Both the position numbers and the translations under genes were made by a program. Below the pieces are notes generated by a model. The model had not been told where the DNA came from, made no database searches, and worked only from the letters and a program-made list of their open reading frames with translations. A stretch of DNA of 64,000 nt from an uncultured Acidimicrobiales bacterium (lineage in GTDB: Bacteria > Actinomycetota > Acidimicrobiia > Acidimicrobiales > SHLQ01): assembly GCA_938041035.1 (NCBI GenBank), contig CALHYX010000029.1, positions 130,150 through 194,149 on the forward strand, in the 5' to 3' direction. This document shows, one piece after another, positions 1-64,000 of this stretch (positions within the stretch are counted from its first letter, which is position 1; the number at the start of each line of letters is the position of its first letter).

Positions 1-1077
1 GTCCCGTTCTTCCTCGTCACCCTCGAGGACGCGTTCGCCACCTCGACCGCGGTCCTCGCCGCCATCATTGGTTTCGGGGAGATGGCGGGACTGAGCACGA
101 TCCTCGTCGGCAACCGACTGGACTCGGGCAACGAACACCGGGTCACCGTCGCCGCCCTGCTGGCCATATCGATTTCCGGGCTCATCGCGCTCCAGGGTTC
201 GGTCGTCTTCTTCGCCGCGTCGTTCGTGCTGTTGATGGTCGGCGCCGCCCACGTGAACGTCGGTATGCACTCCTGGATCAGCGCTCGGGTCGGCTTCGAC
301 CGGCGGGCACGCTTCATCGGTACCGTCGAGACCTCCTGGGCCTTCGGTCTGCTCGTCGGCGCGCCGGTGATGGCGTTGTTGATCGGCGGGTTCGGGTGGC
401 GGGGGCCGTTCGTCGGTGTTTCGATCGCCGCGCTGATCGCCGCCGTCGTCATCGCCACCATGACCGACTCGCCACCCGCGGAGCCGGCGGGCGTGGCACC
501 CGGCGCCGGCGTTCGTCTCACCGGGGATGCCTGGGTGGCCGTCGCCGCGTCCGCCGCGGTCGCCATGGCCGGGCTCACCACCATCGTGGTCGTCGGCACG
601 TGGCTCAACGACGAACTCGGCGTGTCGACCAGCGGCATCGGGTTGGTCGCCATGGCGTTCGGAACCGTCGAACTCATCTCCTCGTCGGCATCGGCGGCCT
701 TCGCCGATCGGCTGGGGAAGGGCCGATCGACCCGATTCTCCATCCTGGTCGTGGTGGGCGGTCTCGCCGTGATGGCGGCGGCGGGGTCGTCCCTGCTGGT
801 CGGGTCGCTGGGTCTGCTGATCTTCTTTCTGGGGTTCGAATACGGCATCGTGACATCGTTCTCCCTGGTGAGCGAGGCGATGCCGAGCGCTCGGGGCCGG
901 GCCATCGCCACCAACAGCGCCATCGGCACGTTGACCCGCGGCGCGGGCGCCGTGCTGGCCGGCGTGTTGTACGAGGCCTACGGCATCCACGGACCGGTCG
1001 CACTGTCCGCGGTCGCCGCCCTCGCCGCCGTCGGCCTGCTCACCGAGGTCGACCGCCGTCTTCTGTCGTCGATCTGA
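1..1077 (+). CDS. MFS-type transporter, 5'-truncated by window edge
   Basis: Frame 1 is open from nt 1 (VPFFLVTLEDAF...) into the 82..1077 ORF. The product is a multi-helix Gly/Ala/Leu-rich membrane protein with a basic loop, RVGFDRRARF. GC3 is high. The family call rests on topology and composition only. Confidence 0.7.
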   Translation, partial: VPFFLVTLEDAFATSTAVLAAIIGFGEMAGLSTILVGNRLDSGNEHRVTVAALLAISISGLIALQGSVVFFAASFVLLMVGAAHVNVGMHSWISARVGFDRRARFIGTVETSWAFGLLVGAPVMALLIGGFGWRGPFVGVSIAALIAAVVIATMTDSPPAEPAGVAPGAGVRLTGDAWVAVAASAAVAMAGLTTIVVVGTWLNDELGVSTSGIGLVAMAFGTVELISSSASAAFADRLGKGRSTRFSILVVVGGLAVMAAAGSSLLVGSLGLLIFFLGFEYGIVTSFSLVSEAMPSARGRAIATNSAIGTLTRGAGAVLAGVLYEAYGIHGPVALSAVAALAAVGLLTEVDRRLLSSI

Positions 1078-1174
1078 ACGTCGCCGGGCCCTGAAGACCC
1101 GCCGTAGCGCGTTTTGATCGCGTTCGACATAGGTCCAACGGCTTAATCCCGGCCGAAATCTCGCTATTTGCTAC

Positions 1175-2494
1175 ATGTCGGCGCATACGGGGCCGAATGT
1201 GGCTTCTATGGACCTCAATAACATCTTCATCCTCCTGTGCGCCGCACTGGTGTTCTTGATGCAGGCCGGCTTCTTGTGTTTCGAGGTGGGCATGGCCCGC
1301 CAGGAGCACACGACTGCTGTGGCTGTGAAGAACCTGGTGGACTGGGGCATAGCGTCACTCATCTTCTACCTCGTCGGCTTCGGCATGATGTTCGGCGGAT
1401 CGGTAGGCGGCATCGTCGGCACCGACGGCTTCCTCGGGGCCTTCGCCAACATGGAAAATGGAACGGAGCTCAACACGTTGATCTTCTTCATCTTCCAGCT
1501 GACCTTCGCCGGTACCGCCCTCACCATTGTCTCGGGTGCTCTCGTCGAGCGCATCACCATCGGTGCCTACATGGTCACCGCCGCCATTCTGGCGCTGGTG
1601 ATCTACCCGATGATGGGCCACTGGGCCTGGGGTGGCCTGCTCAAGGGCGAATCCGCCGGCTGGCTCGCCGAGCTCGGCTTCCATGACTTCGCCGGCGCCA
1701 CCGTGGTGCACAGCACGGGTGCCTGGATGGCGCTCGTCGGCGTGATCGTCGTCGGTCCTCGTCTCGGGCGCTACAGCGCCGACGGCGAACTCCGCGAGTT
1801 CAAGCGCTGGAGCCCGGCCTTCGCCATGCTCGGCGTGCTGATCCTCTGGGTCGGCTGGTGGGGCTTCAACGCCGGCTCCGTGCTGGCCGCCGACATCTCC
1901 GTCGCCGACGTGCTGGTGAACACCAACCTCGCCGGTGCGGCCGCCATGTTCTCCGGCTTCATCTACAACTGGTTCTTCCAGAACCGTGAGGATCTCGCCG
2001 TGAACCTCGCCGCCGCCGGCCTCGCCGGTCTGGTGGCGATCACCGCCTCGGCCGACGTCGCCCACCCGCTCGCCGCCATCGTCCTCGGCCTCGTCGCCGG
2101 TGTGCTCCACGATTACGTGTCGCACCTGGTGCTGCACCGCTTCAAGATCGATGACGCCCTCGGCATCTTCCCGGTACACGGCGCCGCCGGTGTCCTCGGC
2201 ACCCTGGCGGTTCCCTTCGTGGCCCGCTCCGGCTCGTTCGAAGACGGCCTGATCACCGTGTTCTCCGCCCAGCTGGTCGGCGTCCTCGTGTGCTTCACCT
2301 GGGTGGCCGGTAGCTCCTACCTGCTGTTCACCGGGCTGAAGGCCACCATCGGCCTCCGCGTGTCGCCGGACGAAGAGCGCACCGGCCGTTCGTGGGCCAA
2401 CCCGATCGGTATCGAGGAAGCTGAAGAACTCGCCGAAGAGCGGGCCAAAGAGCAGAGCATCCTCGAGCAGTTCGATCTCGAGGAGCTCCTGTGA
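1175..2494 (+). CDS. amt: ammonium transporter (Amt/MEP/Rh family) with acidic C-terminal extension
   Basis: 439 aa. Amt-typical stretches are present: AGFLCFEVGMAR, FHDFAGATVVHSTGAW, WWGFNAGS, FPVHGAAGVLGTL. There are about 11 TM helices and an acidic tail (EEAEELAEERAKEQSILEQFDLEELL). Confidence 0.95.
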   Translation: MSAHTGPNVASMDLNNIFILLCAALVFLMQAGFLCFEVGMARQEHTTAVAVKNLVDWGIASLIFYLVGFGMMFGGSVGGIVGTDGFLGAFANMENGTELNTLIFFIFQLTFAGTALTIVSGALVERITIGAYMVTAAILALVIYPMMGHWAWGGLLKGESAGWLAELGFHDFAGATVVHSTGAWMALVGVIVVGPRLGRYSADGELREFKRWSPAFAMLGVLILWVGWWGFNAGSVLAADISVADVLVNTNLAGAAAMFSGFIYNWFFQNREDLAVNLAAAGLAGLVAITASADVAHPLAAIVLGLVAGVLHDYVSHLVLHRFKIDDALGIFPVHGAAGVLGTLAVPFVARSGSFEDGLITVFSAQLVGVLVCFTWVAGSSYLLFTGLKATIGLRVSPDEERTGRSWANPIGIEEAEELAEERAKEQSILEQFDLEELL

Positions 2495-2697
2495 CCGATA
2501 TCGATCTCATTTACATCAAGAAAAGGCACGGCGCCTACTACACCGTTTCGGTGGAGGAGTGGGAGCGGCTTTCCAAGGAAGAGAAGAAGGAACTCATCAC
2601 CGAGGGCCGGGTCGAATTCGTCACCGACGACGGCGACTCCCTCGATGTGGTGAAGGCCCTGAAGCTCCTGCGTCACATGCGGGGCTACGCCGGCTAA
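2491..2697 (+). CDS. small hypothetical protein (68 aa), translationally coupled to amt
   Basis: The GTG start overlaps the amt stop (GTGA at 2491-2494). Third-codon positions are mostly G/C although the overall GC is lower than in neighbouring genes. The sequence is charged (EEWERLSKEEKKELITEG). I recognise no family. Confidence 0.6.
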   Translation: MTDIDLIYIKKRHGAYYTVSVEEWERLSKEEKKELITEGRVEFVTDDGDSLDVVKALKLLRHMRGYAG

Positions 2698-2719
2698 CGC
2701 CGATCCCTTCGCACCCGGT

Positions 2720-2740
2720 CCACCCGACCTGTCGGGGTGG
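2720..2740 (+). terminator. candidate stem-loop downstream of the amt operon
   Basis: ccacccgac-ctg-tcggggtgg: a 9-bp GC-rich stem with one bulged G, 23 nt after the stop at 2697. There is no U-tract. Confidence 0.3.
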
Positions 2741-2759
2741 GTGCAGTCGAACACTTCGG

Positions 2760-2794
2760 AACTGCGGTTCCCAGCGCTGCTGGGGGCCGCAGTT
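2760..2794 (+). terminator. candidate long hairpin terminator
   Basis: aactgcggttcccagc-gct-gctgggggccgcagtt: outer 8-bp and inner 6-bp stems with an internal mismatch, followed by tcgccgttttcgg (T-containing). Confidence 0.45.
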
Positions 2795-2910
2795 TCGCCG
2801 TTTTCGGCCCCGACCGCCCCGGACTGACGGAATGGGCTGACGGGACAGGGCTGACGGGACGGGCCGGGCCCGGGACCGGGATTGTCGGAGGGTCTGATTA
2901 GGTTCGCGGA

Positions 2911-5043
2911 ATGGTCTCTGCCGAGAACGCCGTCGAACCACCCCGCCCCTCGGTCGCCGAGGTGGGCGACGAGCTCGCCGCCCATGTGCGGGCGTTGGCC
3001 GGGCCCGACGCCGTACCTCGCCCCGAGCAGATCGCGGCGGTCGAAGCCGTCGTCGCCAACCGACAGCGCACGCTGCTCGTGGCCCGCACCGGCTTCGGGA
3101 AGTCGGCGGTGTACTTCTCGGCCACCCGGATGCTGCGCGATCGCGGCTGGGGGCCCACCGTGGTGGTCTCACCGCTTCTCGCTCTGATGCGCGACCAGGT
3201 CGCCGCCGCCGAACGCCTCGGCCTGGCGGCCGAGACGATCAACTCGTCGAATCTCGACCGCTGGGGCGAGATCGAAAGCCGGATCAACGCCGATGAGATC
3301 GACCTGTTGTTGATCTCGCCCGAACGCCTCGCCAACCAGGGATTCCGCGAGCGGGTGTTCGACGCTCTCATCGGGCAGGCGTTCGCCCTCGTATGCGACG
3401 AGGCCCATTGTATTTCGGACTGGGGCCACGATTTTCGGCCCGACTACCTGCGGCTGCGCGAGCTGATCGCCGGTCTGCCGGCCTGGACGCCGGTACTGGC
3501 CACCACCGCCACCGCAAACGCCCGGGTCACCGCCGACGTCGCCGCCCAACTCGGCGACGACACCCTGGTGCTGCGCACCAGCCTCGACCGGGCGTCCTTG
3601 CACCTGTCGGTGGTCGATCTCGCCACCGACGCCGAGCGCCTCGCCTGGCTGGCCGAGGCCCTTCCCGAGCTCGAGGGTTCGGGCATCATCTACTGCCTGA
3701 CGGTGGCTCAGGCCGAGGTCACCGCCGCCTGGCTGCGCGAACGCGGTTACCCGGTGGCGGCCTACACCGGCGCGACCGAGGCCGAACACCGACCGGCCCT
3801 CGAAGCCGGGCTCCGCGGCAACGAACTCAAGGCGCTCGTCGCCACCTCGGCCCTCGGCATGGGGTTCGACAAGGGCGACCTGGCGTTCTGTGTGCACCTC
3901 GGACTCCCGCCGTCGCCGGTGGCCTACTACCAGCAGGTGGGTCGGGCCGGGCGAGCCATCGACCGCGCCGCCGTGATCGCCGTGCCGCGCCCCGTCGAGG
4001 ACGCGGCGGTGTGGCGCTGGTTCGAACAGGTCAGCCTGCCCCCGGAGTCGACGTGTCGCGAGGTCCTCGACCAACTGCACGCGACCACACCGACATCGAT
4101 CGCGGTGCTCGAGACCTCGGTGAACCTCGGCCGAACCCGGCTCAACACCCTGCTCAGCATCCTCGACGTCGCCGGTGCGGTCGAGCGCACGAAGGGGGGC
4201 TGGATACTCGGCCGGCCGTGGAGTTACGACCACGACAAGGCCGAACGGCTGCGGGCACTGCGGCGGGTCGAGTCCGACGAGATGTTGGCCTTTGGCGCGC
4301 TCGACGGCTGCCGTCTGCGCTACCTACGCGAACGCCTCGACGACGCCGAGGCCGCCGACTGTGGTCGATGCGATCGCTGCCGGGGCGAGGTGGTGGAAAC
4401 CGTGCTGAACCCGGCCCTGGTGGCCGCCGCCCAGACGTTGTTGCGCGGCGAGGACGTGATCGTGGAACCGCGGCGCCAGTGGCCGACCGGCCTCGACGAA
4501 CCCAAAGGCAAGATCGGGCCGCCCGATCGGGCCGAGCCCGGGCGGGCGTTGTGTCGCCTCGGCGACGGCGGCTGGGATTCGGTCGTCACCGCGTTGATGG
4601 CGGCCGAGGAGGCGGGCGAAACCTCGTTGGAGCTGAGCGAGGAATTCCTCCGATCGATCGCCGGCGTCCTCAAACGCTGGCCCTGGGAGGCTCGCCCAAC
4701 CTGGATCTGCCCCGTCCCCAGCCGGCGGCGCCCGCTCCTGCTCGACCGGGTCTGCACCCACCTCGGGGCGCTCGGCAAACTGCCGGTTCACCCCGCACTC
4801 ACCCGCGTTGACGACGCCCGCGGCTGGCAGGCCGACCAGGCCAACAGCGCCCACCAGGTCGCCAACGTGTGGGGCGCGTTCGCCGTCGATGCCGCCGCCC
4901 TGCCCGCCCCGGCGCTCGCGAGCGGGCCCGTGCTGTTGATCGACGACGAGATCGACTCGCGGTGGACGATGACCGTGGCCGCGCATTTGCTGCGCGCCGC
5001 CGGAACGGGAGCGGTGCTGCCGTTTGCGTTGCGGACCCGTTGA
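2911..5043 (+). CDS. recQ: RecQ-family ATP-dependent DNA helicase with C-terminal ComF/GntX-like (degenerate phosphoribosyltransferase) domain
   Basis: Helicase motifs are ARTGFGKS (motif I), LVCDEAHCISDWGHDFRPDY (DEAH box) and YYQQVGRAGR (motif VI). A Zn cluster reads CGRCDRC. The C-terminal ~120 aa carries ComF-like blocks: ICPVPSRRRP, QANSAHQVANVWGAFAV, GPVLLIDDEIDSRWTMTVAAHLLRAAG. Confidence 0.9.
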   Translation: MVSAENAVEPPRPSVAEVGDELAAHVRALAGPDAVPRPEQIAAVEAVVANRQRTLLVARTGFGKSAVYFSATRMLRDRGWGPTVVVSPLLALMRDQVAAAERLGLAAETINSSNLDRWGEIESRINADEIDLLLISPERLANQGFRERVFDALIGQAFALVCDEAHCISDWGHDFRPDYLRLRELIAGLPAWTPVLATTATANARVTADVAAQLGDDTLVLRTSLDRASLHLSVVDLATDAERLAWLAEALPELEGSGIIYCLTVAQAEVTAAWLRERGYPVAAYTGATEAEHRPALEAGLRGNELKALVATSALGMGFDKGDLAFCVHLGLPPSPVAYYQQVGRAGRAIDRAAVIAVPRPVEDAAVWRWFEQVSLPPESTCREVLDQLHATTPTSIAVLETSVNLGRTRLNTLLSILDVAGAVERTKGGWILGRPWSYDHDKAERLRALRRVESDEMLAFGALDGCRLRYLRERLDDAEAADCGRCDRCRGEVVETVLNPALVAAAQTLLRGEDVIVEPRRQWPTGLDEPKGKIGPPDRAEPGRALCRLGDGGWDSVVTALMAAEEAGETSLELSEEFLRSIAGVLKRWPWEARPTWICPVPSRRRPLLLDRVCTHLGALGKLPVHPALTRVDDARGWQADQANSAHQVANVWGAFAVDAAALPAPALASGPVLLIDDEIDSRWTMTVAAHLLRAAGTGAVLPFALRTR

Positions 5044-5110
5044 ACATTTCGTTCGTTCGGTACGACCAGCGGTAGGGTCGCCACGCTCGCTACCCACGGT
5101 CGGAGGCTCG

Positions 5111-6754
5111 ATGCGACGAACATCGATGGGGCAGGAATCCCTGCCGGCGCTCGCCTTGTTGTCGGTCCTCGTGTTGGTCATGGCCGGCTGTTCGTCGAGC
5201 GGCGACTCGGCGAGCCCATCGACCTCGGCCACCGAATCCACACCGCCGTCGTCGCGCGCGGCGCCGACGACGACTCCCCCACCCCCGACGACCAGCGACC
5301 CGGAAACCGGTACAACCGCCCCGTCGAGCGACGGCGACCCGTTCACCCCGGCCACCCCCGAGGTGAGCGGCCCGATCGAAGCCGCCGGCCCCATCGTGCA
5401 ACCACAACCGGCCCTCGCCGCACCCGACGGCTTCGTCGAGGAGGAGTTCTTCATCGGGGGCGAGGCCACTCGCTTCGAGCTGGTCGGCGCCACCGAAACC
5501 GACGGTCGCTGGACCGCGGCACCAACCGAATCGGCGGCCTATCAGACCCGGGTCATCGTGCGTCGACCCCCCGCTGACCGCTTCACCGGCGTGGTGGTCG
5601 TCGAGTGGTTGAACGTGTCCGCCGGCGAGTCCGCCCCCGACTGGGCCTACGTCTCCGAGGAGATCGCCCGGGAGGGACACGCTTACGTGGCGGTGAGCGC
5701 CCAGGCGCTGGGCGTCGTCGGTGGCCAGGCGATCCTTTCGGTCGACGCCGACGACACCACCGGCACGGCTGCGCCGATCAACGATGGCGGGCTCGTCAAC
5801 CTCGATCCGGACCGCTACGGCACGCTCGACCACCCCGGCGACGCGTTTGCCTATGACCTCTTCACCCAGGTCGCCGTTGCGATTCGGACCGTCCCCGCGC
5901 TACTCGATGGCCTCGACGCGACCACGCTGGTCGCCATCGGCGAATCCCAGTCCGCCGGGTACCTCACGACCTACGTCAACGCCGTGCATCCGCTGAGCCG
6001 GGCGTACGACGCGTTCCTGGTGCACAGCCGCGGCGGAGGAGCGACCCCGATCGGCGGCCGGTTCGGCGAGGGGAATGACTTCGTGGACTCCGGCGTGACC
6101 GTGCGCGACGACCTGGACGAGCCGGTGTTCATCGTCGAGGCCGAGACCGACCTGACGTTGCTCGGCTATGCGAACGCCCGCCAGCCCGACACCGACACCA
6201 TCCGAACCTGGGAGGTCGCCGGCACCGCCCACGCCGATGCCCACACGTTCCGGGCAATCTTCGGCGGCCCCCGCGACGCCAGCCAGGGCTCGTTGATCGG
6301 GTGCCCCGGCCTGATCAACAGCGGACCGCACCACGAAGCCGTGCAGGCCGCCCTGCACCATCTGATCGACTGGGCCCGTGACGGCACCGCCCCGCCGGAA
6401 GCCGAACGACTTCAGCTCACCGACACCGATCCGGTTGCGATCGCCCGCGACGAGCGCGGCACCGCCCTGGGGGGAGTGCGCAACCCTCTCGTCGATGTCC
6501 CCGTGGTGATCACCACCGGTGACCCGGTGCGGTCCGCGCCCGAGATCGCGGCCGGATTCGAAGTGTGTGACCTGTTCGGTCAGACCCTCCCGCTCGACCA
6601 ACCGACCCTGGTCGAGCTGCACGGTTCGGCCGACGACTACGTCGCAGCGTTCACCGCCGCGACCACCGCCGCGGTGGAAGCGGGCTTCCTGCTGCCGGCC
6701 GATGCCGAGCAGCTCCTCGAGGAAGCCGAGCAGAATCGCGCCCTGTTCGGCTAA
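5111..6754 (+). CDS. secreted lipoprotein with Pro/Thr/Ser-rich linker and alpha/beta-hydrolase-like domain
   Basis: The ATG at 5111 is preceded by GGAGG. A lipobox is present (LVLVMAGCSS), followed by a PT-rich linker. The motif IGESQSAGYL resembles a nucleophile elbow. The track ORF starts earlier (5024) but overlaps the recQ end. Confidence 0.7.
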   Translation: MRRTSMGQESLPALALLSVLVLVMAGCSSSGDSASPSTSATESTPPSSRAAPTTTPPPPTTSDPETGTTAPSSDGDPFTPATPEVSGPIEAAGPIVQPQPALAAPDGFVEEEFFIGGEATRFELVGATETDGRWTAAPTESAAYQTRVIVRRPPADRFTGVVVVEWLNVSAGESAPDWAYVSEEIAREGHAYVAVSAQALGVVGGQAILSVDADDTTGTAAPINDGGLVNLDPDRYGTLDHPGDAFAYDLFTQVAVAIRTVPALLDGLDATTLVAIGESQSAGYLTTYVNAVHPLSRAYDAFLVHSRGGGATPIGGRFGEGNDFVDSGVTVRDDLDEPVFIVEAETDLTLLGYANARQPDTDTIRTWEVAGTAHADAHTFRAIFGGPRDASQGSLIGCPGLINSGPHHEAVQAALHHLIDWARDGTAPPEAERLQLTDTDPVAIARDERGTALGGVRNPLVDVPVVITTGDPVRSAPEIAAGFEVCDLFGQTLPLDQPTLVELHGSADDYVAAFTAATTAAVEAGFLLPADAEQLLEEAEQNRALFG

Positions 6755-7707
6755 CGGCCCGGAGGGACGACTTCGTAACCCGGCTCCTCCGGCTCGTCGT
6801 CGAGGATCTCGGCGGGAAACCCGGGGGCCAGAACCTCCAGGCCGGTGGACTCCTCGAGCCGCTTGATGATGTTGGGAGACCATTCCCGCGGACCGAAGCG
6901 GTCGGCTCCGTCGGCAAAGATGTCGATCAGCAGCGGACTGAGCTCGAGCTCGACGCCATGACGGTCGGCGATCGCCTGGAACAAGCCGATGTCCTTTTGG
7001 ACGAGATCCATCGTGAAGTTGATGTCTCGGGAACCGTTGAGGATGACCTGGCCCTCGGTTTCGTGCACGAACGAGTTGCCGCTCGAGATACGAATGGCCT
7101 CAAACGCGGTGTTGAGATCCATGCCGGCTGCAGCGGAGGTGATGAGCGCCTCGCAGACCGACACCAGGTTGGCCGTCGCCAGGTAGTTGGTGACCACCTT
7201 GAGGACCGATGCCGTGCCGAGCTCACCGGTGTGCAATACCCGTCGGCCGAGCACGGTGAGGGTGGGTAGGATCGCCTCGAAGGTGTCGCGATCACACCCG
7301 GCGAAGATGGCGATGTTGCCCGTCGCCGCTCGATGACAACCACCCGATACCGGGCAGTCGACCGGGCGGGCACCGATAGCGCGCACCTTTTCGCCCAGCC
7401 GAGTCACCTCGGCCTGATCGGTCGTCGACATCTCCATCCAGATCATGCCCGGACCCATGCCGGCCAGCACGCCATCGTCAGCCTCGAGCACGGCGGCGGA
7501 AGCGGCGGGTGACGGAAGACAGGTAATGACCACATCGACGGCCTCCGCCAGCGCCCTGGGCGAGTCCGCCCACGCCGCACCGGCATCGAGCAGGGGTTGC
7601 GCCGCGTTCCTGTCCAGGTCGCGCACGACGAGATCGATGCCGTTGCGCAGCAGCGAACCGGCGAGTTTGGCCCCAACGTTGCCGAGTCCAATGAATCCGA
7701 TCTTCAT
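6751..7707 (-). CDS. NAD(P)-dependent oxidoreductase, 3-hydroxyisobutyrate/6-phosphogluconate dehydrogenase-like
   Basis: MKIGFIGLGNVGAKLA is a Rossmann N-terminus. The start at 7707 is preceded by GAGGGGAA. There is an acidic C-terminal tail. The stop overlaps the convergent gene's stop (CTAA). Confidence 0.85.
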   Translation of the reverse strand: MKIGFIGLGNVGAKLAGSLLRNGIDLVVRDLDRNAAQPLLDAGAAWADSPRALAEAVDVVITCLPSPAASAAVLEADDGVLAGMGPGMIWMEMSTTDQAEVTRLGEKVRAIGARPVDCPVSGGCHRAATGNIAIFAGCDRDTFEAILPTLTVLGRRVLHTGELGTASVLKVVTNYLATANLVSVCEALITSAAAGMDLNTAFEAIRISSGNSFVHETEGQVILNGSRDINFTMDLVQKDIGLFQAIADRHGVELELSPLLIDIFADGADRFGPREWSPNIIKRLEESTGLEVLAPGFPAEILDDEPEEPGYEVVPPGR

Positions 7708-7839
7708 GGTCGTTCCCCTCACTTTTGCGGTGACCGGTGCCCGGGTCGGCCGGGCGACGGTTCGTGGCCGCCCCGAAACCTAGTCATCCCCGCCCCCGGG
7801 CTCGGGATTTGGGCGCGAGCGGTGGCATCATGGACGGCG

Positions 7840-8187
7840 ATGACGGCGACAGATCCTGCGATCACCAACGGTCCGGCAACCGAGCCGGACGCCCACGACG
7901 AGGCGGAGCGCACGTTCTCCCAGTCGATCCTGGTGAGCGCCGTCCGCTGCCTGCTGACGTACATCATCTTGCCGTTCGTCGCCCCCCTGGTGGGATTCGC
8001 GAGCGATGTCGGCCCGATCATCGGCGTCGTCCTGGGTTCGGTGGCCATCGCCGCCAACATCTTCAGTATTCGACGGTTCTGGGTGGCCGAACACAAGTGG
8101 CGCAAACCGGTCACGGTGCTGCACCTCGGCGTCATCGTGTTGTTGACGATCCTGATCGTGATCGACGTGGGCGACCTGCTGGGCTGA
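7840..8187 (+). CDS. small integral membrane protein (about 3 TM), unknown function
   Basis: The ATG at 7840 is in frame within the 7597..8187 ORF. Hydrophobic helices include LLTYIILPFVAPLVGF, IIGVVLGSVAIAANIF and VLHLGVIVLLTILIVI. GC3 is high. Confidence 0.55.
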   Translation: MTATDPAITNGPATEPDAHDEAERTFSQSILVSAVRCLLTYIILPFVAPLVGFASDVGPIIGVVLGSVAIAANIFSIRRFWVAEHKWRKPVTVLHLGVIVLLTILIVIDVGDLLG

Positions 8188-8230
8188 GCCGGTTCGTTGC
8201 GCACCCCGAGCCGGGTCTAGCGTCGCCCGG

Positions 8231-9631
<1,401 letters not shown>

Positions 9632-9662
9632 GGCTCGAGGTCGGCCCCCGCCGGGTGACCGG

Positions 9663-12017
9663 TTAGCGGCGATGGTGGGCGGCCATGGCGATGACCGCCG
9701 CCTCGGCGCGTTCGAGGCTGAAGTGCTTGCGGACCGAGCGCTCACCAGCGTCGGCCAATGCGTTCCAACGGTCGTCGTCGCTGAGCAGAGCGACGACCTC
9801 GCGGGCGAACAGTTCGGGCGTGTCCCCGACGGCAACCGCCCCTTCGGCCTCGAGATCGGTACCCTCGACCGCCATCGTCGTCGCCACCACCGGTAGACCG
9901 TGGGCCAGCGAGCCGGTGACCTTGCCCTTCACCCCCGCCCCGTACCGCAGCGGCGCGATCGAGAGTCGGGCCGACGCGTACAGCGGTTCGAGGTCGGGCA
10001 CGAACCCGTGCACGATCACCCCATCGGATGCGAGCGCGCGAATCTCGTCGGGCATCTTGGAGCCGACCACGTGCAGGACCGTCGCGGGCAGCTTCTCGAC
10101 GATGAGGGGCAGAATGTCGCGCAGAAACCACCGCAGAGCGTCGGCGTTGGGCGGATGTTCGAAACCGCCCACGAACAACAGACCCGACCGTTCGGCCAGC
10201 GGCGCGGAGATAGCCGCCGGTTCATGCACGTTCGGCAGGACTTCGACCGGCGCGTCGGGACACAGCTCGGCCAGGAGCTCCTTCTCCGCCGAACTGCACA
10301 CCAGCGTGAGGTCGACCGATTCGATGGCCGCCAGCTCCTTGGTCCGGGTTTCCTCGTGATCGAAGCCGTAGGCCACCTCGCCGGTGAGTTCCAGCTCGCG
10401 CTGTTGGCGCAGAAAGTGCAGGTCGACGGTGTCGTAGATGATGGTGGCCTGCGGGCACAGCCGCTGCACCGCTCCGAGTTGAGCTTCGATGACCTCGAGC
10501 CGGCTGAGGATCACCAGGTCGAAGTCGGCACCACGAGACTCCAGAAAGGACTCGATCGACGACGCGTGCGGCCGGTGGATGACCTCGATGCCGACCCGCC
10601 GCAGCGCTGACGCGTACGGTTCGTCCTCGCGCAGGCTCTGCGGAGCAAGGGTCACCTGATAGTTCTGGCGGCGCAGGATGCCGAGGATGTTGCTCATCCG
10701 CACGGAACCGGAGTCCTGATCCGGGGTCGGCATGCGAGCGTCGATCACGAGCACCCGGCCGATGACACCGCGGTCCTTTTCCAGGTCGGGTCGGTCGCCG
10801 TGGGCTCGCCGACCGACAAACGCACCGGACCATTTGCGATAGAACGTACGCTCGCTGCGCCGCAGCGGGGCGTCAGCACCGATTGCGCCGCGCGTGGCGT
10901 AGGACCTTCCTTCGCGATGCACGACCACCGACTCCGGTTGGTACATCACCCGGAGACCCACCTCGGTCAGGCGCATGCACAGGTCGGTGTCCTCGTAGTA
11001 CGCCGGAGCAAACGCAACGTCGAAACCGCCGAGGGCCTGAAACGTGGTGCGGCGCACCAGCAACGACGCCCCGGACACGAAGTCGACCGGGCGGGCGTAG
11101 TTCACCTCGGGCGCATCGCTCGATCGTCCCCGGGCAAAGGCCTGGGCACCGCCGTTTCGCCAGATGATGCCGCCGGCCTCCTGCACCGAGCCGTCGGGAA
11201 GCACGAGTTTTGAACCGACGGCGCCGACATGGGTGAAGTCGGCGAACGTCTGCACCAGCGAATCGAGGGACCCGGCCATGATCTCGGTGTCGCTGTTGAG
11301 CAACCAGACGAACTCGCCGCGGGCGTGTTCGACCGCGCCGTTCACGTTGCGCAGAAAGCCGACGTTGGCCTCGTTGTCGACGATCCGCAGACCTTCGACC
11401 TCCCGGATCGGGGCGAACTCGGGCTCGGGCGTGGCGTCGTTGGCCACGATCACCTCCACGGCGACCTCGGGCGCATGCCGTTCGATCGAACGCAGGCAGG
11501 CGAGCGTGTCGTCGATCGCCCCGAAGACGGGCACGATGATGCTCACGAGCGGCGTCGCGGTCGTCGCGAGCACGATGGTGGGTGACTCGGGCGCCACGGT
11601 GGCCGACTCGATCATGGACGACCGGGCCACAAACTCGTCGATCACCCGTTGTCGGCGGCTGCGTTCCTCGGCGTCGACCGGCGGACGAGCGCCGGCCACT
11701 TCGCGCCGCAGGCGCATCATGCGCAGCCGGTGGGGGGCCGTGCGCACGGACCGAACCCGGCGCTGGGCGAACCGCTTGAATCGAAGCTGACGCCGCGTGA
11801 GTTCGTCGATCTGGTCGCGTTGGCGCCGGACCTGTTCGGCCAGGTCAGCCCGCTGAGCCTCGCCGACGGCGAGCAGATGGTCGCGTCGGGCCACCTCGGC
11901 CAGGAGATCCTCGCGGAGTTCGGCCAGCTGTCGGCGGGTGGGAGCATCCGCCGGATCACCCGGTTCGGCGCCCGATGCATCTGCTGGTTCGGCGCCTGAT
12001 TCGCGCTCGTGGCCCAT
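9663..12017 (-). CDS. multidomain glycosyltransferase: N-terminal coiled-coil, GT2 domain, GT4 (GT-B) domain
   Basis: The ATG at 12017 overlaps the upstream stop (TGATG). The N-terminal ~130 aa are Arg/Glu/Leu-rich heptad-like sequence. The GT2 block is VSIIVPVFGAIDDTLACLRSI...NSD. The GT-B block runs VLVIDARMPTPDQDSGS ... FVGGFEHPPNADA ... GAGVKGKVTGSLAHGLPVV. Confidence 0.85.
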   Translation of the reverse strand: MGHERESGAEPADASGAEPGDPADAPTRRQLAELREDLLAEVARRDHLLAVGEAQRADLAEQVRRQRDQIDELTRRQLRFKRFAQRRVRSVRTAPHRLRMMRLRREVAGARPPVDAEERSRRQRVIDEFVARSSMIESATVAPESPTIVLATTATPLVSIIVPVFGAIDDTLACLRSIERHAPEVAVEVIVANDATPEPEFAPIREVEGLRIVDNEANVGFLRNVNGAVEHARGEFVWLLNSDTEIMAGSLDSLVQTFADFTHVGAVGSKLVLPDGSVQEAGGIIWRNGGAQAFARGRSSDAPEVNYARPVDFVSGASLLVRRTTFQALGGFDVAFAPAYYEDTDLCMRLTEVGLRVMYQPESVVVHREGRSYATRGAIGADAPLRRSERTFYRKWSGAFVGRRAHGDRPDLEKDRGVIGRVLVIDARMPTPDQDSGSVRMSNILGILRRQNYQVTLAPQSLREDEPYASALRRVGIEVIHRPHASSIESFLESRGADFDLVILSRLEVIEAQLGAVQRLCPQATIIYDTVDLHFLRQQRELELTGEVAYGFDHEETRTKELAAIESVDLTLVCSSAEKELLAELCPDAPVEVLPNVHEPAAISAPLAERSGLLFVGGFEHPPNADALRWFLRDILPLIVEKLPATVLHVVGSKMPDEIRALASDGVIVHGFVPDLEPLYASARLSIAPLRYGAGVKGKVTGSLAHGLPVVATTMAVEGTDLEAEGAVAVGDTPELFAREVVALLSDDDRWNALADAGERSVRKHFSLERAEAAVIAMAAHHRR

Positions 12018-13255
12018 CAAACCAGTGGTACCACAGGGTGACCGGCAAGGGTATGGGTCACCAGGTCCGCCACCTTGGCCTCGGCCACCGCCCATTGGTG
12101 ATGTTCATCGAAGCGCCGTCGAGCGGCGGCGGCCAACGCGACACCCCGGGCCGGATCCTCGGCGAGGGAGATCACGTGGTCGGCAAACCCCGTCGGATCG
12201 TCGGCGATCAACAGGTGTTCGCCGGCGGTCGCGCCAAAGCCGTCGGCGGCGAAGGTCGAGGCCACGAGGGGAACCGCCCGCGCGAACGCCTCGACCACCT
12301 TGATAGAGGTGCCTCCACCGAACCGAAGCGGCGCCACCGCAACGTCGGCGGAGGCGTACACGTCGTCGAGCGACTCCAGCCGGCCGAGAAACTCGACGCC
12401 GGGGGCGTGTACCGACGCGGGGAGCTGATCGGCGCCGGCCCCGACCACGACCAGTCGGGCATCGGCGACCCGGCGGCGCACGGCGGGCAGGATCTCGGTC
12501 GCCAGACCGATCACGGCCTCCTGGTTCGGTTCGTAGCGCAGGGACCCCACGAAGACCATCGTGAACGGGCCACCGGGCTCGGGTACCCGAGGATCCACAT
12601 TCGGATAGCCGTTGGGGATCAACGTGGTCTGGCGGCCACGGGCGGCCAGATGGGCGACGTCACCCGGGTTCGATACGACGGTGGCGCGGGCGGCGCAGAT
12701 CCGCTCCTGCAGGGTGCGCCAGCGGCGCCGGTCGACCGCGTCGAGTAGTCGCGCGGGCACCTGCGTCGGCTCGGGCAGGGTGACATCGGCCCAGCGGACG
12801 TCGATAAAGCGATCGAACAGGTCGACGAAGTCCACGACCACCGGGACGTCGGCGCCGTCCGGTCCGGCCCCCCGCCCCAGCCGAGATCCACCGGCCGCTT
12901 CATAGGAACGGGCCCGACTGCACCAGATCAGGTCGACCCCGGCGTCCACCGCCCGGGCAACGCGGGCCGGCAGCGCTTCGGCCCGACGAAAACGCGCCGC
13001 CCGGGGTAATGGCGAAATCAGCCAGGTGGGCACATCGCGACCCGAACGCGCCGGGGTGACGGGCACCCGCTCGTAGCCACCGGCGATGAGCTCAGCCCCG
13101 ATGGCATCGATGGTGTCGTGGTTGTCAAACCACACGCCTCGCACCTCACCGACGCGTTCGAGGCCCGCGTGCACCGCGGCGACGCGTTGGGCGTACCCCA
13201 GATCGGCCCGCGGTTCCTGGTCGGTGATGATCAGCAGCCGCGGCCGCTCGGTCAC
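12017..13255 (-). CDS. glycosyltransferase family 4 (GT-B)
   Basis: The GTG start overlaps the upstream stop (GTGA, 13252-13255). The C-terminal block reads FGGGTSIKVVEAFARAVPLVAS, typical of GT1/GT4. Confidence 0.8.
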   Translation of the reverse strand: MTERPRLLIITDQEPRADLGYAQRVAAVHAGLERVGEVRGVWFDNHDTIDAIGAELIAGGYERVPVTPARSGRDVPTWLISPLPRAARFRRAEALPARVARAVDAGVDLIWCSRARSYEAAGGSRLGRGAGPDGADVPVVVDFVDLFDRFIDVRWADVTLPEPTQVPARLLDAVDRRRWRTLQERICAARATVVSNPGDVAHLAARGRQTTLIPNGYPNVDPRVPEPGGPFTMVFVGSLRYEPNQEAVIGLATEILPAVRRRVADARLVVVGAGADQLPASVHAPGVEFLGRLESLDDVYASADVAVAPLRFGGGTSIKVVEAFARAVPLVASTFAADGFGATAGEHLLIADDPTGFADHVISLAEDPARGVALAAAARRRFDEHHQWAVAEAKVADLVTHTLAGHPVVPLV

Positions 13256-14367
13256 GAGGGGTCGGCCACCGCCGCGATACGGCCGAACAGCCGCCGCAGG
13301 GTCACGTTGGCATCGAGGTGATCCAGGTAGTGCTGCCGAGCGGCCGCGCCGAAGCGCTGGTTGAGCTCATCGTCGGAGATCGCCCGCCGCAGGGATTCGA
13401 TCAACGCGTGCTCATCGTCGCGGTCGGCGAGCAACCCGGTCTCCTCGTGGATCACCAACTCGGGGATCCCGCCGATCCGGGTGGCGACGATCGGAACGCC
13501 AGCGGCGGCCGCCTCGATGAGGGCGAGAGGGGAAAGGTCGATGAAGGTCGGTAGGGCGACCACTCGGGTACGAGGCAGAATGTCGCGTCGCACCGACTCG
13601 TTCGGCACCTGTCCGTGCCAGACGACGTTCCTGGCCGATCGGGCGGCCGCCGGAGGTTCCGCCGCCGACACGATGTGCAGCTCGGCGAGGTCGGCGAGGT
13701 GATCCTGATGCCAGGCGAGTAGACGATCTCCTCCCTTGCGAGCGAACTCGTTGCCGACGAACGTGATCCAGGAAGCGTCGTCGCGACGCTGGTAGTCGTG
13801 GCCCGGAAGTACCGGGAAGGGATCCACGAAGACCTGCTCCGGAGCCACCCCGAACTCGCGGGTGACGCTGTCGGCGGCCCATTGACTCGTGCAGCTCACA
13901 AAGGTGGCCTCGCGAAAAACGTCGGGCTCGGCCTCGCGACGACGAAGGAGCCGTTCGGCCGCGGGGCGATTGTGCTTTCGATAGATTTCGCGCGAGGCCT
14001 GGGCCCAGGTGGCATCGGTGGTCACCGAGTAGGTCAGGTCGCGTTCAGCGAACAGCTCCGGCACGGCGGTGAGGTGCCCAAAGCAGTGCACATGGTCGAA
14101 GTGACCAAGACCATCGAGCTTTTCCTCGAGCATGATCCGACGCCGCCGAAACGAACGGTCGGCCCGCAGTACCACATCGCGGGTGAGTGGAGCGGTGCGA
14201 ATCGACCGTTGAATGGGAGCGGCGGACCGCTTCCCGGAGTCGACGTGCACTGCGTCGAACGGGGCCAGCTCGGGTGTCGCGGCGCGCAGCGCCGCCGACA
14301 TGGTCTTCCAACCAAGATTCTCTGTCCCGTAGAACAGAACCCGACCTTCGGCGCGCGATTTACTCAT
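13252..14367 (-). CDS. glycosyltransferase family 4 (GT-B)
   Basis: The start is ATG at 14367. The motif VALPTFIDLSPLALIEAAAAGVPIVATRIGGIPELV is an E-x7-E-type GT4 signature. Confidence 0.8.
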   Translation of the reverse strand: MSKSRAEGRVLFYGTENLGWKTMSAALRAATPELAPFDAVHVDSGKRSAAPIQRSIRTAPLTRDVVLRADRSFRRRRIMLEEKLDGLGHFDHVHCFGHLTAVPELFAERDLTYSVTTDATWAQASREIYRKHNRPAAERLLRRREAEPDVFREATFVSCTSQWAADSVTREFGVAPEQVFVDPFPVLPGHDYQRRDDASWITFVGNEFARKGGDRLLAWHQDHLADLAELHIVSAAEPPAAARSARNVVWHGQVPNESVRRDILPRTRVVALPTFIDLSPLALIEAAAAGVPIVATRIGGIPELVIHEETGLLADRDDEHALIESLRRAISDDELNQRFGAAARQHYLDHLDANVTLRRLFGRIAAVADPS

Positions 14368-14545
14368 GTTGCGGTAGTCATGTTGCGTTGTCGCAAGGTA
14401 CCGCTTCGGTTACGCCGCAGCGAAACCGCCGACGTTTCCATCACGCTCGTCTGCGTTGGTGCCCGCGAAGTCCGGATGCGAAGTGACGGACACCACAGCA
14501 GGCGATACTCTCGCGGGTTCGAGCGCCTATTTGCACCCGACCCCC

Positions 14546-16225
14546 ATGGCTCCGAAGGACCGTGCCCCGTTGTCTGCCAACACCCCGGTCATCAGCACGA
14601 ACCAAAGTGCTGGTGAATACCTCGAGATCTTCCGGAGAAGACGGCTGTTCATCGCGCTGACGTTGCTGGCGATTCTCGGGCTCGGTGCGCTCTACTCGGC
14701 GCTCCAGACCGAACGCTATCGATCGAGCTCGACGGTCCTGTTCCGCTCCGAGGACAGCGAGACACTGTTTCCCACTGCAGGCACCTTTGACGAAGGTCTT
14801 CGCCGCAACGCGAACGCCGAGGTCGCCTTCGCCCGCAGCGAGGCGTACCGCAACCAGGTCAGCGACTCACTGCCCGACGGCGCCGAGTACTCGTTGAACG
14901 CCGGCCTCGAGGCCAAAGAGCGCGACACCTTCGGCGAGTCCGTGTCGATCGTGTTCACCGCGACCTCGGAGGATTCCGAGACCGCCGCCAACGCCGCGAC
15001 CGCCGCCGCGTTGCAGTACATCACGATGCGCCACGACCAGGATGTGGCCGACTTCGAACGCGAGATCGAGCGTCTCGACTCCGAACTCAGCGTCGCCCGT
15101 CAACAGCTCGCCGACCTCCAGGCCCCGCTACAGGCTCTCGACCTCGAGATTCAGGCGGCGACCGACCCGACCGAACTCGCGGCCCTCCTCACCCAGCGCA
15201 GCGCCCTGAACGCGACCACCAACGGCCAGGTCACGCGATTCACCTCGCGAATCGATCGCCTCACCGAACAGCTGAACCAGTTGCTCGACGCCGAGAGCGT
15301 GGTCGACCAACTCGATTCGAGCGCGGTGCTGACCCAGACGGGCGAGGAGCCCGACCGGCCGTTCCAGCCGAACTGGATCCGAAACCTGGCTCTCGCGGCC
15401 GTCTTCGGGGCGTTCATGGCCTTCGCCGGCTCGGTTCTGCGCGACTCGCTCGACACCCGCATTCGGGGAGAAAGCGACCTCGACAAGGTCGGCGTCGACC
15501 GGCTGGGCCGGGTCCCCGCCGCTCGCCAGATCGACGACATGTACTTCGTGCAGGGCTCCTACAACCTGAAGGGAACCCGGGTCGCCGACTCCTTCAGATC
15601 GATTGTCACGACGCTGCAGTGGGTTCGATCCCAGCAGCGGATGAAGACCCTGCAGATCACCAGTGCCGAACCCGGCGACGGCAAGACCACCGTCGCGGTC
15701 CACGTGGCGATCTCGTTCGCCAACTTCGGCGAAAAGGTCATCGTGGTCGATGCCGATCTGCGCCGCCCCCGGGTGCGCGAGCTGTTGTCCCTCGCCGACC
15801 GGGAGTCGGGTCTCACCACCATCTTGCAGGGCACCGACGACATCGATGATGTGGTGGTGCAACATCCGTCCGGCATCAACGTGATCCCCGCGGGCCCCGC
15901 CGTCGACAAGCCGAGCGAGTTGCTCGGCGGCCCGGCGTTCTTCGAACTGATCAAGAATCTCGAGGACGAGTACAGCGTCGTGATGATCGACAGCCCACCA
16001 ATCCTTTCGGCCCCCGATGCCAAGGTCATCGCCCACACCGCCGATGGCGTCATCATGATCGCCCGGGCGAACCACACCACCCGCCGGGCGCTGAGCGAGG
16101 CGATTCGTCAGCTCCGGCACTCCAACGCGGTGATCCTCGGGTCGATTCTCAACCGCCACAAGCCCCGCAGCCACCACGAGGCCTACGAGAAGTACGACTA
16201 CTACGTGGACGCCAACCGCACCTAG
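14546..16225 (+). CDS. polysaccharide co-polymerase (Wzz-like) fused to BY-kinase (tyrosine autokinase)
   Basis: Two TM segments flank a coiled periplasmic-type region. Walker A is SAEPGDGKTTVA, Walker A' is VIVVDADLRRP, Walker B is VVMIDSPPIL. The tail is Tyr-rich (YEKYDYYV). The start is uncertain (14456 or 14546). Confidence 0.88.
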   Translation: MAPKDRAPLSANTPVISTNQSAGEYLEIFRRRRLFIALTLLAILGLGALYSALQTERYRSSSTVLFRSEDSETLFPTAGTFDEGLRRNANAEVAFARSEAYRNQVSDSLPDGAEYSLNAGLEAKERDTFGESVSIVFTATSEDSETAANAATAAALQYITMRHDQDVADFEREIERLDSELSVARQQLADLQAPLQALDLEIQAATDPTELAALLTQRSALNATTNGQVTRFTSRIDRLTEQLNQLLDAESVVDQLDSSAVLTQTGEEPDRPFQPNWIRNLALAAVFGAFMAFAGSVLRDSLDTRIRGESDLDKVGVDRLGRVPAARQIDDMYFVQGSYNLKGTRVADSFRSIVTTLQWVRSQQRMKTLQITSAEPGDGKTTVAVHVAISFANFGEKVIVVDADLRRPRVRELLSLADRESGLTTILQGTDDIDDVVVQHPSGINVIPAGPAVDKPSELLGGPAFFELIKNLEDEYSVVMIDSPPILSAPDAKVIAHTADGVIMIARANHTTRRALSEAIRQLRHSNAVILGSILNRHKPRSHHEAYEKYDYYVDANRT

Positions 16226-16246
16226 CCGTATTCACGACGGAGATGG

Positions 16247-17602
16247 CTAGCTCGGGTTGGTCCGGTTCCGGTTGGGCAGAAAACGGCGTACCACCCGGGC
16301 GATCTGATCCAGACCGGCGTCGATGTCAGCCTTGCGCCATCGCAACAGGTCGCCCAGCCCCAGCGTCGTCAGGCGAGCCACCATCGTCAGGGTCAACGCC
16401 GTGGCGACCGAGTAGGAGATGAGCGAGGCTATCGCCGCGCCGACCGCACCGTGGCGGGACGCCAGCGTGTACAACAACACGACGTTGACCACGACCGAGA
16501 CCGTGCGGACGATGGCGTAGGTGCCGGGTCGATCAGCCAGGTACAACCCGATGCCGCCGAGCGCGCTCATGGCCAGCGGCAGACCCGCCAGAATCAGGAT
16601 GAGGGCGGGCATGACCGAACCCTCGAAGTCGCGTCCGAAGGCGAGCGGCACCACGATCGGGGTCAACAGGGCCAGCGCGATACTCACCAGCGCGATGGCG
16701 ACGATCGAGCTGCGGAAAACCCGGGCGAAGCCGGCGTCGTCGATGTCGGCCGATCCTTCGGCCAGCAGTACGCCGCGCACGGAACGCTGGATGATGTCGG
16801 GAAGTTCGGCCACCGCGACGGCGACGACGTACAAACCGTTGGCCACATCGCCGGCGATCGAGAGCAGCAGAACCTGATCGAGTCGGCGGTCGGCCAGCGC
16901 GGTGGCGGCACCGAGGACGGCACGGGACCCGAAACCCACGAGCCGGCGGCGGAGCTCGCCGATGTCCACATCCGGGCCCCGCTCGCCCCTCATCACCGAC
17001 CGTATCGCCGCGGGCACGACCAGCAACATGCCGACGATGCTGATCAGGGCGACCCACCGCACATCGGCTACCCCGAACGCCAGCAGGGCGAGCACGCCGA
17101 TCAGCCGCACGATGAACGGCGAGGCCAACATCGACGCCGCCACCCGGTAGTCCCGGGTGACGATGAGCAGAGCTCGTAGCACTTCGGCGCCGGCGTAGAT
17201 CGGCAAGAAGAACGAGATCAGTCGGAACGCGTCGACGGTGGTGTCGTCGCCTCCGAAGAAGGTGGGCGCCAGAAACCAGGTGATGATCCCGAGGATGATG
17301 CCGGCGCCGATCGCGACCGGGGCGGCCGCTCGGAGTAGGATCCGGGGCGTGAGGTCTTCTCGCCACTCGAAGCTGCGAGTCGACGCTTCGGCGAGGCCGA
17401 TGGGCGCCAGCGAACGCAGCACGACGAAGAGCGACATCGCCGCTCCCAGCTTGCCTCGACCATCGGGCCCAAGGAGTCGGGCCAACAGCGGAGCCACGAT
17501 GAGCGCGGTGGCGGTAACCACCAGATTGGCGGTGGCGAAAAGCGCTACCCCGCTACCGGCCGACGGCCGCGCGTCATCCCCCGCTGGTCCTGGTTTTGGC
17601 AT
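16247..17602 (-). CDS. polysaccharide/oligosaccharide flippase (MOP/Wzx-like)
   Basis: About 12-14 TM helices. Length and topology fit Polysacc_synt-type flippases. The ATG at 17602 avoids overlap with the upstream gene. Confidence 0.8.
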   Translation of the reverse strand: MPKPGPAGDDARPSAGSGVALFATANLVVTATALIVAPLLARLLGPDGRGKLGAAMSLFVVLRSLAPIGLAEASTRSFEWREDLTPRILLRAAAPVAIGAGIILGIITWFLAPTFFGGDDTTVDAFRLISFFLPIYAGAEVLRALLIVTRDYRVAASMLASPFIVRLIGVLALLAFGVADVRWVALISIVGMLLVVPAAIRSVMRGERGPDVDIGELRRRLVGFGSRAVLGAATALADRRLDQVLLLSIAGDVANGLYVVAVAVAELPDIIQRSVRGVLLAEGSADIDDAGFARVFRSSIVAIALVSIALALLTPIVVPLAFGRDFEGSVMPALILILAGLPLAMSALGGIGLYLADRPGTYAIVRTVSVVVNVVLLYTLASRHGAVGAAIASLISYSVATALTLTMVARLTTLGLGDLLRWRKADIDAGLDQIARVVRRFLPNRNRTNPS

Positions 17603-17613
17603 GAGGGCTCGTC

Positions 17614-18600
17614 TCAGCAGGTGGAGATGACACGCCAATCATCGATCACCTGATCACGGTATTCCGCGATAGCCCCGAACGGCGAGGTCTGCGACGCGGC
17701 ATCGATGGCCGAAATCCAGCTCTCGAGCCGGTCACCGTCGACCTGGCCCACCCAGTCGTCTCCGAAGAGCGAGGCCACGAAGGCATGGCGCCGCCCGACG
17801 ACGGGAACCGACGATTCGGCCGCCCGCACCGCCACACCGCTCTGGTAGTAGCGCTCGTAGGGGATCAGTACGCACGAGGCCTCCTGGATCCGGCGGGTGA
17901 AGTCCGACTCGCTCAGGAACGCGTCGGAAACCTCCCAGCCGTTGATCGAGGGCCATCCCCGTCCGAGTATCTGCGGGCGGTACCCGTGGGCGGTGAGCGC
18001 CCGACCGAGTCGCTCCAACAGCGTGTGGTCACGAGTCGGCTTCCATTGGCCAACCACCAGAACCGACCCGTCCGGATCGGCGACACGCAGTCCCGGTTTG
18101 GCGATCGGGTGCCCGGCGAGGATCGGCCGGGGCCAGCCCAGTTTCACCATGTCGTCGGCGACCGCCGAGGTGTGCACCACCAGCTCGACATCGGAGCGCT
18201 GCAGGCTGTGCTGGGACATCCAGCGGAACAAGGAGCCGGCCCCGTACTGCTTGCGAAGCGGAAGGGGGTCGTGCACCACGATCCGAATGGCCCGCTCGCT
18301 CGGACGACCGGCCCAGACGAAGGGTTCCAGATCGTTAAACGATGGCCAGAGGCTCAAGATGTTGCCGGGAGCGGTGGCGCGAATCCGGCGGTTGGTTCGC
18401 ACGACGTCGACCGAGCGTCCGAACCGAGCGACGATTCCGGGCCGGTCCATCTCGACCCCTGGGTGCTCGATGACCACGGGCTCCGGCGCACCACCGGCGG
18501 CGATCACTTCGTGAAGTGATGCCGCGTAGTGCGCGAGCAGGTTGGGCAGCGGGTTGATGATCGACAGGCGGGGACGCCCCGTGCGCGGATCGGGGGACAA
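17614..18600 (-). CDS. hypothetical protein, possibly a divergent GT-B glycosyltransferase
   Basis: Soluble, 328 aa, with an apparent TTG start 5 nt after the upstream stop. The C-terminal stretch YQSGVAVRAAESSVPVVGRRHAF weakly resembles the GT4 donor-binding motif. It sits inside the glycosyltransferase operon. Confidence 0.5.
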   Translation of the reverse strand: MSPDPRTGRPRLSIINPLPNLLAHYAASLHEVIAAGGAPEPVVIEHPGVEMDRPGIVARFGRSVDVVRTNRRIRATAPGNILSLWPSFNDLEPFVWAGRPSERAIRIVVHDPLPLRKQYGAGSLFRWMSQHSLQRSDVELVVHTSAVADDMVKLGWPRPILAGHPIAKPGLRVADPDGSVLVVGQWKPTRDHTLLERLGRALTAHGYRPQILGRGWPSINGWEVSDAFLSESDFTRRIQEASCVLIPYERYYQSGVAVRAAESSVPVVGRRHAFVASLFGDDWVGQVDGDRLESWISAIDAASQTSPFGAIAEYRDQVIDDWRVISTC

Positions 18601-18605
18601 GGGCG

Positions 18606-19721
18606 TCAGCCTGCTTCCACCGTCTGCCGGAGCAGGTCTTCGTATCGGCTACAGATCCGATCGACCGAGAACTCGCCGAACGCCCGCTCCCGGGCCGCTT
18701 CGCGCAGCGCGGTATCGGCAGCGGCGTTGTCGAGATCGACGATGCTGTCGGCCACGGAACGTTCGGGGTCCCCGAAGTAGGTGCCGGTATCGCCGAGGCC
18801 CTCGCGGTTGAACGGTGTGTCGTAAGCGGCGATCCGAGCACCGACCCCCATGGCCTCGAGCAACGACGGGTTGATACCGCCGACCGAGTGCCCGTGGAAG
18901 TACATCGATGCGTTGCGTAACAACACGCCGAAGTCGTGACGGTCGTCGATGTGGCCGAGCAATCGGACGTTGGGATGCAGTCCGGCCAGTCGTTCGAGTT
19001 CGATCGACACCGGCGACCGGTAGTTGGCGGCGCCGAGCACCGCTATGGGGCGTTCCTCACCCGAGGCGAGGTAGGAGCGAACGATCGAGTCGATGTTGTT
19101 CTCGGGGACGAGGCGCCCACCGGTGATGAAATAGTCGCGTCGGGACAGCTCGTGATCGCTGAGGACCTGTTTCTCGGCTATCTCATCGACACTGTCGTCG
19201 AGCAGTTTCGGCGCGCAGTACGGGACCACTTCCGACGGTGCACCGAACTCGCGATCGTAGATGCGTTTCATTTCGTCACAATCGGTGACGAGCACGTCGG
19301 CCGTGTGCGGGGCCACCCGAGCACAGACCCGGAAGACCTTGCGCCCAACCGTGCCCCACTTGCCGCGCTTCCATTCCTGGCCGTCGACGTTGAGCACCGT
19401 CGCGGTGCGCCCACCGGCGAACAGCGCCATCGCCGGCGCGTTGGCGACGTTGAAGGCTAGGGCGACGTCGTAGTCCCCCCGCCGAGCAACGGCGGCGGCC
19501 GCAAAGCTGTGGGTGAGCGTGTCGAGTTGTTTGGTGGCGAGCGATGGCAGCGATTCGCGTCGAACGCCCTGATAGTCGGCTAACCGGCCCCTGCCCCCGC
19601 GGCAGTACAGCGTGACGTCATGGCCACGAGCGACCAGTTCGGGGAGCAGCACGCTGCAAAACGTCTCGTATCCCGAATAGGTGTCGGGAATCCCGCGGAT
19701 CCCGAATACAGCAATTTTCAC
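18606..19721 (-). CDS. glycosyltransferase, DUF1972-type N-terminus plus GT1 C-terminus
   Basis: The GTG start is preceded by GGGGGAA. MKIAVFGIRGIPDTYSGYETFCSVLLPELVARGHDVTLYC is the characteristic DUF1972 N-terminus. The C-terminal block is HGHSVGGINPSLLEAMGVG. Confidence 0.85.
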   Translation of the reverse strand: MKIAVFGIRGIPDTYSGYETFCSVLLPELVARGHDVTLYCRGGRGRLADYQGVRRESLPSLATKQLDTLTHSFAAAAVARRGDYDVALAFNVANAPAMALFAGGRTATVLNVDGQEWKRGKWGTVGRKVFRVCARVAPHTADVLVTDCDEMKRIYDREFGAPSEVVPYCAPKLLDDSVDEIAEKQVLSDHELSRRDYFITGGRLVPENNIDSIVRSYLASGEERPIAVLGAANYRSPVSIELERLAGLHPNVRLLGHIDDRHDFGVLLRNASMYFHGHSVGGINPSLLEAMGVGARIAAYDTPFNREGLGDTGTYFGDPERSVADSIVDLDNAAADTALREAARERAFGEFSVDRICSRYEDLLRQTVEAG

Positions 19722-19972
19722 GATTCCCCCGTGGCAACTTCAGGCCCGCTTCCATGAATTTCCGCCGGGTCGCACAGCCGGTGTAACCACTCTGCAACGG
19801 TGACGAATACCAATGGCACCCGATGTAACTCGATGGTAGTAAACGCGCGCCAAACCAAGCAAAAAGCATGACAGATACCAAACCCGATGGGGAAACCGTC
19901 CTGCCGACGACCGGTCGCACCGGGCCAAAATCAGGCCTATTCAGCGCCGCCGCCGAGGCGTAGGCTCGCCCG

Positions 19973-21427
19973 ATGGAGTCCCTGGTTCGTACCGACCCCG
20001 TCACCCTGGAGGACCGGCTGCGCGCCGCCCTTCCCGCCGGCGTCGACGACGCCAGCGTGCGCCTCGTCGACGAACGGGGCGAGTGGCTCACGGTGCGTCA
20101 GGGCCAACTCGAGCCGGCGTCCTCCCACGCCGACCTGGGCGCCATGTTCACCGTCTGGGCCGCCGGTGGCCTCGGGTACGCCGCAACCAACGATCTGAGT
20201 GTGGAGGGGCTCCGACGAGCCGCCGAACGAGCCGAGGCATGGGCGCGATCCACCGCCGGTGCCCTGGTCGTGGCCACCCCGCCGCGCTCCGATGCCGTCG
20301 GCGGGTACGAGTCGCCCGTCGAGTCCCCCTGGAACGACCTGTCGACGGCCGACCGTATCGACCTGCTCCACCGTCAGAGCGCCGCCTTGCGGGTCGACGA
20401 CCGCATCGTCGCCTGGAGTGCTCGGCTGAGCCGTCGAGAGGTGGACGTGTTGTTGTTGACCCAGGCCGGCGGCCGCATCGAGCAACGGTTTCGCTACCTG
20501 CACCCGGGACTGTCCGCCACGGCGAGCGACGGGCACCGCGTGCAGAGTCGATCCCACGGCGCCGGAGCGTTCTGCGGCCAGGGCGGTCTGGAGGTACTCG
20601 ACCGCTTTGGCTTCGGCGACGCGGCCGCGCGAGTGGGTGAACAAGCCATCGAACTCCTGGCCGCCGAGAACTGCCCCAGCGGCCCGATGGACATCGTGCT
20701 CGCCCCCGACCAGATGATCCTCCAGATCCACGAGTCGATCGGTCACCCGCTCGAACTCGACCGCATCCTCGGCGACGAACGCAACTATGCGGGGACGAGT
20801 TTCGTCGATCTCGACATGTTTGGCTCGTATCGGTACGGATCGCCGCTACTGAACGTCACCTTCGATCCAACGGTGCCGGGTCAACTCGCCAGCTACGGGT
20901 TCGACGATGACGGCACGCCGGCAACTCGCGAATATCTCATTCGCGACGGCGTGCTTGAACGGCCTCTCGGAGGCATGGTCTCGCAGTCCCGGGCGGGCGT
21001 CGACGGCGTCGCCAACTCGCGAGCGTGCTCGTGGAATCGGCCGCCGATCGACCGGATGGCGAACCTGAACGTCGAGCCGGGTGACTCCTCGTTTGCCGAA
21101 CTCATCGAGTCGGTCGAAAGCGGGGTGTACATGGAGACCAACACCTCCTGGTCGATCGATGACAGCCGGAACAAATTCCAGTTCAGCTGCGAATACGGTC
21201 GTCGGATCACCGACGGCGAGCTCGGCGAGGTGGTCCGCAACCCCAGCTACCGGGGTATTTCGGCCACGTTCTGGCGCAATCTCACCGGGGTCGGCGCTCC
21301 CGAAACGGTGCTCGCGATGGGCACCCCGAACTGCGGCAAGGGCGAGCTCAACCAGGTCATCAACACCGGTCACGCCTCCCCGACGTGTCGCTTCTCCGGG
21401 GTCGACGTGTTCGGAGCCGACGAGTGA
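19973..21427 (+). CDS. tldD: TldD-family metallopeptidase
   Basis: The metal site is HESIGHPLELDR. The C-terminal block GTPNCGKGELNQVINTGHASP is typical of TldD/PmbA. Confidence 0.9.
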   Translation: MESLVRTDPVTLEDRLRAALPAGVDDASVRLVDERGEWLTVRQGQLEPASSHADLGAMFTVWAAGGLGYAATNDLSVEGLRRAAERAEAWARSTAGALVVATPPRSDAVGGYESPVESPWNDLSTADRIDLLHRQSAALRVDDRIVAWSARLSRREVDVLLLTQAGGRIEQRFRYLHPGLSATASDGHRVQSRSHGAGAFCGQGGLEVLDRFGFGDAAARVGEQAIELLAAENCPSGPMDIVLAPDQMILQIHESIGHPLELDRILGDERNYAGTSFVDLDMFGSYRYGSPLLNVTFDPTVPGQLASYGFDDDGTPATREYLIRDGVLERPLGGMVSQSRAGVDGVANSRACSWNRPPIDRMANLNVEPGDSSFAELIESVESGVYMETNTSWSIDDSRNKFQFSCEYGRRITDGELGEVVRNPSYRGISATFWRNLTGVGAPETVLAMGTPNCGKGELNQVINTGHASPTCRFSGVDVFGADE

Positions 21428-22746
21428 ATCAGGAACGGTTCGACCTCCTCGTGTCCCAGGCGACGGCCCGGCTCACCGGCGACGAGGTGCTCCTCGCATC
21501 GATCGAGGGGGAGGAAACCGATTTCGTGCGGTTCAACGGCGGTCGGATTCGCCAGGCCGGCTCGGTCGAGCAGTCGATGCTCAGCCTGGAGCTCATCGTC
21601 GGTGGTCGTCACGCCCGCACCTCCGTGCAAATGGGCGCCATCGACGACGATCAGCATCGCGTCGATCTCGCCCTGGCCGCGTTGCGCGACCAGCTCCCGA
21701 CGTTGCCCGAGGACCCCTACCTGCTGTTCAACACCGCCGTCACGTCGAGCGATCAGGTGACCCCCAGCGCCCTGCCCACCCCGACCGATGCGTTGGAGCG
21801 GATCCGCACCGCGGCCGGCGACGATGATCTGGTCGGCATCTACACCGCTGGGGCGACCTCCAGAGGCTTCGCCAACTCACTCGGTCAGCGCAACTGGTTC
21901 GAAACGTCGACCTTCAACTTCGACTGGACCTTCTACCTGCACGGCGACAAGGCAGCCAAGAACCTGTACGCCGGGTTCGCGTGGGACGACGACCAGTTCG
22001 CCGCCAGGGTCGACTGGTCCCGTCGACAACTCGACGCGCTGGCTCGAACCCCGATCGACCTCGCACCCGGCGCGCACCGCACCTATCTGACCCCGTCGGC
22101 CATCGCCGAGGTCATGGGCTTGTTGAGCTGGCAATCCTTCAGCATCCGCGCCCACCGCACCAAGCAGACCGCGTTGTTGCGGATGATCGACGGCGATGCC
22201 CGGCTCCACCCCGAACTATCGATCACCGAGAACACCGCCGAGGGTGTTGCTCCCAACTTTCAGGAGCAGGGCTTTCTGCGGCCCGACGAGATCGCCCTGA
22301 TCACCGCGGGGGCGTACGCCGACACCCTCGTATCGCCCCGGTCGGCGCGCGAATACGGGGTCGAGACCAACGGTGCCGCCGCCGGCGAATACCCCGATTC
22401 CCTGGCGATCGCCGCCGGCGCCATCCCGTCGGCCGGCGTGCTCGAAGCCCTCGGCACCGGCCTGTACGTCGGCAACCTCTGGTACACGAACTTCTCGGAC
22501 CGGCCGGCCTGCCGAGTGACAGGCATGACCCGATTCGCCACGTTCTGGGTCGAGGACGGCGAGATCGTCGCCCCGGTGAACGTGTTGCGCTTCGACGACA
22601 CGGTGTTCAACATCTTCGGCGAGCAGCTGGCCGGGTTGACCGACCAGGCCGAGGTGCTGCTCGACTCCGAAAGCTACGGGCAACGATCCAACGCGAGCCT
22701 GCGCTCCCCCGGTGCCCTGGTCAACGAGCTGCGCTACACCCTCTAA
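21424..22746 (+). CDS. pmbA: PmbA/TldE-family peptidase partner
   Basis: The GTG at 21424 overlaps the tldD stop (GTGA). There is no HExxxH. The C-terminal block is [36 protein letters not shown]. Confidence 0.85.
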
Positions 22747-23735
22747 TCCGGTCCCGGGTGGTGACACGCGACGGGGTGGCCGTAGCCGTCATCGTGTAGC
22801 AGGGGTTCTTCCGCCGCGCACCGGTCGGTCGCCTTCCAACATCGGGTGCGAAACCGACATCCCGACGGTGGGTCGACCGGGCTCGGCGGGTCGCCTTCGA
22901 GCACGATGCGTTCGCGGGTGGCCTCGGTGACCGGGTCGGGTTCGGGGACCGCCGACAACAGCGCTCGGGTGTACGGGTGCTGTGGGTTCTCGTAAATCTC
23001 GCGGCGGGGGCCGGTCTCGACGATCTTGCCGAGATACATCACCGACACGACATCGGAGATGTGGCGCACGACGGCGAGGTCGTGGGCGATGAAGAGGTAG
23101 CTGAGCCCGAACTCTTCCTGGATGTCTTTCAGCAGGTTCACGACCTGGGCCTGGATGGACACGTCGAGCGCCGACACCGGCTCGTCGCACACGATGAGCT
23201 TGGGGCGAAGCGCGAGCGCCCGGGCAATGCCGATGCGCTGGCGTTGACCCCCCGAGAACTGATGCGGGTACCGGTTGGCGTGTTCGGGATTCAGGCCGAC
23301 CCGGGCGAGCAACCGTGCGACCTCGGCGTCGCGTTCGGCCTCGCCGGTGGGCAGGTCACCGGTTCCGCCTTCGTGGATCACCCACGGTTCGGCCACGATC
23401 GACCGCACCGTCATACGCGGGTTCAACGACGCGAACGGGTCCTGGAAGATGATCTGAATATCTCGCCGGGCGGCGGTGAGCGCGGCCTTGTCCATGGCGA
23501 AAAGGTCCTCGCCCTGGAACAGGGCTTCGCCGCCGGTCGGCTTCTCCAGCCGCAGGAGCGTCCGGGCCACGGTGGACTTGCCGCAGCCGGACTCGCCGAC
23601 CAGACCGTGGGTCTGACCGGCTTCGACGGTGATGTCGACCCCGTCGACGGCGAGGACCGTACCGAGCCGGCGACGACCGATGGTGCGTTGCTCCTTGTAG
23701 TGCTTCACCATGTTGCGCACTTCGAGCAACGCCAT
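22743..23735 (-). CDS. ABC transporter ATP-binding protein (peptide/nickel family, OppF/DppF-like)
   Basis: The start [13 protein letters not shown] at 23735 overlaps the upstream stop (TGATG). Walker A is GESGCGKST, the signature is FSGGQRQR, Walker B is [12 protein letters not shown]. The oligopeptide C-terminal motif is [10 protein letters not shown]. The 544-aa track ORF has a spurious N-terminal extension. Confidence 0.92.
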
Positions 23736-24715
23736 CAGCCGGCCTCTACCTGGTGACACGCCGCGGCGCGGGGCCCGGCACCAACGGTGAGCAGGTCGGG
23801 ACGCTCGGTGCGGCATCGATCGGTCACCTGCGGACACCGGGGATTGAACGAACACCCCGGCGGCAAATGCACCACGCTCGGCGGCTGACCATCGACCGGC
23901 ACCAGCCGATCGATGTCGGACAACAGGCGCGGTACCGACGCCATCAACCCCTGGCTGTACGGGTGCTTCGGCTCGGCGTAGAACTCGGCGGCCGAGCCCG
24001 TCTCGACCGCCCGGCCGGCGTACATCACCATGACCCGATCGGCTACCGACGCCACCACCCCGAGGTCGTGGGTGATGAGGATCATGCCCATGCCGGTGAG
24101 CTCTTGAACCTGCGCGAGCAGCTCCATGATCTGGGCCTGCACGGTGACGTCGAGTGCCGTGGTTGGTTCGTCGGCGATCAGCACCTTTGGGCTCAGCGCC
24201 AGGGCCATGGCGATCATCGCCCGCTGGCGCATTCCGCCACTGAACTGATGGGGAAACTGGCGCGCCCGCTGAGCCGGGTTGGGGATACCGACCTGCTCCA
24301 TGAGCTCCACCGCCCGACCGAAGGCCGCCTTGCGCGACGCCCCCTCGTGCAGCCGCACCATCTCCCCCAGCTGCCACCCCACCGGAAACACCGGGTTCAG
24401 CGAGGTCAGCGGATCCTGAAAGATCATGGCGATCTCGGACCCGCGCACTTCGCGCCGCTTGCGTTCGGGCATCGACAACAACTCGAGTTCGCCGTAGTGC
24501 ACGGTGCCCGCGACCACCCGCCCGGGCGGCTGGGGGATCAGGCCCATCAGGGCCTGGACCGACACCGACTTCCCCGACCCCGACTCGCCCATGATGGCGA
24601 GGGTCTCGCCACGGTGCAGGTCATAGGTGAGGTCGGTGACGGCGTGGACGACACCATCGTCGGTATCAAACTCGACGGTGAGTCCATCCACCGACAGCAG
24701 CGGTTGTTCGGCCAT
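23735..24715 (-). CDS. ABC transporter ATP-binding protein (OppD/DppD-like)
   Basis: Walker A is GESGSGKS, the signature is FSGGMRQR, Walker B is [11 protein letters not shown]. The C-terminal motif is [10 protein letters not shown]. Confidence 0.92.
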
Positions 24716-25663
24716 CTAGCGGAGCCTCGGATCAAAGGCTTCGCGCAGCTCCTCGCCCAGCAGCACGAACGCGAGGCTGGCGAGCACCAGGAAGATCGTG
24801 GGGAAGATCAGCAGGTGCAGCGACTGGCCCGCGATCGCCTCCTGCTGGGCTTCCTGCAACATGATGCCCCAGCTGATGGTGCCCAATGGCAGCCCGATGC
24901 CGAGGAACGACAAGGTGGCTTCGATCGAGATCACCGCGCCCATACCGATGGTCGAGTACACCAGGGTGGGGGCGATGGCGTTCGGGAAGATGTGGCGCAT
25001 CATGATGCGCCGATCGCTCGCTCCCATCGCCCGGGCGGCCTGTACGTACTCGAGGTTTTTCACCTGAAGCACGGTCGATCGAAAGAGCCGCAACACGGCC
25101 GGCCACCCGAGGAAAGCTATGGCGGTCAGCACGTGCCACTCGCTGCGACGAGAACCACCGGCGAGCGCGGAGAGGACAATGATGGCGCCGACCAGGTACG
25201 GCAGGGCGAAGAACCCGTCGGCCAACCGGGTGATGACGTTGTCGATCCAACCACCCACGTAGCCCGAGACACCACCGAGGAGCAGACCGATGATCACGGT
25301 GACGAGGGTGGCCCCCAGCGCGACACGCATCGACACCTTGGCCCCGTGGATCACCTGCACGAAGTAGTCACAGCCCTGGGTGTCGGTGCCGAACCAGTGC
25401 TCGCCGCTCGGCGACTGTTCGGCGTTCGACAGCACACAGTTGATTCCACCGGGGTCCTGGGGAGCCGGCGACGGCGCGGTGAACAGGCCGGGGACGACCG
25501 CCATCATGGCAAACACCACGATGAGCCCGGCCGAGAGCCAGAACAACTTGCGGCGCTTGAGAATGCGCCACGCATCGCCCCAGAACGTGTTCGCAATCTC
25601 GTCGCCCTCGGACGACTCGAACGGGTCGAGCGGCTCGCCGGGTTGCTCGATCACGTCAGTCAT
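24716..25663 (-). CDS. ABC transporter permease (OppC/DppC-like)
   Basis: Six TM helices. The BPD_transp_1 EAA loop reads YVQAARAMGASDRRIMMRHIFPN. The N-terminal OppC-type segment is present. Confidence 0.9.
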   Translation of the reverse strand: MTDVIEQPGEPLDPFESSEGDEIANTFWGDAWRILKRRKLFWLSAGLIVVFAMMAVVPGLFTAPSPAPQDPGGINCVLSNAEQSPSGEHWFGTDTQGCDYFVQVIHGAKVSMRVALGATLVTVIIGLLLGGVSGYVGGWIDNVITRLADGFFALPYLVGAIIVLSALAGGSRRSEWHVLTAIAFLGWPAVLRLFRSTVLQVKNLEYVQAARAMGASDRRIMMRHIFPNAIAPTLVYSTIGMGAVISIEATLSFLGIGLPLGTISWGIMLQEAQQEAIAGQSLHLLIFPTIFLVLASLAFVLLGEELREAFDPRLR

Positions 25664-26585
25664 ACCGGATCCGCGGGTCGAGCAGCGCGTACAGGAGGTC
25701 GACGATGAGGTTGATGAGCAGATACACGATCACGAGGATCGTCGAGATGCCGACGATGACGAAGCCGTCGCGCGAGGGGATCGAGCGCACGATCTGAAAG
25801 CCGACACCGGGGATCTGAAAGATGCCTTCGGTGACGATCGTGCCCCCGATGAGTGCGCCGAGGGTGATGCCCAACACCGTGATGACGGGGATGAGCGCGT
25901 TGCGCAGCGCGTGGATCGACAGCACCCGCCGTTCGCTCGCGCCCTTGGCCCGCGCCGTGCGGATGTAGTCCTCGCGGTAGGTGTCGATCAACGAGCCGCG
26001 CATAAGCCGGGCGGTGGTGGCCATGGTGGTGATGGCGATGCCGAAGGCGGGCAGCACGTAGGACCACAGACCGTCGCGGATCCCCGATACCGGGAAGAGC
26101 CGTAGCTTCACGCCGAACACCAACTGCAAAACGGCGAGCATGACGAACGGCGGGATCGACAACAACACGATGGTGACCACCAACGAGGAATTGTCGAACC
26201 ACTTGCCTCGGTTGCGCGCCGCCAACACGCCTATCGGTATGGCCATGAGCGCCTCGAACAGCACGGCGAGGCCGGCGAGGCGCAGCGTGCGGGGAAAGGA
26301 CTCGAGGAAGATGTCGCGCACCGGCCGTTGGGTGCGCAGGGACTCGCCAAAATCGGCTTTGAACACGATGCCGGAGATGTACTCCCAGTACTGCACGTGT
26401 ATCGGTTCGTTGAGGTGGTAGCGCTCCTCGTACTGAGCCCGGGTGTTCTCCGGGACCGTGCGCTCACCGAATTGGGCCTGGATGGGGTCTCCCGGCAACC
26501 ACCACACCACCACGAAGATCAAAAACGTCGCGATGAAGAACACGGGAATGATCTGCAGCGTTCGTCGGATCGCGTAGCCGAGCAT
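25656..26585 (-). CDS. ABC transporter permease (OppB/DppB-like)
   Basis: MLGYAIRRTLQIIPVFFIATFLIF is the typical OppB N-terminus. The EAA loop reads YIRTARAKGASERRVLSIHALRN. Confidence 0.9.
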   Translation of the reverse strand: MLGYAIRRTLQIIPVFFIATFLIFVVVWWLPGDPIQAQFGERTVPENTRAQYEERYHLNEPIHVQYWEYISGIVFKADFGESLRTQRPVRDIFLESFPRTLRLAGLAVLFEALMAIPIGVLAARNRGKWFDNSSLVVTIVLLSIPPFVMLAVLQLVFGVKLRLFPVSGIRDGLWSYVLPAFGIAITTMATTARLMRGSLIDTYREDYIRTARAKGASERRVLSIHALRNALIPVITVLGITLGALIGGTIVTEGIFQIPGVGFQIVRSIPSRDGFVIVGISTILVIVYLLINLIVDLLYALLDPRIRYD

Positions 26586-26647
26586 GCGTGGGGTCGAAAC
26601 CGGGTGGGGTCAGGTCTCGCGACCCGACCCCACCTCGTGGTTCTGAC

Positions 26648-28216
26648 CTACTGGTTCACCGTGACGTTCTCGAGTTCGGTGTAACCGAAGACGGTGTACG
26701 TCACGTTCGAGACGTTGTCGCTAACCACCTTCTGGGCGGTGCCGAAGAACATCGGCGCCACCGGCATGTCCTCGCACAAAATGTTCTGGGCATCTTCGAG
26801 CGCACCGAAGCCGTCGGTCTCGCTCTCGGCCCCCTTGAACTCATCGATGGCGGCATCGAAGTCCGGGTTGTTGTACAGGCTGAAGTTGTCGCCCGATTCG
26901 CTCAGGAACAGCGGCGAGAGGAAGTTCTCCGCCGACGGGAGATCCCACAGCCAGCCGAGGCGGTACGGGCCGTCGATGCCACCGTCGGCCTGGAGCACGT
27001 CGAGGTACGGAGCGAACTCCTGGCCGACGAACTCGAGGTCGGTGATGCCGAGGGTCTGTTCCCACTGGTTGGCGACCGCCTCGATCCAGTCCTCGTGGCC
27101 ACCGCCGCTGTTGAAGTACACCGAGAACGAACCGTCGATACCGCCGGCGGCGTCGAACAGTTCCTTCGCCATTTCGGGGTTGTGCTCGGTGTTCTCACAC
27201 CCGCCGGTGGCGCCCGGGGCGAGCGGCGGGGCAAAGCCGTTGGCCGCGGCGCGACTGCCCTCGAAGATCTGGTCGACGATGGTCTCGCGGTCGATGGCCA
27301 TCGACAGCGCCCGGCGGATGTCGGGGTTGTCGAACGGGGCGACCGTGGTCGGGAAGCCGAGGTAGTTGTACGAACCGATGTCGAGTTCGATGAACTTGTC
27401 GCCGTACTCCGCTCGGGCCGAACCGATCTGCTCCGGTGGCACGTCGGCCACATCGAGGCCGCCCGCGGCGACCTCGAGGAACATGGTTTCGATCGAGTCG
27501 AAGATGCGGAAGGTGATGGCGTCGGGCAGGCCCTTGTCGCCGTAGTAGTCATCGTTGCGCAGCACCCGGATCTGCACGTCGTGCTGCCAGGAGCCATCCA
27601 TCATGTAGGGACCGTTGCCGATCGGGGCATCGGGGTCGATGTCGCCGGCGGCCCGCGGCGAGAACACCGGGTGGGCCATGGCCTTGGGCAGCAGTGGGTA
27701 CGGGCCGTCGAGGGTGATCTCGAGGGTGGTGTCGTCGATGGCGACCGCGCCGGCCACCTCGGTGGCGTCGCCGCTCTCGACATCGCCCCAGCCGGAAATG
27801 CCGGTGATGTAGGAGCCGTAGTAGGTCACGTCGGAGAGGTTCTCGGGGTTGGCGACGTAGTTGAACGCGGTAATGAACGACTGAGCGGTAACCGCCGTGC
27901 CGTCGTGGAACTTCACGTCGTCGCGCAGCGTGAAGGTCCACACGGTGTTGTCGTCGGTCTCCCAGGACTCGGCGACCGCCGGGACGGCTTCGAGGTCGGA
28001 GTTGAGGTCGGTCAGCCCGTCGTAGAGCAGGCGGGCAACTTCGAAGCCCTCGGAATCCTGCACATTGAACGAGTCGATCCAGGTCGGTTCGACGATGCCG
28101 TAGGTGACTTCGCCACCGGCGTCGCCTCCGCTACCTCCGTCGCTGCCACAGGCGGCCGCTACCAGAGCCAGCGCCAGGGCGGCGGCACAAAGCCGCAGGG
28201 TGGATTTCGTGGTCAT
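26648..28216 (-). CDS. ABC transporter substrate-binding lipoprotein, family 5 (peptide/nickel)
   Basis: The ATG at 28216 is preceded by GGAGGGA. The lipobox is LALVAAACGS. Length and blocks (FHDGTAVTAQ, RLGWLWDLP) fit SBP_bac_5. The track ORF extends spuriously to 28528. Confidence 0.9.
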   Translation of the reverse strand: MTTKSTLRLCAAALALALVAAACGSDGGSGGDAGGEVTYGIVEPTWIDSFNVQDSEGFEVARLLYDGLTDLNSDLEAVPAVAESWETDDNTVWTFTLRDDVKFHDGTAVTAQSFITAFNYVANPENLSDVTYYGSYITGISGWGDVESGDATEVAGAVAIDDTTLEITLDGPYPLLPKAMAHPVFSPRAAGDIDPDAPIGNGPYMMDGSWQHDVQIRVLRNDDYYGDKGLPDAITFRIFDSIETMFLEVAAGGLDVADVPPEQIGSARAEYGDKFIELDIGSYNYLGFPTTVAPFDNPDIRRALSMAIDRETIVDQIFEGSRAAANGFAPPLAPGATGGCENTEHNPEMAKELFDAAGGIDGSFSVYFNSGGGHEDWIEAVANQWEQTLGITDLEFVGQEFAPYLDVLQADGGIDGPYRLGWLWDLPSAENFLSPLFLSESGDNFSLYNNPDFDAAIDEFKGAESETDGFGALEDAQNILCEDMPVAPMFFGTAQKVVSDNVSNVTYTVFGYTELENVTVNQ

Positions 28217-28563
28217 AGTAGGAATTCCCTCCTTGGTTCCGGCCCGGCGATCGACCGGTACCGGCTTTGGTTCCCGCCGGAAGACTAGTGGGAACCCACC
28301 GCGAGCCGCGATGCCGGGTCCCCAGCCGTTTTCGTCCACCGGACGAACAGGCCTATCACGCAGAACGCCGATTTGGAAGACCCGCCGGCGCCGGCCGACC
28401 CCCCAAACCCTTCCGCCGATCCTTCCCGGGATGCGGCAACCGGCACGGAATTTTTCGGACCGGTTCGGTGAAGATGTGCACCCGTCCGCGGGATCGGGCA
28501 CGATGGCGACCGGCGAGAAATCCAACACGGAGTCGGTGCGACAACACCGGCCCCACCAGGCGC

Positions 28564-28608
28564 ACTGACCACACCGACAACACCGATGAAACCGATGAAA
28601 CCGATGAA
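28564..28608 (+). repeat. five tandem 9-nt units (ACTGACCAC ACCGACAAC ACCGATGAA x3) immediately upstream of the SDR start
   Basis: Read directly from the sequence. The last three units are identical and each contains an ATG. These ATGs open a 12-codon uORF (MKPMKPMKGTSA) whose TGA overlaps the SDR ATG (ATGA at 28621-28624). Confidence 0.8.
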
Positions 28609-28620
28609 GGGGACGAGCGC

Positions 28621-29547
28621 ATGAGCAACCGGTTCGACGAGAACACCACCACCGACGAGGTTCTCGCCGGGGTGGATCTGTCCGGAAGCCGGGCGTTCAT
28701 CACCGGTGCGGCGTCGGGGATCGGGCTCCAGACCGCCACCGCGCTGGCCGCGTCCGGCGCCGATCTGGCGGTCGCCGTGCGTTCCGACGAGCAGGGTGAC
28801 GCCACCGTTGCGGCAATCCGGGCCGAGGTTCCCGACGCCGACGTGGCGTGTCACCACTTGGATCTCTCGTCGCTGGCGTCGGCGCGCTCGTGCGCCGCCT
28901 CGGTGGTCGACGACGGCCGTCCCATCGACCTGTTGATCAACAACGCCGGTGTCATGTTCACCGACTTCGGGCGCACCGAGGATGGTTTCGAGACCCAGCT
29001 CGGCATCAATCACTTCGGCCACTTCGCCCTCACCCAGGGCCTGCGCCCGGCGCTCGCCGACGGCGGTCGGGTGGTCAACCTTTCGAGCCGCGGTCACACG
29101 TCGGCCGGCATCGACTGGGACGACCCGAACTTCGAGCGACGGGAGTACGACAAGTTCCTCGCCTACGGGCAGTCCAAGACGGCCAACATCTTGTTCACCA
29201 TCGGCCTCCAGGAGCGTCTCGCCGACCGCAGCATCGACTGCTTCGCGGTGCATCCCGGCGTCATCCGGACCAACCTCAGTCGCCACATGGACGAAGACGA
29301 CTTCACCGAGTTGATGCGACGGGCAAAGGCATCGAGCATGACCGGCTCCGACGAGGGGTTCGCCTACAAATCGGTCGCTGCGGGCGCCGCCACCTCGGTG
29401 TACGCGGCCACCAGCGCAGAACTCACCGGCCACGGCGGTGCGTACCTCTCCGACTGCCAGATAACCGAAGCCGCCGCCCACGCCCAGGATCGCGCCGACG
29501 CCAACCGGTTGTGGGAGCTGTCCGAAACGCTCACCCGGCAGAGCTGA
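28621..29547 (+). CDS. short-chain dehydrogenase/reductase (SDR)
   Basis: The cofactor motif is ITGAASGIGLQTA, the catalytic motif is YGQSKTAN, and NNAG is present. The start is ATG at 28621; the track ORF has a long, implausible basic N-terminal extension. Confidence 0.88.
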   Translation: MSNRFDENTTTDEVLAGVDLSGSRAFITGAASGIGLQTATALAASGADLAVAVRSDEQGDATVAAIRAEVPDADVACHHLDLSSLASARSCAASVVDDGRPIDLLINNAGVMFTDFGRTEDGFETQLGINHFGHFALTQGLRPALADGGRVVNLSSRGHTSAGIDWDDPNFERREYDKFLAYGQSKTANILFTIGLQERLADRSIDCFAVHPGVIRTNLSRHMDEDDFTELMRRAKASSMTGSDEGFAYKSVAAGAATSVYAATSAELTGHGGAYLSDCQITEAAAHAQDRADANRLWELSETLTRQS

Positions 29548-29590
29548 TCCACCGACCGCCGGACGAACCCCCGAGACACCAGGAGAAACC

Positions 29591-30805
29591 ATGAGCCCGA
29601 ACTACACGATCATCTCGGCGGACTGTCACGCGGGCGGTAGCCACGAGCAGTACCGCGGCTTCCTCGACAGTCGCTGGCACGAGGAGTTCGACGAATGGCG
29701 CGGCGGCTACAAGAACCCGTGGCGCGATCTCCAGGCCGGCGGCCGCATCCGCAACTGGGACGACGAGGTGCGCAACGGCGACCTCGAAGCCGACGGCATC
29801 GTCGGGGAGGTCATCTTTCCCAACACCATCCCACCGTTCTTTCCGAGCTTTGTGCTGTTCGTCGGTCCGCCCACGCCGGAGGACTACGACAAGCGCCTCG
29901 CCGGCATCCGGGCCCACAACCGGTGGATCGCCGACTTCTGTTCGCGGTTCCCGGAGCGGCGCGCCGGCATCGGACAGATCTTCGTGAACGACGTCGACGA
30001 TGCGATCGCCGACGTCGAGTGGTGCCACGCGAACGGACTGCGCGGGGGCATTCTCCTGCCGAACATCGCACCCGACTGCACCTGGGTGGAGCCCTACCTC
30101 GACAACAAGTACGACCCGCTCTGGGCGGCGTGTTCGGACCTTGGCATGCCGGTCAACGTGCACGGCGGCACGGGGCTTCCCGCCTACGGGCGTTATCCCG
30201 AATCGTCGATGTTGATCTCCCTCGAGACGACGTTCTATGCCCAACGTCCGCTGGTGCATCTGCTGACCTCCGGGGTATTCGAACGCTTCCCCGACCTGAA
30301 GTTCGTGATGACCGAGACCGGGGGCGGTTGGCTGCCGGGGCTCGTCGGCATGCTCGACCTCATGCTCGACCGCATTCGCACCACGGGCCGCATGGGCGAG
30401 CTCAAGTTCGACGACTACGAAGTGCTCCCCCATTCCGCGACGCACTACGTGCGCCAGAACCTCTGGCTGGGCATGAGCCAACCCACCCCGCCCGATATCG
30501 CCGTGATGGACCTCCTCGGCGACACCCACTGCATGTGGGGAGCGGACTATCCGCACCGCGAGGGCACCGGACCGTTCACGCGCGAACACCTGCGCCAGGT
30601 CTTTCACGGTGTACCCGAGACGAGGATGCGCCAATTTCTCGCCGGCACCGCCGCCGAGCTCTACCGGTTCGACCTCGACGCGTTGGCGCCGCTCGCCGAA
30701 CGGATCGGGCCGACGGTGGCCGAACTCGACGAGCCGCTCACCGAGCTGCCCCCCGAACCCAACGAGGCACTCCAACGCGCCGCCGCCATCATCGCGGCGG
30801 CCTAG
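29591..30805 (+). CDS. amidohydrolase-2 (ACMSD-like) family metal-dependent hydrolase/decarboxylase
   Basis: The N-terminal metal motif is IISADCHAG and the C-terminal motif is MWGADYPHREG. The length is typical of Amidohydro_2. GGAGAAACC precedes the ATG. Confidence 0.85.
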   Translation: MSPNYTIISADCHAGGSHEQYRGFLDSRWHEEFDEWRGGYKNPWRDLQAGGRIRNWDDEVRNGDLEADGIVGEVIFPNTIPPFFPSFVLFVGPPTPEDYDKRLAGIRAHNRWIADFCSRFPERRAGIGQIFVNDVDDAIADVEWCHANGLRGGILLPNIAPDCTWVEPYLDNKYDPLWAACSDLGMPVNVHGGTGLPAYGRYPESSMLISLETTFYAQRPLVHLLTSGVFERFPDLKFVMTETGGGWLPGLVGMLDLMLDRIRTTGRMGELKFDDYEVLPHSATHYVRQNLWLGMSQPTPPDIAVMDLLGDTHCMWGADYPHREGTGPFTREHLRQVFHGVPETRMRQFLAGTAAELYRFDLDALAPLAERIGPTVAELDEPLTELPPEPNEALQRAAAIIAAA

Positions 30806-30811
30806 CCAGGC

Positions 30812-32377
<1,566 letters not shown>

Positions 32378-32427
32378 GGCGCGAGCGTAGTGGCCGGTGG
32401 GGGCCCGGCATCGTACGATCGGGACGA

Positions 32428-33213
32428 ATGGCAGTCGTGTTGTTGGGGACGGTGGCGATCGAGCCAAACCGGTGGGCGACGGTCGACCCGTCCGGGCAAC
32501 CGACCACCGAGTTGTCGGCGTGGTTGGATGCCATCGCCGACGCCAGGTTCGACGGCATCGAGTTGTGGGAGCGTCACTTCAGCGCCGTCGATGACTCCGA
32601 GGCCGGGCGCATCGTCGAGCATCCGCTGGAAACGAGGGTGTTCAACACCTATGCATCGTTCGACGAGCCCGCCGACGACGTCCGTCGGGCCGCGGCCACG
32701 AACGCGGGCCGAACGGGCGCCTCGGGCGTGAAGTTCAACGTCGGCAACGAGTCCGACCAGCGCGATCTGTACGCCGACCGGTTGGCCGCGTTCGTCGACG
32801 ACCTACCCGCCGGCACCGCGGCGTTGTGCGAATGCCACTCCGGTATTTCGATCGCCGAGGAACCAGCGGTGGCCGCGGCCATCTTTGACCGGGCGGGATC
32901 CGCCGATCGGGTGCAGGCGATCGTGCACACCCATGAGTCCCTCGATCACCTCCGGACGCGATTCGATGCCTATGGGGACCGGATCACCCACGTGCACGTG
33001 AACTTCCTCGGCGTCGGGGATCCGGGGGCGCCGCCGTTGGCGAACGTGCGCACCGAACTCGAGGCCCGCATCAACCTGCTCGACCAACTCGGTTTCGCCG
33101 GCACCTGGACGCTCGAGTTTGTCCACGGTCTGCTGACCGATGCCGATCGTCCCGGCCCGCTGCTCGAACAAGCCGCGGTCGATCTGACGCTGTTGCGAGA
33201 CCTTCTGCCGTGA
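32428..33213 (+). CDS. sugar-phosphate isomerase/epimerase-like (xylose isomerase-like TIM barrel)
   Basis: 261 aa. The pattern FDGIELWERHF ... CECHSG ... HVHVNF ... WTLEF matches AP_endonuc_2-type metal-ligand spacing. The call is of moderate strength. Confidence 0.7.
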   Translation: MAVVLLGTVAIEPNRWATVDPSGQPTTELSAWLDAIADARFDGIELWERHFSAVDDSEAGRIVEHPLETRVFNTYASFDEPADDVRRAAATNAGRTGASGVKFNVGNESDQRDLYADRLAAFVDDLPAGTAALCECHSGISIAEEPAVAAAIFDRAGSADRVQAIVHTHESLDHLRTRFDAYGDRITHVHVNFLGVGDPGAPPLANVRTELEARINLLDQLGFAGTWTLEFVHGLLTDADRPGPLLEQAAVDLTLLRDLLP

Positions 33214-34217
33214 CCGAGCGACCCACCATCGTGTTGGCCCACTGGCCCGGCATGGACGTGTTCTCCGAGGCCGACCTCGACCGGGTCGACCGGGTCGGGC
33301 GACTACTCAACCGGGCGCCGATCGCCTCGTGGACCGATGACGGCGTCGACGCCCTGCTCGCCGAGGCCGAAATCGTGCTCGGCCACTGGGGGTGCCCGGC
33401 GATCGACGCCGACATGCTCGCTCGGGCCCCGAAACTCCGCTACCTCGCCTACACCGCCGGCACGATCAAGGAGCTCGTCACCGATGCGGTCTGGGCCCGC
33501 GGTATGCGCGTAACCTCCGGGGCCGACGCCAACGCCGAACCGGTGGCCGAGTACACCCTCGCCGCCATCTTGATGGCCAACAAGGACGTCTTCTGGCGTC
33601 GTGACCAGCTGCGCGATCCCACCATCTCCGCCCGCCGAGCGAGTGGCAACGTTCCGACCGGCAACTGGGACAAGACCATCGGCCTGGTGAGCGCATCGAT
33701 CATCGGGCGCCGGGTCATCGAACTACTCCGCCCATTTCCCCACCTCGATGTGCTGGTGTACGACCCCTTCCTCACCGACGCCGAGGCCGCGCGGCTCGGG
33801 GTGCGCCGATCCGAACTCGACGAATTGTGCGCGGCGAGCGACATCGTGTCGATCCACGCACCGCAGCTACCGGAGACCCGTCACCTCATCGGGGTTGACC
33901 AGCTGGCCGCCATGCGTACCGGCGCCACCATCATCAACACCGCCCGCGGCTCGATCCTCGATCACGACGCGCTCACCGCGGAGATCGCCGCCGGGCGGTT
34001 GTACGCGATCCTCGACGTCACCGACCCCGAGCCGCTTCCCGACGATCATCCGTTGCGATCGAGCCCGAACGTCTTTCTCACGCCGCACCTCGCCGGTACC
34101 CAGGGCACCGAGCTCGCCCGTATGGTCGAGTACGTGATCGACGAGATCGAGCGGTACAAGGCCGGCCAACCCGGCCGCAACGAGATCACCAAAGATCGCC
34201 TGTCCCGCCTTGCCTGA
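33210..34217 (+). CDS. D-isomer-specific 2-hydroxyacid dehydrogenase family protein
   Basis: The GTG start overlaps the upstream stop (GTGA). Family blocks are INTARGSILDHDAL and LDVTDPEPLPDDHPLRSSPNVFLTPHLAG. The nucleotide-binding loop is atypical (IGLVSASIIGRRV). Confidence 0.85.
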   Translation: MTERPTIVLAHWPGMDVFSEADLDRVDRVGRLLNRAPIASWTDDGVDALLAEAEIVLGHWGCPAIDADMLARAPKLRYLAYTAGTIKELVTDAVWARGMRVTSGADANAEPVAEYTLAAILMANKDVFWRRDQLRDPTISARRASGNVPTGNWDKTIGLVSASIIGRRVIELLRPFPHLDVLVYDPFLTDAEAARLGVRRSELDELCAASDIVSIHAPQLPETRHLIGVDQLAAMRTGATIINTARGSILDHDALTAEIAAGRLYAILDVTDPEPLPDDHPLRSSPNVFLTPHLAGTQGTELARMVEYVIDEIERYKAGQPGRNEITKDRLSRLA

Positions 34218-35862
34218 GTTCACGACCTCTGGTGAGTTGGCCGATCGAATGGAGGCCGCGGTGGTCGGCTGGCTCGAACAGCTGGCCGAGACGTCGGCCC
34301 CGGATCTCCACCTTCCGCCGGTGTTCGCAGGGCATCGTCTGCACGAGGACACCGGTTGCGATCTGATCTACGTCCTCGGTCTGCTGGTCGAGAGCGGCGT
34401 CGACTCGGTGGCCGGGGTCGACCTGCGAGGCCGGGTCACCACGATCATCGATGGTTTGGACCCGACCCGGGTTGAGGGCTTCTCGAGCTACCGGTTGGGC
34501 GAGACGGTCGCCCGGCTCGGCGGGCTCGCCTCCTTCCCCACCGGGCAGCACGAGGCGATCCGCACCGGTGTGGATTCCCCCAACGTGCGTCGCCAGCTCA
34601 CCGAAGGCGGACCGATACCACCGAATTTCGCCATCGTGGCCGCACGGTGCCTGCAGTCCGCCGCCGACCTCGACGGGGTCGACACCGGGTCGGACCTCGA
34701 GCGGTTTCGCGAGCGGGCGCGGGAAATGTTCGCCGGCGCCGATCGCGGCTGGATCGACGACGGATTCGGCGAGCTCACCCACTACGACATCTACACCCCT
34801 GACATGTACCTGTTCGCCGAGCCGCTGGCGTCGGCGCTGGGCCCGCGGTGGGCCGACGGTCTGCGCCGGGTTCTCGTCGACATCGACGATCTCGCCCAGC
34901 CTGGTGGCGCCATCGTGTGGGGCCGGTCGATCGGCGCTCTCGGTATGGCGATGACCATCGAGCTGGCCGCCATCGCGATCGGTCACGGGTTGACCGACGC
35001 ACCCGATCGCTGGTTGGCCCGGGCCGACGAGACCTTCGGCACGCTCGCCGAGTGGTTCCCCGACGGGGTCATCGCCGCGCACCAAGGTCGAGCCACGATG
35101 TTCTATCGGGGCACGCCGCGTCGACTGCAAATGACCTTCGACCTGTTCGGCAAGTTTCTCCTCGCCGCCCGCGAGCTGCGCCGTCGACCCGATCAGGCGA
35201 CCGCGTCGGCTACCGAGGCATGGCCGCCGGTGGACCGGTTCATCGACTTCACCGCTGACGGAACGGCGACCGGCGTGTGGACCTACCGGAGCGCGGACCT
35301 CACGATGGCGCTGCCCCTGGTTCATGGTTGGGCCAGCGACTACCTGCCGAGCCCGCGGTGCGCCGGGGTGTTCGAACAGCCGACGTCGGGGCACCCGGTC
35401 ATGCTTCCGGTGCTGCATCAGGGTGGCTACGACGAGCGATCGGGCCAGATCGAACAACCGCTGGTACCCGCGGGCCTGCCCACCCGCATCGAGCACGCTC
35501 CCGGCGCGCTCACGGTCGGCCATTCCGGTTGGGCACCGGTCGGCAAGGGCACCGATGCCGTCGTGGTCCAGGGCGACCGCACGGCCACCTATCGCGTGGA
35601 GGGTCCCGACCTGGTGGTCACCGAATCGCTGCGCTTCGCCGCCGTCCCGCGGGACCCGATCACGATCACGGTGCCGGAGCCGGCCGGGGCCAGCCTCGCG
35701 GTGACCGTCGACGAGCCCCACAAACTGCTGAGCATCGCCACCGACGGGCTGGCGGAATGGCGAAGCTTCTGGGGTGAGGCCGCTCGCGTGCACCAGATCG
35801 AGGTCGTGCCCGCCACCGAAATCGACCTGACCTGGCGGGTCCGGACCGGACCCGCCGTATGA
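34210..35862 (+). CDS. hypothetical protein (550 aa), no recognised family
   Basis: Long ORF with high GC3 that overlaps the upstream gene by 8 nt. The start is TTG at 34210 or alternatively ATG at 34249. It is soluble: a helix-rich N-terminal two thirds, then a beta-rich C-terminal third. Confidence 0.6.
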   Translation: MPEFTTSGELADRMEAAVVGWLEQLAETSAPDLHLPPVFAGHRLHEDTGCDLIYVLGLLVESGVDSVAGVDLRGRVTTIIDGLDPTRVEGFSSYRLGETVARLGGLASFPTGQHEAIRTGVDSPNVRRQLTEGGPIPPNFAIVAARCLQSAADLDGVDTGSDLERFRERAREMFAGADRGWIDDGFGELTHYDIYTPDMYLFAEPLASALGPRWADGLRRVLVDIDDLAQPGGAIVWGRSIGALGMAMTIELAAIAIGHGLTDAPDRWLARADETFGTLAEWFPDGVIAAHQGRATMFYRGTPRRLQMTFDLFGKFLLAARELRRRPDQATASATEAWPPVDRFIDFTADGTATGVWTYRSADLTMALPLVHGWASDYLPSPRCAGVFEQPTSGHPVMLPVLHQGGYDERSGQIEQPLVPAGLPTRIEHAPGALTVGHSGWAPVGKGTDAVVVQGDRTATYRVEGPDLVVTESLRFAAVPRDPITITVPEPAGASLAVTVDEPHKLLSIATDGLAEWRSFWGEAARVHQIEVVPATEIDLTWRVRTGPAV

Positions 35863-35890
35863 ACCGCATTCCGATCCGGGAGGATCCCTC

Positions 35891-36835
35891 ATGAGTCAAC
35901 CGCAGCCCACCCTCTCCGTGCAGCTGATCAGCTTTTCCAGCGAGGATCAGCCCGACTGGGCGCCCCTGCTCGATCATGGCCGCGCCGCCGACGCGGCCGG
36001 CGTCGATCGGTTGATCGTGTCGGATCACATTGCGTTCGGCGAAGACCTCGATGCCTATGGCGACCCGAAACAGGGCGGCACCGCCGGCGGCAAACAACCC
36101 ACCGGCCCCGACGGCCACTGGCTCGAGCCGCTGACGCTGTTGTCCTTCGTCGCCGCCCAAACAACCTCGGTGCGGCTGCAGACCGGCATCCTGCTCGCCG
36201 CCCTGCGCCGCCCGGCGGTGCTGGCCAAGACGGCCGCCACGCTCGACGTGCTGTCCGGCGGTCGGCTCGACATCGGCGTGGGCGTCGGCTGGCAGCGGGC
36301 GGAATACGAGGCGGCGGGGCTCGACTTTGACGCCCGGGGCCGCCAACTGAACGAGACGCTCGAAATCTGTCGTGCGCTGTGGACGTCACGGGCGGCGAGC
36401 TACGACGGCGAGGCCGCCAACTTCAGCGGCATCCACGCCCGGCCCAAGCCCGTGGGCCCGGCCGGGGTGCCGGTGTGGGTGAGCGGTCGTATCAACCGGC
36501 CGGTGCTCGACCGGATGGTTCGATTCGGCACGGGCTGGATTCCGTGGGGCGACGATGCCGCCGACCCGCGCCCCGGTGCCGAGGCCATCCGCGCCGCGCT
36601 CGCCGCCGCCGGTCGAGAGACCGACGACATCGCGGTGCAGGGGTCGTTGCCGGCCGTTCGAGATGGTGACGGCCAACTCCAGATCGAGCCGACCATGGCC
36701 GGCGTACCCGCGCTCGTCGATGCCGGCATCACCGACTTCAAAGTCCCGATGCGGCTGTCCGGGAACTACGACGAAACCGTCGAGCAGCTCACGCCGATCG
36801 TCGCCGCGTTCCGGCAGGCCGTCGGCCGGGATTGA
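35891..36835 (+). CDS. LLM-class (luciferase-like) F420-dependent oxidoreductase
   Basis: The blocks VDRLIVSDHIAFG, LEPLTLLSFVAAQTTSVRLQTGILLAALRRP and SGGRLDIGVGVGW are characteristic of the actinobacterial F420 LLM subfamily. Confidence 0.85.
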   Translation: MSQPQPTLSVQLISFSSEDQPDWAPLLDHGRAADAAGVDRLIVSDHIAFGEDLDAYGDPKQGGTAGGKQPTGPDGHWLEPLTLLSFVAAQTTSVRLQTGILLAALRRPAVLAKTAATLDVLSGGRLDIGVGVGWQRAEYEAAGLDFDARGRQLNETLEICRALWTSRAASYDGEAANFSGIHARPKPVGPAGVPVWVSGRINRPVLDRMVRFGTGWIPWGDDAADPRPGAEAIRAALAAAGRETDDIAVQGSLPAVRDGDGQLQIEPTMAGVPALVDAGITDFKVPMRLSGNYDETVEQLTPIVAAFRQAVGRD

Positions 36836-38041
36836 TCAGCGAACCGAGTCGGGGCGCAGCATCGCCTTCACGGCGGTGCCCCACCCGATTCGGGTGCCCT
36901 TGTGCAGCAGCGTGAATTCGTAGAGCCGGCCCGCCACCCGGACCAGCACCACGATGGCGACCAGCAACAGCACCAGCGAAACGACGATCTCCCAGGGGGC
37001 GATCGCATCGCGAGCCACCCGCACCGGAAGCAGGAGCGGGGTCGTGAGCGGCACGAACGTGAGGATGCGCGACACCAGGTTGTCGGCGTCGCCGAACGCG
37101 GCGATCTGGCCGGCGAAGTAGCCGCCCATCAGCGGCACGAAGACCGGCACCATCACCTGGGCAGCGTCTTCTTGGCGCGAGATCAACGAACCGAGCAGGG
37201 CGAAAAGGGTGAGGTAGATCCCGAGCCCGCCGAGCACGCTGACCGCGAAGATGGGCAGAAACGACCAGGCCGAGTCGGGCAGATCCACGTCGGCGGTGAG
37301 CAGTAGGGCGGCGAGGGTTCCGAGGAGCACGATCGCCACCTGGCACACCGCGAGGAAACCGATGCCGAGAATCTTGCCGCCGAGCAGGGTGCGGGGCCGA
37401 ATGTGGCTGAGCAGGACTTCGACGACACCCGAGGCCTTCTCCTCGACCACGCTCATCATCGCCAGGTTGCCGAATACCTGGGGTACGGCGAACGCGGTCA
37501 TCAGACTCACGAACGCGAGCGCCGACGCGACGGCCACATCCTCATCGGGTTCCTCGACGAACCGTTCGCCGATCTCGACCGGGCTGAGCAGTCCGGCCAC
37601 CTCCTCGGGGGCGAGACCGGCCTCGACGCCTCGCTCGATGACGCTGTTCTGGCGGAGCAGGCTGTCGACGAGGAACCCGAGATCCGGGTCGACCTCGTCC
37701 TTCCACGCCAGGACGGGGCCGGGCTCCACCACCACATCGACCGTGTCATCGATCAGGGCGGCATCGACCTCGTCCGAGGCCAGCTGGACAACGGAGAAGT
37801 CGAAGCGATCGACGGCGAGGGCGTCGAGCTGCTCCTCGATCGCGTCGACGTCGACGTCGGCACCGACGATCCCCAGGTCGACCTCCTCGAGATCGTCGCT
37901 CTCCGGCCACACCGCGATAGCGACGGGGATGGCTATGGCGATGAGGAGCAGCAGCGCGGTGATGACCTGAAACGCCTTGGTGCGCGCCCGGACGGTGACC
38001 TCGCGCCGAGCGACCTCCAGGATCTGGGACCGACCGCTCAT
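36836..38041 (-). CDS. ABC-2 type transporter permease (NatB-like)
   Basis: One N-terminal TM, a large extracytoplasmic acidic loop, then five C-terminal TM helices. It overlaps the ATPase gene by 4 nt. Confidence 0.8.
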   Translation of the reverse strand: MSGRSQILEVARREVTVRARTKAFQVITALLLLIAIAIPVAIAVWPESDDLEEVDLGIVGADVDVDAIEEQLDALAVDRFDFSVVQLASDEVDAALIDDTVDVVVEPGPVLAWKDEVDPDLGFLVDSLLRQNSVIERGVEAGLAPEEVAGLLSPVEIGERFVEEPDEDVAVASALAFVSLMTAFAVPQVFGNLAMMSVVEEKASGVVEVLLSHIRPRTLLGGKILGIGFLAVCQVAIVLLGTLAALLLTADVDLPDSAWSFLPIFAVSVLGGLGIYLTLFALLGSLISRQEDAAQVMVPVFVPLMGGYFAGQIAAFGDADNLVSRILTFVPLTTPLLLPVRVARDAIAPWEIVVSLVLLLVAIVVLVRVAGRLYEFTLLHKGTRIGWGTAVKAMLRPDSVR

Positions 38042-38922
38042 CCGACCAGCTCCAGGAAGATGTCGTCGAGCCCCGGTGGTTCATACGAAACCGAGGCGAC
38101 GGTCCCGGCGGCGGCGGCCATCGCGATGAGCATCGAGGCATCGCTGTCGGCGGGCACGGTGAAGGCGCCGGCCCGACCGGGTAGCGCAGCTCCGCCCGGC
38201 GGTACCCAGTCCGGGGCGTCACCCTGCCACTGCACTGCGAGGATCCGATGCGGCGAGCTGTTGCGGAGCTCCGCCACGGTGCCGGTGGCCCGGGTGTTGC
38301 CGGCCGCAATGATCGTGACGTGGTTGGTGAGGTCCTGTACGAGGTCGAGCTGGTGGCTGGAGAAGACCACCGCAACCCCGGAGGCGACCTGCTCGGTCAT
38401 GACCTCGCTCATCGTTGCAACCGCGACCGGGTCGAGCCCGGCGAAGGGTTCGTCGAGGACGAGAAGCGACGGCTCGTGGACGAGGGAAACCGCGAGCTGA
38501 ACCCGTTGCTGGTTGCCGACCGACAACTCCTGGATCAGCGCATCGCGTCGCTCGGAGAGTCCAACCCGTTCCACCCATGCATCGGCTCGGCTGGCGGCGA
38601 TGTCGGCATCGAGCCCCGCCAGTCGGCCGAAGTAGGCGACGTGTTCGTGGACCTTCATCCGCTGGTACAGACCCCGTTCCTGGGGCATGTAACCGATATG
38701 GCGCCGGGCGTCGGAGCCGATGGGGTCGCCGTCCCAGAGGATCGAACCGGCGTCGACCGACAACAGGCCGAGGATCGACCGCATCGTGGTCGACTTGCCC
38801 GCGCCGTTGGGCCCGAGGAACCCGACCATTTGGCCGGCGGGCACCACCAGGTCGACGCCCTCGAGCGCAACGATGTCACCGAAGCGTTTCTCGAGGGCCT
38901 TCACCCGAAGCCGTTCGCTCAT
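38038..38922 (-). CDS. ABC transporter ATP-binding protein
   Basis: The start is MSERLRVKALEKRFG at 38922. Walker A is GPNGAGKSTT, the signature is LSVGNQQRV, Walker B is LLVLDEPFAGLD. Confidence 0.9.
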   Translation of the reverse strand: MSERLRVKALEKRFGDIVALEGVDLVVPAGQMVGFLGPNGAGKSTTMRSILGLLSVDAGSILWDGDPIGSDARRHIGYMPQERGLYQRMKVHEHVAYFGRLAGLDADIAASRADAWVERVGLSERRDALIQELSVGNQQRVQLAVSLVHEPSLLVLDEPFAGLDPVAVATMSEVMTEQVASGVAVVFSSHQLDLVQDLTNHVTIIAAGNTRATGTVAELRNSSPHRILAVQWQGDAPDWVPPGGAALPGRAGAFTVPADSDASMLIAMAAAAGTVASVSYEPPGLDDIFLELVG

Positions 38923-39044
38923 CGGCCGCAACCTAGTGCGGGGTACAACCGCGCACGAATGGGGCACCGTGGTCACGCTGGCCGGGGCGGGGGGCTGATT
39001 CCGGGCCGCCGATGCGCGAACGTCGGAGAACCGCGTAGCGTTCG

Positions 39045-40004
39045 GTGATGCCCGCCATCACCGCCGACGATGTCCGTTCCGCCGCCGAACAGATAGCGGG
39101 GGTGGCGAACCGCACGCCGTTGTTCCGGTCCCGTCTGCTCGACGAACGGTGCGGCACCGAGGTCGTGTTGAAGGCGGAGAATCTGCAGCGGACGGGCTCG
39201 TTCAAGTTCCGCGGGGCCTACAACGCAGTGCGCGGGCTCGACGCCGACGCCCGGGCCGCGGGCGTGGTCGCCTTCTCCTCGGGGAACCACGCTCAGGGGG
39301 TTGCTCTGTCGTGTCGCCTGCTCGGGGTCGCGGCGACGATCGTGATGCCCCACGACGCCCCGGCGGCGAAGGTGGCCGCCACCGAGGGCTACGGGGCCAC
39401 GCTGATTCGCTATGACCGATACGCGGAGAGCCGCGAGGAGATCGGTGCCGATCTGAGCGAACGCGAGGGCCGGGTGCTGATCAAGCCCTACGACGATCCG
39501 CGGGTGATGGCGGGGCAGGGCACCGCCGCGCTGGAACTGATCGAGGACGGGCCCGAAATCGACGGGCTGGTCGTGTGTCTCGGGGGAGGCGGGTTGCTGT
39601 CGGGTTGTTCGACCATCGCCACCGACCTCGTTCCCGACATCGCGATCTACGGCGTCGAGCCGGAGGCGGGCGACGACCACCAGCGATCACGCACCGCCGG
39701 CGAACGGGTCACCATCGACGTGCCGGAGACGATCGCCGATGGCCAACAGACGACGGCACCGGGTGAGTTGACCTGGCCGATCACAAACGCACTCGTGCGG
39801 GACTTCGTTTCGGTCACCGACTCCGAGATCGTGGCCACGATGCGGTTCCTGTTCACCCGCATGAAGCTGGTAGTGGAACCCTCGGGGGCGAGCGCCCTCG
39901 CGGCGGTGATGCACGGTCACATCCCGGTCGGCGAGCGGGTGGGCGTCACCCTGTCGGGCGGGAACATCGGCATCGACCGCTTCCGAGAGCTGCTCGCCAC
40001 ATAA
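39045..40004 (+). CDS. PLP-dependent threonine/serine dehydratase (catabolic-type, no ACT tail)
   Basis: The PLP-lysine motif is KAENLQRTGSFKFRGAYN. SSGNHAQG and the Gly-rich loop CLGGGGLLSG are present. Confidence 0.88.
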   Translation: MMPAITADDVRSAAEQIAGVANRTPLFRSRLLDERCGTEVVLKAENLQRTGSFKFRGAYNAVRGLDADARAAGVVAFSSGNHAQGVALSCRLLGVAATIVMPHDAPAAKVAATEGYGATLIRYDRYAESREEIGADLSEREGRVLIKPYDDPRVMAGQGTAALELIEDGPEIDGLVVCLGGGGLLSGCSTIATDLVPDIAIYGVEPEAGDDHQRSRTAGERVTIDVPETIADGQQTTAPGELTWPITNALVRDFVSVTDSEIVATMRFLFTRMKLVVEPSGASALAAVMHGHIPVGERVGVTLSGGNIGIDRFRELLAT

Positions 40005-40010
40005 GCCACC

Positions 40011-40124
40011 CGCGAACCATCTGGTGCCAGGCACAAGGCGTGTCACACTGGCCGGGATTCATCGAAAAATCGGGGATCTTCAGGCCTCGCGAACCATCTG
40101 GTGCCTGGCACCAGATGGTTCGCG
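40011..40124. repeat. palindromic intergenic element, copy A (half-site, AT-rich box, 37-nt perfect palindrome)
   Basis: 40011-40034 (cgcgaaccatctggtgccaggcac) repeats at 40088-40111 with one mismatch. 40088-40124 is a perfect 18+1+18 palindrome (cgcgaaccatctggtgcc t ggcaccagatggttcgcg). TCGAAAAATCG lies at 40062-40072. The element sits between convergent genes. Confidence 0.85.
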
Positions 40125-40139
40125 AGGCGGCGAACGGTC

Positions 40140-41288
40140 CTAGGAGGGGGTCAGCCGGTCGCGGAGGGCGGAGAGTTCGGTAACACCGGTCTGAGTCATC
40201 ACATTGACGAGGTCGGCATGCAAAATGTCGACCACGTGGTCAGGGCCCGCCTCGCCGAGGGCGCCGAGACCGAACATGAAGGCTCGGCCGGCAAAGACAA
40301 AGTCGGCGCCGAGGGCGATGGCTCGGGCGACGTCGAGGCCCGAGCGCACCCCACTGTCAAACAACACCGCCGTCCGCCCGCCGACGCGGTCGACGACGCC
40401 GGGCAGCGCTTCGATCGAGGCGGGGGCACCGTCGAGTTGACGGCCGCCGTGGTTGGACACGACCAACCCGTCAGCACCGTGGTCGACCGCCCGGGCGGCG
40501 TCGTCGGGGTCGAGCAGACCCTTGACGACCAGTGGGCCCGCCCACCGTTCGCGCAGAGCGGCGAGGTAGTCCCACGAGAGGGTGCCGCCGAGATGGGCGC
40601 CGACGAACCCCGCGGTCTTGGCCAGGGTGGCGCGGTCGACGTACTCCTCGAGCCCGGGGAACCCCGGCATTCCATGGCGCGCCGTGCCAAGGGCCCACGC
40701 GGGCCGGGTGATCGACTGAGCGATCAGGGTCGGGCCGATGACCGGGGGCACGCGGATACGGGCCTTGCGTTGCCGCTCCCGTCGACTCGGTGCGGGCACA
40801 TCTGCGGTGACGACCAAGGTCGTGAACCCGGCGCCGGCGACGCGATCGAGCAGATGGTCGCGGATGGCTTCGTCGCGCGGCGGGTACAGCTGAAACCACC
40901 CCATGCCCTTGGCGTTGGGCCCGGCCACCTCGGGCTTCTCGGTGGCGACGGTCGACAACACGTAGGGAATGCGGCGTTGCGCGGCCGTCGCCGCGAGGGC
41001 GGCGTCGGCACCGGGCCAGATGAGCCCGGTGAGGCCGACGGGGGCGATCCCGAACGGCGCCGAGTAGCGCACGCCGAACAGCTCGGTCTCGGTCGACGGC
41101 TCGAGCGGGCCCTTCAACAACCGGGGCGTGAGGGTGACATCGGCCAGTGCCCGCAGGTTGCGGTCGCGGGCCTGCTCGGCGCCGGTCCCGCTGTCGAGGT
41201 ACTCCCACGCGAAGCTGGGTATGCGCCACCGGGCCCGTTTCTCGAGATCGGCGATCCGGGGAAAGCGATCCATGGGATCGGTCGCCAT
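40140..41288 (-). CDS. FMN-dependent alpha-hydroxyacid dehydrogenase/oxidase (LldD/glycolate-oxidase family)
   Basis: The start is MATDPMDRFPRIADLEKRARWRIP at 41288. The motif is VVSNHGGRQLDGAPASIEAL. The protein is a TIM-barrel FMN_dh type. The track ORF has a spurious N-terminal extension. Confidence 0.88.
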   Translation of the reverse strand: MATDPMDRFPRIADLEKRARWRIPSFAWEYLDSGTGAEQARDRNLRALADVTLTPRLLKGPLEPSTETELFGVRYSAPFGIAPVGLTGLIWPGADAALAATAAQRRIPYVLSTVATEKPEVAGPNAKGMGWFQLYPPRDEAIRDHLLDRVAGAGFTTLVVTADVPAPSRRERQRKARIRVPPVIGPTLIAQSITRPAWALGTARHGMPGFPGLEEYVDRATLAKTAGFVGAHLGGTLSWDYLAALRERWAGPLVVKGLLDPDDAARAVDHGADGLVVSNHGGRQLDGAPASIEALPGVVDRVGGRTAVLFDSGVRSGLDVARAIALGADFVFAGRAFMFGLGALGEAGPDHVVDILHADLVNVMTQTGVTELSALRDRLTPS

Positions 41289-41292
41289 CGGG

Positions 41293-42306
41293 TCAGCGCC
41301 CGGTCGACCCCGGGCGGGACTCCAACACCCGAGCGGCCTCTTTGATGTCGACCGCCTCGATGGTGCTGAGGCTGGTGCGATCGAGCGGGCCGATAGCGCC
41401 GCCGCCACCGGCCAGGCGCAGCGCCTGGCGGTTGATCGCCTGCTCGAAGATGTTGCGGGCAAACCGACCGTTACCGAAGTGTTCGGTGCGGGGCGTGCGC
41501 TGGAGCACCTCGACGATGGCTTCTTCGCAGCCCGTGCCGAGGTGGTAGTCGGCGTTGCGGGCGATGCTTTTGGTGATGGCCACCAGCTCGTCGTTGGAGT
41601 AGTCGGGGAAGACGATTTCGCGAGCGAAACGCGAGCGAAGCCCGGGGTTCGATTTGATGAATGCCTCCATCAGCTTCGGGTAACCGGCCACGATCACGAC
41701 GAGGCGATCGCGGTTGTCCTCCATCTGTTTGATGAGCGCTTCGATGGCTTCACCGCCGAAGTCCTGGGCCCGCGGTCCCGGAGGCGCCAGCGAGTAGGCC
41801 TCATCGATGAACAGCACGCCCCCGAGCGCCTTCTTGACCGCCCGGTTGGTCTTGGTGGCGGTGTGCCCCACGTATTGGCCCACCAGCCCCGAACGGTCGA
41901 CTTCGACCAGGTGACCTTTGTCGAGGAACCCGAGCGAACCGTACATCTCGGCCAGCAGCCGGGCCACGGTCGTCTTGCCGGTACCGGGGTTGCCCATGAA
42001 CACGAGGTGCTCGGTGGTCTGGACGTCGGCCATGCCCTGCTTGCGGCGCCGCGCCTGAATTTCGAGGAACGCGACCTGGGTGCGAACCTGCTCTTTGACC
42101 GAGTCCAGGCCGACCAGCCGATCGAGATCGGCCTGAATCTCGTGTAGCGGGCGGGGCCCGGGTTCGGTCGTCTTTATCCCCGGGAGTCGCCGATCGGCCG
42201 CCGTCTGGCGGACCTGGCGACCGGCTTCGGTCAGTCGCTTCTTGATTTCATCACGGCGGGACATCACCTGCGACGCTACCGCCGTTGACCCCGCTTGGTC
42301 GGCCAT
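41293..42306 (-). CDS. AAA+ ATPase, CbxX/SpoVK/EccA-C-terminal type
   Basis: Walker A is FMGNPGTGKTTVARLLA and Walker B is VLFIDEAYSL. GYPKLMEAFIKSNPGLRSRF is typical of the CbxX/SpoVK subfamily. GGAAG precedes the ATG. Confidence 0.88.
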   Translation of the reverse strand: MADQAGSTAVASQVMSRRDEIKKRLTEAGRQVRQTAADRRLPGIKTTEPGPRPLHEIQADLDRLVGLDSVKEQVRTQVAFLEIQARRRKQGMADVQTTEHLVFMGNPGTGKTTVARLLAEMYGSLGFLDKGHLVEVDRSGLVGQYVGHTATKTNRAVKKALGGVLFIDEAYSLAPPGPRAQDFGGEAIEALIKQMEDNRDRLVVIVAGYPKLMEAFIKSNPGLRSRFAREIVFPDYSNDELVAITKSIARNADYHLGTGCEEAIVEVLQRTPRTEHFGNGRFARNIFEQAINRQALRLAGGGGAIGPLDRTSLSTIEAVDIKEAARVLESRPGSTGR

Positions 42307-42333
42307 CGCGCTTCCGGCACCCCGGCGGGGCGG

Positions 42334-43617
42334 CTACTCCAGGGTCGCGTAATCGGTGGAACGGTCGTCGGTGGTGGCGGCGCCAACCTCGGCCACGGCG
42401 GCGGCGAGGTCGACGAGGTAGTCGTCGATTACCCCCGCGTTGGAGTTCGACACCGTGGCGTGCAGGGAATCCGGCGGGCCCTGCCGGTCGTGGAACCAGT
42501 TGCGCCGTTCCATGGCGTCGGCGAGTGCGAAGACGTCGATCGGTTGCGCGGCTTCGGGGTCCGATGCGATCGCGAGCAGGTGAAAGGTCGGGTCGCCCAG
42601 GATGGTGATGCCGTCGATCGCGTCGACCCCGGCTCGCATGGCGTCGGCGTTGGCGAGCACCGAGCGGGTCAGGTCGACGTAGCCGTCGATGCCGAGGTGT
42701 TGCATCACGGCCCACGCCGCGGCCATCGGCAGACCCGATCGGCTGCCCTGAAGGTTCGGCGAGGCATAGAAGCCGCCGAGCCAGTCATCGAAGACGAAGG
42801 TCTGGAAGCGGCGGAGATCCTTGTTCCGGTGCAGGATGACGGACGCGCCCTTGGGCGCATAACCCAGCTTGTGAATGTCGGCCGAGATCGACGTGACCCC
42901 TTCGACGCGGAAGTCCCAGGGGCTGACCTCGCGGCCCAGTCGCTCGACGAACGGGAGCACGAAGCCACCCATGCAGGCGTCGACGTGGCAGTTGGCATCG
43001 GCGTCGGCGGCGAGGGCGGCGATGGCGGGAATCGGGTCCATGACCCCCTGCGGATACTGCGGCGCCGACCCGACGATGAGGATGGTGTTGGCGTTCACCG
43101 CCGCGGCCATGGCATCGACGTCGGCGGTCCAGTCATCGAGCACCGGGGTCTTGTGCACCGCGATGCCAAAGAGGTGAGCGGCCTTATGGAAGGCGGCGTG
43201 GGCGCTCTCGGCGACGATCATCTCGGGGGCGTCGATCCCGCGTTCGGTCCGGGCCCGCTCCCGAGCCGCCTTCACCCCGCAGAGGATCGATTCGGTACCG
43301 CCCGAGGTGAGGAAGCCGCTGGCGGGCTCAGCGCCGACGTGGCCATGGAGCAGTTCGGACGTCCACCCGACAACCTCGCTCTGGATCTGACCGAGTGACG
43401 GAAAGGCCCTGGTGTTCAGCGCGTTCTCGTGCAGGTACAACGCGGCGGCCTTCTCGGCGACCTCGTGCACCCCGGGACCGCCGTCATACACCATGCCGAA
43501 CGCACGTCCGTCGGACCACTTCACATCGTCGACCCGCTTGGCTTCGAGGTCGGCGATGACCTCCTCGACGGATCGGCCGGCCTGGCCAAAGGTGGTCGGA
43601 GGGGGCTTGTCGCTCAT
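42334..43617 (-). CDS. PLP-dependent group II decarboxylase (sphingosine-1-phosphate-lyase/glutamate-decarboxylase-like)
   Basis: The PLP-lysine block is SISADIHKLGYAPKGASV. TSGGTESI is present and the length is 427 aa. Confidence 0.85.
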   Translation of the reverse strand: MSDKPPPTTFGQAGRSVEEVIADLEAKRVDDVKWSDGRAFGMVYDGGPGVHEVAEKAAALYLHENALNTRAFPSLGQIQSEVVGWTSELLHGHVGAEPASGFLTSGGTESILCGVKAARERARTERGIDAPEMIVAESAHAAFHKAAHLFGIAVHKTPVLDDWTADVDAMAAAVNANTILIVGSAPQYPQGVMDPIPAIAALAADADANCHVDACMGGFVLPFVERLGREVSPWDFRVEGVTSISADIHKLGYAPKGASVILHRNKDLRRFQTFVFDDWLGGFYASPNLQGSRSGLPMAAAWAVMQHLGIDGYVDLTRSVLANADAMRAGVDAIDGITILGDPTFHLLAIASDPEAAQPIDVFALADAMERRNWFHDRQGPPDSLHATVSNSNAGVIDDYLVDLAAAVAEVGAATTDDRSTDYATLE

Positions 43618-43669
43618 CGCTCAGGCTTACCGTTCCCGCCGCCGGGCCGCAATCGCAGCCGCGGGCCGG

Positions 43670-44083
43670 CTACGCCATGGCTCGACGGATCGACGCGGCG
43701 TAGCCGCCGGGCAGGGCGATGGTGTCGAGGCGATCGAGGGCGAAGGTCGCCGATGCCGAGTGTTCATGGCTGATCACCACCGAATCATCGTCTCCGGTGA
43801 GCCGACAGCGATACGTCACGATCAGCGAGTGTCGAGCGTCGGGTTCGGGGTGATACATCCACGAGTCGACGATCGGTCCCACATCGACGGCCAGCCCGGT
43901 CTCTTCGCGGAACTCGCGGCGAAGCGCGTGCTCGGGCGATGGGTCGTCGTAGTCGACCCCGCCGCCGGGCAGTTCCCATTCGTCGCGTTCGTTCTGTAGC
44001 AGCAGCACCTCGCCCCGGAGCAGGAGTACGCCCTTCACGACGGCCCGCGGGGCCTGGAGCTGCAGGGGGATCGAGTCGCTCAT
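43670..44083 (-). CDS. NUDIX hydrolase
   Basis: The Nudix box is GGGVDYDDPSPEHALRREFREETGL. The start is ATG at 44083. Confidence 0.85.
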   Translation of the reverse strand: MSDSIPLQLQAPRAVVKGVLLLRGEVLLLQNERDEWELPGGGVDYDDPSPEHALRREFREETGLAVDVGPIVDSWMYHPEPDARHSLIVTYRCRLTGDDDSVVISHEHSASATFALDRLDTIALPGGYAASIRRAMA

Positions 44084-44157
44084 AGCCGGAGTCTCGCAGA
44101 TTCCCGTCGCCCCACCTACCCTCTCGGGCAACCGGCGCCGCCGGGCGGAGGAGATGC

Positions 44158-45111
44158 ATGCAGGCGATTCGGGTAATCGACGGAGCACCGACGCTGGTCG
44201 ACGAGCCGGCGCCCGGCGACCGCGACGACGGGGTGCGGGTGAAGATCCACGCCACGTCGATCTGTGGGTCGGACCTTCACCTGCTCGACCTCGGATTCGC
44301 CGAAGGTCGGATCCTCGGCCACGAGTTCGCCGGGGTTACCCCGGACGGCACCGCCGTGGCGGTCGAGCCGATCATCGGCTGCGACCGTTGTGGTCATTGC
44401 CACGAGGGGGTGCGGCACCACTGCGACGAGGGCGCAGAGTTTCTCGGGGTGATGCACGACGGCGGGTACGCCCAGGAAATCGTGGTGCCCGAACGCACCC
44501 TGGCCCCGCTGCCCACCGGACTCGACGTGGCCCACGGCGCACTGGTCGAACCGACGGCGGTCGCGCTGCGGGCGGTGAATCGAGCGGGGCTGAACGACGA
44601 GAGCGAGGTGCTGGTTATCGGCGCCGGCCCGATCGGGCTCGCCTGCGTCGCCGTACTGACCCACCGCGGCATCGGGGCCCGCTGCTCGGCCCGCCACGAC
44701 CATCAGCGGGCCGCGGTTGAACGCCTCGGAGGAATGGTTTGGGACCCCGCCGATGGGGGCCGGTTTCCGGTCGTCATCGATGCGGCGGCCACCGAGACGT
44801 CGTTCCCGACCGCCGTCCGGGCCACGGCTCCCTTGGGCCGCCTCGTCCTCGTCGGTACCCCGTGGCAGAAGCTGGCGGTCGATGTCGGCCTGTGCATGGG
44901 CGAGGTCACCGTGATCCCATCCGCCACCTACGGAGGCGTCGGTCCCGATCGGGAGTTCGCTGCGGCCGCCGGGGTGGTGGCTGAAACACCGGCCCTCGCC
45001 GACGCGCTCATCACCCACCGGTTCCCGCTCGACGGCGTGGCCGAGGCGTTCGCCACGGCCGCCGACCGGTCGAGTGGCGCCATCAAGGTCACCTTCGATC
45101 CCTGGGGCTAG
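44158..45111 (+). CDS. zinc-binding medium-chain alcohol dehydrogenase family protein
   Basis: CGSDLH and GHEFAG are present, along with a structural Zn Cys cluster (CDRCGHCHEGVRHHC) and the Rossmann motif VIGAGPIGL. GGAGGAG precedes the ATG. Confidence 0.88.
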   Translation: MQAIRVIDGAPTLVDEPAPGDRDDGVRVKIHATSICGSDLHLLDLGFAEGRILGHEFAGVTPDGTAVAVEPIIGCDRCGHCHEGVRHHCDEGAEFLGVMHDGGYAQEIVVPERTLAPLPTGLDVAHGALVEPTAVALRAVNRAGLNDESEVLVIGAGPIGLACVAVLTHRGIGARCSARHDHQRAAVERLGGMVWDPADGGRFPVVIDAAATETSFPTAVRATAPLGRLVLVGTPWQKLAVDVGLCMGEVTVIPSATYGGVGPDREFAAAAGVVAETPALADALITHRFPLDGVAEAFATAADRSSGAIKVTFDPWG

Positions 45112-45245
45112 CTGTTCACCGGTCGGGCGAAGCCGGTGACCATCGACAGCCGACTCGAGCTGCGCCACTTCGTGCGCGAACAGGCGATCAGCGCCACGAG
45201 GCACCGTTTTGGAAATCTCCTCGACTCCTAGCACCCTGTGGGGAC

Positions 45246-46211
45246 ATGGTCGCCCAGGTCGATAAGGCAACGCTGCGCATCGCACCCGCGACCGCGCTCC
45301 AGCGCGTCGTGTCACGCCTGCTCTTCGAGGGCCACTCGGCAACGGCTGGTCACCAGTACCTCAACCGCATCACCGGAACGAACCTGGCGTTGGCCGCCGC
45401 CGGGCGCCTGCCCACCCGGCCGATCGAGCGGCCGATCTTCATCCTCGGCATCGGGCGCAGCGGCACGACGCTTTTGGGCAAGTTGCTGGGCGTGACCCCC
45501 GGCCTCGCGTATTGCAATGAGGGCAAGGCGATCTGGGCCCAGGCGATTCGGGACGAGGACGTCCAGGGCTGGTTCCAGGAGACCGGCCGCTACCGCCTCG
45601 AGCCCGACTCGGTGAGCGCGGAGGAGACCCTTCGGCTCCACCGTCAGTACGGCTGGTTCCTGGCGATGCTGCGGGCCGAGCGGATCATCGAGAAGTATCC
45701 CGAGTGCACCTACCGGGTGCCCTACATCCGTTCGGCGTTTCCCGACGCCCGGGTGGCCGCCATCGTTCGTCATCCGGGCGATGTTGCGGTCTCGATCGCC
45801 CGCTACGAGGAGGCGAACGGCTCCGATGAGGCCACCTGGTGGGGTCGGGGTGACGCCAAATGGACGGTGATGTGCACGGAGTTCGCCGCCGTCGCCGACC
45901 CCGTGGTGCTCGCGCACATGGTGCCCGAGGCTGATCCCCAGACGCGAGGCCTCGTCGAATGGGTGCTCGGGATGGAGACCTTGCGCCGCAGCGAACTCGA
46001 CGCCTGGATCAGCTATGACCGGTTGTGCGCCGGGCCGACCGCCATCGCCGCGCTCTGCGATCGGCTCGAGATCACCGACCCATCGCGCCCGTTGGCTTAT
46101 CACCGCGAGATCGTGGCCCCGACGCCGGTCGCGTACGACCACTCGATCGATGGGCCGCTGATGACCCACGCCCAGGCGCTCTACGACGAGCTGGCGGCGC
46201 GCAGCCTGTAG
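45246..46211 (+). CDS. sulfotransferase family protein
   Basis: The 5'-PSB-like P-loop is IFILGIGRSGTTLLGKLLG, and later blocks are RIIEKYPECTYRVPYI and IVRHPGDV. The family call is moderately supported. Confidence 0.75.
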   Translation: MVAQVDKATLRIAPATALQRVVSRLLFEGHSATAGHQYLNRITGTNLALAAAGRLPTRPIERPIFILGIGRSGTTLLGKLLGVTPGLAYCNEGKAIWAQAIRDEDVQGWFQETGRYRLEPDSVSAEETLRLHRQYGWFLAMLRAERIIEKYPECTYRVPYIRSAFPDARVAAIVRHPGDVAVSIARYEEANGSDEATWWGRGDAKWTVMCTEFAAVADPVVLAHMVPEADPQTRGLVEWVLGMETLRRSELDAWISYDRLCAGPTAIAALCDRLEITDPSRPLAYHREIVAPTPVAYDHSIDGPLMTHAQALYDELAARSL

Positions 46212-46212
46212 G

Positions 46213-46929
46213 TCAACGATTCGCGTTGCCGCGATCGATGGCGCCATCGTCGACGGGGCCTTCGTCGAGGGGGACGGGATAAATCACCTTGATCACCCCG
46301 ATCGCCACGGCGGTGGCGATGAGTTGGGCGAGGATGAAACCGGGAACCGACGCGGGTTCGATACCGGCGAAGGTGTCGGAGAACGTACGGGCCACGGTGA
46401 CGGCGGGGTTGGCGAAACTGGTCGACGAGGTGAAGTAGTAGCCGCAGGCGATGTAACCGCCCACCGCGTAGGCGACCTGCGACGCTCTACCCGATCGCAC
46501 GACCGCGAAGATCACGATCAACAGACCGAGGGTGGCGATGCCGTCGGCGAACACGAGGTGCCCGGCGGATCGGTCCTTGGTGGACCACTCGACCGCGGGC
46601 AGGTCGAACATGATGTTGGCGATGACGACCCCGAGGATGCCGCCGGACACCTGGGCGACAATGTAGCCCGCCGCGGTTCCCGAGTCCATGCCCCCAAACG
46701 CGCGATCCATCAACGTGACCGCGGGGTTGAAGTGCGCGCCGGAAACGGTCGCGAACGCCAGGATCAAGGCGATGAGCACCCCGGCGGTGGCCAAAGTGTT
46801 CTGGAGCAATTGCAGGCCGACGTCGCTGCTCAGGTTCTCGGCCATGATGCCCGAGCCGACGACGCCGGCGAGCAGGAATGCCGTGCCGACGAACTCGGCG
46901 AAGAGCTTGGAGATGAGTTGCGGCTTCAC
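46213..46929 (-). CDS. MIP-family channel (aquaporin/aquaglyceroporin, AqpS-like context)
   Basis: The GTG at 46929 overlaps the stop of the upstream aroK-arsC gene (GTGA). There are two NPA boxes (SGAHFNPAVTL, SFANPAVTVAR) and six TM helices. The track ORF extends spuriously to 47133. Confidence 0.88.
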   Translation of the reverse strand: MKPQLISKLFAEFVGTAFLLAGVVGSGIMAENLSSDVGLQLLQNTLATAGVLIALILAFATVSGAHFNPAVTLMDRAFGGMDSGTAAGYIVAQVSGGILGVVIANIMFDLPAVEWSTKDRSAGHLVFADGIATLGLLIVIFAVVRSGRASQVAYAVGGYIACGYYFTSSTSFANPAVTVARTFSDTFAGIEPASVPGFILAQLIATAVAIGVIKVIYPVPLDEGPVDDGAIDRGNANR

Positions 46930-47930
46930 GGCGCCGTCCCGTCCAACTCGGCGAGCAGGGCGACCACATGGCCGCGGATTTCGTCGCGCACCCGGCGCAC
47001 GAGTTCGACTCCTTCGCCGGCGGGATCCGTGAGCTCCCAGTCGAGATAGCGCGTCCCCGGGTACACCGGGCAGGTGTCGCCGCAGCCCATCGACACGACC
47101 ACATCGACGGCGCGCACCATGTCGTCGGTCCACTTCTGCGGTTCGGCGTCGGTGATGTCAATGCCCACCTCGGCCATCACCTCGACCGCGACGGGGTTGA
47201 CCTCGGCCGCCGGGTTTGATCCGGCGGAGTACACCGCGACCCGCCCGGCACCGAGATGGCGGAGCCAGCCGGCCCCCATCTGGGAGCGTCCGGCGTTGTG
47301 GACGCAGAGAAAGAGCACGCCCGGCCGGTTGATCTCGACCGGAGGCGCGGCCAGCAGCTGCGCGATCTCGGCGGCGACCTCTTCGGGCGACGAACCGTCG
47401 GTGGCGACCTGCGCGAAGCGGGCGTAGTCGGGCTGGCGTTCCTTGAGGAGCGCGCGCACGCGGCCGGCGGGGTCGGGGCCGGTGAGCAGCGGGCGCACCA
47501 CCTCGGACTCATCGTCGGTGACCCGGGCGACGATCTCGTCGACGGCCGCGGTAAGACAGAAAATCCGTCCCGTTCGACCGAGCGCCTCGTGGTTCTTCGG
47601 GTCGAGCATCAGCCGTCCGCCGGTGGCGATCACCAGCCCGGAGCGGGCGCCGAGTTCGGTGGCGACCTCGTTTTCGAGGGCCCGGAACTCGGCTTCACCA
47701 CGTTGGGCGAAGATGTCATCGATGGGGCCATGGCGTTGCTCGATGAGTTCGTCGGTGTCGACAAACTCGAGGCCCAGAAGATCGGCGAGCAGGCGGCCGG
47801 TCGAGGTTTTGCCGGTACCCATGAACCCGGTGAGGACGACGTTCCCACCCGGCGGAGCCGCGGTTGGGTCGGCGGAGTCGGGGTCGTCGCTCGGGGGCGG
47901 CGGTGGAGCCATCACGTGAGGGTAGGCCAC
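46926..47930 (-). CDS. fusion protein: shikimate kinase (N-terminal) and LMW-PTP-type arsenate reductase ArsC (C-terminal)
   Basis: The N-terminal half carries GFMGTGKTSTG (Walker A), VDTD, ATGGR and RPLL. The C-terminal half carries LFLCVHNAGRSQMGAGW (a CX5R P-loop), YSAGS and SMGCGDTCP. The reading frame is continuous. The start is GTG at 47930 or ATG at 47912. Confidence 0.85.
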   Translation of the reverse strand: MAYPHVMAPPPPPSDDPDSADPTAAPPGGNVVLTGFMGTGKTSTGRLLADLLGLEFVDTDELIEQRHGPIDDIFAQRGEAEFRALENEVATELGARSGLVIATGGRLMLDPKNHEALGRTGRIFCLTAAVDEIVARVTDDESEVVRPLLTGPDPAGRVRALLKERQPDYARFAQVATDGSSPEEVAAEIAQLLAAPPVEINRPGVLFLCVHNAGRSQMGAGWLRHLGAGRVAVYSAGSNPAAEVNPVAVEVMAEVGIDITDAEPQKWTDDMVRAVDVVVSMGCGDTCPVYPGTRYLDWELTDPAGEGVELVRRVRDEIRGHVVALLAELDGTAP

Positions 47931-47948
47931 GGCGCATAACGTGGGGGT

Positions 47949-48392
47949 ATGACCCGCCAGATCCTGGTGCTCAACGGCCCCAACCTGAACCTGCTCGGCA
48001 CCCGCGAACCCGAGATCTATGGCACCGACACGCTGGCCGACATCATCGGCGAACTACGCACGTACGCAACGACGCTCGCCGTGGCGGTGCGCGATACGCA
48101 GTCGAACAGCGAGGGGGCGCTGATCGACGCGCTGCACGAGGCGCGGGGCTGGGCCGACGCGGTCGTGTTCAACCCGGGGGCGTACACGCACTACAGCTAC
48201 GCGTTGCGCGACGCGATCACCGCGTGCGAGCTTCCGGTGGTCGAGACGCACCTGTCGGACCCGTCGACGCGCGAGGCGTTCCGCCACGTCTCGGTGCTCG
48301 CCGAGGTGTGCATCGCGACGGTCGCCGGGTTGGGCAAGCAGAGCTACTTCGTCGCCCTCGACACTGCGCTGGCCCACCTCGAAGCGAGCTGA
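47949..48392 (+). CDS. aroQ: type II 3-dehydroquinate dehydratase
   Basis: The blocks ILVLNGPNLNLLGTREPEIYG, QSNSEGALID, NPGAYTHYSYALRDA and VETHLS are canonical AroQ motifs. Confidence 0.93.
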   Translation: MTRQILVLNGPNLNLLGTREPEIYGTDTLADIIGELRTYATTLAVAVRDTQSNSEGALIDALHEARGWADAVVFNPGAYTHYSYALRDAITACELPVVETHLSDPSTREAFRHVSVLAEVCIATVAGLGKQSYFVALDTALAHLEAS

Positions 48393-48395
48393 GCG

Positions 48396-48932
48396 CTACC
48401 GGTCGACCTCGTCGAGGATGCCGGTCTCCACATCGAAGACGAACCCGCGGATGTTCTCGGTGGCGGCGATGAACGGGTCGGCGGCGAGCCGTTCCATCGA
48501 GGCCCGGGTGTCGGCGTAGACGTCGGCGAAGCCCTGCACCGACCAGTCCGGTTCGGCGCCGACGTCGGCGCGCATCTTGGCCCCGAACTCGTCGTCGGTG
48601 ATCCCTTGCAGGCCGCAGTCGCTGTGGTGCATCACGATGACCTCGCGGGTGCCGAGGTAGCGCTGCGACAGGCACAGCGACCGGATGACATCGTCGGTGA
48701 TCACGCCGCCGGCATTGCGAATGATGTGGGCCTCGCCGGCTCTCAACCCGAGGATTTTCTCGACGTTCACCCGGGCATCCATGCAGGCCACCACGGCGAG
48801 GCGCCGGGTCGGCGGTGCCGTGAGCTCCCCGAAGTGGTCGGCCGATGCGTAGTCGGCGTTGTTCGCGATCAGTTCCTCGGCCGTCGGCACAAAGTCGGAC
48901 GGGTCGCCGGGGGCCGTGTCATCCATTCCCAT
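48396..48932 (-). CDS. beta-class carbonic anhydrase
   Basis: The blocks are VVACMDARV and VIVMHHSDCG (Zn ligands C, H, C) plus IIRNAGG. The start is ATG at 48932, or alternatively 48926. Confidence 0.9.
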   Translation of the reverse strand: MGMDDTAPGDPSDFVPTAEELIANNADYASADHFGELTAPPTRRLAVVACMDARVNVEKILGLRAGEAHIIRNAGGVITDDVIRSLCLSQRYLGTREVIVMHHSDCGLQGITDDEFGAKMRADVGAEPDWSVQGFADVYADTRASMERLAADPFIAATENIRGFVFDVETGILDEVDR

Positions 48933-48973
48933 GGCCGACAAGCTAGCAACCGGGCACCGGCCCGGCGCCAACC

Positions 48974-49020
48974 GTGTTGTCGACCCTGTTGTCGACCCTG
49001 TTCCGACCGTTGTTCCGACA
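48974..49020. repeat. four imperfect tandem 11-12-nt units (GTGTTGTCGACC CTGTTGTCGACC CTGTTCCGACC GTTGTTCCGACA)
   Basis: Read directly. The units lie 42-88 nt upstream of the carbonic anhydrase start and downstream of the RDD gene. Two units contain the GTCGAC palindrome. Confidence 0.8.
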
Positions 49021-49038
49021 GGGTAAACGAACGAACGC

Positions 49039-49785
49039 TCAGACCTTGACGACCGCCGAGTTCACCACCATGTCGTGCCAGGTGCGTTTCTCTCCGTCCC
49101 AGAGCATCCAGAGGTAGCCGAGGTACAGGACCTGTCCGGAGATAAAACCGGCGAACAGAAAGCGGCCCAGCGCCGCCCAGGTCGAGAGTAGCCCTCCGGT
49201 GCGCGAACTGATCACCTTGATGTTGGCCACCCGGCGCCCGATGGTCTGGCCCGACTTCGCCACCGGGCGGACGGCGATGAAGAAGACGATGACCAGATAG
49301 ATCAGACTCCACACCGCCAGGAGCCCCAACCACAGCAGCGCGGTTTCATCGGTCGGTTGTTCGCAGGTGTAGCTGGTGCCGTCGAGGTCGGTACAGATGC
49401 GATCTTCGAAGGTCGAGTTCATGACCGCGTAGATCACGAACGGGATACCGGCCAACACCGCCAACAGTCCAACGATCAGCCCGTCGATCAACCAGCCACC
49501 GAGACGGGCGCCGAACCCCGCGCGCTCGAGGTGGGCCGTCGGACCCGCCGCGTAGCCGAGCGGTGGATACGGACCTCCGGGCGGTGGTGGATAGCCCTGG
49601 TTGGGATAGCCCTGGTTGGGATAGCCCTGGTTGGGATAGCCCTGGGGTGGCGGCGGTGGATAGCCCTGGGGTGGGGGTGGTGGATAGCCCTGGGGTGGCG
49701 GCGCCGGATAGCTCTGGTGGGCGTAGCCGGGAGGCTCGTGGGATGGCTCGGTCGGTGGTTGCGCTCCCGCGGGCGTGTCGCTCAT
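49039..49785 (-). CDS. RDD-family membrane protein with Pro/Gln/Gly/Tyr-repeat N-terminus
   Basis: The start is ATG at 49785. The N-terminus contains 3x PPPPQGYP and 3x NQGYP. The RDD-type core is GFGARLGGWLIDGLIV ... GQTIGRRVANIKV ... TWHDMVVNSAVV. The 527-aa track ORF is over-extended. Confidence 0.85.
   Translation of the reverse strand: MSDTPAGAQPPTEPSHEPPGYAHQSYPAPPPQGYPPPPPQGYPPPPPQGYPNQGYPNQGYPNQGYPPPPGGPYPPLGYAAGPTAHLERAGFGARLGGWLIDGLIVGLLAVLAGIPFVIYAVMNSTFEDRICTDLDGTSYTCEQPTDETALLWLGLLAVWSLIYLVIVFFIAVRPVAKSGQTIGRRVANIKVISSRTGGLLSTWAALGRFLFAGFISGQVLYLGYLWMLWDGEKRTWHDMVVNSAVVKV
49589..49728. repeat. in-frame coding tandem repeats (3 x 15 nt, then 3-4 x 24 nt)
   Basis: ggatagccctggttg x3 lies at 49589-49633. 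ggatagccctggggtgg(c/g)gg(c/t)gg(t/c) x3 lies at 49634-49705, followed by a degenerate fourth unit. These encode the NQGYP and PPPPQGYP repeats. Confidence 0.9.
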
Positions 49786-49820
49786 GCTCCACGGTACGAC
49801 GCATCGGCGGCGCCGTCGCG

Positions 49821-50873
49821 CTATTGCTCCAGATGGGTGCGGGATCGATCGAAGTCGCTCACGCGGTTGAGTTCGGCCAGGTCGTCGGCCGGCAGGGTGC
49901 GATCGAGACCGTCGAGGGTGGCGGTGAGTTGGGCGACGGTGTTCGCTCCCACGATGGGCGCGGAGACGAACGGCCGGGACCGGTTCCACGCGATCGCCGC
50001 GTTTGCCGGGGTCATGTCGTTGCGCCCGGCGACGGCGACCAGGGTTTCGATGATGTCGTAGTTCTGCTCGCTGAACTTCGCCGAGTTCTCCTCGGCGCGT
50101 TCGCTGTCGGGCAGGTCCTGGCCCCGTCGGTACTTGCCGGTGAGCAGACCGCCTCCGAGCGGGCTGTAGGGGACGACGCCGATGCCGTAGGTGGTGCAGA
50201 CGGCGGCGAGCTCGTCCTCGAACCGTCCCCGCACGGGCGCGAGCAGGTTGTACTCGGGTTGGATGCTGATGATCGGCTCGAAGCCGCCGACATCGATGGC
50301 CCAGAGGGCCTGCATCAACCGCCAGGCGCTGAAGTTCGAGACACCGATGTAGCGGACGAGGCCCCGCCGCACGAGGTCGCTGAACGCCGCGAGCGTCTCC
50401 TCGATCGGCACGAGCGGGTCGAGAAAGTGGGCCTGGTACAGGTCGATGTGGTCGACCCCGAGTCGGCGCAGGCTGTCCTCGCACGCCTGGCGAATCCACC
50501 GCCGCGACAGCCCCTCGCGTTGGGTGAACGAGGCGCGGGTGTCGCAAAAGCCGACCCCCATCGCCGCGCGCACCTTGGTGGCGATGACCATGTCGTCGCG
50601 GTTTCCCCGAGCTGCCAACCAACGCCCGATGATCTCCTCGGATACGCCACCTGGGTTCTCGGGGCCGCCCATCTCATGGGACCACGCGGTGTAACAGTCG
50701 GCGGTGTCGATGAAGTTCCCGCCCGCCGCGGCGTAGGCGTCGAGCAGCTCGAACGAGCGTTCCTCATCCGCTGTCCAACCGAACTGCATGGTGCCGAGCC
50801 CGACGCGGTAGACGACGAGTCCGCTGTTTCCGAGCTGTACGTAGGGGTCGAGGGTGGTCGCTCCGAAGCTCAT
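49821..50873 (-). CDS. aldo/keto reductase
   Basis: The start is [32 protein letters not shown], preceded by GAAAGGAAG. The AKR blocks [14 protein letters not shown] and IGVSNF are present. Confidence 0.9.
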
Positions 50874-50944
50874 GGCTTCCTTTCGGGTCCCGGGTAGAAG
50901 GGGTGGGTGCACGTTAGGGAGATCGGGACTGGCATGAGTGAACA

Positions 50945-50964
50945 ACCTGGAGTGCACTCCAGGT
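50945..50964. promoter_or_regulatory. perfect 20-bp palindrome ACCTGGAGTGCACTCCAGGT (candidate operator or terminator)
   Basis: Read directly. It lies 72-91 nt upstream of the AKR start (50873) and 34-53 nt downstream of the nucleotidase stop (50998). A second short hairpin, ccgcga-aagttcc-tcgcgg, follows it. Confidence 0.5.
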
Positions 50965-50997
50965 CAAGGGATTCCGCGAAAGTTCCTCGCGGCCGGC

Positions 50998-52422
50998 TCA
51001 GGACCCGGCGTGGTCGTGGGGCAGCGAACCACGAGCGGCGCGGAGGTACGCGAACGGTGTCTCGTAGCGCAGGTTCGAGACGCGCGACGTGTAGACGTCG
51101 GCGTAGCGTTCGACCTGGCGGGCGAACAGGCTCTTGTCGTTACCGGCCCGCATGAGCGGGCCCCACACCGGGCTGCCGAGCGCGGAGGACGCTCGGGCCA
51201 GCGGGGCGATCTGGTCGTCGAGTTCTATCGCCCTATCGGTGATCTTGGTGAGCTGCTTGGCGATGGCCTTGCCCCCGCCGCGTTGGCGGGCGAGCCGGAG
51301 CCGGGCCTGGTCGCGGTCGGTCGCCACCTTTTCGGCCATCAGCGATTCGAGCTGGCGCTGCTCGGTGGCGAAACCGAGCGCATCGTGAATCTCGGCTTCG
51401 AGCTCCCGGGCGATGAGCGCGGTCCGCCAGCGCAGGACGTCTTTGGTCACGTGCACGTCGCCGAAGAGGTGGTCGCCAACATAGAGCGGTTGGCCACCGG
51501 AGATCCCGAGGCTCTCCTCGACGAGCCGGGCATTGCCACCGAAATAGACGTGACCCGCTTCGAGGGGGCCGACGTGGGGCAACATCAGCGACTGTTCCTC
51601 GTCGACGACCCGGTAGATGGGGTCGGTCTCAGAGAAGAAGCGCGGTTTGTTGGCCGACACGATGACGATGTCGAACAGGTCGCGCCAGGTGCCGTCGCCC
51701 GGTACGTGCGCATCGAAGCAGTAGCGCATCATCTGGCTGGTGTACTCCCAGCCCGAGTTGGTGATGAGAAGGAGTTGCTTTCCCGCCGATCGCTGGTCGA
51801 GCAGCGTCGGAACGATGTTCGGATCGACGTCGACGAACCGGTCGGGGTCGGCGACGATGTCGTTCTTCAGTTCGCCGGCCATGTGGGTCTCGCTGAGGGC
51901 ATCGTTGACCGCCCAGTAGAGGTCGGCGTAGCTCCGTACTCCGGAGAGCGGCCGGCTGTCGTGGCGAGCGACCAGCTGGGTGAATAGGCTCGCCCGCGAG
52001 AGCTCGAAGAGGGTGTTCATGAACTCGAATCGGGGTTCGGAGAGTTCGACCACCGTCTCGCGGTAGATATCGCGTTGGGCTTCGAAGGAGAGCATGTCGT
52101 TGCCGTGCCGGCTGCGCACGACGTAGCCGAATCGAGTCGCTTTCAACAGGTTGCCGAGTGCGAGGTCGAAGACGAGGCCGATGGTGAACTGTTCGGGGTC
52201 GAAGGTGAAGTCTTCGATGGCCCACCCCCGGGCCACAAGCCGATCGCGGGCGTTGCGAAACGCAGCGCCCTCCCACTCCTCGACCTTGTAGTGGATGAGG
52301 GTGTAGTCCATGTCGTACCCGACGGCCTGAACAGCGCGCATGTTCAGGGTGCGGTTGGCGAACACGCCTCGCTCGGGCGGGGCGGGCTCGATCACCGAAG
52401 GGTCGGTGGAGGCGTCGGTCAT
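50998..52422 (-). CDS. HAD-superfamily 5'-nucleotidase (cytosolic purine 5'-nucleotidase cN-II-like)
   Basis: The start is ATG at 52422. FANRTLNMRAVQAVGYDMDYTLIHY is HAD motif I, DxDxT. The length and the blocks LLITNSGWEYT and YVGDHLFGD fit the 5_nucleotid family. The track ORF is over-extended. Confidence 0.85.
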   Translation of the reverse strand: MTDASTDPSVIEPAPPERGVFANRTLNMRAVQAVGYDMDYTLIHYKVEEWEGAAFRNARDRLVARGWAIEDFTFDPEQFTIGLVFDLALGNLLKATRFGYVVRSRHGNDMLSFEAQRDIYRETVVELSEPRFEFMNTLFELSRASLFTQLVARHDSRPLSGVRSYADLYWAVNDALSETHMAGELKNDIVADPDRFVDVDPNIVPTLLDQRSAGKQLLLITNSGWEYTSQMMRYCFDAHVPGDGTWRDLFDIVIVSANKPRFFSETDPIYRVVDEEQSLMLPHVGPLEAGHVYFGGNARLVEESLGISGGQPLYVGDHLFGDVHVTKDVLRWRTALIARELEAEIHDALGFATEQRQLESLMAEKVATDRDQARLRLARQRGGGKAIAKQLTKITDRAIELDDQIAPLARASSALGSPVWGPLMRAGNDKSLFARQVERYADVYTSRVSNLRYETPFAYLRAARGSLPHDHAGS

Positions 52423-52468
52423 GCCCCCAGCATCGCAGCTCGGCGGCGAAACCGTGGCGGGCTTGAGG

Positions 52469-53302
52469 TCAGGGGGTGAAACGCTCGCGGATGGCCGGGT
52501 TGGTGACCTGCATGGGCAGATCGTTCTCGTCGAGCCCGGCGCCGCGCAGGCCGGCTCCACCGTCGACCGCCAGGGTTTGACCGGTGATGTAACCGGCGAG
52601 GTCGGAGAGGAGAAATGCGGTGGCGTCGGCGATGTCCTGGGGCGTGCCTCGCCGGCCGACGGGGATGAACCGGGCCGCGTCGTCGACCAGTTCGGTGCGA
52701 CCGGCCCTCGGGGTGTTGATCGTGCCCGGAGCGACATTGTTGACCCGAATCCCGTGGCGGCCCCATTCGGCCGCCATGGTGCGGGCGAGGGCGTCGAGCC
52801 CGGCTTTGGCGGCACCGTAGGCGGCGAGCAGCGGGGCGCTTCGGCTGGCGATCGAGGAGATGTTCACCATCGACCCGGGACGGTCCGCGGCGACGAGGCC
52901 CCGGGCGACCTGGGCACCCGCGACCAGGGCGTATCGGAGGTTGGTGTCGATCAGATGGTCGAAGGACTCCATCGAGTAGTCGAGCAGCCGGTGCCAATGC
53001 GGCGGCGTGCACCCGCCGACGACATTGACCAGCCCGTCGATGAGGGCGAAGGACTCGCCGGCCTCGGCGAGCGCGGCTTCGAGGGTGGCGGGTTCGCGCA
53101 CATCGACCACCGCGCCGCCGGCGCGGCGACCGAGCTGTTCGACGCGGGCGACGGTGTCGTCGACATCGGCGGCGACGACGCTGATGGCGAAAATGTCGGC
53201 GCCCGCGAGCGCGAGGCGGTCGCACACCGTCGTGCCGATGCCCCCTCCCCCGCCGCCGACGACCGCGACCGTTCGCCCGGTGAGATCGAGTTCGATGGGC
53301 AT
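52469..53302 (-). CDS. SDR-family oxidoreductase (FabG-like)
   Basis: The cofactor motif is VVGGGGGGIGTTV, the catalytic motif is YGAAKAG, the PG motif is VNNVAPGTINTP, and the C-terminal block is ITGQTLAVDGG. Confidence 0.88.
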   Translation of the reverse strand: MPIELDLTGRTVAVVGGGGGGIGTTVCDRLALAGADIFAISVVAADVDDTVARVEQLGRRAGGAVVDVREPATLEAALAEAGESFALIDGLVNVVGGCTPPHWHRLLDYSMESFDHLIDTNLRYALVAGAQVARGLVAADRPGSMVNISSIASRSAPLLAAYGAAKAGLDALARTMAAEWGRHGIRVNNVAPGTINTPRAGRTELVDDAARFIPVGRRGTPQDIADATAFLLSDLAGYITGQTLAVDGGAGLRGAGLDENDLPMQVTNPAIRERFTP

Positions 53303-53320
53303 CGGGTCTCCTCGCCGGAA

Positions 53321-54679
53321 CTACTCGACGGTGATCACACCGGTCATACCCGGGTGAAGCACGCAGAACAGTTCATACTCGCCCGCGGTGTCGAAGGAGG
53401 TCTCGAAGCTCTGCCCGGTGCCGAAGACACCCGAGTCGAACTCGCCGGACGGGGCACCGGGGTTACCGCCCGTGACGGTGTGCGGAACGCCGTCGGAGTT
53501 GGTGAAGACCACCGAATCACCGACGTTCACGGTGATGTTGCCGAAGGCGAAGTTGTTGATCGACGAAACGGCGGCTCCCTCGACGGGCTGCGTCCGCAGT
53601 CCGGTGAGGCTGTCGACATCGGAAACGGGCCAGATCGAAGGGTTGAACATGGCGAACACGCCGCCCTGGGCATCGAACCCGGGGTCGACGTAGGCGTGCA
53701 TCATCCAGACCGGGATCACGTCGAGGAAGAACCCGCCGCTCTCCTCGCAGCGGGTCCGGGATCCAACGGCCACGTTGTCGTCGCCTTCGGGGGAGGGTTC
53801 GCCCCCCTCTTCAGGGCTTCCGGCACAGGTGTTGAAGTGGATGTGCCAGTTGTCGATCGGCCCGGAGAAGGCCGAGGGGTGTTCCTCGGTCATCGGCAAG
53901 GTGAAGACGGCGCCGACCGATTCGTAGCCGGGGTCGCCGGTCCACTCGCCGTCGACACAGTCGCCCTGCTCGGCCTGGGTCAACCGCTCACCGCCCTCGC
54001 GGGCGTACAGAATCATCGAGGGTCGGGCCGGGTCGAATTCAGCCCCCGTGCCGTTCGGGTTCTGGGCGTGAATTCCCATGTTCGGGTTCTGCGAACTCGA
54101 GATGGTGAAGCCCGCGGCACAGGCCTCCTCGATCGTGTTGTGTTCGTCGACCGCCGCCTCGGTGATCGCGAGTTCGCCGACCAGGTCACCCAGCTCATCC
54201 CGGGTCATGCCAAGGTACTCGGGCGGTTCGTCGCCGCTGTCGTGCAGTGCCTTCAGCTCGAGATACGAGCAGTCCTGGTCGGCCTGCTGGCAGCGGACCT
54301 GGTAGCCGCGGGGTCCCTCGACCAGCGTCGGCACGATCTCACCATCGGCCTGCTGGAAGACATACCGGGAGAAGCCGTAGGAACCGGCGGGCGATGTCGG
54401 CGACTCGGGCGGTAGGGAGCGGTCGTCGGGGGCGTCGATGAACCCGGCGGCGGCGTCGAAGTACTCATCGACGGGCAGCGCCACGGGCGCGGTGGTCTCG
54501 GGGGCGGGAACGTCGGTGACGGTGACCGGCGGGGCGGTTTCGACCGCGGCGGCGACGGTGGCCTGAGCGGACTCCGCCGATTCCTCGCCGGCGGTCCGGT
54601 CTGCGGCCGTTGAACCGCAGGCGGCGGCCAGCAGCGCCAGGGTGAGCAGCGGCAACGCCGCCCGCGTGTGTCGTTGCAT
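53321..54679 (-). CDS. lipoprotein with unknown N-terminal region and C-terminal type-1 copper (cupredoxin/plastocyanin-like) domain
   Basis: The ATG at 54679 is preceded by GAGGGGGA. The lipobox is LALLAAACGS. The C-terminus reads VGDSVVFTNSDGVPHTVTG ... YELFCVLHPGMTGVITVE, giving His...Cys-x2-His-x2-Met copper ligands. Confidence 0.8.
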   Translation of the reverse strand: MQRHTRAALPLLTLALLAAACGSTAADRTAGEESAESAQATVAAAVETAPPVTVTDVPAPETTAPVALPVDEYFDAAAGFIDAPDDRSLPPESPTSPAGSYGFSRYVFQQADGEIVPTLVEGPRGYQVRCQQADQDCSYLELKALHDSGDEPPEYLGMTRDELGDLVGELAITEAAVDEHNTIEEACAAGFTISSSQNPNMGIHAQNPNGTGAEFDPARPSMILYAREGGERLTQAEQGDCVDGEWTGDPGYESVGAVFTLPMTEEHPSAFSGPIDNWHIHFNTCAGSPEEGGEPSPEGDDNVAVGSRTRCEESGGFFLDVIPVWMMHAYVDPGFDAQGGVFAMFNPSIWPVSDVDSLTGLRTQPVEGAAVSSINNFAFGNITVNVGDSVVFTNSDGVPHTVTGGNPGAPSGEFDSGVFGTGQSFETSFDTAGEYELFCVLHPGMTGVITVE

Positions 54680-54876
54680 GGAATCCCCCTCGTCCACCCA
54701 CATCGGCGAACCCTTCGACGGTAGTGGAAGCCAACAGCCTCACACCAGAAACCGACCACACCAGAACGACCGCACCGGAACGGCCACGAGAAAGAGGGCC
54801 GGGTACATGACATAGTCGGAACCGTTCGTGTGTCGATACACATGTGATCCCGGTTCGACCAGCGCGGAGAACGAGC

Positions 54877-55338
54877 GTGAAGGCTGACGATGACCGCCAG
54901 GTCTTCGCGGAGCTGTACCCCCACCTGCGCGCCTTTGCCGCGGTGGTCGCCCCGATCGAGGATGATCCGGACGATCTCGTGCAGGAGGCGCTGACGCGCA
55001 CGCTGGCGGCGGGTCCGCTGGTGCGGCTCGACAATCCCCGGGCGTATCTCTGCCGGGCGATCGCCAACCTGGCGTCGAATCGGCGGCGCCGTCTGGGCAC
55101 GTGGCGGCGCGTTCGCCGGCGCCTGCCGACCGGCGACGCCGTCGAGCCGCACTACCCATCGGACCTCGCCGATCTCGACCACCTCGAACCGCTCGACCGG
55201 GCCGTGTTGTACCTGGCCGACGTCGAGGGCGAGACGGCGGGCGCGATCGGCGCTCTGCTCGGGTTGACCGAGAACGCGGTGCGGCTGCGCGCGTCGCGGG
55301 CGCGGCGGAACCTGCGCGGGCGAATGGAGGAGCGATGA
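54877..55338 (+). CDS. ECF-type RNA polymerase sigma factor
   Basis: The region 2 block is DDLVQEALTRTL...NPRAYLCRAIANL. The region 4 HTH is LEPLDRAVLYLADVEGETAGAIGALLGLTENAVRLRASRARRNLR. The GTG at 54877 is preceded by GGAGA; the ORF is open from 54844. Confidence 0.85.
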   Translation: MKADDDRQVFAELYPHLRAFAAVVAPIEDDPDDLVQEALTRTLAAGPLVRLDNPRAYLCRAIANLASNRRRRLGTWRRVRRRLPTGDAVEPHYPSDLADLDHLEPLDRAVLYLADVEGETAGAIGALLGLTENAVRLRASRARRNLRGRMEER

Positions 55339-56333
55339 CCAACCCCGATCCCGCTGAGGCGCTCCGTCGGCGCAGTCGCCGCGGCACCGCGCGCGGCGCC
55401 GATCGGGTTTTTGCCGACGCGACGGCGTCGGGTGCGACCACCGCGACCGACCCGGGGCGTCCCGGGCTGACCGAGCGGTCGAGGTTGTGGGTGGCGGCCG
55501 CCGCCATCGTTTTGCTGGCCGGAGCCGGAGTGGTCGCCGCGGTGCGTTCGACCGATGAGCCTGCTCCGGCGGCCGGGTGGTCCGACGATCTGCGTTCCGA
55601 CGAGCCGGTCGACGGGCTGGGCGCGCCGTACCGGACATCGACGCTCGGTCCCGGGGTCAGCTATCGGCGCAGCCCGGCCGGCTGGACGGCCACGGTCGCC
55701 GGCCCCGGGAGCTCCGGGACGCTCGGTGGTGCGGCGTTCTCGCCCCGATCGGCCACCGCGTTCGTCGACGGTCGCCTGGTGATCGAGGCCGAGTTGGCGG
55801 TCGGGCTCGACGGGATCGGCGGCTCCGATGGCGAGTCGGGCTGGTACGAAATCGTCGTCACGACTGCCTCGGAGCTCACCGATTTTCGGCGCGGCGGGTT
55901 GTACGCCCACGAGGCCACATCAGGCCACTGGTCGATCGGTTGCCGGTTCGCGCCGAGCGGCACCACCACCTGCCAACTGCTCGATGCATCCGAGGCCGGG
56001 GTATTCGACGGCGCCCGGGTCTGGCAGGCGTCGTTCTTCGAGGAGGCGGGCGACACGACGTTCGGTGGCTTTGAGAATGCCGACGCCGGTCTGACCATCA
56101 GTCGATGCGCCGCCGACGAGGTCTGTCTCGACCGGTGGCGGCTGACGTTGAGCGAGACCGGGCTCCGGATCGATCTCAACGGGGCGCGGTACTTCGAGCA
56201 GACGGGCCTGCCGCAACTACCCGCCGGGTTGACCGAGGGTGAGGTATTCGTGCACATCGCGACCATGACCAACCGCCATCCGGACGCCGAGCAGCGGTTC
56301 GCAGGCGGCTCGCTCGAGATCCAACCGGGCTGA
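55335..56333 (+). CDS. single-pass membrane protein in anti-sigma position with unrecognised 4-Cys extracytoplasmic domain
   Basis: The ATG overlaps the sigma stop (ATGA at 55335-55338). There is a ~48-aa basic cytoplasmic N-terminus, a TM helix (LWVAAAAIVLLAGAGVVAAV), and a ~260-aa C-terminal domain paralogous to 57681..58670. No HxxxCxxC ZAS motif is present. Confidence 0.65.
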   Translation: MTNPDPAEALRRRSRRGTARGADRVFADATASGATTATDPGRPGLTERSRLWVAAAAIVLLAGAGVVAAVRSTDEPAPAAGWSDDLRSDEPVDGLGAPYRTSTLGPGVSYRRSPAGWTATVAGPGSSGTLGGAAFSPRSATAFVDGRLVIEAELAVGLDGIGGSDGESGWYEIVVTTASELTDFRRGGLYAHEATSGHWSIGCRFAPSGTTTCQLLDASEAGVFDGARVWQASFFEEAGDTTFGGFENADAGLTISRCAADEVCLDRWRLTLSETGLRIDLNGARYFEQTGLPQLPAGLTEGEVFVHIATMTNRHPDAEQRFAGGSLEIQPG

Positions 56334-56347
56334 CGCCGGCCGACCCG

Positions 56348-56767
56348 TCAGCCCGCCCAGTTGGTGATGCGCCAGGCGTAGGCGTGACGCATCAGGATCC
56401 GGATGGCGACGGCGCCGACGATGACGGCGGCGACGATCTCCCCGGACGCGGCGAGGATCGACCAGCCATCGGTCGTGCTGTCGACCAGCAGCGGGTCGCT
56501 CAGGGCTCCCCAGTCGGGCGCCAGGTGGGTGGCGGTCACCCCGATCGCGATCGCCGGGAACACGACCGCGGCGAAGGCGGGCGCGGTTGGGTGGCGCACG
56601 AAGATGAGGGTGAGGGCCACCGCGGCGAGCAGCGCCACCGAGGTACCGGCCCACACGACGGCGTCGGTGGTGGCCGCGACACCACGCCGCATGTGGTCGG
56701 CGGTGTGGACGAGCCAGCTGAGCAGAAAGAGGGCGGCGGCGCCCGGAAGGGTGGTGAGTCGATCCAT
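56348..56767 (-). CDS. small membrane protein (4 TM), divergent from tetR
   Basis: 139 aa with four hydrophobic helices. His residues occur in LVHTADHMRRG and GVTATHLAP. GC3 is high. Confidence 0.6.
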   Translation of the reverse strand: MDRLTTLPGAAALFLLSWLVHTADHMRRGVAATTDAVVWAGTSVALLAAVALTLIFVRHPTAPAFAAVVFPAIAIGVTATHLAPDWGALSDPLLVDSTTDGWSILAASGEIVAAVIVGAVAIRILMRHAYAWRITNWAG

Positions 56768-56839
56768 CGAGTGCTCCGTTTCCGGTTCTTTGGCGGAGAT
56801 GATCCTGCCGTTTGGCTTTCGCCGGTGAAGCGGTATCTC

Positions 56840-56878
56840 CTAGAACGATCATTCTAGGCGAATGAACGTTCTAGAATG
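56840..56878. promoter_or_regulatory. candidate TetR operator(s): clustered CTAGAA/TTCTAG half-sites
   Basis: ctagaacgatcattctag (56840-56857) is symmetric at 16 of 18 positions. attctag (56851-57) pairs with ctagaat (56871-77). gaacgttc and ttctagaa are perfect 8-mers at 56864-56876. The AT-rich patch overlaps the tetR start codon. Confidence 0.55.
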
Positions 56879-57454
56879 CAAACCATGTCCGAAACTCGGA
56901 AGCGCATCGTCACCGCTACCGGTGAGTTGTTTCGCAGCCAGGGGTTCAACGGCACCTCGTTGAAACAGGTCACCGAGCACGCCGACGCGCCGACCGGTTC
57001 GATCTACCACTTCTTCCCCGGCGGCAAGGAGGAACTCGGTGCCGCCGTACTGCGGGAGTCGGGCGCGGCGTATCAGCAGCTGTTCGAATTGATAGCCGAC
57101 GAGGCGGGCGACATCGTCGACGCGATGCCGGCGTTCTTCAACGGGGCGGCCGACGCCCTCGAAGAAACCGACTTCATCGATATCTGCCCGATCGGCAACA
57201 TCGCCCGGGAGGTGGCCAGCACGCACGAACCGCTGCGCGAGGCCAGCGTCTCGGTGTTCGCCGGTTGGACCGAGGCCATACAAACCCGGCTGGCCGCGGC
57301 GGGCCTCGATGCCGCCGAGGCCGAGGCGCTGGCCAACACCATCATCGCCGCCATCGAAGGCGGGTTCATGCTCGCCCGCGCCCGCCGTTCAACCACCGAC
57401 TTGCGCGCCACCGGCACCCACATGCAGCAGCTGGTAGCGGCCGCGCTGGCATGA
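56876..57454 (+). CDS. TetR/AcrR-family transcriptional regulator
   Basis: The N-terminal HTH is RKRIVTATGELFRSQGFNGTSLKQVTEHADAPTGSIYHFFPGGKEEL. The start is ATG at 56876 or 56885. Confidence 0.9.
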   Translation: MQTMSETRKRIVTATGELFRSQGFNGTSLKQVTEHADAPTGSIYHFFPGGKEELGAAVLRESGAAYQQLFELIADEAGDIVDAMPAFFNGAADALEETDFIDICPIGNIAREVASTHEPLREASVSVFAGWTEAIQTRLAAAGLDAAEAEALANTIIAAIEGGFMLARARRSTTDLRATGTHMQQLVAAALA

Positions 57455-57499
57455 CCGAGCCGACCACATCGGCATGACCGAGCCGGTCCTCGCTCGCAT

Positions 57500-57560
57500 T
57501 CGAAAAATCGCTCATTCTTCGCGCCGTGGTCACTCTGGTGCCAGGCACCAGAGTGGCCAC
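57500..57560. repeat. palindromic intergenic element, copy B
   Basis: TCGAAAAATCG lies at 57500-57510. 57526-57560 is a 17+1+17 palindrome (gtggtcactctggtgcc a ggcaccagagtggccac) with one G-T mispair. The core CTGGTGCCWGGCACCAG and the box-to-centre spacing (33 vs 34 nt) match copy A. Confidence 0.85.
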
Positions 57561-57680
57561 GGGGCAAGAATCGCCAAAATTCTGCTCGTCGGGGCCGACG
57601 CTATGCACACGCCGTGACATACCCCGCGCCGGTGGCGTGTCTCGAAGGTTGTGGGCGAACCAACAACCGGGAGATTCATC

Positions 57681-58670
57681 GTGAAGAAGCTACTGACCGC
57701 GCTCGTGACCATCGGGTTGCTCGCCACACTGACCGCCGCCGCGCCGGCATACGGTCGATCGCCGACCGACTGCTGGGCGGGCACCGTGCCCGCGGGGGCG
57801 CTACCCGGACAGCCACCGCCGGTGTTCTGCTCGCTGGCCGATGCCGCCGACCGAACCCGGCGCAATCGCCCGAACGGTTGGGTCGACGACTTCGATCACG
57901 GGTTGTCGTTCGCCACCTTCGATGGAGCCGGATACCGGGTGTACGACAACATCGGCGCGACCCATCAGTCGGTGCACTGGCGTCACGCCGACCACTGGAT
58001 GGTCGACCTCGCCCCCGATCCGGCCGCCGACCCGTCCGGCCAGTCGGTCGGCGGGGCGCTCATGCGGCCCCGTAGCGCGTTCCGTTTCACCGAGGACGAA
58101 ACCTTCAGCGTCGAGGCCGGGTTCGCCGCCGGAATCGAGTCGTACAACTCCGGGGCCATCGGCACCGCGTGGGGCGAGATCGTCGTCACGACGCGCGGAC
58201 GCCCCGACGAAACCGGACGCCACAACGCGCTCTACGGCTACGACTACTTCCCCGGCCACTACACGTTGGGCTGTCGCTTTCAGCCCGACAGCAACGTGGT
58301 CTGTTCGCTGATGGACAACACCCGGCGCGGCCTACTCGAGGGCGGCCGCGTGTGGGAGATGTCGTTCTTCCAACCGGTGGGTACGACGCTGTTCGGCGGC
58401 AGCGACTTCGTCGGCGACGGCGATGTCTTCGCCGAATGCGGGCCCGGGGACCCCGACAGCGTGTGCCGAAGCCAATGGCGCCTCGAACTCACCCGCACAT
58501 CGTTGCGGGTGCTGATCGACGACCAGCTGTACTTCGAACAAACCGGGATTCCGCCGCTGCCCGACGAGTTCGTCGACGGTCGCCTGTTCGTCTACGCCGG
58601 CTCGATGGCCGGCCGCCACGAATCCGACGTCATCCGCTTCCACTGGGACCGGCTGGCCGTAAACCAGTAG
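57681..58670 (+). CDS. secreted protein, paralogue of the extracytoplasmic domain of 55335..56333
   Basis: The GTG at 57681 is preceded by GGGAGA. The signal peptide is KKLLTALVTIGLLATLTAAAPAYG. Blocks shared with the anti-sigma-position protein are W.EIVVTT, GCRF.P, RVW..SFF, T.FGG, WRL.L....LR and YFEQTG.P.LP, plus four conserved Cys. Confidence 0.7.
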   Translation: MKKLLTALVTIGLLATLTAAAPAYGRSPTDCWAGTVPAGALPGQPPPVFCSLADAADRTRRNRPNGWVDDFDHGLSFATFDGAGYRVYDNIGATHQSVHWRHADHWMVDLAPDPAADPSGQSVGGALMRPRSAFRFTEDETFSVEAGFAAGIESYNSGAIGTAWGEIVVTTRGRPDETGRHNALYGYDYFPGHYTLGCRFQPDSNVVCSLMDNTRRGLLEGGRVWEMSFFQPVGTTLFGGSDFVGDGDVFAECGPGDPDSVCRSQWRLELTRTSLRVLIDDQLYFEQTGIPPLPDEFVDGRLFVYAGSMAGRHESDVIRFHWDRLAVNQ

Positions 58671-58737
58671 GCCGGACGCCGACGACTGGCAGGCGTGCCC
58701 TGGGAGGCGACGGACCTCCCGGGGTAACGTCAATGTC

Positions 58738-59550
58738 ATGGTCAGCGATGAACGAATCGAGCGAACGGCCGAACATCTCGGGGCACGTGTGCGCGGTGTC
58801 GACCCGACCACGATGGCCGCCGACGAGCTGTCGGCACTCCTCGCCGAACATCACGTCCTGGTGTTCGACCCGTGCGGCCTCGACGACGCCGACCAGCAGG
58901 CGCTGCTCGACACCATCGGCGAGGCCTACATCCATCCGCTCGCGCTCCTGGTGGGTGCCGATACCGCTCGATGCGGCCACATCGTCGACGACGCCGACCA
59001 CCCGCCGTATCAGGACGGCTGGCACACCGATGTCACGTGGGACCCGAACAAGCCCCACATCGGCAGCCTCCGGGCCATCGAGATGCCACCGGGCCTCGGC
59101 GACACCGTGTGGGCCAACATGCACGTCGCGTACGAAGCGCTGAGCGATGAGCTGAAGCGTCGGATCGAGCCGCTGACCGCCGTGCACGGCATGGGCGTCG
59201 GCACCGCCTTCATCACCAAGACCAGCGCCGAACTGGTCGATCGCGCCCGCGAGGCCTACCCCGGCGTCGAGCGACCGGTGGTCGGCACCCACCGCTCAAC
59301 CGGACAGCCGTACCTGAACGTGAACTCCGCCTTCACCGAGCGCCTGGTCGGGCTCGACCCCACCGAGGGCGACGCCTTGCTGGCCGAGCTCTACGCCCAC
59401 ATCGCCGACGAACGTTGGCACTACCGGCACGCCTGGACCGAGGGCGAGCTGGTGATCTGGGACGAAGAGTCAACCCAGCATCGAGCCACCGCCGAGCATT
59501 ATCCGCAGCGGCGCGAGATGTCGCGCTACGCCATCCGACAGCCGGCATGA
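58738..59550 (+). CDS. TauD/TfdA-family Fe(II)/2-oxoglutarate dioxygenase
   Basis: The HxD iron motif sits in WHTDVTWDPNKPHIGSLRAIEMPPGLGDTVWANM. The C-terminal block is VIWDEESTQHRA. Confidence 0.88.
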   Translation: MVSDERIERTAEHLGARVRGVDPTTMAADELSALLAEHHVLVFDPCGLDDADQQALLDTIGEAYIHPLALLVGADTARCGHIVDDADHPPYQDGWHTDVTWDPNKPHIGSLRAIEMPPGLGDTVWANMHVAYEALSDELKRRIEPLTAVHGMGVGTAFITKTSAELVDRAREAYPGVERPVVGTHRSTGQPYLNVNSAFTERLVGLDPTEGDALLAELYAHIADERWHYRHAWTEGELVIWDEESTQHRATAEHYPQRREMSRYAIRQPA

Positions 59551-60458
59551 TCCGCGCCATCGGCCGTTCCCTGCGCTCCATCGTCACCGACGACATGACG
59601 ATGCTGGCGATCCCCGGGTTCTTCGCCACGATGGGGCTCGAGTACGCCGCGCTTCGCCGCAACCGCGACGCGCTGGTCGACATCGGCGACCCGACGACGG
59701 AGTCCAACGTCGATCGCCCGCTCGGCTACGAGACCCGCGACACGCTCGCCAGCCTGGCGATGGGCACCGGCATGTTGGCCGTCGGCGTGGCCGCCGCCAA
59801 CGTCCTCCAACCGCTCGATCGGTGGTTGTACGGCAAACGGATGGCGTCGCTCGGTGCCCGCCGACTCGGCTTTGTCGGCGCGGTCGTCGCGTGGGACTTC
59901 TTCTACTACTGGGATCACCGGTGGGGGCACGAGCATCGGCTGTTCTGGGCCGCCCACGTCAACCATCATTCGAGCCAGCGCTACAACCTCAGCACGGCGC
60001 TGCGGCAGTCGTGGACCGGCGTGATGATGCACTGGGTTTTCACCCCGATGTTCCTGATGGGCTTCACCCCCACCCAGGTGGCCAGGGCCGGCGAGCTCAA
60101 CCTGCTCTACCAGTACTGGGTCCACACCGAGGCGATCGACAAGCTGCCGGCCGCGGTCGAGTCGGTGTTCAACACCGCCTCGCACCACCGGGTGCACCAC
60201 GGCGCCAACCCGCAGTACCTCGACCGCAATTACGCCGGCATCTTCATTATTTGGGACCGCCTCTTCGGGTCGTTCGAGCCCGAGGGCGAACGGGTGCGCT
60301 ACGGGTTGACCAAGAACATCACCAGCCACAACCCCGTCCATGTCGCCTATCACGAGTGGGCGGCGATGATTCGCGACGTGGTCGGCGCCGACACGTGGCG
60401 CGACCGAGTGGGCTTTACCCTCGGGCCACCGGGCTGGTCGCCGGTCGCGGCCGCCTAG
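59547..60458 (+). CDS. sterol desaturase / fatty-acid hydroxylase superfamily membrane protein
   Basis: The ATG overlaps the tauD-like stop (ATGA). The His boxes are HRWGHEH, HVNHHSS and HHRVHHG. There are 3-4 TM helices. Confidence 0.85.
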   Translation: MIRAIGRSLRSIVTDDMTMLAIPGFFATMGLEYAALRRNRDALVDIGDPTTESNVDRPLGYETRDTLASLAMGTGMLAVGVAAANVLQPLDRWLYGKRMASLGARRLGFVGAVVAWDFFYYWDHRWGHEHRLFWAAHVNHHSSQRYNLSTALRQSWTGVMMHWVFTPMFLMGFTPTQVARAGELNLLYQYWVHTEAIDKLPAAVESVFNTASHHRVHHGANPQYLDRNYAGIFIIWDRLFGSFEPEGERVRYGLTKNITSHNPVHVAYHEWAAMIRDVVGADTWRDRVGFTLGPPGWSPVAAA

Positions 60459-60467
60459 CGGGTCCGC

Positions 60468-61364
60468 TTACGCGCTTCGAAGCTGACGCTTCAGGACCCC
60501 GGCCCGTCGGCGGGCGCCGCGGAGTTTGCGTTTCGAGTACCGGCGGGCGTTGATCGATCGCCGGGTGAGGTCCTCGGGGAGCCGACGAAGTACCCGATCC
60601 GGGCGCGGAATCGTGCGGGCGAGGGGACGGCACACGATGACGCTGTTGCGATACGCCTTGTCGATCGCCATGCTCGGCCGGCGAATCTCCGCTGCGAAGC
60701 CGACCTCGCTCAAGACGTCGAGCACATCGAGCCCGAAGTCGGTGAAGACCAGACTGGGTTCACCCCCCGGGCTCTCGTGATACACCGGCTCCAGGTCGTG
60801 AACCACCTCGCCGTCGATGATCGCGCACCGGGTTACCGACTTGGGCCGGGGCGGCCACGGGAACGGCACCGAGAAGATGTGGACGCCGTCCGGGCGCAGA
60901 ACGCGGTGTACTTCCGAGAACGCCTTCGCCGGGTCGGGTACATGTTCGAGCACATGGCTGCTGGTGACCAGGTCGAATCGGTTGGCCCCGAACGACAGTC
61001 GAAGAAGGTCCTCGTTGCGATGCTGACCCCGGATCTCGCCGGGTTCGGCGTCGACCACGTAGTTCGACTGGGTGTAGTCCTCCAGCCGGGCCAACCACTT
61101 GCGGGTATGACCACCGATACCGACGTTGTAGACGGCCTTGCCGGCAAAGTTTGGATCGGCGATCAACGAGCGCATCGACAGATGGGCGCCTCCGCCAAAG
61201 ACCTCCACGATCGCGGCTGCCTCGTTGCGAAAGCGAAGCGGCGCGTCACATTCCGGGCAGGCGTACGCCCGGGCGATCAGGAACGCGGGTGCCTCTCCAA
61301 AGGCAAACTCTCCGACGGCTCCGCAAAGATTGCAGACGCCGCTGTATGCGGGTTTGGACGTCAT
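60468..61364 (-). CDS. class I SAM-dependent methyltransferase with N-terminal Cys4 zinc-ribbon and basic C-terminal tail
   Basis: The Cys4 pattern is CNLCG...CPEC. The Methyltransf_11-like block is FDLVTSSHVLEHVPDPAKAFSEVHRVLRPDGVHIF. The tail is RRSINARRYSKRKLRGARRRAGVLKRQLRSA. There are three in-frame ATGs (61403, 61391, 61364); the last has the best RBS. Confidence 0.8.
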   Translation of the reverse strand: MTSKPAYSGVCNLCGAVGEFAFGEAPAFLIARAYACPECDAPLRFRNEAAAIVEVFGGGAHLSMRSLIADPNFAGKAVYNVGIGGHTRKWLARLEDYTQSNYVVDAEPGEIRGQHRNEDLLRLSFGANRFDLVTSSHVLEHVPDPAKAFSEVHRVLRPDGVHIFSVPFPWPPRPKSVTRCAIIDGEVVHDLEPVYHESPGGEPSLVFTDFGLDVLDVLSEVGFAAEIRRPSMAIDKAYRNSVIVCRPLARTIPRPDRVLRRLPEDLTRRSINARRYSKRKLRGARRRAGVLKRQLRSA

Positions 61365-61466
61365 CGCTCTTTCCCGTGGTCCTGTTGCCATCCCGCCGAC
61401 CATGACCGATGGTACCGACCGCCACCCGCGTCAGCCAGAGGGCCGTTCCTTGAGGACTCCTGTCGT

Positions 61467-62807
61467 CTATTGCTCCTCGCCGAGCGACAGATTGAACCGG
61501 GTCCTGGCGACCTCGCCGGTCGCGACCAGTTCCGATTCCGCCCGGGCCGACGCAAAGATGCCTTTCGCCATCAGCGATCGCTCGGCTTTGCGGCGCGCCT
61601 CATAGATCTCGGCGCGCCGCCCGTGCACCGAGACCGAGGTCGGTTCGGCATCACCGGCGAACTGGGCGAGATGGCAGGCCAGCCGGTGTTCGCCCGCTTC
61701 GCTGAGCTCCTGCGCCCGGGCGATCAGTGCCTCCGCGCCGCCCGCGAGCCTGGCCAGCTCCGCTGCCAGATCGGCATCCGGCGCCGGCTTCAGGCGCGCC
61801 GGGTTGCCATCCCACCAGCCGCCGTAGAGCCGCCAGATATTGCGCACCACGAACTCGGGCTCGTCATAGAGCGGACGCAGGAACGGCAGGGCCAACACGT
61901 CGGGGTCGACCCGAACCGAGTGGACGATCGCGTCGAGCGGGGCCCCGGAGTTCATGGCGTCGAGCACGTCGGCCACGAGGGTTTCGAGCGCCGTGGCCGA
62001 AACGTCGAGGCACATGCGGATGCGCTCGAAGCCGGCGATGGGCAACCCGTGGGCCGGGACCAGCAGTTCGGGCTCACAGGCGATCATCGCTCGCAGCGCT
62101 TCGGCCCACTCGCTCGGGTACCGCTGCACTTTCTGCGGATTGCCGCAGTTGGGAAAGTTCCACATGAACAGGTCGCCGCAGCTGATCATCTTGAGCGCCG
62201 GTATCCACGTCCAGGTGTGGTCGTCGGTCTCGCCGCGGGCGTGACGGAGGTCGAACTCGAGCCCGCCGACGCTCTCGCGATGCGTGTCGGTGTAGGTGAG
62301 GTCCGGGCGCAGAACCTCAGCCGGCAGAAACCGAGCGTCACCGCCGACACCCACCTCACCGACCGGGGAGCGGGGCACCCCGCCGAACTGTCGGAGGTTG
62401 ATGGCCAGGTTGTAGCCGTTGGTGAGGTCGTATCGGTCGAGCCGGGGCGTGACCGCCTCGTGTCCGATGACCCGCGGGGCCGGTCGCCCCTGAGCCTCGG
62501 CCTCGACGGCGAAGGCCGGGCTACCGCCAACGTGATCGGCATGGCCGTGGGTGTACACCAGGCTGTGTACCGGGTCCGAGCTCCAGGTGCGGAGGGCTCC
62601 GACCACCGCTGGACCCTTCCGTTCGCTGCTGCTGTCGAAGGCGACGAGGCCATCGTCGGTGCGCACGGCGACGACATGGCTGAACGACTCGACGATGGCG
62701 ACACCGTCGGCGATCTCGCTCAGCTCTTCGGTGATCCGGTTCGATGGTTCATCGGTGATCCGCTCGTCGATGAGGCGGGCGGCAAGATCGGTAAGGGATT
62801 CGCTCAT
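61467..62807 (-). CDS. MBL-fold alkyl/aryl-sulfatase-like hydrolase lacking the SCP2-type C-terminal domain
   Basis: The metallo-beta-lactamase motif is YTHGHADHVGG. The alkyl-sulfatase dimerisation-domain block is LRPLYDEPEFVVRNIWRLYGGWWDGNP. At 446 aa it ends before where an SCP2 domain would sit. The start is ATG at 62807. Confidence 0.8.
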   Translation of the reverse strand: MSESLTDLAARLIDERITDEPSNRITEELSEIADGVAIVESFSHVVAVRTDDGLVAFDSSSERKGPAVVGALRTWSSDPVHSLVYTHGHADHVGGSPAFAVEAEAQGRPAPRVIGHEAVTPRLDRYDLTNGYNLAINLRQFGGVPRSPVGEVGVGGDARFLPAEVLRPDLTYTDTHRESVGGLEFDLRHARGETDDHTWTWIPALKMISCGDLFMWNFPNCGNPQKVQRYPSEWAEALRAMIACEPELLVPAHGLPIAGFERIRMCLDVSATALETLVADVLDAMNSGAPLDAIVHSVRVDPDVLALPFLRPLYDEPEFVVRNIWRLYGGWWDGNPARLKPAPDADLAAELARLAGGAEALIARAQELSEAGEHRLACHLAQFAGDAEPTSVSVHGRRAEIYEARRKAERSLMAKGIFASARAESELVATGEVARTRFNLSLGEEQ

Positions 62808-62808
62808 G

Positions 62809-63849
62809 TCAGGCTCGCGTCCGCTTGGCCGACCAGTGACTCGTCGCGCCGGCCTTGGCAAAGCGCGGCGGACGGTCCTCGTCGGCCAGGACATCGGTGG
62901 CCAACCAGAGTCGCTTCAGGAATCGCACCCGGCCGCTCTCGGGGTCGTCGACGTAGGACCGACGCCCGTGGAGCACGTGGTAGTTGTTGATGAATTGGGC
63001 GTCGCCGGGGGCGAAGGTCATCTCGACATGGAAATCGGGGTTCTTCACAAACGCGTCGTATGCGTCCATGGCCTCGAGCTGCTGGTCGGTGAGGCGCGGC
63101 GCATCGTCGTGGCGTTGCGACGCCTGGATGTACGGGCGGATGTAGCGCACGAACAGCCGGTCGCCGTGGCGGGTGAAGGCGGGCACGAAATAGAAACCGC
63201 GACCCCCTTCGGCCTGCTCACCGCGGAAGTCGTACGGGAGCGGCTCGTACAGCACGGCGGCGAGATCCGGACGGGTTCGCACCAGCTCGTTGTGGGCGGC
63301 GAGCGCATTGGAAATCATGCTTTCGCCACCGCTCACCCCCGTCTGCAGGCACAGGAGTCCAACGAGGTCGGATCCGTCGCTGTGAAAGGTCTGGCCAACA
63401 CCGCCGAGCTCGTTGCCGCGAGCGGTTGGGTCGTCCGGGCTCTTGCCCTGATCGCGCACGTCGCCAAGCAGATGACCCTTGACGTTCTGCGGCCATGGCA
63501 CACCCAGGTGCAGGCCGATACCCCAGTACATCCAGGACGCATCATCATGTCCGACCCGTTCGACCGGGATGCCGCTGATTCGGGCGAAGCCGCGACCGTC
63601 GATCAACTCTCGCTCGATGCCGCGCAGGATCGGTCCGAGGGTCGGTAGCGGAAAGTCGCCGAGACGAACGTCGAGCACTTCGTCGTGCGCAGCTCGGGCG
63701 ACGGCGAGCGCGGCGTCGAGTTCACCGACCTGGTCGGGGTCGAGCACCAGGGTCCAGGCCGATGCGTCGGCGACATCATCCGCCCGCCACTCGGCATGGG
63801 TCTCGAGCGGCGCGACCTCGGCCGCCGTCATCGTCGGTGCGTCGGTCAT
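62809..63849 (-). CDS. TauD/TfdA-family Fe(II)/2-oxoglutarate dioxygenase (second, divergent member)
   Basis: The HxD motif sits in QTFHSDGSDLVGLLCL. The C-terminal block is FINNYHVLHGRRSY. The start overlaps the upstream stop (ATGA at 63846-63849). Confidence 0.8.
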   Translation of the reverse strand: MTDAPTMTAAEVAPLETHAEWRADDVADASAWTLVLDPDQVGELDAALAVARAAHDEVLDVRLGDFPLPTLGPILRGIERELIDGRGFARISGIPVERVGHDDASWMYWGIGLHLGVPWPQNVKGHLLGDVRDQGKSPDDPTARGNELGGVGQTFHSDGSDLVGLLCLQTGVSGGESMISNALAAHNELVRTRPDLAAVLYEPLPYDFRGEQAEGGRGFYFVPAFTRHGDRLFVRYIRPYIQASQRHDDAPRLTDQQLEAMDAYDAFVKNPDFHVEMTFAPGDAQFINNYHVLHGRRSYVDDPESGRVRFLKRLWLATDVLADEDRPPRFAKAGATSHWSAKRTRA

Positions 63850-64000
63850 CGGGAGCCTCCCGGGGTCGACGCGGTCGAGGGTTCCGGTCGGGCGCCGCGG
63901 ACCAGGCGGCCCGGTAGGGCCTCGGTGGGTTGGCCGTCGCGATAGGTCTCCACGCCCGCGCAGAAGGTGTGGCGGTAGCCGCTTGCCCGCTGAAGCATCC
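63846..64000 (-). CDS. 3' end of a gene running off the window; C-terminus resembles D-aminoacylase-type amidohydrolases
   Basis: The reverse-strand translation is ...MLQRASGYRHTFCAGVETYRDGQPTEALPGRLVRGARPEPSTASTPGGSR*. The pattern V..RDG..TG.LPGR.VR is typical of N-acyl-D-amino-acid deacylase C-termini. Only 51 codons are visible. Confidence 0.45.
   Translation of the reverse strand, partial: MLQRASGYRHTFCAGVETYRDGQPTEALPGRLVRGARPEPSTASTPGGSR

Follow-up and report, generated by a model that had tools for sequence, protein, structure and literature searches.

The window analysed here, a 64 kb stretch of DNA from an Acidimicrobiales bacterium, carries a complete rqlH-type gene at positions 2911..5043 (+), whose product is a RecQ-like helicase of the RqlH clade (PsyrT) with a ComF-like PRTase-fold tail. 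We consider it highly probable that the gene represents a solitary, chromosomal copy from the RqlH/PsyrT clade; the product would combine an N-terminal motor with a functional ComF-like tail and probably acts in repair or recombination. The architecture itself has been known since 2012. The initial annotation had proposed that a RecQ-type helicase is covalently fused to a ComF/GntX-like PRTase-fold domain, and this is borne out by homologue profiles together with AF2 modelling and Foldseek. Its suggestion that such a fusion is new falls away, since the helicase-ComF-like fusion was published for M. smegmatis RqlH (MSMEG_5935) by Ordonez, Unciuleac & Shuman (NAR 2012; PMC3378886), and the analogy with ComFA and ComFC was already made by Russell & Mulvey in 2015 (PMC4670107) and also by Iyer et al. 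in 2017. The arrangement is thus a known, widely annotated variant, the RqlH/PsyrT family, whose loop motif is carried by at least 595 species genomes.

Gene identity and the helicase core

The ORF list and translation give a protein of 710 aa followed by a stop codon. The interval singled out in the initial annotation, 4678..5043, corresponds to codons 590-710 plus the stop codon of this ORF, and direct reading of the DNA confirmed its coordinates and all of the strings quoted for the protein, DEAH, ICPVPSRRRP, NSAHQ and DDEIDSRWT among them. An identical protein (P0001) is present in NCBI/ENA. Relatives are publicly annotated as 'RecQ family ATP-dependent DNA helicase'.

Membership of the RqlH clade is based on a profile match, on an E. 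coli homologue and on the architecture, M. smegmatis RqlH having been compared by description only. The best match of the 710-aa protein in PADLOC is the PsyrT model, which aligns end to end (E 2.7e-207, 688 bits, aa 26-708 against profile positions 12-682 of 689) and identifies the protein as a toxin component of PsyrT type. Similarity to characterised members also runs end to end in the comparison with an E. coli RqlH-type protein bearing the DIVD motif (41% identity, E 1e-160, 709 aligned positions, window aa 28-707), the gene of which is followed by a DprA-like gene. The order of domains is the one reported for RqlH: ATPase, an insert of ~90 aa, a four-cysteine module and a ComF-like domain, with no HRDC domain. 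M. smegmatis RqlH is alike in length (691 aa, against 710 aa in the window), in domain order and spacing and in lacking HRDC; it is also actinobacterial, and RqlH is solitary in Gram-positive bacteria, although the M. smegmatis protein belongs to the Mycobacteriales and that of the window to the class Acidimicrobiia.

The RecQ-like SF2 ATPase core lies at 3022..3957 (+) and comprises the Pfam domains DEAD (aa 38-207, E 2.6e-17) and Helicase_C (aa 252-349, E 1.2e-14), with motif I (GFGKS, aa 61), motif II (DEAH, aa 163) and motif VI (QQVGRAGR, aa 341) all present. When the full-length model was searched with Foldseek, RecQ catalytic cores were matched at E 1e-25, and classical RecQ was the best structural match for aa ~30-500. 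At the level of family models, the protein scored 207.8 bits against NCBIfam recQ_fam, slightly below the cut-off of 219.8, and only 243 bits, over aa 37-356 alone, against the classical RecQ equivalog TIGR01389, for which the cut-off is 640.2 bits; it is therefore not assigned to that equivalog. Pfam returned no HRDC match at E <= 1 in the window protein.

The ATPase domain is separated from the zinc module by an RqlH-specific insert (3979..4245, +; aa 357-445), predicted to consist of three helices and a beta hairpin in a winged-helix-like arrangement (H379-388, H397-403, H408-420, E424-427 and E430-433 in the full-length AF2 model). A faint match to Pfam DprA_WH covers aa 377-430 of the insert (E 0.2), and one homologue matches the same model at E 0.00097. 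From the end of Helicase_C (aa 349) to the first zinc cysteine (C467) there is room for the ~90 aa of the insert, the counterpart of the 90-aa spacer reported in M. smegmatis RqlH (PMC3378886). The winged-helix-like element precedes the zinc module here, whereas it follows that module in classical RecQ.

The predicted tetracysteine zinc-binding module (4246..4407, +; aa 446-499), a further attribute of the RqlH clade, reads C467-x16-C484-xx-C487-xx-C490. Its Cx16CxxCxxC spacing is shared with classical RecQ, as is the ATPase core. Pfam RecQ_Zn_bind matches the window protein at E 0.024; of 33 homologues, 10 match it at E <= 0.01, the best at 1.5e-5. In alignment A3, C487 is invariant and the other three cysteines reach at least 90% conservation. 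The description of the helicase part as a canonical RecQ core is imprecise, given the ~90-aa insert, the missing HRDC domain and an equivalog score of 243 against 640 bits. The protein differs from classical RecQ in this absence of HRDC and in its extra PRTase-like domain.

The C-terminal PRTase-fold tail

In place of HRDC, the protein ends in a ComF-like PRTase-fold domain at 4408..5040 (+; aa 500-710), supported by AF2, Foldseek and homologue profiles. The initial annotation had placed the ComF-like tail in the last ~120 aa; the fold and the affinity were correctly recognised, but the folded unit is ~210 aa long, and 4678..5043 covers only its last 121 codons and the stop codon.

Searched alone, the window tail gave no match in Pfam or, by phmmer, in the PDB; in NCBIfam it met only PRPP synthetase at E 0.03-0.1, with nothing significant, and the ComF and GntX models (TIGR00201, NF008616) gave no match at E <= 1. 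Since the tail by itself yields no significant profile match, its assignment to the PRTase/ComF group required homologues and structure. The profile match that the initial annotation had expected, to Pribosyltran or ComF, was thus absent for the window tail itself and present among its homologues: Pfam Pribosyltran (PF00156) finds 18 of the 33 (best E 2.3e-8), and 14 of 33 each match NCBIfam GntX (best E 1.3e-7) and ComF TIGR00201 (best E 3.6e-5), these being the two commonest NCBIfam families among the 33 tail homologues. Against the PDB, the family profile found PRPP synthetases at E 6e-5.

The AF2 model of aa 500-710 has a pLDDT of 96.1 and a pTM of 0.91, and the 50 Foldseek matches listed for it are exclusively PRTase-fold proteins, at modest E-values of 3e-3 to 1e-1. 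H. pylori ComF (7p0h_A) is at rank 2 (probability 0.99, TMq 0.54 over 220 columns), and its TM-score of 0.54 is the highest among the fold matches listed. The predicted model thereby points to a type I PRTase fold whose N-terminal strands are ComF-like and which is closest to ComF/GntX. With these families the tail shares the fold and the blocks (V/I)PVP..., Q....N..Q..N..GAF.V and four hydrophobic residues followed by DD (ICPVPSRRRP from aa 599 and NSAHQ at aa 645 belong to the strings read in this region). ComFC itself, however, is a stand-alone protein of ~190-250 aa with its own zinc finger, while the window domain is fused to a helicase. Further afield, ShosT of ShosTA (PDB 8ZVD), a PRTase-fold toxin with a DprA-like antitoxin (PMC11961720, PMC12961424), is at rank 21 among the tail's fold matches listed; it has a pyrophosphatase domain and no helicase, and its sequence kinship with the window tail is remote.

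Tail identity averages 57% among Acidimicrobiia and 41% against other taxa, values close to those of the linker and the zinc module, which argues that the tail is not decaying.

The variant PRPP loop and the role of the tail

The PRPP loop is found at 4930..4974 (+; aa 674-688) and reads VLLIDDEIDSRWTMT, with DDEIDSRWT at aa 678-686. In E. coli RqlH it aligns to VLLVDDIVDSGWTLT, and in PRPP synthetase to LVDDMIDTGGTL. Compared with the canonical DD-x-x-T-T-G-x-T, the loop retains the DD pair and the final Thr and has DSR in the position of TTG, so that the departure from DDxxTTGxT reported in the initial annotation is correct. ComFC, by contrast, has a canonical loop, DDIITTGTTL in H. pylori, which binds PRPP and NMPs and in which T165A abolishes nucleotide binding (PMC9005727); the corresponding stretch of the window protein is DDEIDSRWTM. 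In this alignment the window loop still has the acidic pair, as well as a Thr at the position of ComFC T165. It is without the TTG of catalytic PRTases and ComFC, so that PRPP binding by the tail is only putative. ShosT toxicity requires PRPP binding (PMC11961720, PMC12961424).

The initial annotation had concluded that the tail is probably catalytically degenerate. This does not agree with the conservation of the loop, the variant form of which is a fixed family signature: in 74 full-length proteins, conservation reaches at least 95% at every one of D678, D679, D682, S683, R684, W685, T686 and T688, and a motif census found DSRWT or a near variant in ~200 of 214 homologues. The loop shared with E. 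coli RqlH/RqlI (PsyrTA) can be written VLL(I/V)DD-x-x-DS-(R/G)-WT-x-T. Nor does it agree with the matching mutations in E. coli RqlH, where D663A and DIVD663EVME abolish toxicity (PMC4670107); the DIVD663 motif aligns to window DEID at aa 679-682. The strict conservation of the loop and the requirement for the pocket in E. coli suggest that the tail would be a functional ligand-binding or catalytic module rather than a decayed one. The RqlH-type tail is a candidate at most for phosphoribosyl transfer from PRPP, with the fold present in the predicted model (Foldseek) and the loop variant.

Of the alternatives to this reading, the one that retains most weight, though we regard it as unlikely, is that the PRTase fold of the tail is catalytically dead and serves only as a scaffold, as a protein-interaction surface or as a nucleotide sensor of PurR/PyrR type that regulates the helicase. 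The replacement of TTG by D-S-R would fit, regulatory PRT-fold proteins exist (both PurR and PyrR are among the tail's Foldseek matches) and ComFC itself is without known catalysis (PMC9005727). In addition, RqlH-(1-505) of M. smegmatis contains the helicase activities, which do not need the C-domain (PMC3378886), and deletion of the PRTase domain from E. coli RqlH results in loss of RqlI binding (PMC4670107). A dead fold would not, however, account readily for the strong conservation of the acidic pair, of the T165-equivalent Thr and of the loop as a whole, nor for the loss of genotoxicity upon so conservative a change as DIVD to EVME, an effect which argues for a well-defined pocket, for a ligand or for catalysis, more than for simple scaffolding. 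A role as sensor would be compatible with the conservation and the mutant evidence alike.

We therefore favour a functional tail carried by a DNA motor. Going by homology with M. smegmatis RqlH, the ATPase core, the insert and the four-cysteine module, which together make up the N-terminal ~500 aa, would form a self-sufficient ssDNA-dependent ATPase which, its motifs being intact, should translocate 3'->5' and unwind duplex DNA, and for which the C-terminal ~210-aa ComF-like domain would be dispensable. In the most likely mechanism, the helicase would transport the tail along ssDNA, where the tail would bind a ligand containing ribose-5-phosphate (PRPP, a nucleotide or a DNA end) and, once bound, may modify or handle the DNA. 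A bolder version, which we rate as improbable, holds that the DD-x-x-D-S-R-W-T loop, present in at least 595 species, may mark a PRTase fold that has given up the classical use of free PRPP; carried by a helicase along ssDNA, such a fold might take DNA as its own target, for example through binding of a 5'-phosphate or ribose-phosphate end, or through phosphoribosylation or removal of a base, and in Actinomycetota this would amount to housekeeping repair that needs no DprA-like antidote. If true, this would concern the whole RqlH family and not the window in particular.

The window gene is an ordinary orthologue within a family that was described in 2012 and that defence-system databases list. 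In itself it adds little; the biochemical role of the ComF-like PRTase domain is a question for the entire family. The related ComFC and ShosT are likewise without a known acceptor substrate. In the literature after 2015, we found only surveys and the ShosTA work bearing on PsyrT/RqlH mechanism or structure, and our PDB searches turned up neither a ligand-bound RqlH tail nor an RqlH-RqlI complex.

Genomic context and family distribution

We searched the six-frame translation of the 64 kb window with an HMM built from four verified PsyrA proteins and found no PsyrA/RqlI partner, and thus no adjacent DprA-like antitoxin gene in an operon with the helicase. Family HMMs likewise revealed no second RecQ-like or ComF-like gene in the window. 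The upstream gene encodes an ammonium transporter and the downstream gene an Abhydrolase_10 lipoprotein, and the neighbourhood further includes an MFS transporter, a secreted hydrolase, a dehydrogenase and a malic enzyme. This contrasts with E. coli RqlH/RqlI, in which a DprA-like partner follows; none follows the window gene, which lies outside any defence island. Clustering of neighbouring ORFs identified no conserved operon partner among the actinobacterial loci, and in the locus census the actinobacterial copies, including that of the window, are almost always solitary and in non-defence contexts. A PsyrA gene was adjacent in only 4 of 80 related loci, and 76 of the 80 have no PsyrA-like ORF. 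Genuine rqlH-PsyrA pairs do occur among relatives (L047, L066, L070, L072 and L082), and an E. coli IncF plasmid carries one within a type I restriction-modification operon: the rqlH-type gene, its end overlapped by the DprA-like gene, lies between hsdS and hsdR.

These observations bear on whether the protein is a PsyrT/RqlH toxin of a PsyrTA/RqlHI anti-phage toxin-antitoxin system, the PRTase domain of which damages DNA once the DprA-like antitoxin is titrated away during infection. Such a role would suit the PADLOC assignment to PsyrT, the genuine pairs just described and the identity of PsyrTA with RqlHI as one defensive system (Millman et al. 2022; Sberro 2013). It is nevertheless improbable for the window copy, since no PsyrA-like ORF is present in the window or in most related loci, its neighbours are transport and metabolism genes, actinobacterial loci are without a conserved partner, and rqlH often occurring without rqlI is already documented in Gram-positive bacteria (PMC4670107). 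With no adjacent RqlI/PsyrA and with housekeeping neighbours, the window copy more probably serves DNA repair or recombination as a helicase than defence as a toxin-antitoxin module. A competence protein, in the sense of a fused ComFA and ComFC equivalent that pulls in and handles transforming ssDNA, is highly improbable: ComF/GntX are the tail's closest named families, ComFC is an ssDNA-binding protein that acts together with the ComFA helicase (PMC9005727), and the partner RqlI is DprA-like in other taxa, yet the helicase is RecQ-type and not ComFA-type, competence genes are not adjacent, the ComFC-type PRPP loop is lost, and RqlH-dependent transformation is unreported for the M. smegmatis and E. 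coli carriers, the E. coli phenotype being genotoxicity (PMC4670107).

The solitary actinobacterial copies keep the same strict variant loop as the toxic, RqlI-controlled proteobacterial copies. Their non-defence context together with this conserved loop argues that the pocket is functional, and raises the question of how their hosts tolerate it.

The distribution of the family was assessed by scanning genomes for the loop motif derived from an 8-sequence alignment. Across 80 species loci, the motif lay within an ORF of ~700 aa wherever the upstream DNA sufficed (~73/80); shorter motif-bearing ORFs were mostly located at the ends of the available DNA, with one exception (L034, 394 aa). Two proteins of ~232 aa on long contigs (P0165 and P0186) were considered as stand-alone 'zinc plus PRTase' proteins and rejected: tblastn placed the helicase part directly upstream in other frames, and they are therefore frameshifted or mis-called full-length genes.

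The RqlH-type helicase and its layout

The gene at 2911..5043 (+) encodes a 710-aa protein, and all peptide strings quoted by the initial annotation, made on the last 121 codons and the stop codon of this ORF (4678..5043), were found in its translation. Pfam identified a DEAD domain (aa 38-207, E 2.6e-17) with DEAH at aa 163, a Helicase_C domain (aa 252-349, E 1.2e-14) with QQVGRAGR at aa 341, and a weakly matching RecQ_Zn_bind domain (aa 446-491, E 0.024), where four cysteines display RecQ-like spacing (C467-x16-C484-xx-C487-xx-C490); no HRDC domain was found in the protein by Pfam. In NCBIfam, the protein narrowly missed the RecQ-family subfamily cut-off (207.8 vs 219.8 bits) and remained far from the RecQ equivalog (243 vs 640 bits), with the match limited to aa 37-356. 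The top structural matches of the full-length AlphaFold model (pLDDT 85.1, pTM 0.75) were the RecQ catalytic cores of C. sakazakii and E. coli (E ~1e-25, 29% identity), and a ~90-aa insert, predicted to form three helices and a beta hairpin, separates the ATPase core from the zinc module.

RqlH of M. smegmatis, a 691-aa protein described in 2012, comprises a RecQ-like ATPase (aa 1-346), an RqlH-specific linker, a tetracysteine zinc domain (aa 435-499) and a ComF-like C-domain, and has no HRDC; residues 1-505 house its 3'-5' translocase and helicase activities, for which the C-domain is dispensable, and more than 50 Actinobacteria, as well as members of several other phyla, have homologues (PMC3378886). 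The window protein possesses every architectural feature of the RqlH clade and matches the PADLOC model of PsyrT, the alias of RqlH, from one end to the other (E 2.7e-207; aa 26-708 on profile positions 12-682 of 689). It is an RqlH orthologue from an Acidimicrobiales bacterium, solitary in having no antitoxin gene in the window, and its N-terminal ~500 aa would carry 3'-5' helicase activity, as in characterised members. The initial annotation had proposed a new arrangement of ComFA and ComFC; the RqlH fusion was, however, published in 2012, and the analogy was drawn earlier both by Russell & Mulvey (PMC4670107) and by Iyer et al. 2017. What the window encodes is thus an actinobacterial RecQ variant that is already known and widely annotated, an outcome that the annotation itself had named as decisive against novelty, and the finding is therefore of low interest.

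The insert (aa 357-445; 3979..4245) corresponds to the RqlH-specific linker, and its predicted helix/hairpin unit resembles a winged helix; Pfam DprA_WH matches it faintly (E 0.2 in the window protein and 0.00097 in one homologue). Should the winged helix be genuine, it would precede the zinc module, whereas in classical RecQ the order is Zn, then WH.

Fold and PRPP loop of the tail

Searched alone, the tail (aa 500-710), which contains ICPVPSRRRP (from aa 599), NSAHQ (aa 645) and DDEIDSRWT (aa 678-686), matched nothing in Pfam or the PDB, and in NCBIfam only PRPP synthetase below threshold (E 0.03-0.1). A search with this region returned 94 homologues, several of them named phosphoribosyltransferase (PRTase) or ComF family in their sources. 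Among 33 diverse homologues, 18 individually matched Pfam Pribosyltran (best E 2.3e-8), 14 NCBIfam GntX (best E 1.3e-7) and 14 ComF TIGR00201 (best E 3.6e-5), the last two being the commonest NCBIfam families, with PRPP synthetases and HGPRTs behind. The tail alignment profile matched PRPP synthetases in the PDB (E 6e-5), with LLiDDvvDSrWTlT aligned to LVDDMIDTGGTL. AlphaFold predicted a single compact unit (pLDDT 96.1, pTM 0.91), for which all 50 Foldseek matches listed from the PDB were PRTase-fold proteins; H. pylori ComF (7p0h) ranked second, with the best query TM-score among these 50 (0.54), and ShosT ranked 21st. The PRTase/ComF relationship is solid despite the sub-threshold single-sequence scores, and these analyses confirm the proposed ComF-like tail, albeit as a domain of ~210 residues instead of ~120 aa.

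The same annotation considered the tail probably degenerate, a view that the loop data contradict. Across 214 homologues, DSRWT is present in 159, DSGWT in 13 and near variants in nearly all others, and in 74 full-length proteins (the window protein and those of 73 species genomes) conservation reaches at least 95% at every one of D678, D679, D682, S683, R684, W685, T686 and T688. With 57% identity within Acidimicrobiia and 41% to other taxa, the tail is as well conserved as the linker and zinc module. The acidic pair is retained, and in the H. pylori ComFC loop DDIITTGTTL the counterpart of T686 is T165, the substitution of which (T165A) abolishes nucleotide binding (PMC9005727). In extraintestinal pathogenic E. 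coli, the PRTase domain renders RqlH genotoxic unless restrained by the DprA-like RqlI; deleting this domain abolishes RqlI binding, and the putative PRPP pocket mutations D663A and DIVD663EVME abolish toxicity (PMC4670107). A tblastn search of plasmids located, on an E. coli IncF plasmid, a gene with the annotation 'RecQ family ATP-dependent DNA helicase'. Its product shares 41% identity with the window protein across 709 alignment positions (E 1e-160; window aa 28-707); its loop VLLVDDIVDSGWTLT aligns with VLLIDDEIDSRWTMT of the window protein, so that the mutated DIVD corresponds to D679-E-I-D682. Taken together, these conservation data and the E. coli mutations indicate that the tail would hold a functional ligand pocket instead of being a relic, whichever ligand or reaction it serves across the family.

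Distribution, partner gene and likely role

Scanning one genome per species for the peptide pattern [IV]DDxxDSRWT revealed relatives in at least 595 species. The best 80 of these loci belong mostly to Acidimicrobiia and Actinomycetes, with Chloroflexi, Pyrinomonadaceae, Pirellulales and Planococcus also present; the motif lies inside an ORF of ~700 aa or longer wherever upstream sequence sufficed (about 73 of the 80), while most shorter ORFs sit at sequence ends, one other (L034) having 394 aa. The closest homologues (67-74% identity) are all from Acidimicrobiales, Ilumatobacter or Microthrix. Since full-length RqlH-type genes are also carried by haloarchaeal plasmids (Halanaeroarchaeum sulfurireducens, Halomicrobium salinisoli; hits H7, H9, H11; ~40% identity over 96% of the query), the family reaches beyond Bacteria, presumably by horizontal transfer. 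Two proteins of 232-233 aa (P0165, P0186) were rejected as stand-alone tails: the helicase part lies upstream in other reading frames, and both result from gene calling on full-length rqlH genes interrupted by frameshifts (loci L081, 3647..5696, and L082, 3679..5678). A DprA-like gene overlaps the 3' end of rqlH in L082.

The solitary window RqlH most likely acts in repair or recombination. RqlH and RqlI (alias PsyrA) also constitute the PsyrTA defence system, and in locus L083 of an E. coli IncF conjugative plasmid (NZ_OX030731.1, 34388-42457: hsdM, hsdS, rqlH, dprA-like, hsdR) a 'DNA-processing protein DprA' gene overlaps the preceding rqlH, the pair being nested between hsdS and hsdR. This type I restriction-modification operon clearly marks a defence island, in contrast to the surroundings of the window gene, whose neighbours encode an MFS transporter, an ammonium transporter, an Abhydrolase_10 protein, a 3-hydroxyisobutyrate-dehydrogenase-like enzyme, a malic enzyme and a glycosyltransferase; no conserved neighbours were found among the actinobacterial loci. 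A PsyrA gene directly follows rqlH in only 4 of the 80 loci (L047, L066, L070, L072; PADLOC PsyrA E 1e-80 to 6e-134), and an HMM built from these four proteins detected none in the other 76 or in any part of the 64 kb window, which makes a defence toxin role unlikely here; rqlH without rqlI is often seen in Gram-positive bacteria (PMC4670107). A competence role, to which the ComFA+ComFC analogy might point, is very unlikely. No second RecQ-like or ComF-like gene was found in the 64 kb window.

Downstream, the mechanical TTG start of the Abhydrolase_10 ORF (5024..6754) produces a 20-nt overlap with the rqlH stop. An internal Met ahead of a lipoprotein-like signal (LVLVMAGC) in its translation indicates that the gene probably begins near 5111, leaving the two genes without overlap. 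In PADLOC, two models bearing the DpdF label (PDLC02866 and PDLC02869) align solely with the zinc module and PRTase tail of the window protein (aa 470-707, E 2.5e-30, and aa 640-708, E 1.1e-13), and several other DpdF models match its helicase core with scores of up to 288 bits. RqlH-like sequences thus appear to be included in some 'DpdF' clusters, a potential source of mislabelling.

Follow-up and report, generated by a model that had tools for sequence, protein, structure and literature searches.

The window analyzed here, 64,000 nucleotides of a 224,694-bp contig from an uncultured Acidimicrobiales bacterium, contains a gene in which a housekeeping shikimate kinase and an arsenate reductase really are joined in a single protein. 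The gene, its parts and its immediate neighbors are as follows.

46213..46929, minus strand: MIP-family channel gene, 238 aa (Pfam MIP, 7.4e-23), putative As(OH)3 exit channel
46926..47912, minus strand: aroK-arsC fusion gene, 328 aa from ATG 47912, stop at 46926-46928 (ORF list; database gene calls P0001/P0121)
46926..47930, minus strand: the same frame from the alternative start GTG 47930, 334 aa
46929..47318, minus strand: arsenate reductase module of the LMW-PTP fold, aa 205-334 (Pfam LMWPc; 3T38 alignment; 76% identity to P0036)
47319..47345, minus strand: linker and junction PPVEINRPG, aa 196-204, about nine residues (comparison with AroK tails and linkers and with ArsC N termini of relatives)
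47346..47843, minus strand: shikimate kinase module, aa 30-195 (Pfam SKI; alignment to M. tuberculosis shikimate kinase 1L4U and 4Y0A; residue check)
47844..47912, minus strand: N-terminal extension, Pro/Asp-rich and of low complexity, MAPPPPPSDDPDSADPTAAPPGG (translation; comparison with P0029 and P0108)
47913..47948, no strand: divergent intergenic region of 36 bp with back-to-back -10-like TANNNT boxes (sequence inspection)
47949..48392, plus strand: aroQ, type II 3-dehydroquinate dehydratase (DHquinase_II, 1.4e-54, 184 bits; NCBIfam above cutoff; synteny with L095)

The ORF list and the sequence give one open frame for the fusion, with no internal stop; residues are numbered below on the 334-aa form. 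An earlier note on this DNA had described a 334-codon ORF, and the stop-free frame 46926..47930 is present on the minus strand, but the likelier start is ATG 47912, giving 328 aa, rather than GTG 47930, because the ATG is the choice of the gene callers and has a TANNNT box 6 nt upstream. The other structural claims of that note were borne out, except for the kind of ArsC (see below). All of the motifs that it quoted (GFMGTGKTSTG, VDTD, ATGGR, RPLL, LFLCVHNAGRSQ, YSAGS and SMGCGDTCP) are there, the catalytic residues are intact in both of the modules that it called complete, and the Pfam search that it proposed matched SKI (aa 37-193) and LMWPc (aa 205-326) above cutoff and without overlap. The stop-free junction that it placed near nt 47330 maps to about nt 47328, again with no stop codon, and its neighbors are as described: aroQ is divergent, and the MIP gene overlaps the end of the fusion, the GTG start of the former and the TGA stop of the latter sharing the sequence GTGA.

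In the intergenic region upstream, each divergent ATG has its own box at a distance of 6 nt, TACCCT for the fusion and TAACGT for aroQ, and the same TANNNT layout precedes both start codons in the syntenic relative L095. These boxes are putative leaderless promoters of the fusion and of aroQ; a sigma-70 consensus scan of the 36-bp region found no promoter. Elsewhere in the 64-kb window no ArsR gene was found, nor any further ars, aro or thioredoxin gene. In GC3 and in synonymous codon usage, the kinase, ArsC and MIP parts fall within the distribution of the window's genes (z = 0.4-0.8); recent horizontal acquisition of ArsC-MIP was considered, and codon usage gives no compositional signal of it.

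A second contig (L001, ENA ERZ6864144), assembled independently, carries the same 328-aa ORF with the same neighbors, the MIP gene call included, and differs from the window by three SNPs in 4,466 bp. These are the only two members of the protein cluster of the fusion. An assembly artefact is unlikely, as open frame and gene order agree in the separately assembled contig, although both contigs may derive from one study, in which case a systematic error common to both is conceivable.

The kinase half matches SKI (PF01202) at 133 bits (cutoff 22.1, 1.4e-38), with positions 1-158 of the 159 profile positions covered. Its residues K41/T42 of Walker A, D58 and D60 (DTD), R83, R165 and the LID arginine R146 (RPLL) align with M. 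tuberculosis shikimate kinase K15/S16, D32/D34, R58, R136 and R117, respectively. The shikimate-binding loop reads G104-G105-R106 rather than the GGG (G79-G81) of the M. tuberculosis enzyme. As the GGR loop is also found in the relatives P0044, P0029 and P0076, AroK-AroB fusions included, it looks typical of the lineage rather than degenerate. The best score to an NCBIfam equivalog (PRK13947, PRK13948 and others) was 133.9 bits, short of the cutoff of 204; the models are tuned to other lineages. In the L001 allele the LID arginine, the equivalent of M. tuberculosis Arg117, is replaced by histidine (R146H), which hints that the kinase is perhaps under less than strict constraint.

The closest kinases are the AroK and AroK-AroB proteins of Acidimicrobiia (60-65% identity), a group with several kinds of multidomain shikimate kinase: AroK-AroB, AroK-AroE, AroK-GNAT and AroK followed by a degenerate AroB-like tail, as in P0076. 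In all of these the kinase is N-terminal and is followed by a short Pro-containing linker and a second domain of about 120-350 aa, which is the layout of the fusion, and the lineage-specific GGR motif is common to both; P0076 even has the same position beside aroQ. The fusion differs from them in that the partner is an arsenate reductase, not a shikimate-pathway enzyme, and in bringing a channel gene along downstream. The Pro/Asp-rich N-terminal extension is missing in most stand-alone AroK relatives.

The reductase half matches LMWPc at 59.1 bits (cutoff 23.2, 7.4e-16) and has the CX5R P-loop C209-VHNAG-R215-S216, the resolving cysteines C283 and C287 (CGDTC) and the DP motif. Its best match among solved structures is Corynebacterium glutamicum ArsC1' (Cg_ArsC1', PDB 3T38; 5.5e-41, 49% identity over 130 aa), in which Cys88, Cys162 and Cys166 align with C209, C283 and C287. 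The roles of the Cg_ArsC1' cysteines in an intramolecular disulfide relay were reportedly assigned by Villadangos et al. in 2011. The NCBIfam models arsC_pI258_fam (TIGR02691; 74.9 bits, cutoff 174.3) and ars_reduc_gluta (TIGR02689; 90.8 bits, cutoff 157.6) scored below threshold. By these comparisons the reductase half is of the actinobacterial Cg_ArsC1'-type CX3C subgroup and not of the pI258 or Synechocystis subgroup. The collinearity with Bacillus and Staphylococcus ArsC proposed at the outset thus holds at the level of the fold only, the closest characterized enzyme being that of C. glutamicum.

Cg_ArsC1' and most of the close ArsC relatives carry a helical Phosphatase-like_N domain (PF21234) ahead of the catalytic domain. 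The Pfam search found no match to this domain in the fusion, where a complete shikimate kinase stands in its place. Without the PF21234 domain that Cg_ArsC1' and its own closest relatives have, the ArsC half may differ from them in oligomeric state and kinetics. Short ArsCs with no N-terminal domain at all also exist, such as that of L010. The ArsR-LMWPc fusion gene ahead of the MIP gene in L003 was considered as the origin of the ArsC half and rejected, the identity being only 33% against 76% to the PF21234-type ArsC.

Comparison with relatives puts the breakpoint at about aa 201/202, near nt 47328. The segment AAPPVEIN is similar to the AroK tails of relatives and RPG-VLFLC corresponds to native ArsC N termini, so that the kinase-derived part extends as far as about VEIN, with the native ArsC N terminus beginning at about RPG. 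A hairpin at the junction was considered as a relic aroK terminator and discarded: its stability is ordinary (z = -1.8; 12 of 200 shuffles fold equally well), and its T-run is made up of the Leu-Phe-Leu codons of a conserved ArsC strand.

How rare is this architecture? Among the matches listed, no other SKI+LMWPc protein was found in 5.8 billion protein clusters or in 1.84 billion representatives, nor any other such fusion in 185,579 species genomes and the JGI metagenomes, the searches reaching down to fusions of about 40% identity in both halves (about 155 bits in total). Within that reach, and among the matches listed, the architecture is indeed absent elsewhere, in keeping with the earlier note, which knew of no described case. 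Several candidates were set aside on inspection. Two representatives whose matches seemed to cross the junction proved to be something else: P0129 (query aa 23-257) is a shikimate kinase whose C terminus has no assigned domain, and P0203 (query aa 29-257) joins the kinase to shikimate dehydrogenase. Of the others, P0127 and P0128 (about 350 aa, matching in two stretches) are LMWPc-PF21234-LMWPc proteins, and P0132 and P0237 contain LMWPc but no SKI.

ArsC is notoriously prone to fusion, with ArsR-, Acr3-, AqpS- and ArsN-ArsC proteins on record (PMC6205960), and reviews of ArsC fusions report no shikimate kinase-ArsC protein. Those described, namely MIP/AqpS-ArsC in Salinispora and Frankia, Acr3-ArsC in M. 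tuberculosis, ArsR-ArsC and ArsN-ArsC, resemble the present one in that it is the small ArsC domain that is fused (PMC6205960, PMC9775063). The channel-ArsC fusions moreover follow the resistance logic proposed below, export of arsenite through an aquaporin-type channel (PMC6205960, PMC9775063). Among the nearest relatives of the present protein, ArsR-LMWPc fusions and ArsC-MIP operons both occur. The partners in the described fusions are arsenic regulators, transporters or accessory enzymes, whereas in the present protein ArsC is joined to a biosynthetic housekeeping kinase and, unlike in MIP-ArsC fusions, the MIP stays a separate, translationally coupled gene. In the arsR-aqpS-arsC-arsH operons of the Sinorhizobium meliloti type, the As(III) that ArsC makes inside the cell follows its gradient out through an aquaglyceroporin-like channel rather than ArsB or Acr3 (PMC6205960), much as we propose here; ArsC class and gene order differ, however, ArsR and ArsH are absent here and the MIP is divergent.

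The surroundings of the two halves in other genomes bear on the origin of the fusion. In L095 a minus-strand shikimate kinase gene and a plus-strand aroQ are separated by 22 bp and are followed by RDD and aldo-keto reductase genes, as in the window, with no ars genes; where the fusion has ArsC, the L095 kinase (P0076) has a weakly AroB-like C-terminal extension. A syntenic relative with this pair but no ars genes shows that aroK and aroQ, in divergent orientation, belong natively to the locus. On the arsenic side, arsC has a MIP gene next to it at 34 of the 80 loci from the genome scan and at 35 of the 43 metagenome loci. L010 has the ArsC-to-MIP order with a 4-nt overlap (ArsC 71% and MIP 74% identity), and the MIP in the window, a divergent family member weakly similar to AqpZ and NIP channels, is 62-74% identical to the ArsC-adjacent MIPs of L003, L010 and L040. 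None of the ArsC-MIP loci from the genome and metagenome scans has a shikimate kinase or aroQ gene nearby. An arsC followed by an overlapping MIP gene is a widespread stand-alone actinobacterial cassette.

We consider it probable that the gene is a lineage-specific fusion in which native aroK was joined to an arsC-MIP cassette, the product being a bifunctional protein whose halves work independently, and ArsC and MIP being expressed from the aroK promoter. Of the two alternatives that the earlier note had left standing, capture of an ars module in an aro locus is favored by the L095 synteny and the commonness of the ArsC-to-MIP cassette, and nothing was found in support of the other, cross-talk between the kinase and arsenate. 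The two-gene cassette would have been captured behind aroK and joined in frame, with loss of the end of aroK (which in relatives is either a short tail or AroB-like) and of either the first few arsC codons or the N-terminal helical domain of ArsC, leaving the linker of about nine residues.

In the resulting protein each half would act on its own, the kinase phosphorylating shikimate and the reductase reducing arsenate by a Cys209 to Cys283 to Cys287 relay recycled by thioredoxin, and As(OH)3 would leave the cell through the translationally coupled MIP. ArsC and MIP, which have no ArsR nearby, would depend on the leaderless aroK promoter for their transcription, and the outcome would be a constitutive, low-level arsenate detoxification similar to that reported for Cg_ArsC1', a thioredoxin-dependent enzyme that is constitutively expressed (PMC6514093). 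We infer that the main consequence of the fusion is regulatory. The locus would be a clean natural example of how an in-frame join hard-wires a resistance cassette to a housekeeping promoter with loss of its repressor.

It is also possible, albeit unlikely, that the kinase half, as a copy that is redundant or in decay, now serves ArsC mainly as an N-terminal scaffold and substitutes for the three-helix Phosphatase-like_N domain, with the housekeeping kinase (for example, an AroK-AroB fusion) encoded elsewhere in the genome. The closest ArsC relatives do have PF21234 exactly where the kinase sits, related Acidimicrobiia commonly have AroK-AroB fusions, the window holds no aroB, and one of the three SNPs between the contigs turns the catalytic LID arginine into histidine. 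However, in the window allele every catalytic and substrate-binding residue of the kinase is intact, the GGG to GGR change is lineage-wide, AroK-AroB proteins included, codon usage is normal, and the gene lies at the conserved aroK position beside aroQ; nor is a scaffold required, as short ArsCs without an N-terminal domain exist (L010).

That the two halves are functionally coupled seems decidedly unlikely, whether as a kinase sensitive to redox or arsenic state, as a kinase shielded from arsenate or through phosphatase action on shikimate-3-phosphate. Arsenate is a phosphate analogue, fused proteins are often functionally linked, and the linker of only about nine residues means that the domains must sit close together. 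ArsCs of the LMW-PTP fold keep a weak phosphatase chemistry. A useful coupling would nevertheless be expected to recur or spread, and among the matches listed just one species-level lineage has the architecture. With its complete redox cysteine triad and a coupled MIP of the ars type, the protein looks like an ordinary arsenate reductase, both partners are prone to fusion on their own (shikimate kinase with AroB, AroE and GNAT; ArsC with ArsR, Acr3, MIP and ArsN), and the literature gave no other arsenic-shikimate linkage. An adaptive fusion, in which the redox or arsenic state of ArsC gates shikimate kinase activity and with it aromatic amino-acid flux, or in which ArsC locally protects an arsenate-sensitive kinase, we hold to be very improbable; if true, it would be a previously unknown link of arsenic stress to the shikimate pathway. 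The fusion gives no evidence of a new mechanism and should not be taken as evidence of a mechanistic shikimate-arsenic link. It is of modest value, a rare curiosity, and would gain in importance only if the halves prove to influence each other.

Finally, that adjacent aroK and arsC genes only seem joined through an assembly or sequencing error is hardly credible: the source is a metagenome-assembled genome and the protein cluster has just two members, but an identical open frame is found in a second, separately assembled contig that differs at three positions, the roughly nine residues between the homology blocks are too few for a stop, a spacer, a start codon and an ArsC N terminus, both halves lie in one frame with uniform codon usage, and the stop/start overlap with the MIP gene is kept downstream. 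SKI+LMWPc is an undescribed domain architecture to be added to the ArsC fusions, and in annotation the protein should be named as bifunctional, with both halves kept.

The minus-strand ORF at 46926..47930 (334 codons from a GTG start) has no internal stop codon, and its translation matched the Pfam shikimate kinase (SKI) and LMW-phosphatase (LMWPc) families without overlap, as the earlier note had predicted in describing a single frame that encodes both shikimate kinase (AroK) and arsenate reductase (ArsC). In NCBIfam the two halves score against shikimate kinase and arsenate reductase models, respectively, each under the equivalog cutoff. Database gene calls start at ATG 47912 to give a 328-residue protein; residue numbers used here are those of the 334-residue version. 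The neighbors were also as claimed, with a divergent aroQ on one side and an overlapping MIP-family channel gene on the other.

Features of the fusion locus
46926..47930, minus strand: shikimate kinase-arsenate reductase fusion
aa 37-193 of the fusion: SKI, full-length, 133 bits (Pfam)
aa 205-326 of the fusion: LMWPc, full-length, 59 bits (Pfam)
47949..48392, divergent from the fusion: aroQ (type II dehydroquinase)
46213..46929: MIP-family channel gene, its GTG start overlapping the fusion TGA stop as GTGA

An assembly or sequencing artefact is an unlikely source of the fusion. The 90% protein cluster has a second member (P0121, 328 aa), encoded on a separate 4,466-bp ENA metagenome contig (L001; ERZ6864144) that has the gene order of the window (carbonic anhydrase, aroQ, fusion, MIP, sulfotransferase) and in which the fusion frame is also open. 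L001 differs from the window at just three positions, which indicates that it was assembled separately. Two of these SNPs lie in other genes, one giving AroQ E145D (48383) and the other being synonymous in an ADH-like gene (44961). In GC3 and synonymous codon usage, the kinase and ArsC parts and the MIP gene all fall within the distribution of 46 other genes of the window (z = 0.4 to 0.8), evidence against both a chimeric join and a recent foreign origin, and the approximately nine residues between the homology blocks are too few for a hidden stop, spacer and start codon. The fusion is real and was correctly described. A terminator-like GC-rich hairpin plus T-rich stretch coincides exactly with the domain junction (47320-47343, minus strand); it was rejected as a special element, since its folding energy is ordinary (z = -1.8) and the T-run consists of codons for the conserved ArsC Leu-Phe-Leu.

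The architecture appears to be undescribed to date, and its proposed novelty held within the clusters, representatives, genomes, metagenomes and literature searched. Among the best 120 matches from 5.8 billion 90% clusters only the fusion itself was full-length, all others matching one half, and when 1.84 billion representatives were searched exhaustively with phmmer, the best 150 matches (down to 155 bits) included no two-domain protein; as only best matches were listed and a non-fusion protein stands for the query's 50% cluster, fusions that are distant or not representatives could escape. Two phmmer matches that seemed to span the junction were a shikimate kinase with an unassigned tail and a shikimate kinase joined to AroE, and those two-stretch matches that were checked had LMWPc domains and lacked the kinase. 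At least 80 loci were hit in 185,579 species-representative genomes, and all of those listed match the ArsC half alone. In the JGI metagenomes the junction peptide had zero matches, and a looser RPLL...CxHNAGRSQM pattern, for which recovery of the fusion gene of the window served as positive control, gave 43 ordinary ArsC loci, none (0/43) with a shikimate kinase domain. No description of such a fusion turned up in a full-text search of the literature.

Alignment of the kinase half with M. tuberculosis shikimate kinase showed that the Walker A residues K41 and T42, the D-T-D motif (D58, D60), the shikimate-binding arginines Arg83 and Arg165 (R58 and R136 of the M. tuberculosis enzyme) and the LID arginine R146 (R117) are all kept. 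The sole deviation, GGG to GGR, is typical of the lineage, being common to related Acidimicrobiia AroK and AroK-AroB proteins. In L001 the third SNP (window 47494, codon 47493-47495; L001 position 1678) changes the LID arginine of RPLL to histidine (R146H). The kinase may thus not be strictly constrained, which would favor the presence of another aroK elsewhere in the genome, although this is a single observation that could be a consensus error.

The reductase half is closest to Cg_ArsC1', the thioredoxin-coupled enzyme of C. glutamicum (PDB 3T38; E = 5.5e-41, 49% identity over 130 ungapped residues), and C209, C283 and C287 align with Cys 88, 162 and 166 of that protein, which places it in the actinobacterial CX3C subgroup of thioredoxin-type ArsCs rather than in the Staphylococcus pI258 subgroup. 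Villadangos et al. in 2011 reportedly worked out the roles of the three Cg_ArsC1' cysteines. The closest ArsC relatives bear an N-terminal helical domain (PF21234), whereas the ArsC half of the fusion does not; the kinase might take the structural place of that domain. Identity of the ArsC half is 76% with the PF21234-type ArsC at L003, the locus of its closest relative, and only 33% with the ArsR-fused LMWPc there.

Of the two explanations that had been proposed, capture of an ars module in an aro locus is favored by the syntenic relative, the ArsC-MIP pairing and the junction. The closest aroQ relatives are just ~71% identical, indicating a lineage without close sequenced relatives. One relative, an Acidimicrobiales MAG (L095; GCA_020439465.1), has the same local synteny: a minus-strand shikimate kinase, a plus-strand aroQ 22 bp away and next an RDD protein, with an aldo-keto reductase a few genes later. 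Its kinase (P0076, 296 aa) is 60% identical to the kinase half and ends, where the fusion has ArsC, in an extension with weak similarity to AroB (31% with an AroK-AroB protein over 112 aa). This synteny identifies the kinase half as the native aroK of the locus. Shikimate kinases of the clade are often extended at the C terminus by AroB, AroE, GNAT or unassigned tails. Acidimicrobiia kinases of 296-354 aa are numerous (P0076 at L095 4088-4978, P0129, P0137, P0139, P0140, P0142, P0162, P0226); their C-terminal ~120-170 aa lack Pfam matches, that of P0076 weakly resembling the N-terminal part of AroB, and they may be decayed AroK-AroB fusions.

ArsC with an adjoining MIP gene is a common actinobacterial module, found in 34 of the 80 genome-scan loci listed and 35 of the 43 metagenome loci. 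L003 has consecutive ArsR-LMWPc, MIP and ArsC genes, and four other loci (L010, L040, L025 and L022) have the ArsC-then-MIP order of the window, none with shikimate kinase or aroQ nearby. In L010 the genes share a 4-nt stop/start overlap and are 71% (ArsC) and 74% (MIP) identical to those of the window. On the kinase side of the junction, AAPPVEIN is similar to the tails or linkers, likewise Pro-containing, found after the last kinase helix in relatives, and on the ArsC side RPG-VLFLC matches the native N terminus of free-standing ArsCs (e.g., MSRPS-VLFVC). In the simplest history, an ArsC-MIP cassette would have been joined in frame directly behind aroK, at about nt 47328. The L003 genes form a compact arsenic island (4600-6645; ArsR-HTH-LMWPc fusion, MIP, PF21234-ArsC), and ~3 kb beyond it (9675-11536) are ArsR, an ArsP permease, a Thioredoxin_3 protein and DUF2180.

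A sigma-70 scan of the 36-bp fusion/aroQ spacer (47913-47948) found nothing. The spacer has a TANNNT box, the consensus of actinobacterial-type leaderless promoters, exactly 6 nt upstream of each ATG, and the 22-bp L095 spacer (4979-5000) has the same layout. The layout is suggestive of leaderless promoters that overlap back to back, conserved across two lineages whose proteins are ~60-70% identical. No ArsR, other ars, thioredoxin or further aro gene was found in the 64-kb window. Given the lack of ArsR there and the putative promoter layout, ArsC and MIP are probably expressed constitutively together with aroK. In this they would resemble Cg_ArsC1', which is thioredoxin-dependent and constitutively expressed (PMC6514093).

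The two domains probably act independently. Arsenate would enter through phosphate transporters and be reduced at Cys209, the intermediate would be resolved by the Cys283/Cys287 pair with recycling of the enzyme by thioredoxin, and As(OH)3 would exit via the co-translated MIP channel, in the manner of AqpS-type systems (PMC6205960, PMC9775063). The other suggestion, catalytic or regulatory cross-talk between kinase and reductase, found no support among the evidence gathered, and the restriction of the fusion to one lineage argues against a strongly advantageous coupling. The best account of the fusion is a lineage-specific accident that joined two individually fusion-prone, well-understood modules.

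Directly beyond the MIP gene is a sulfotransferase gene (45246-46211), and an organosulfur-related cluster at 58738-63849 encodes two TauD-family dioxygenases and an alkyl-sulfatase-like metallo-beta-lactamase protein; neither has an apparent link to the fusion. Beside the carbonic anhydrase gene, an RDD-family membrane protein with a long Pro/Gly/Tyr-rich N-terminal region is encoded at 49039-49900 (minus strand). Its mechanical ORF extends into the aldo-keto reductase gene in a different frame, and the N-terminal region is encoded by tandem repeats at 49589-49730, a perfect 15-bp repeat (3.8 copies) and an imperfect 24-bp repeat (~4 copies), giving NQGYP / PPPPQGYP.
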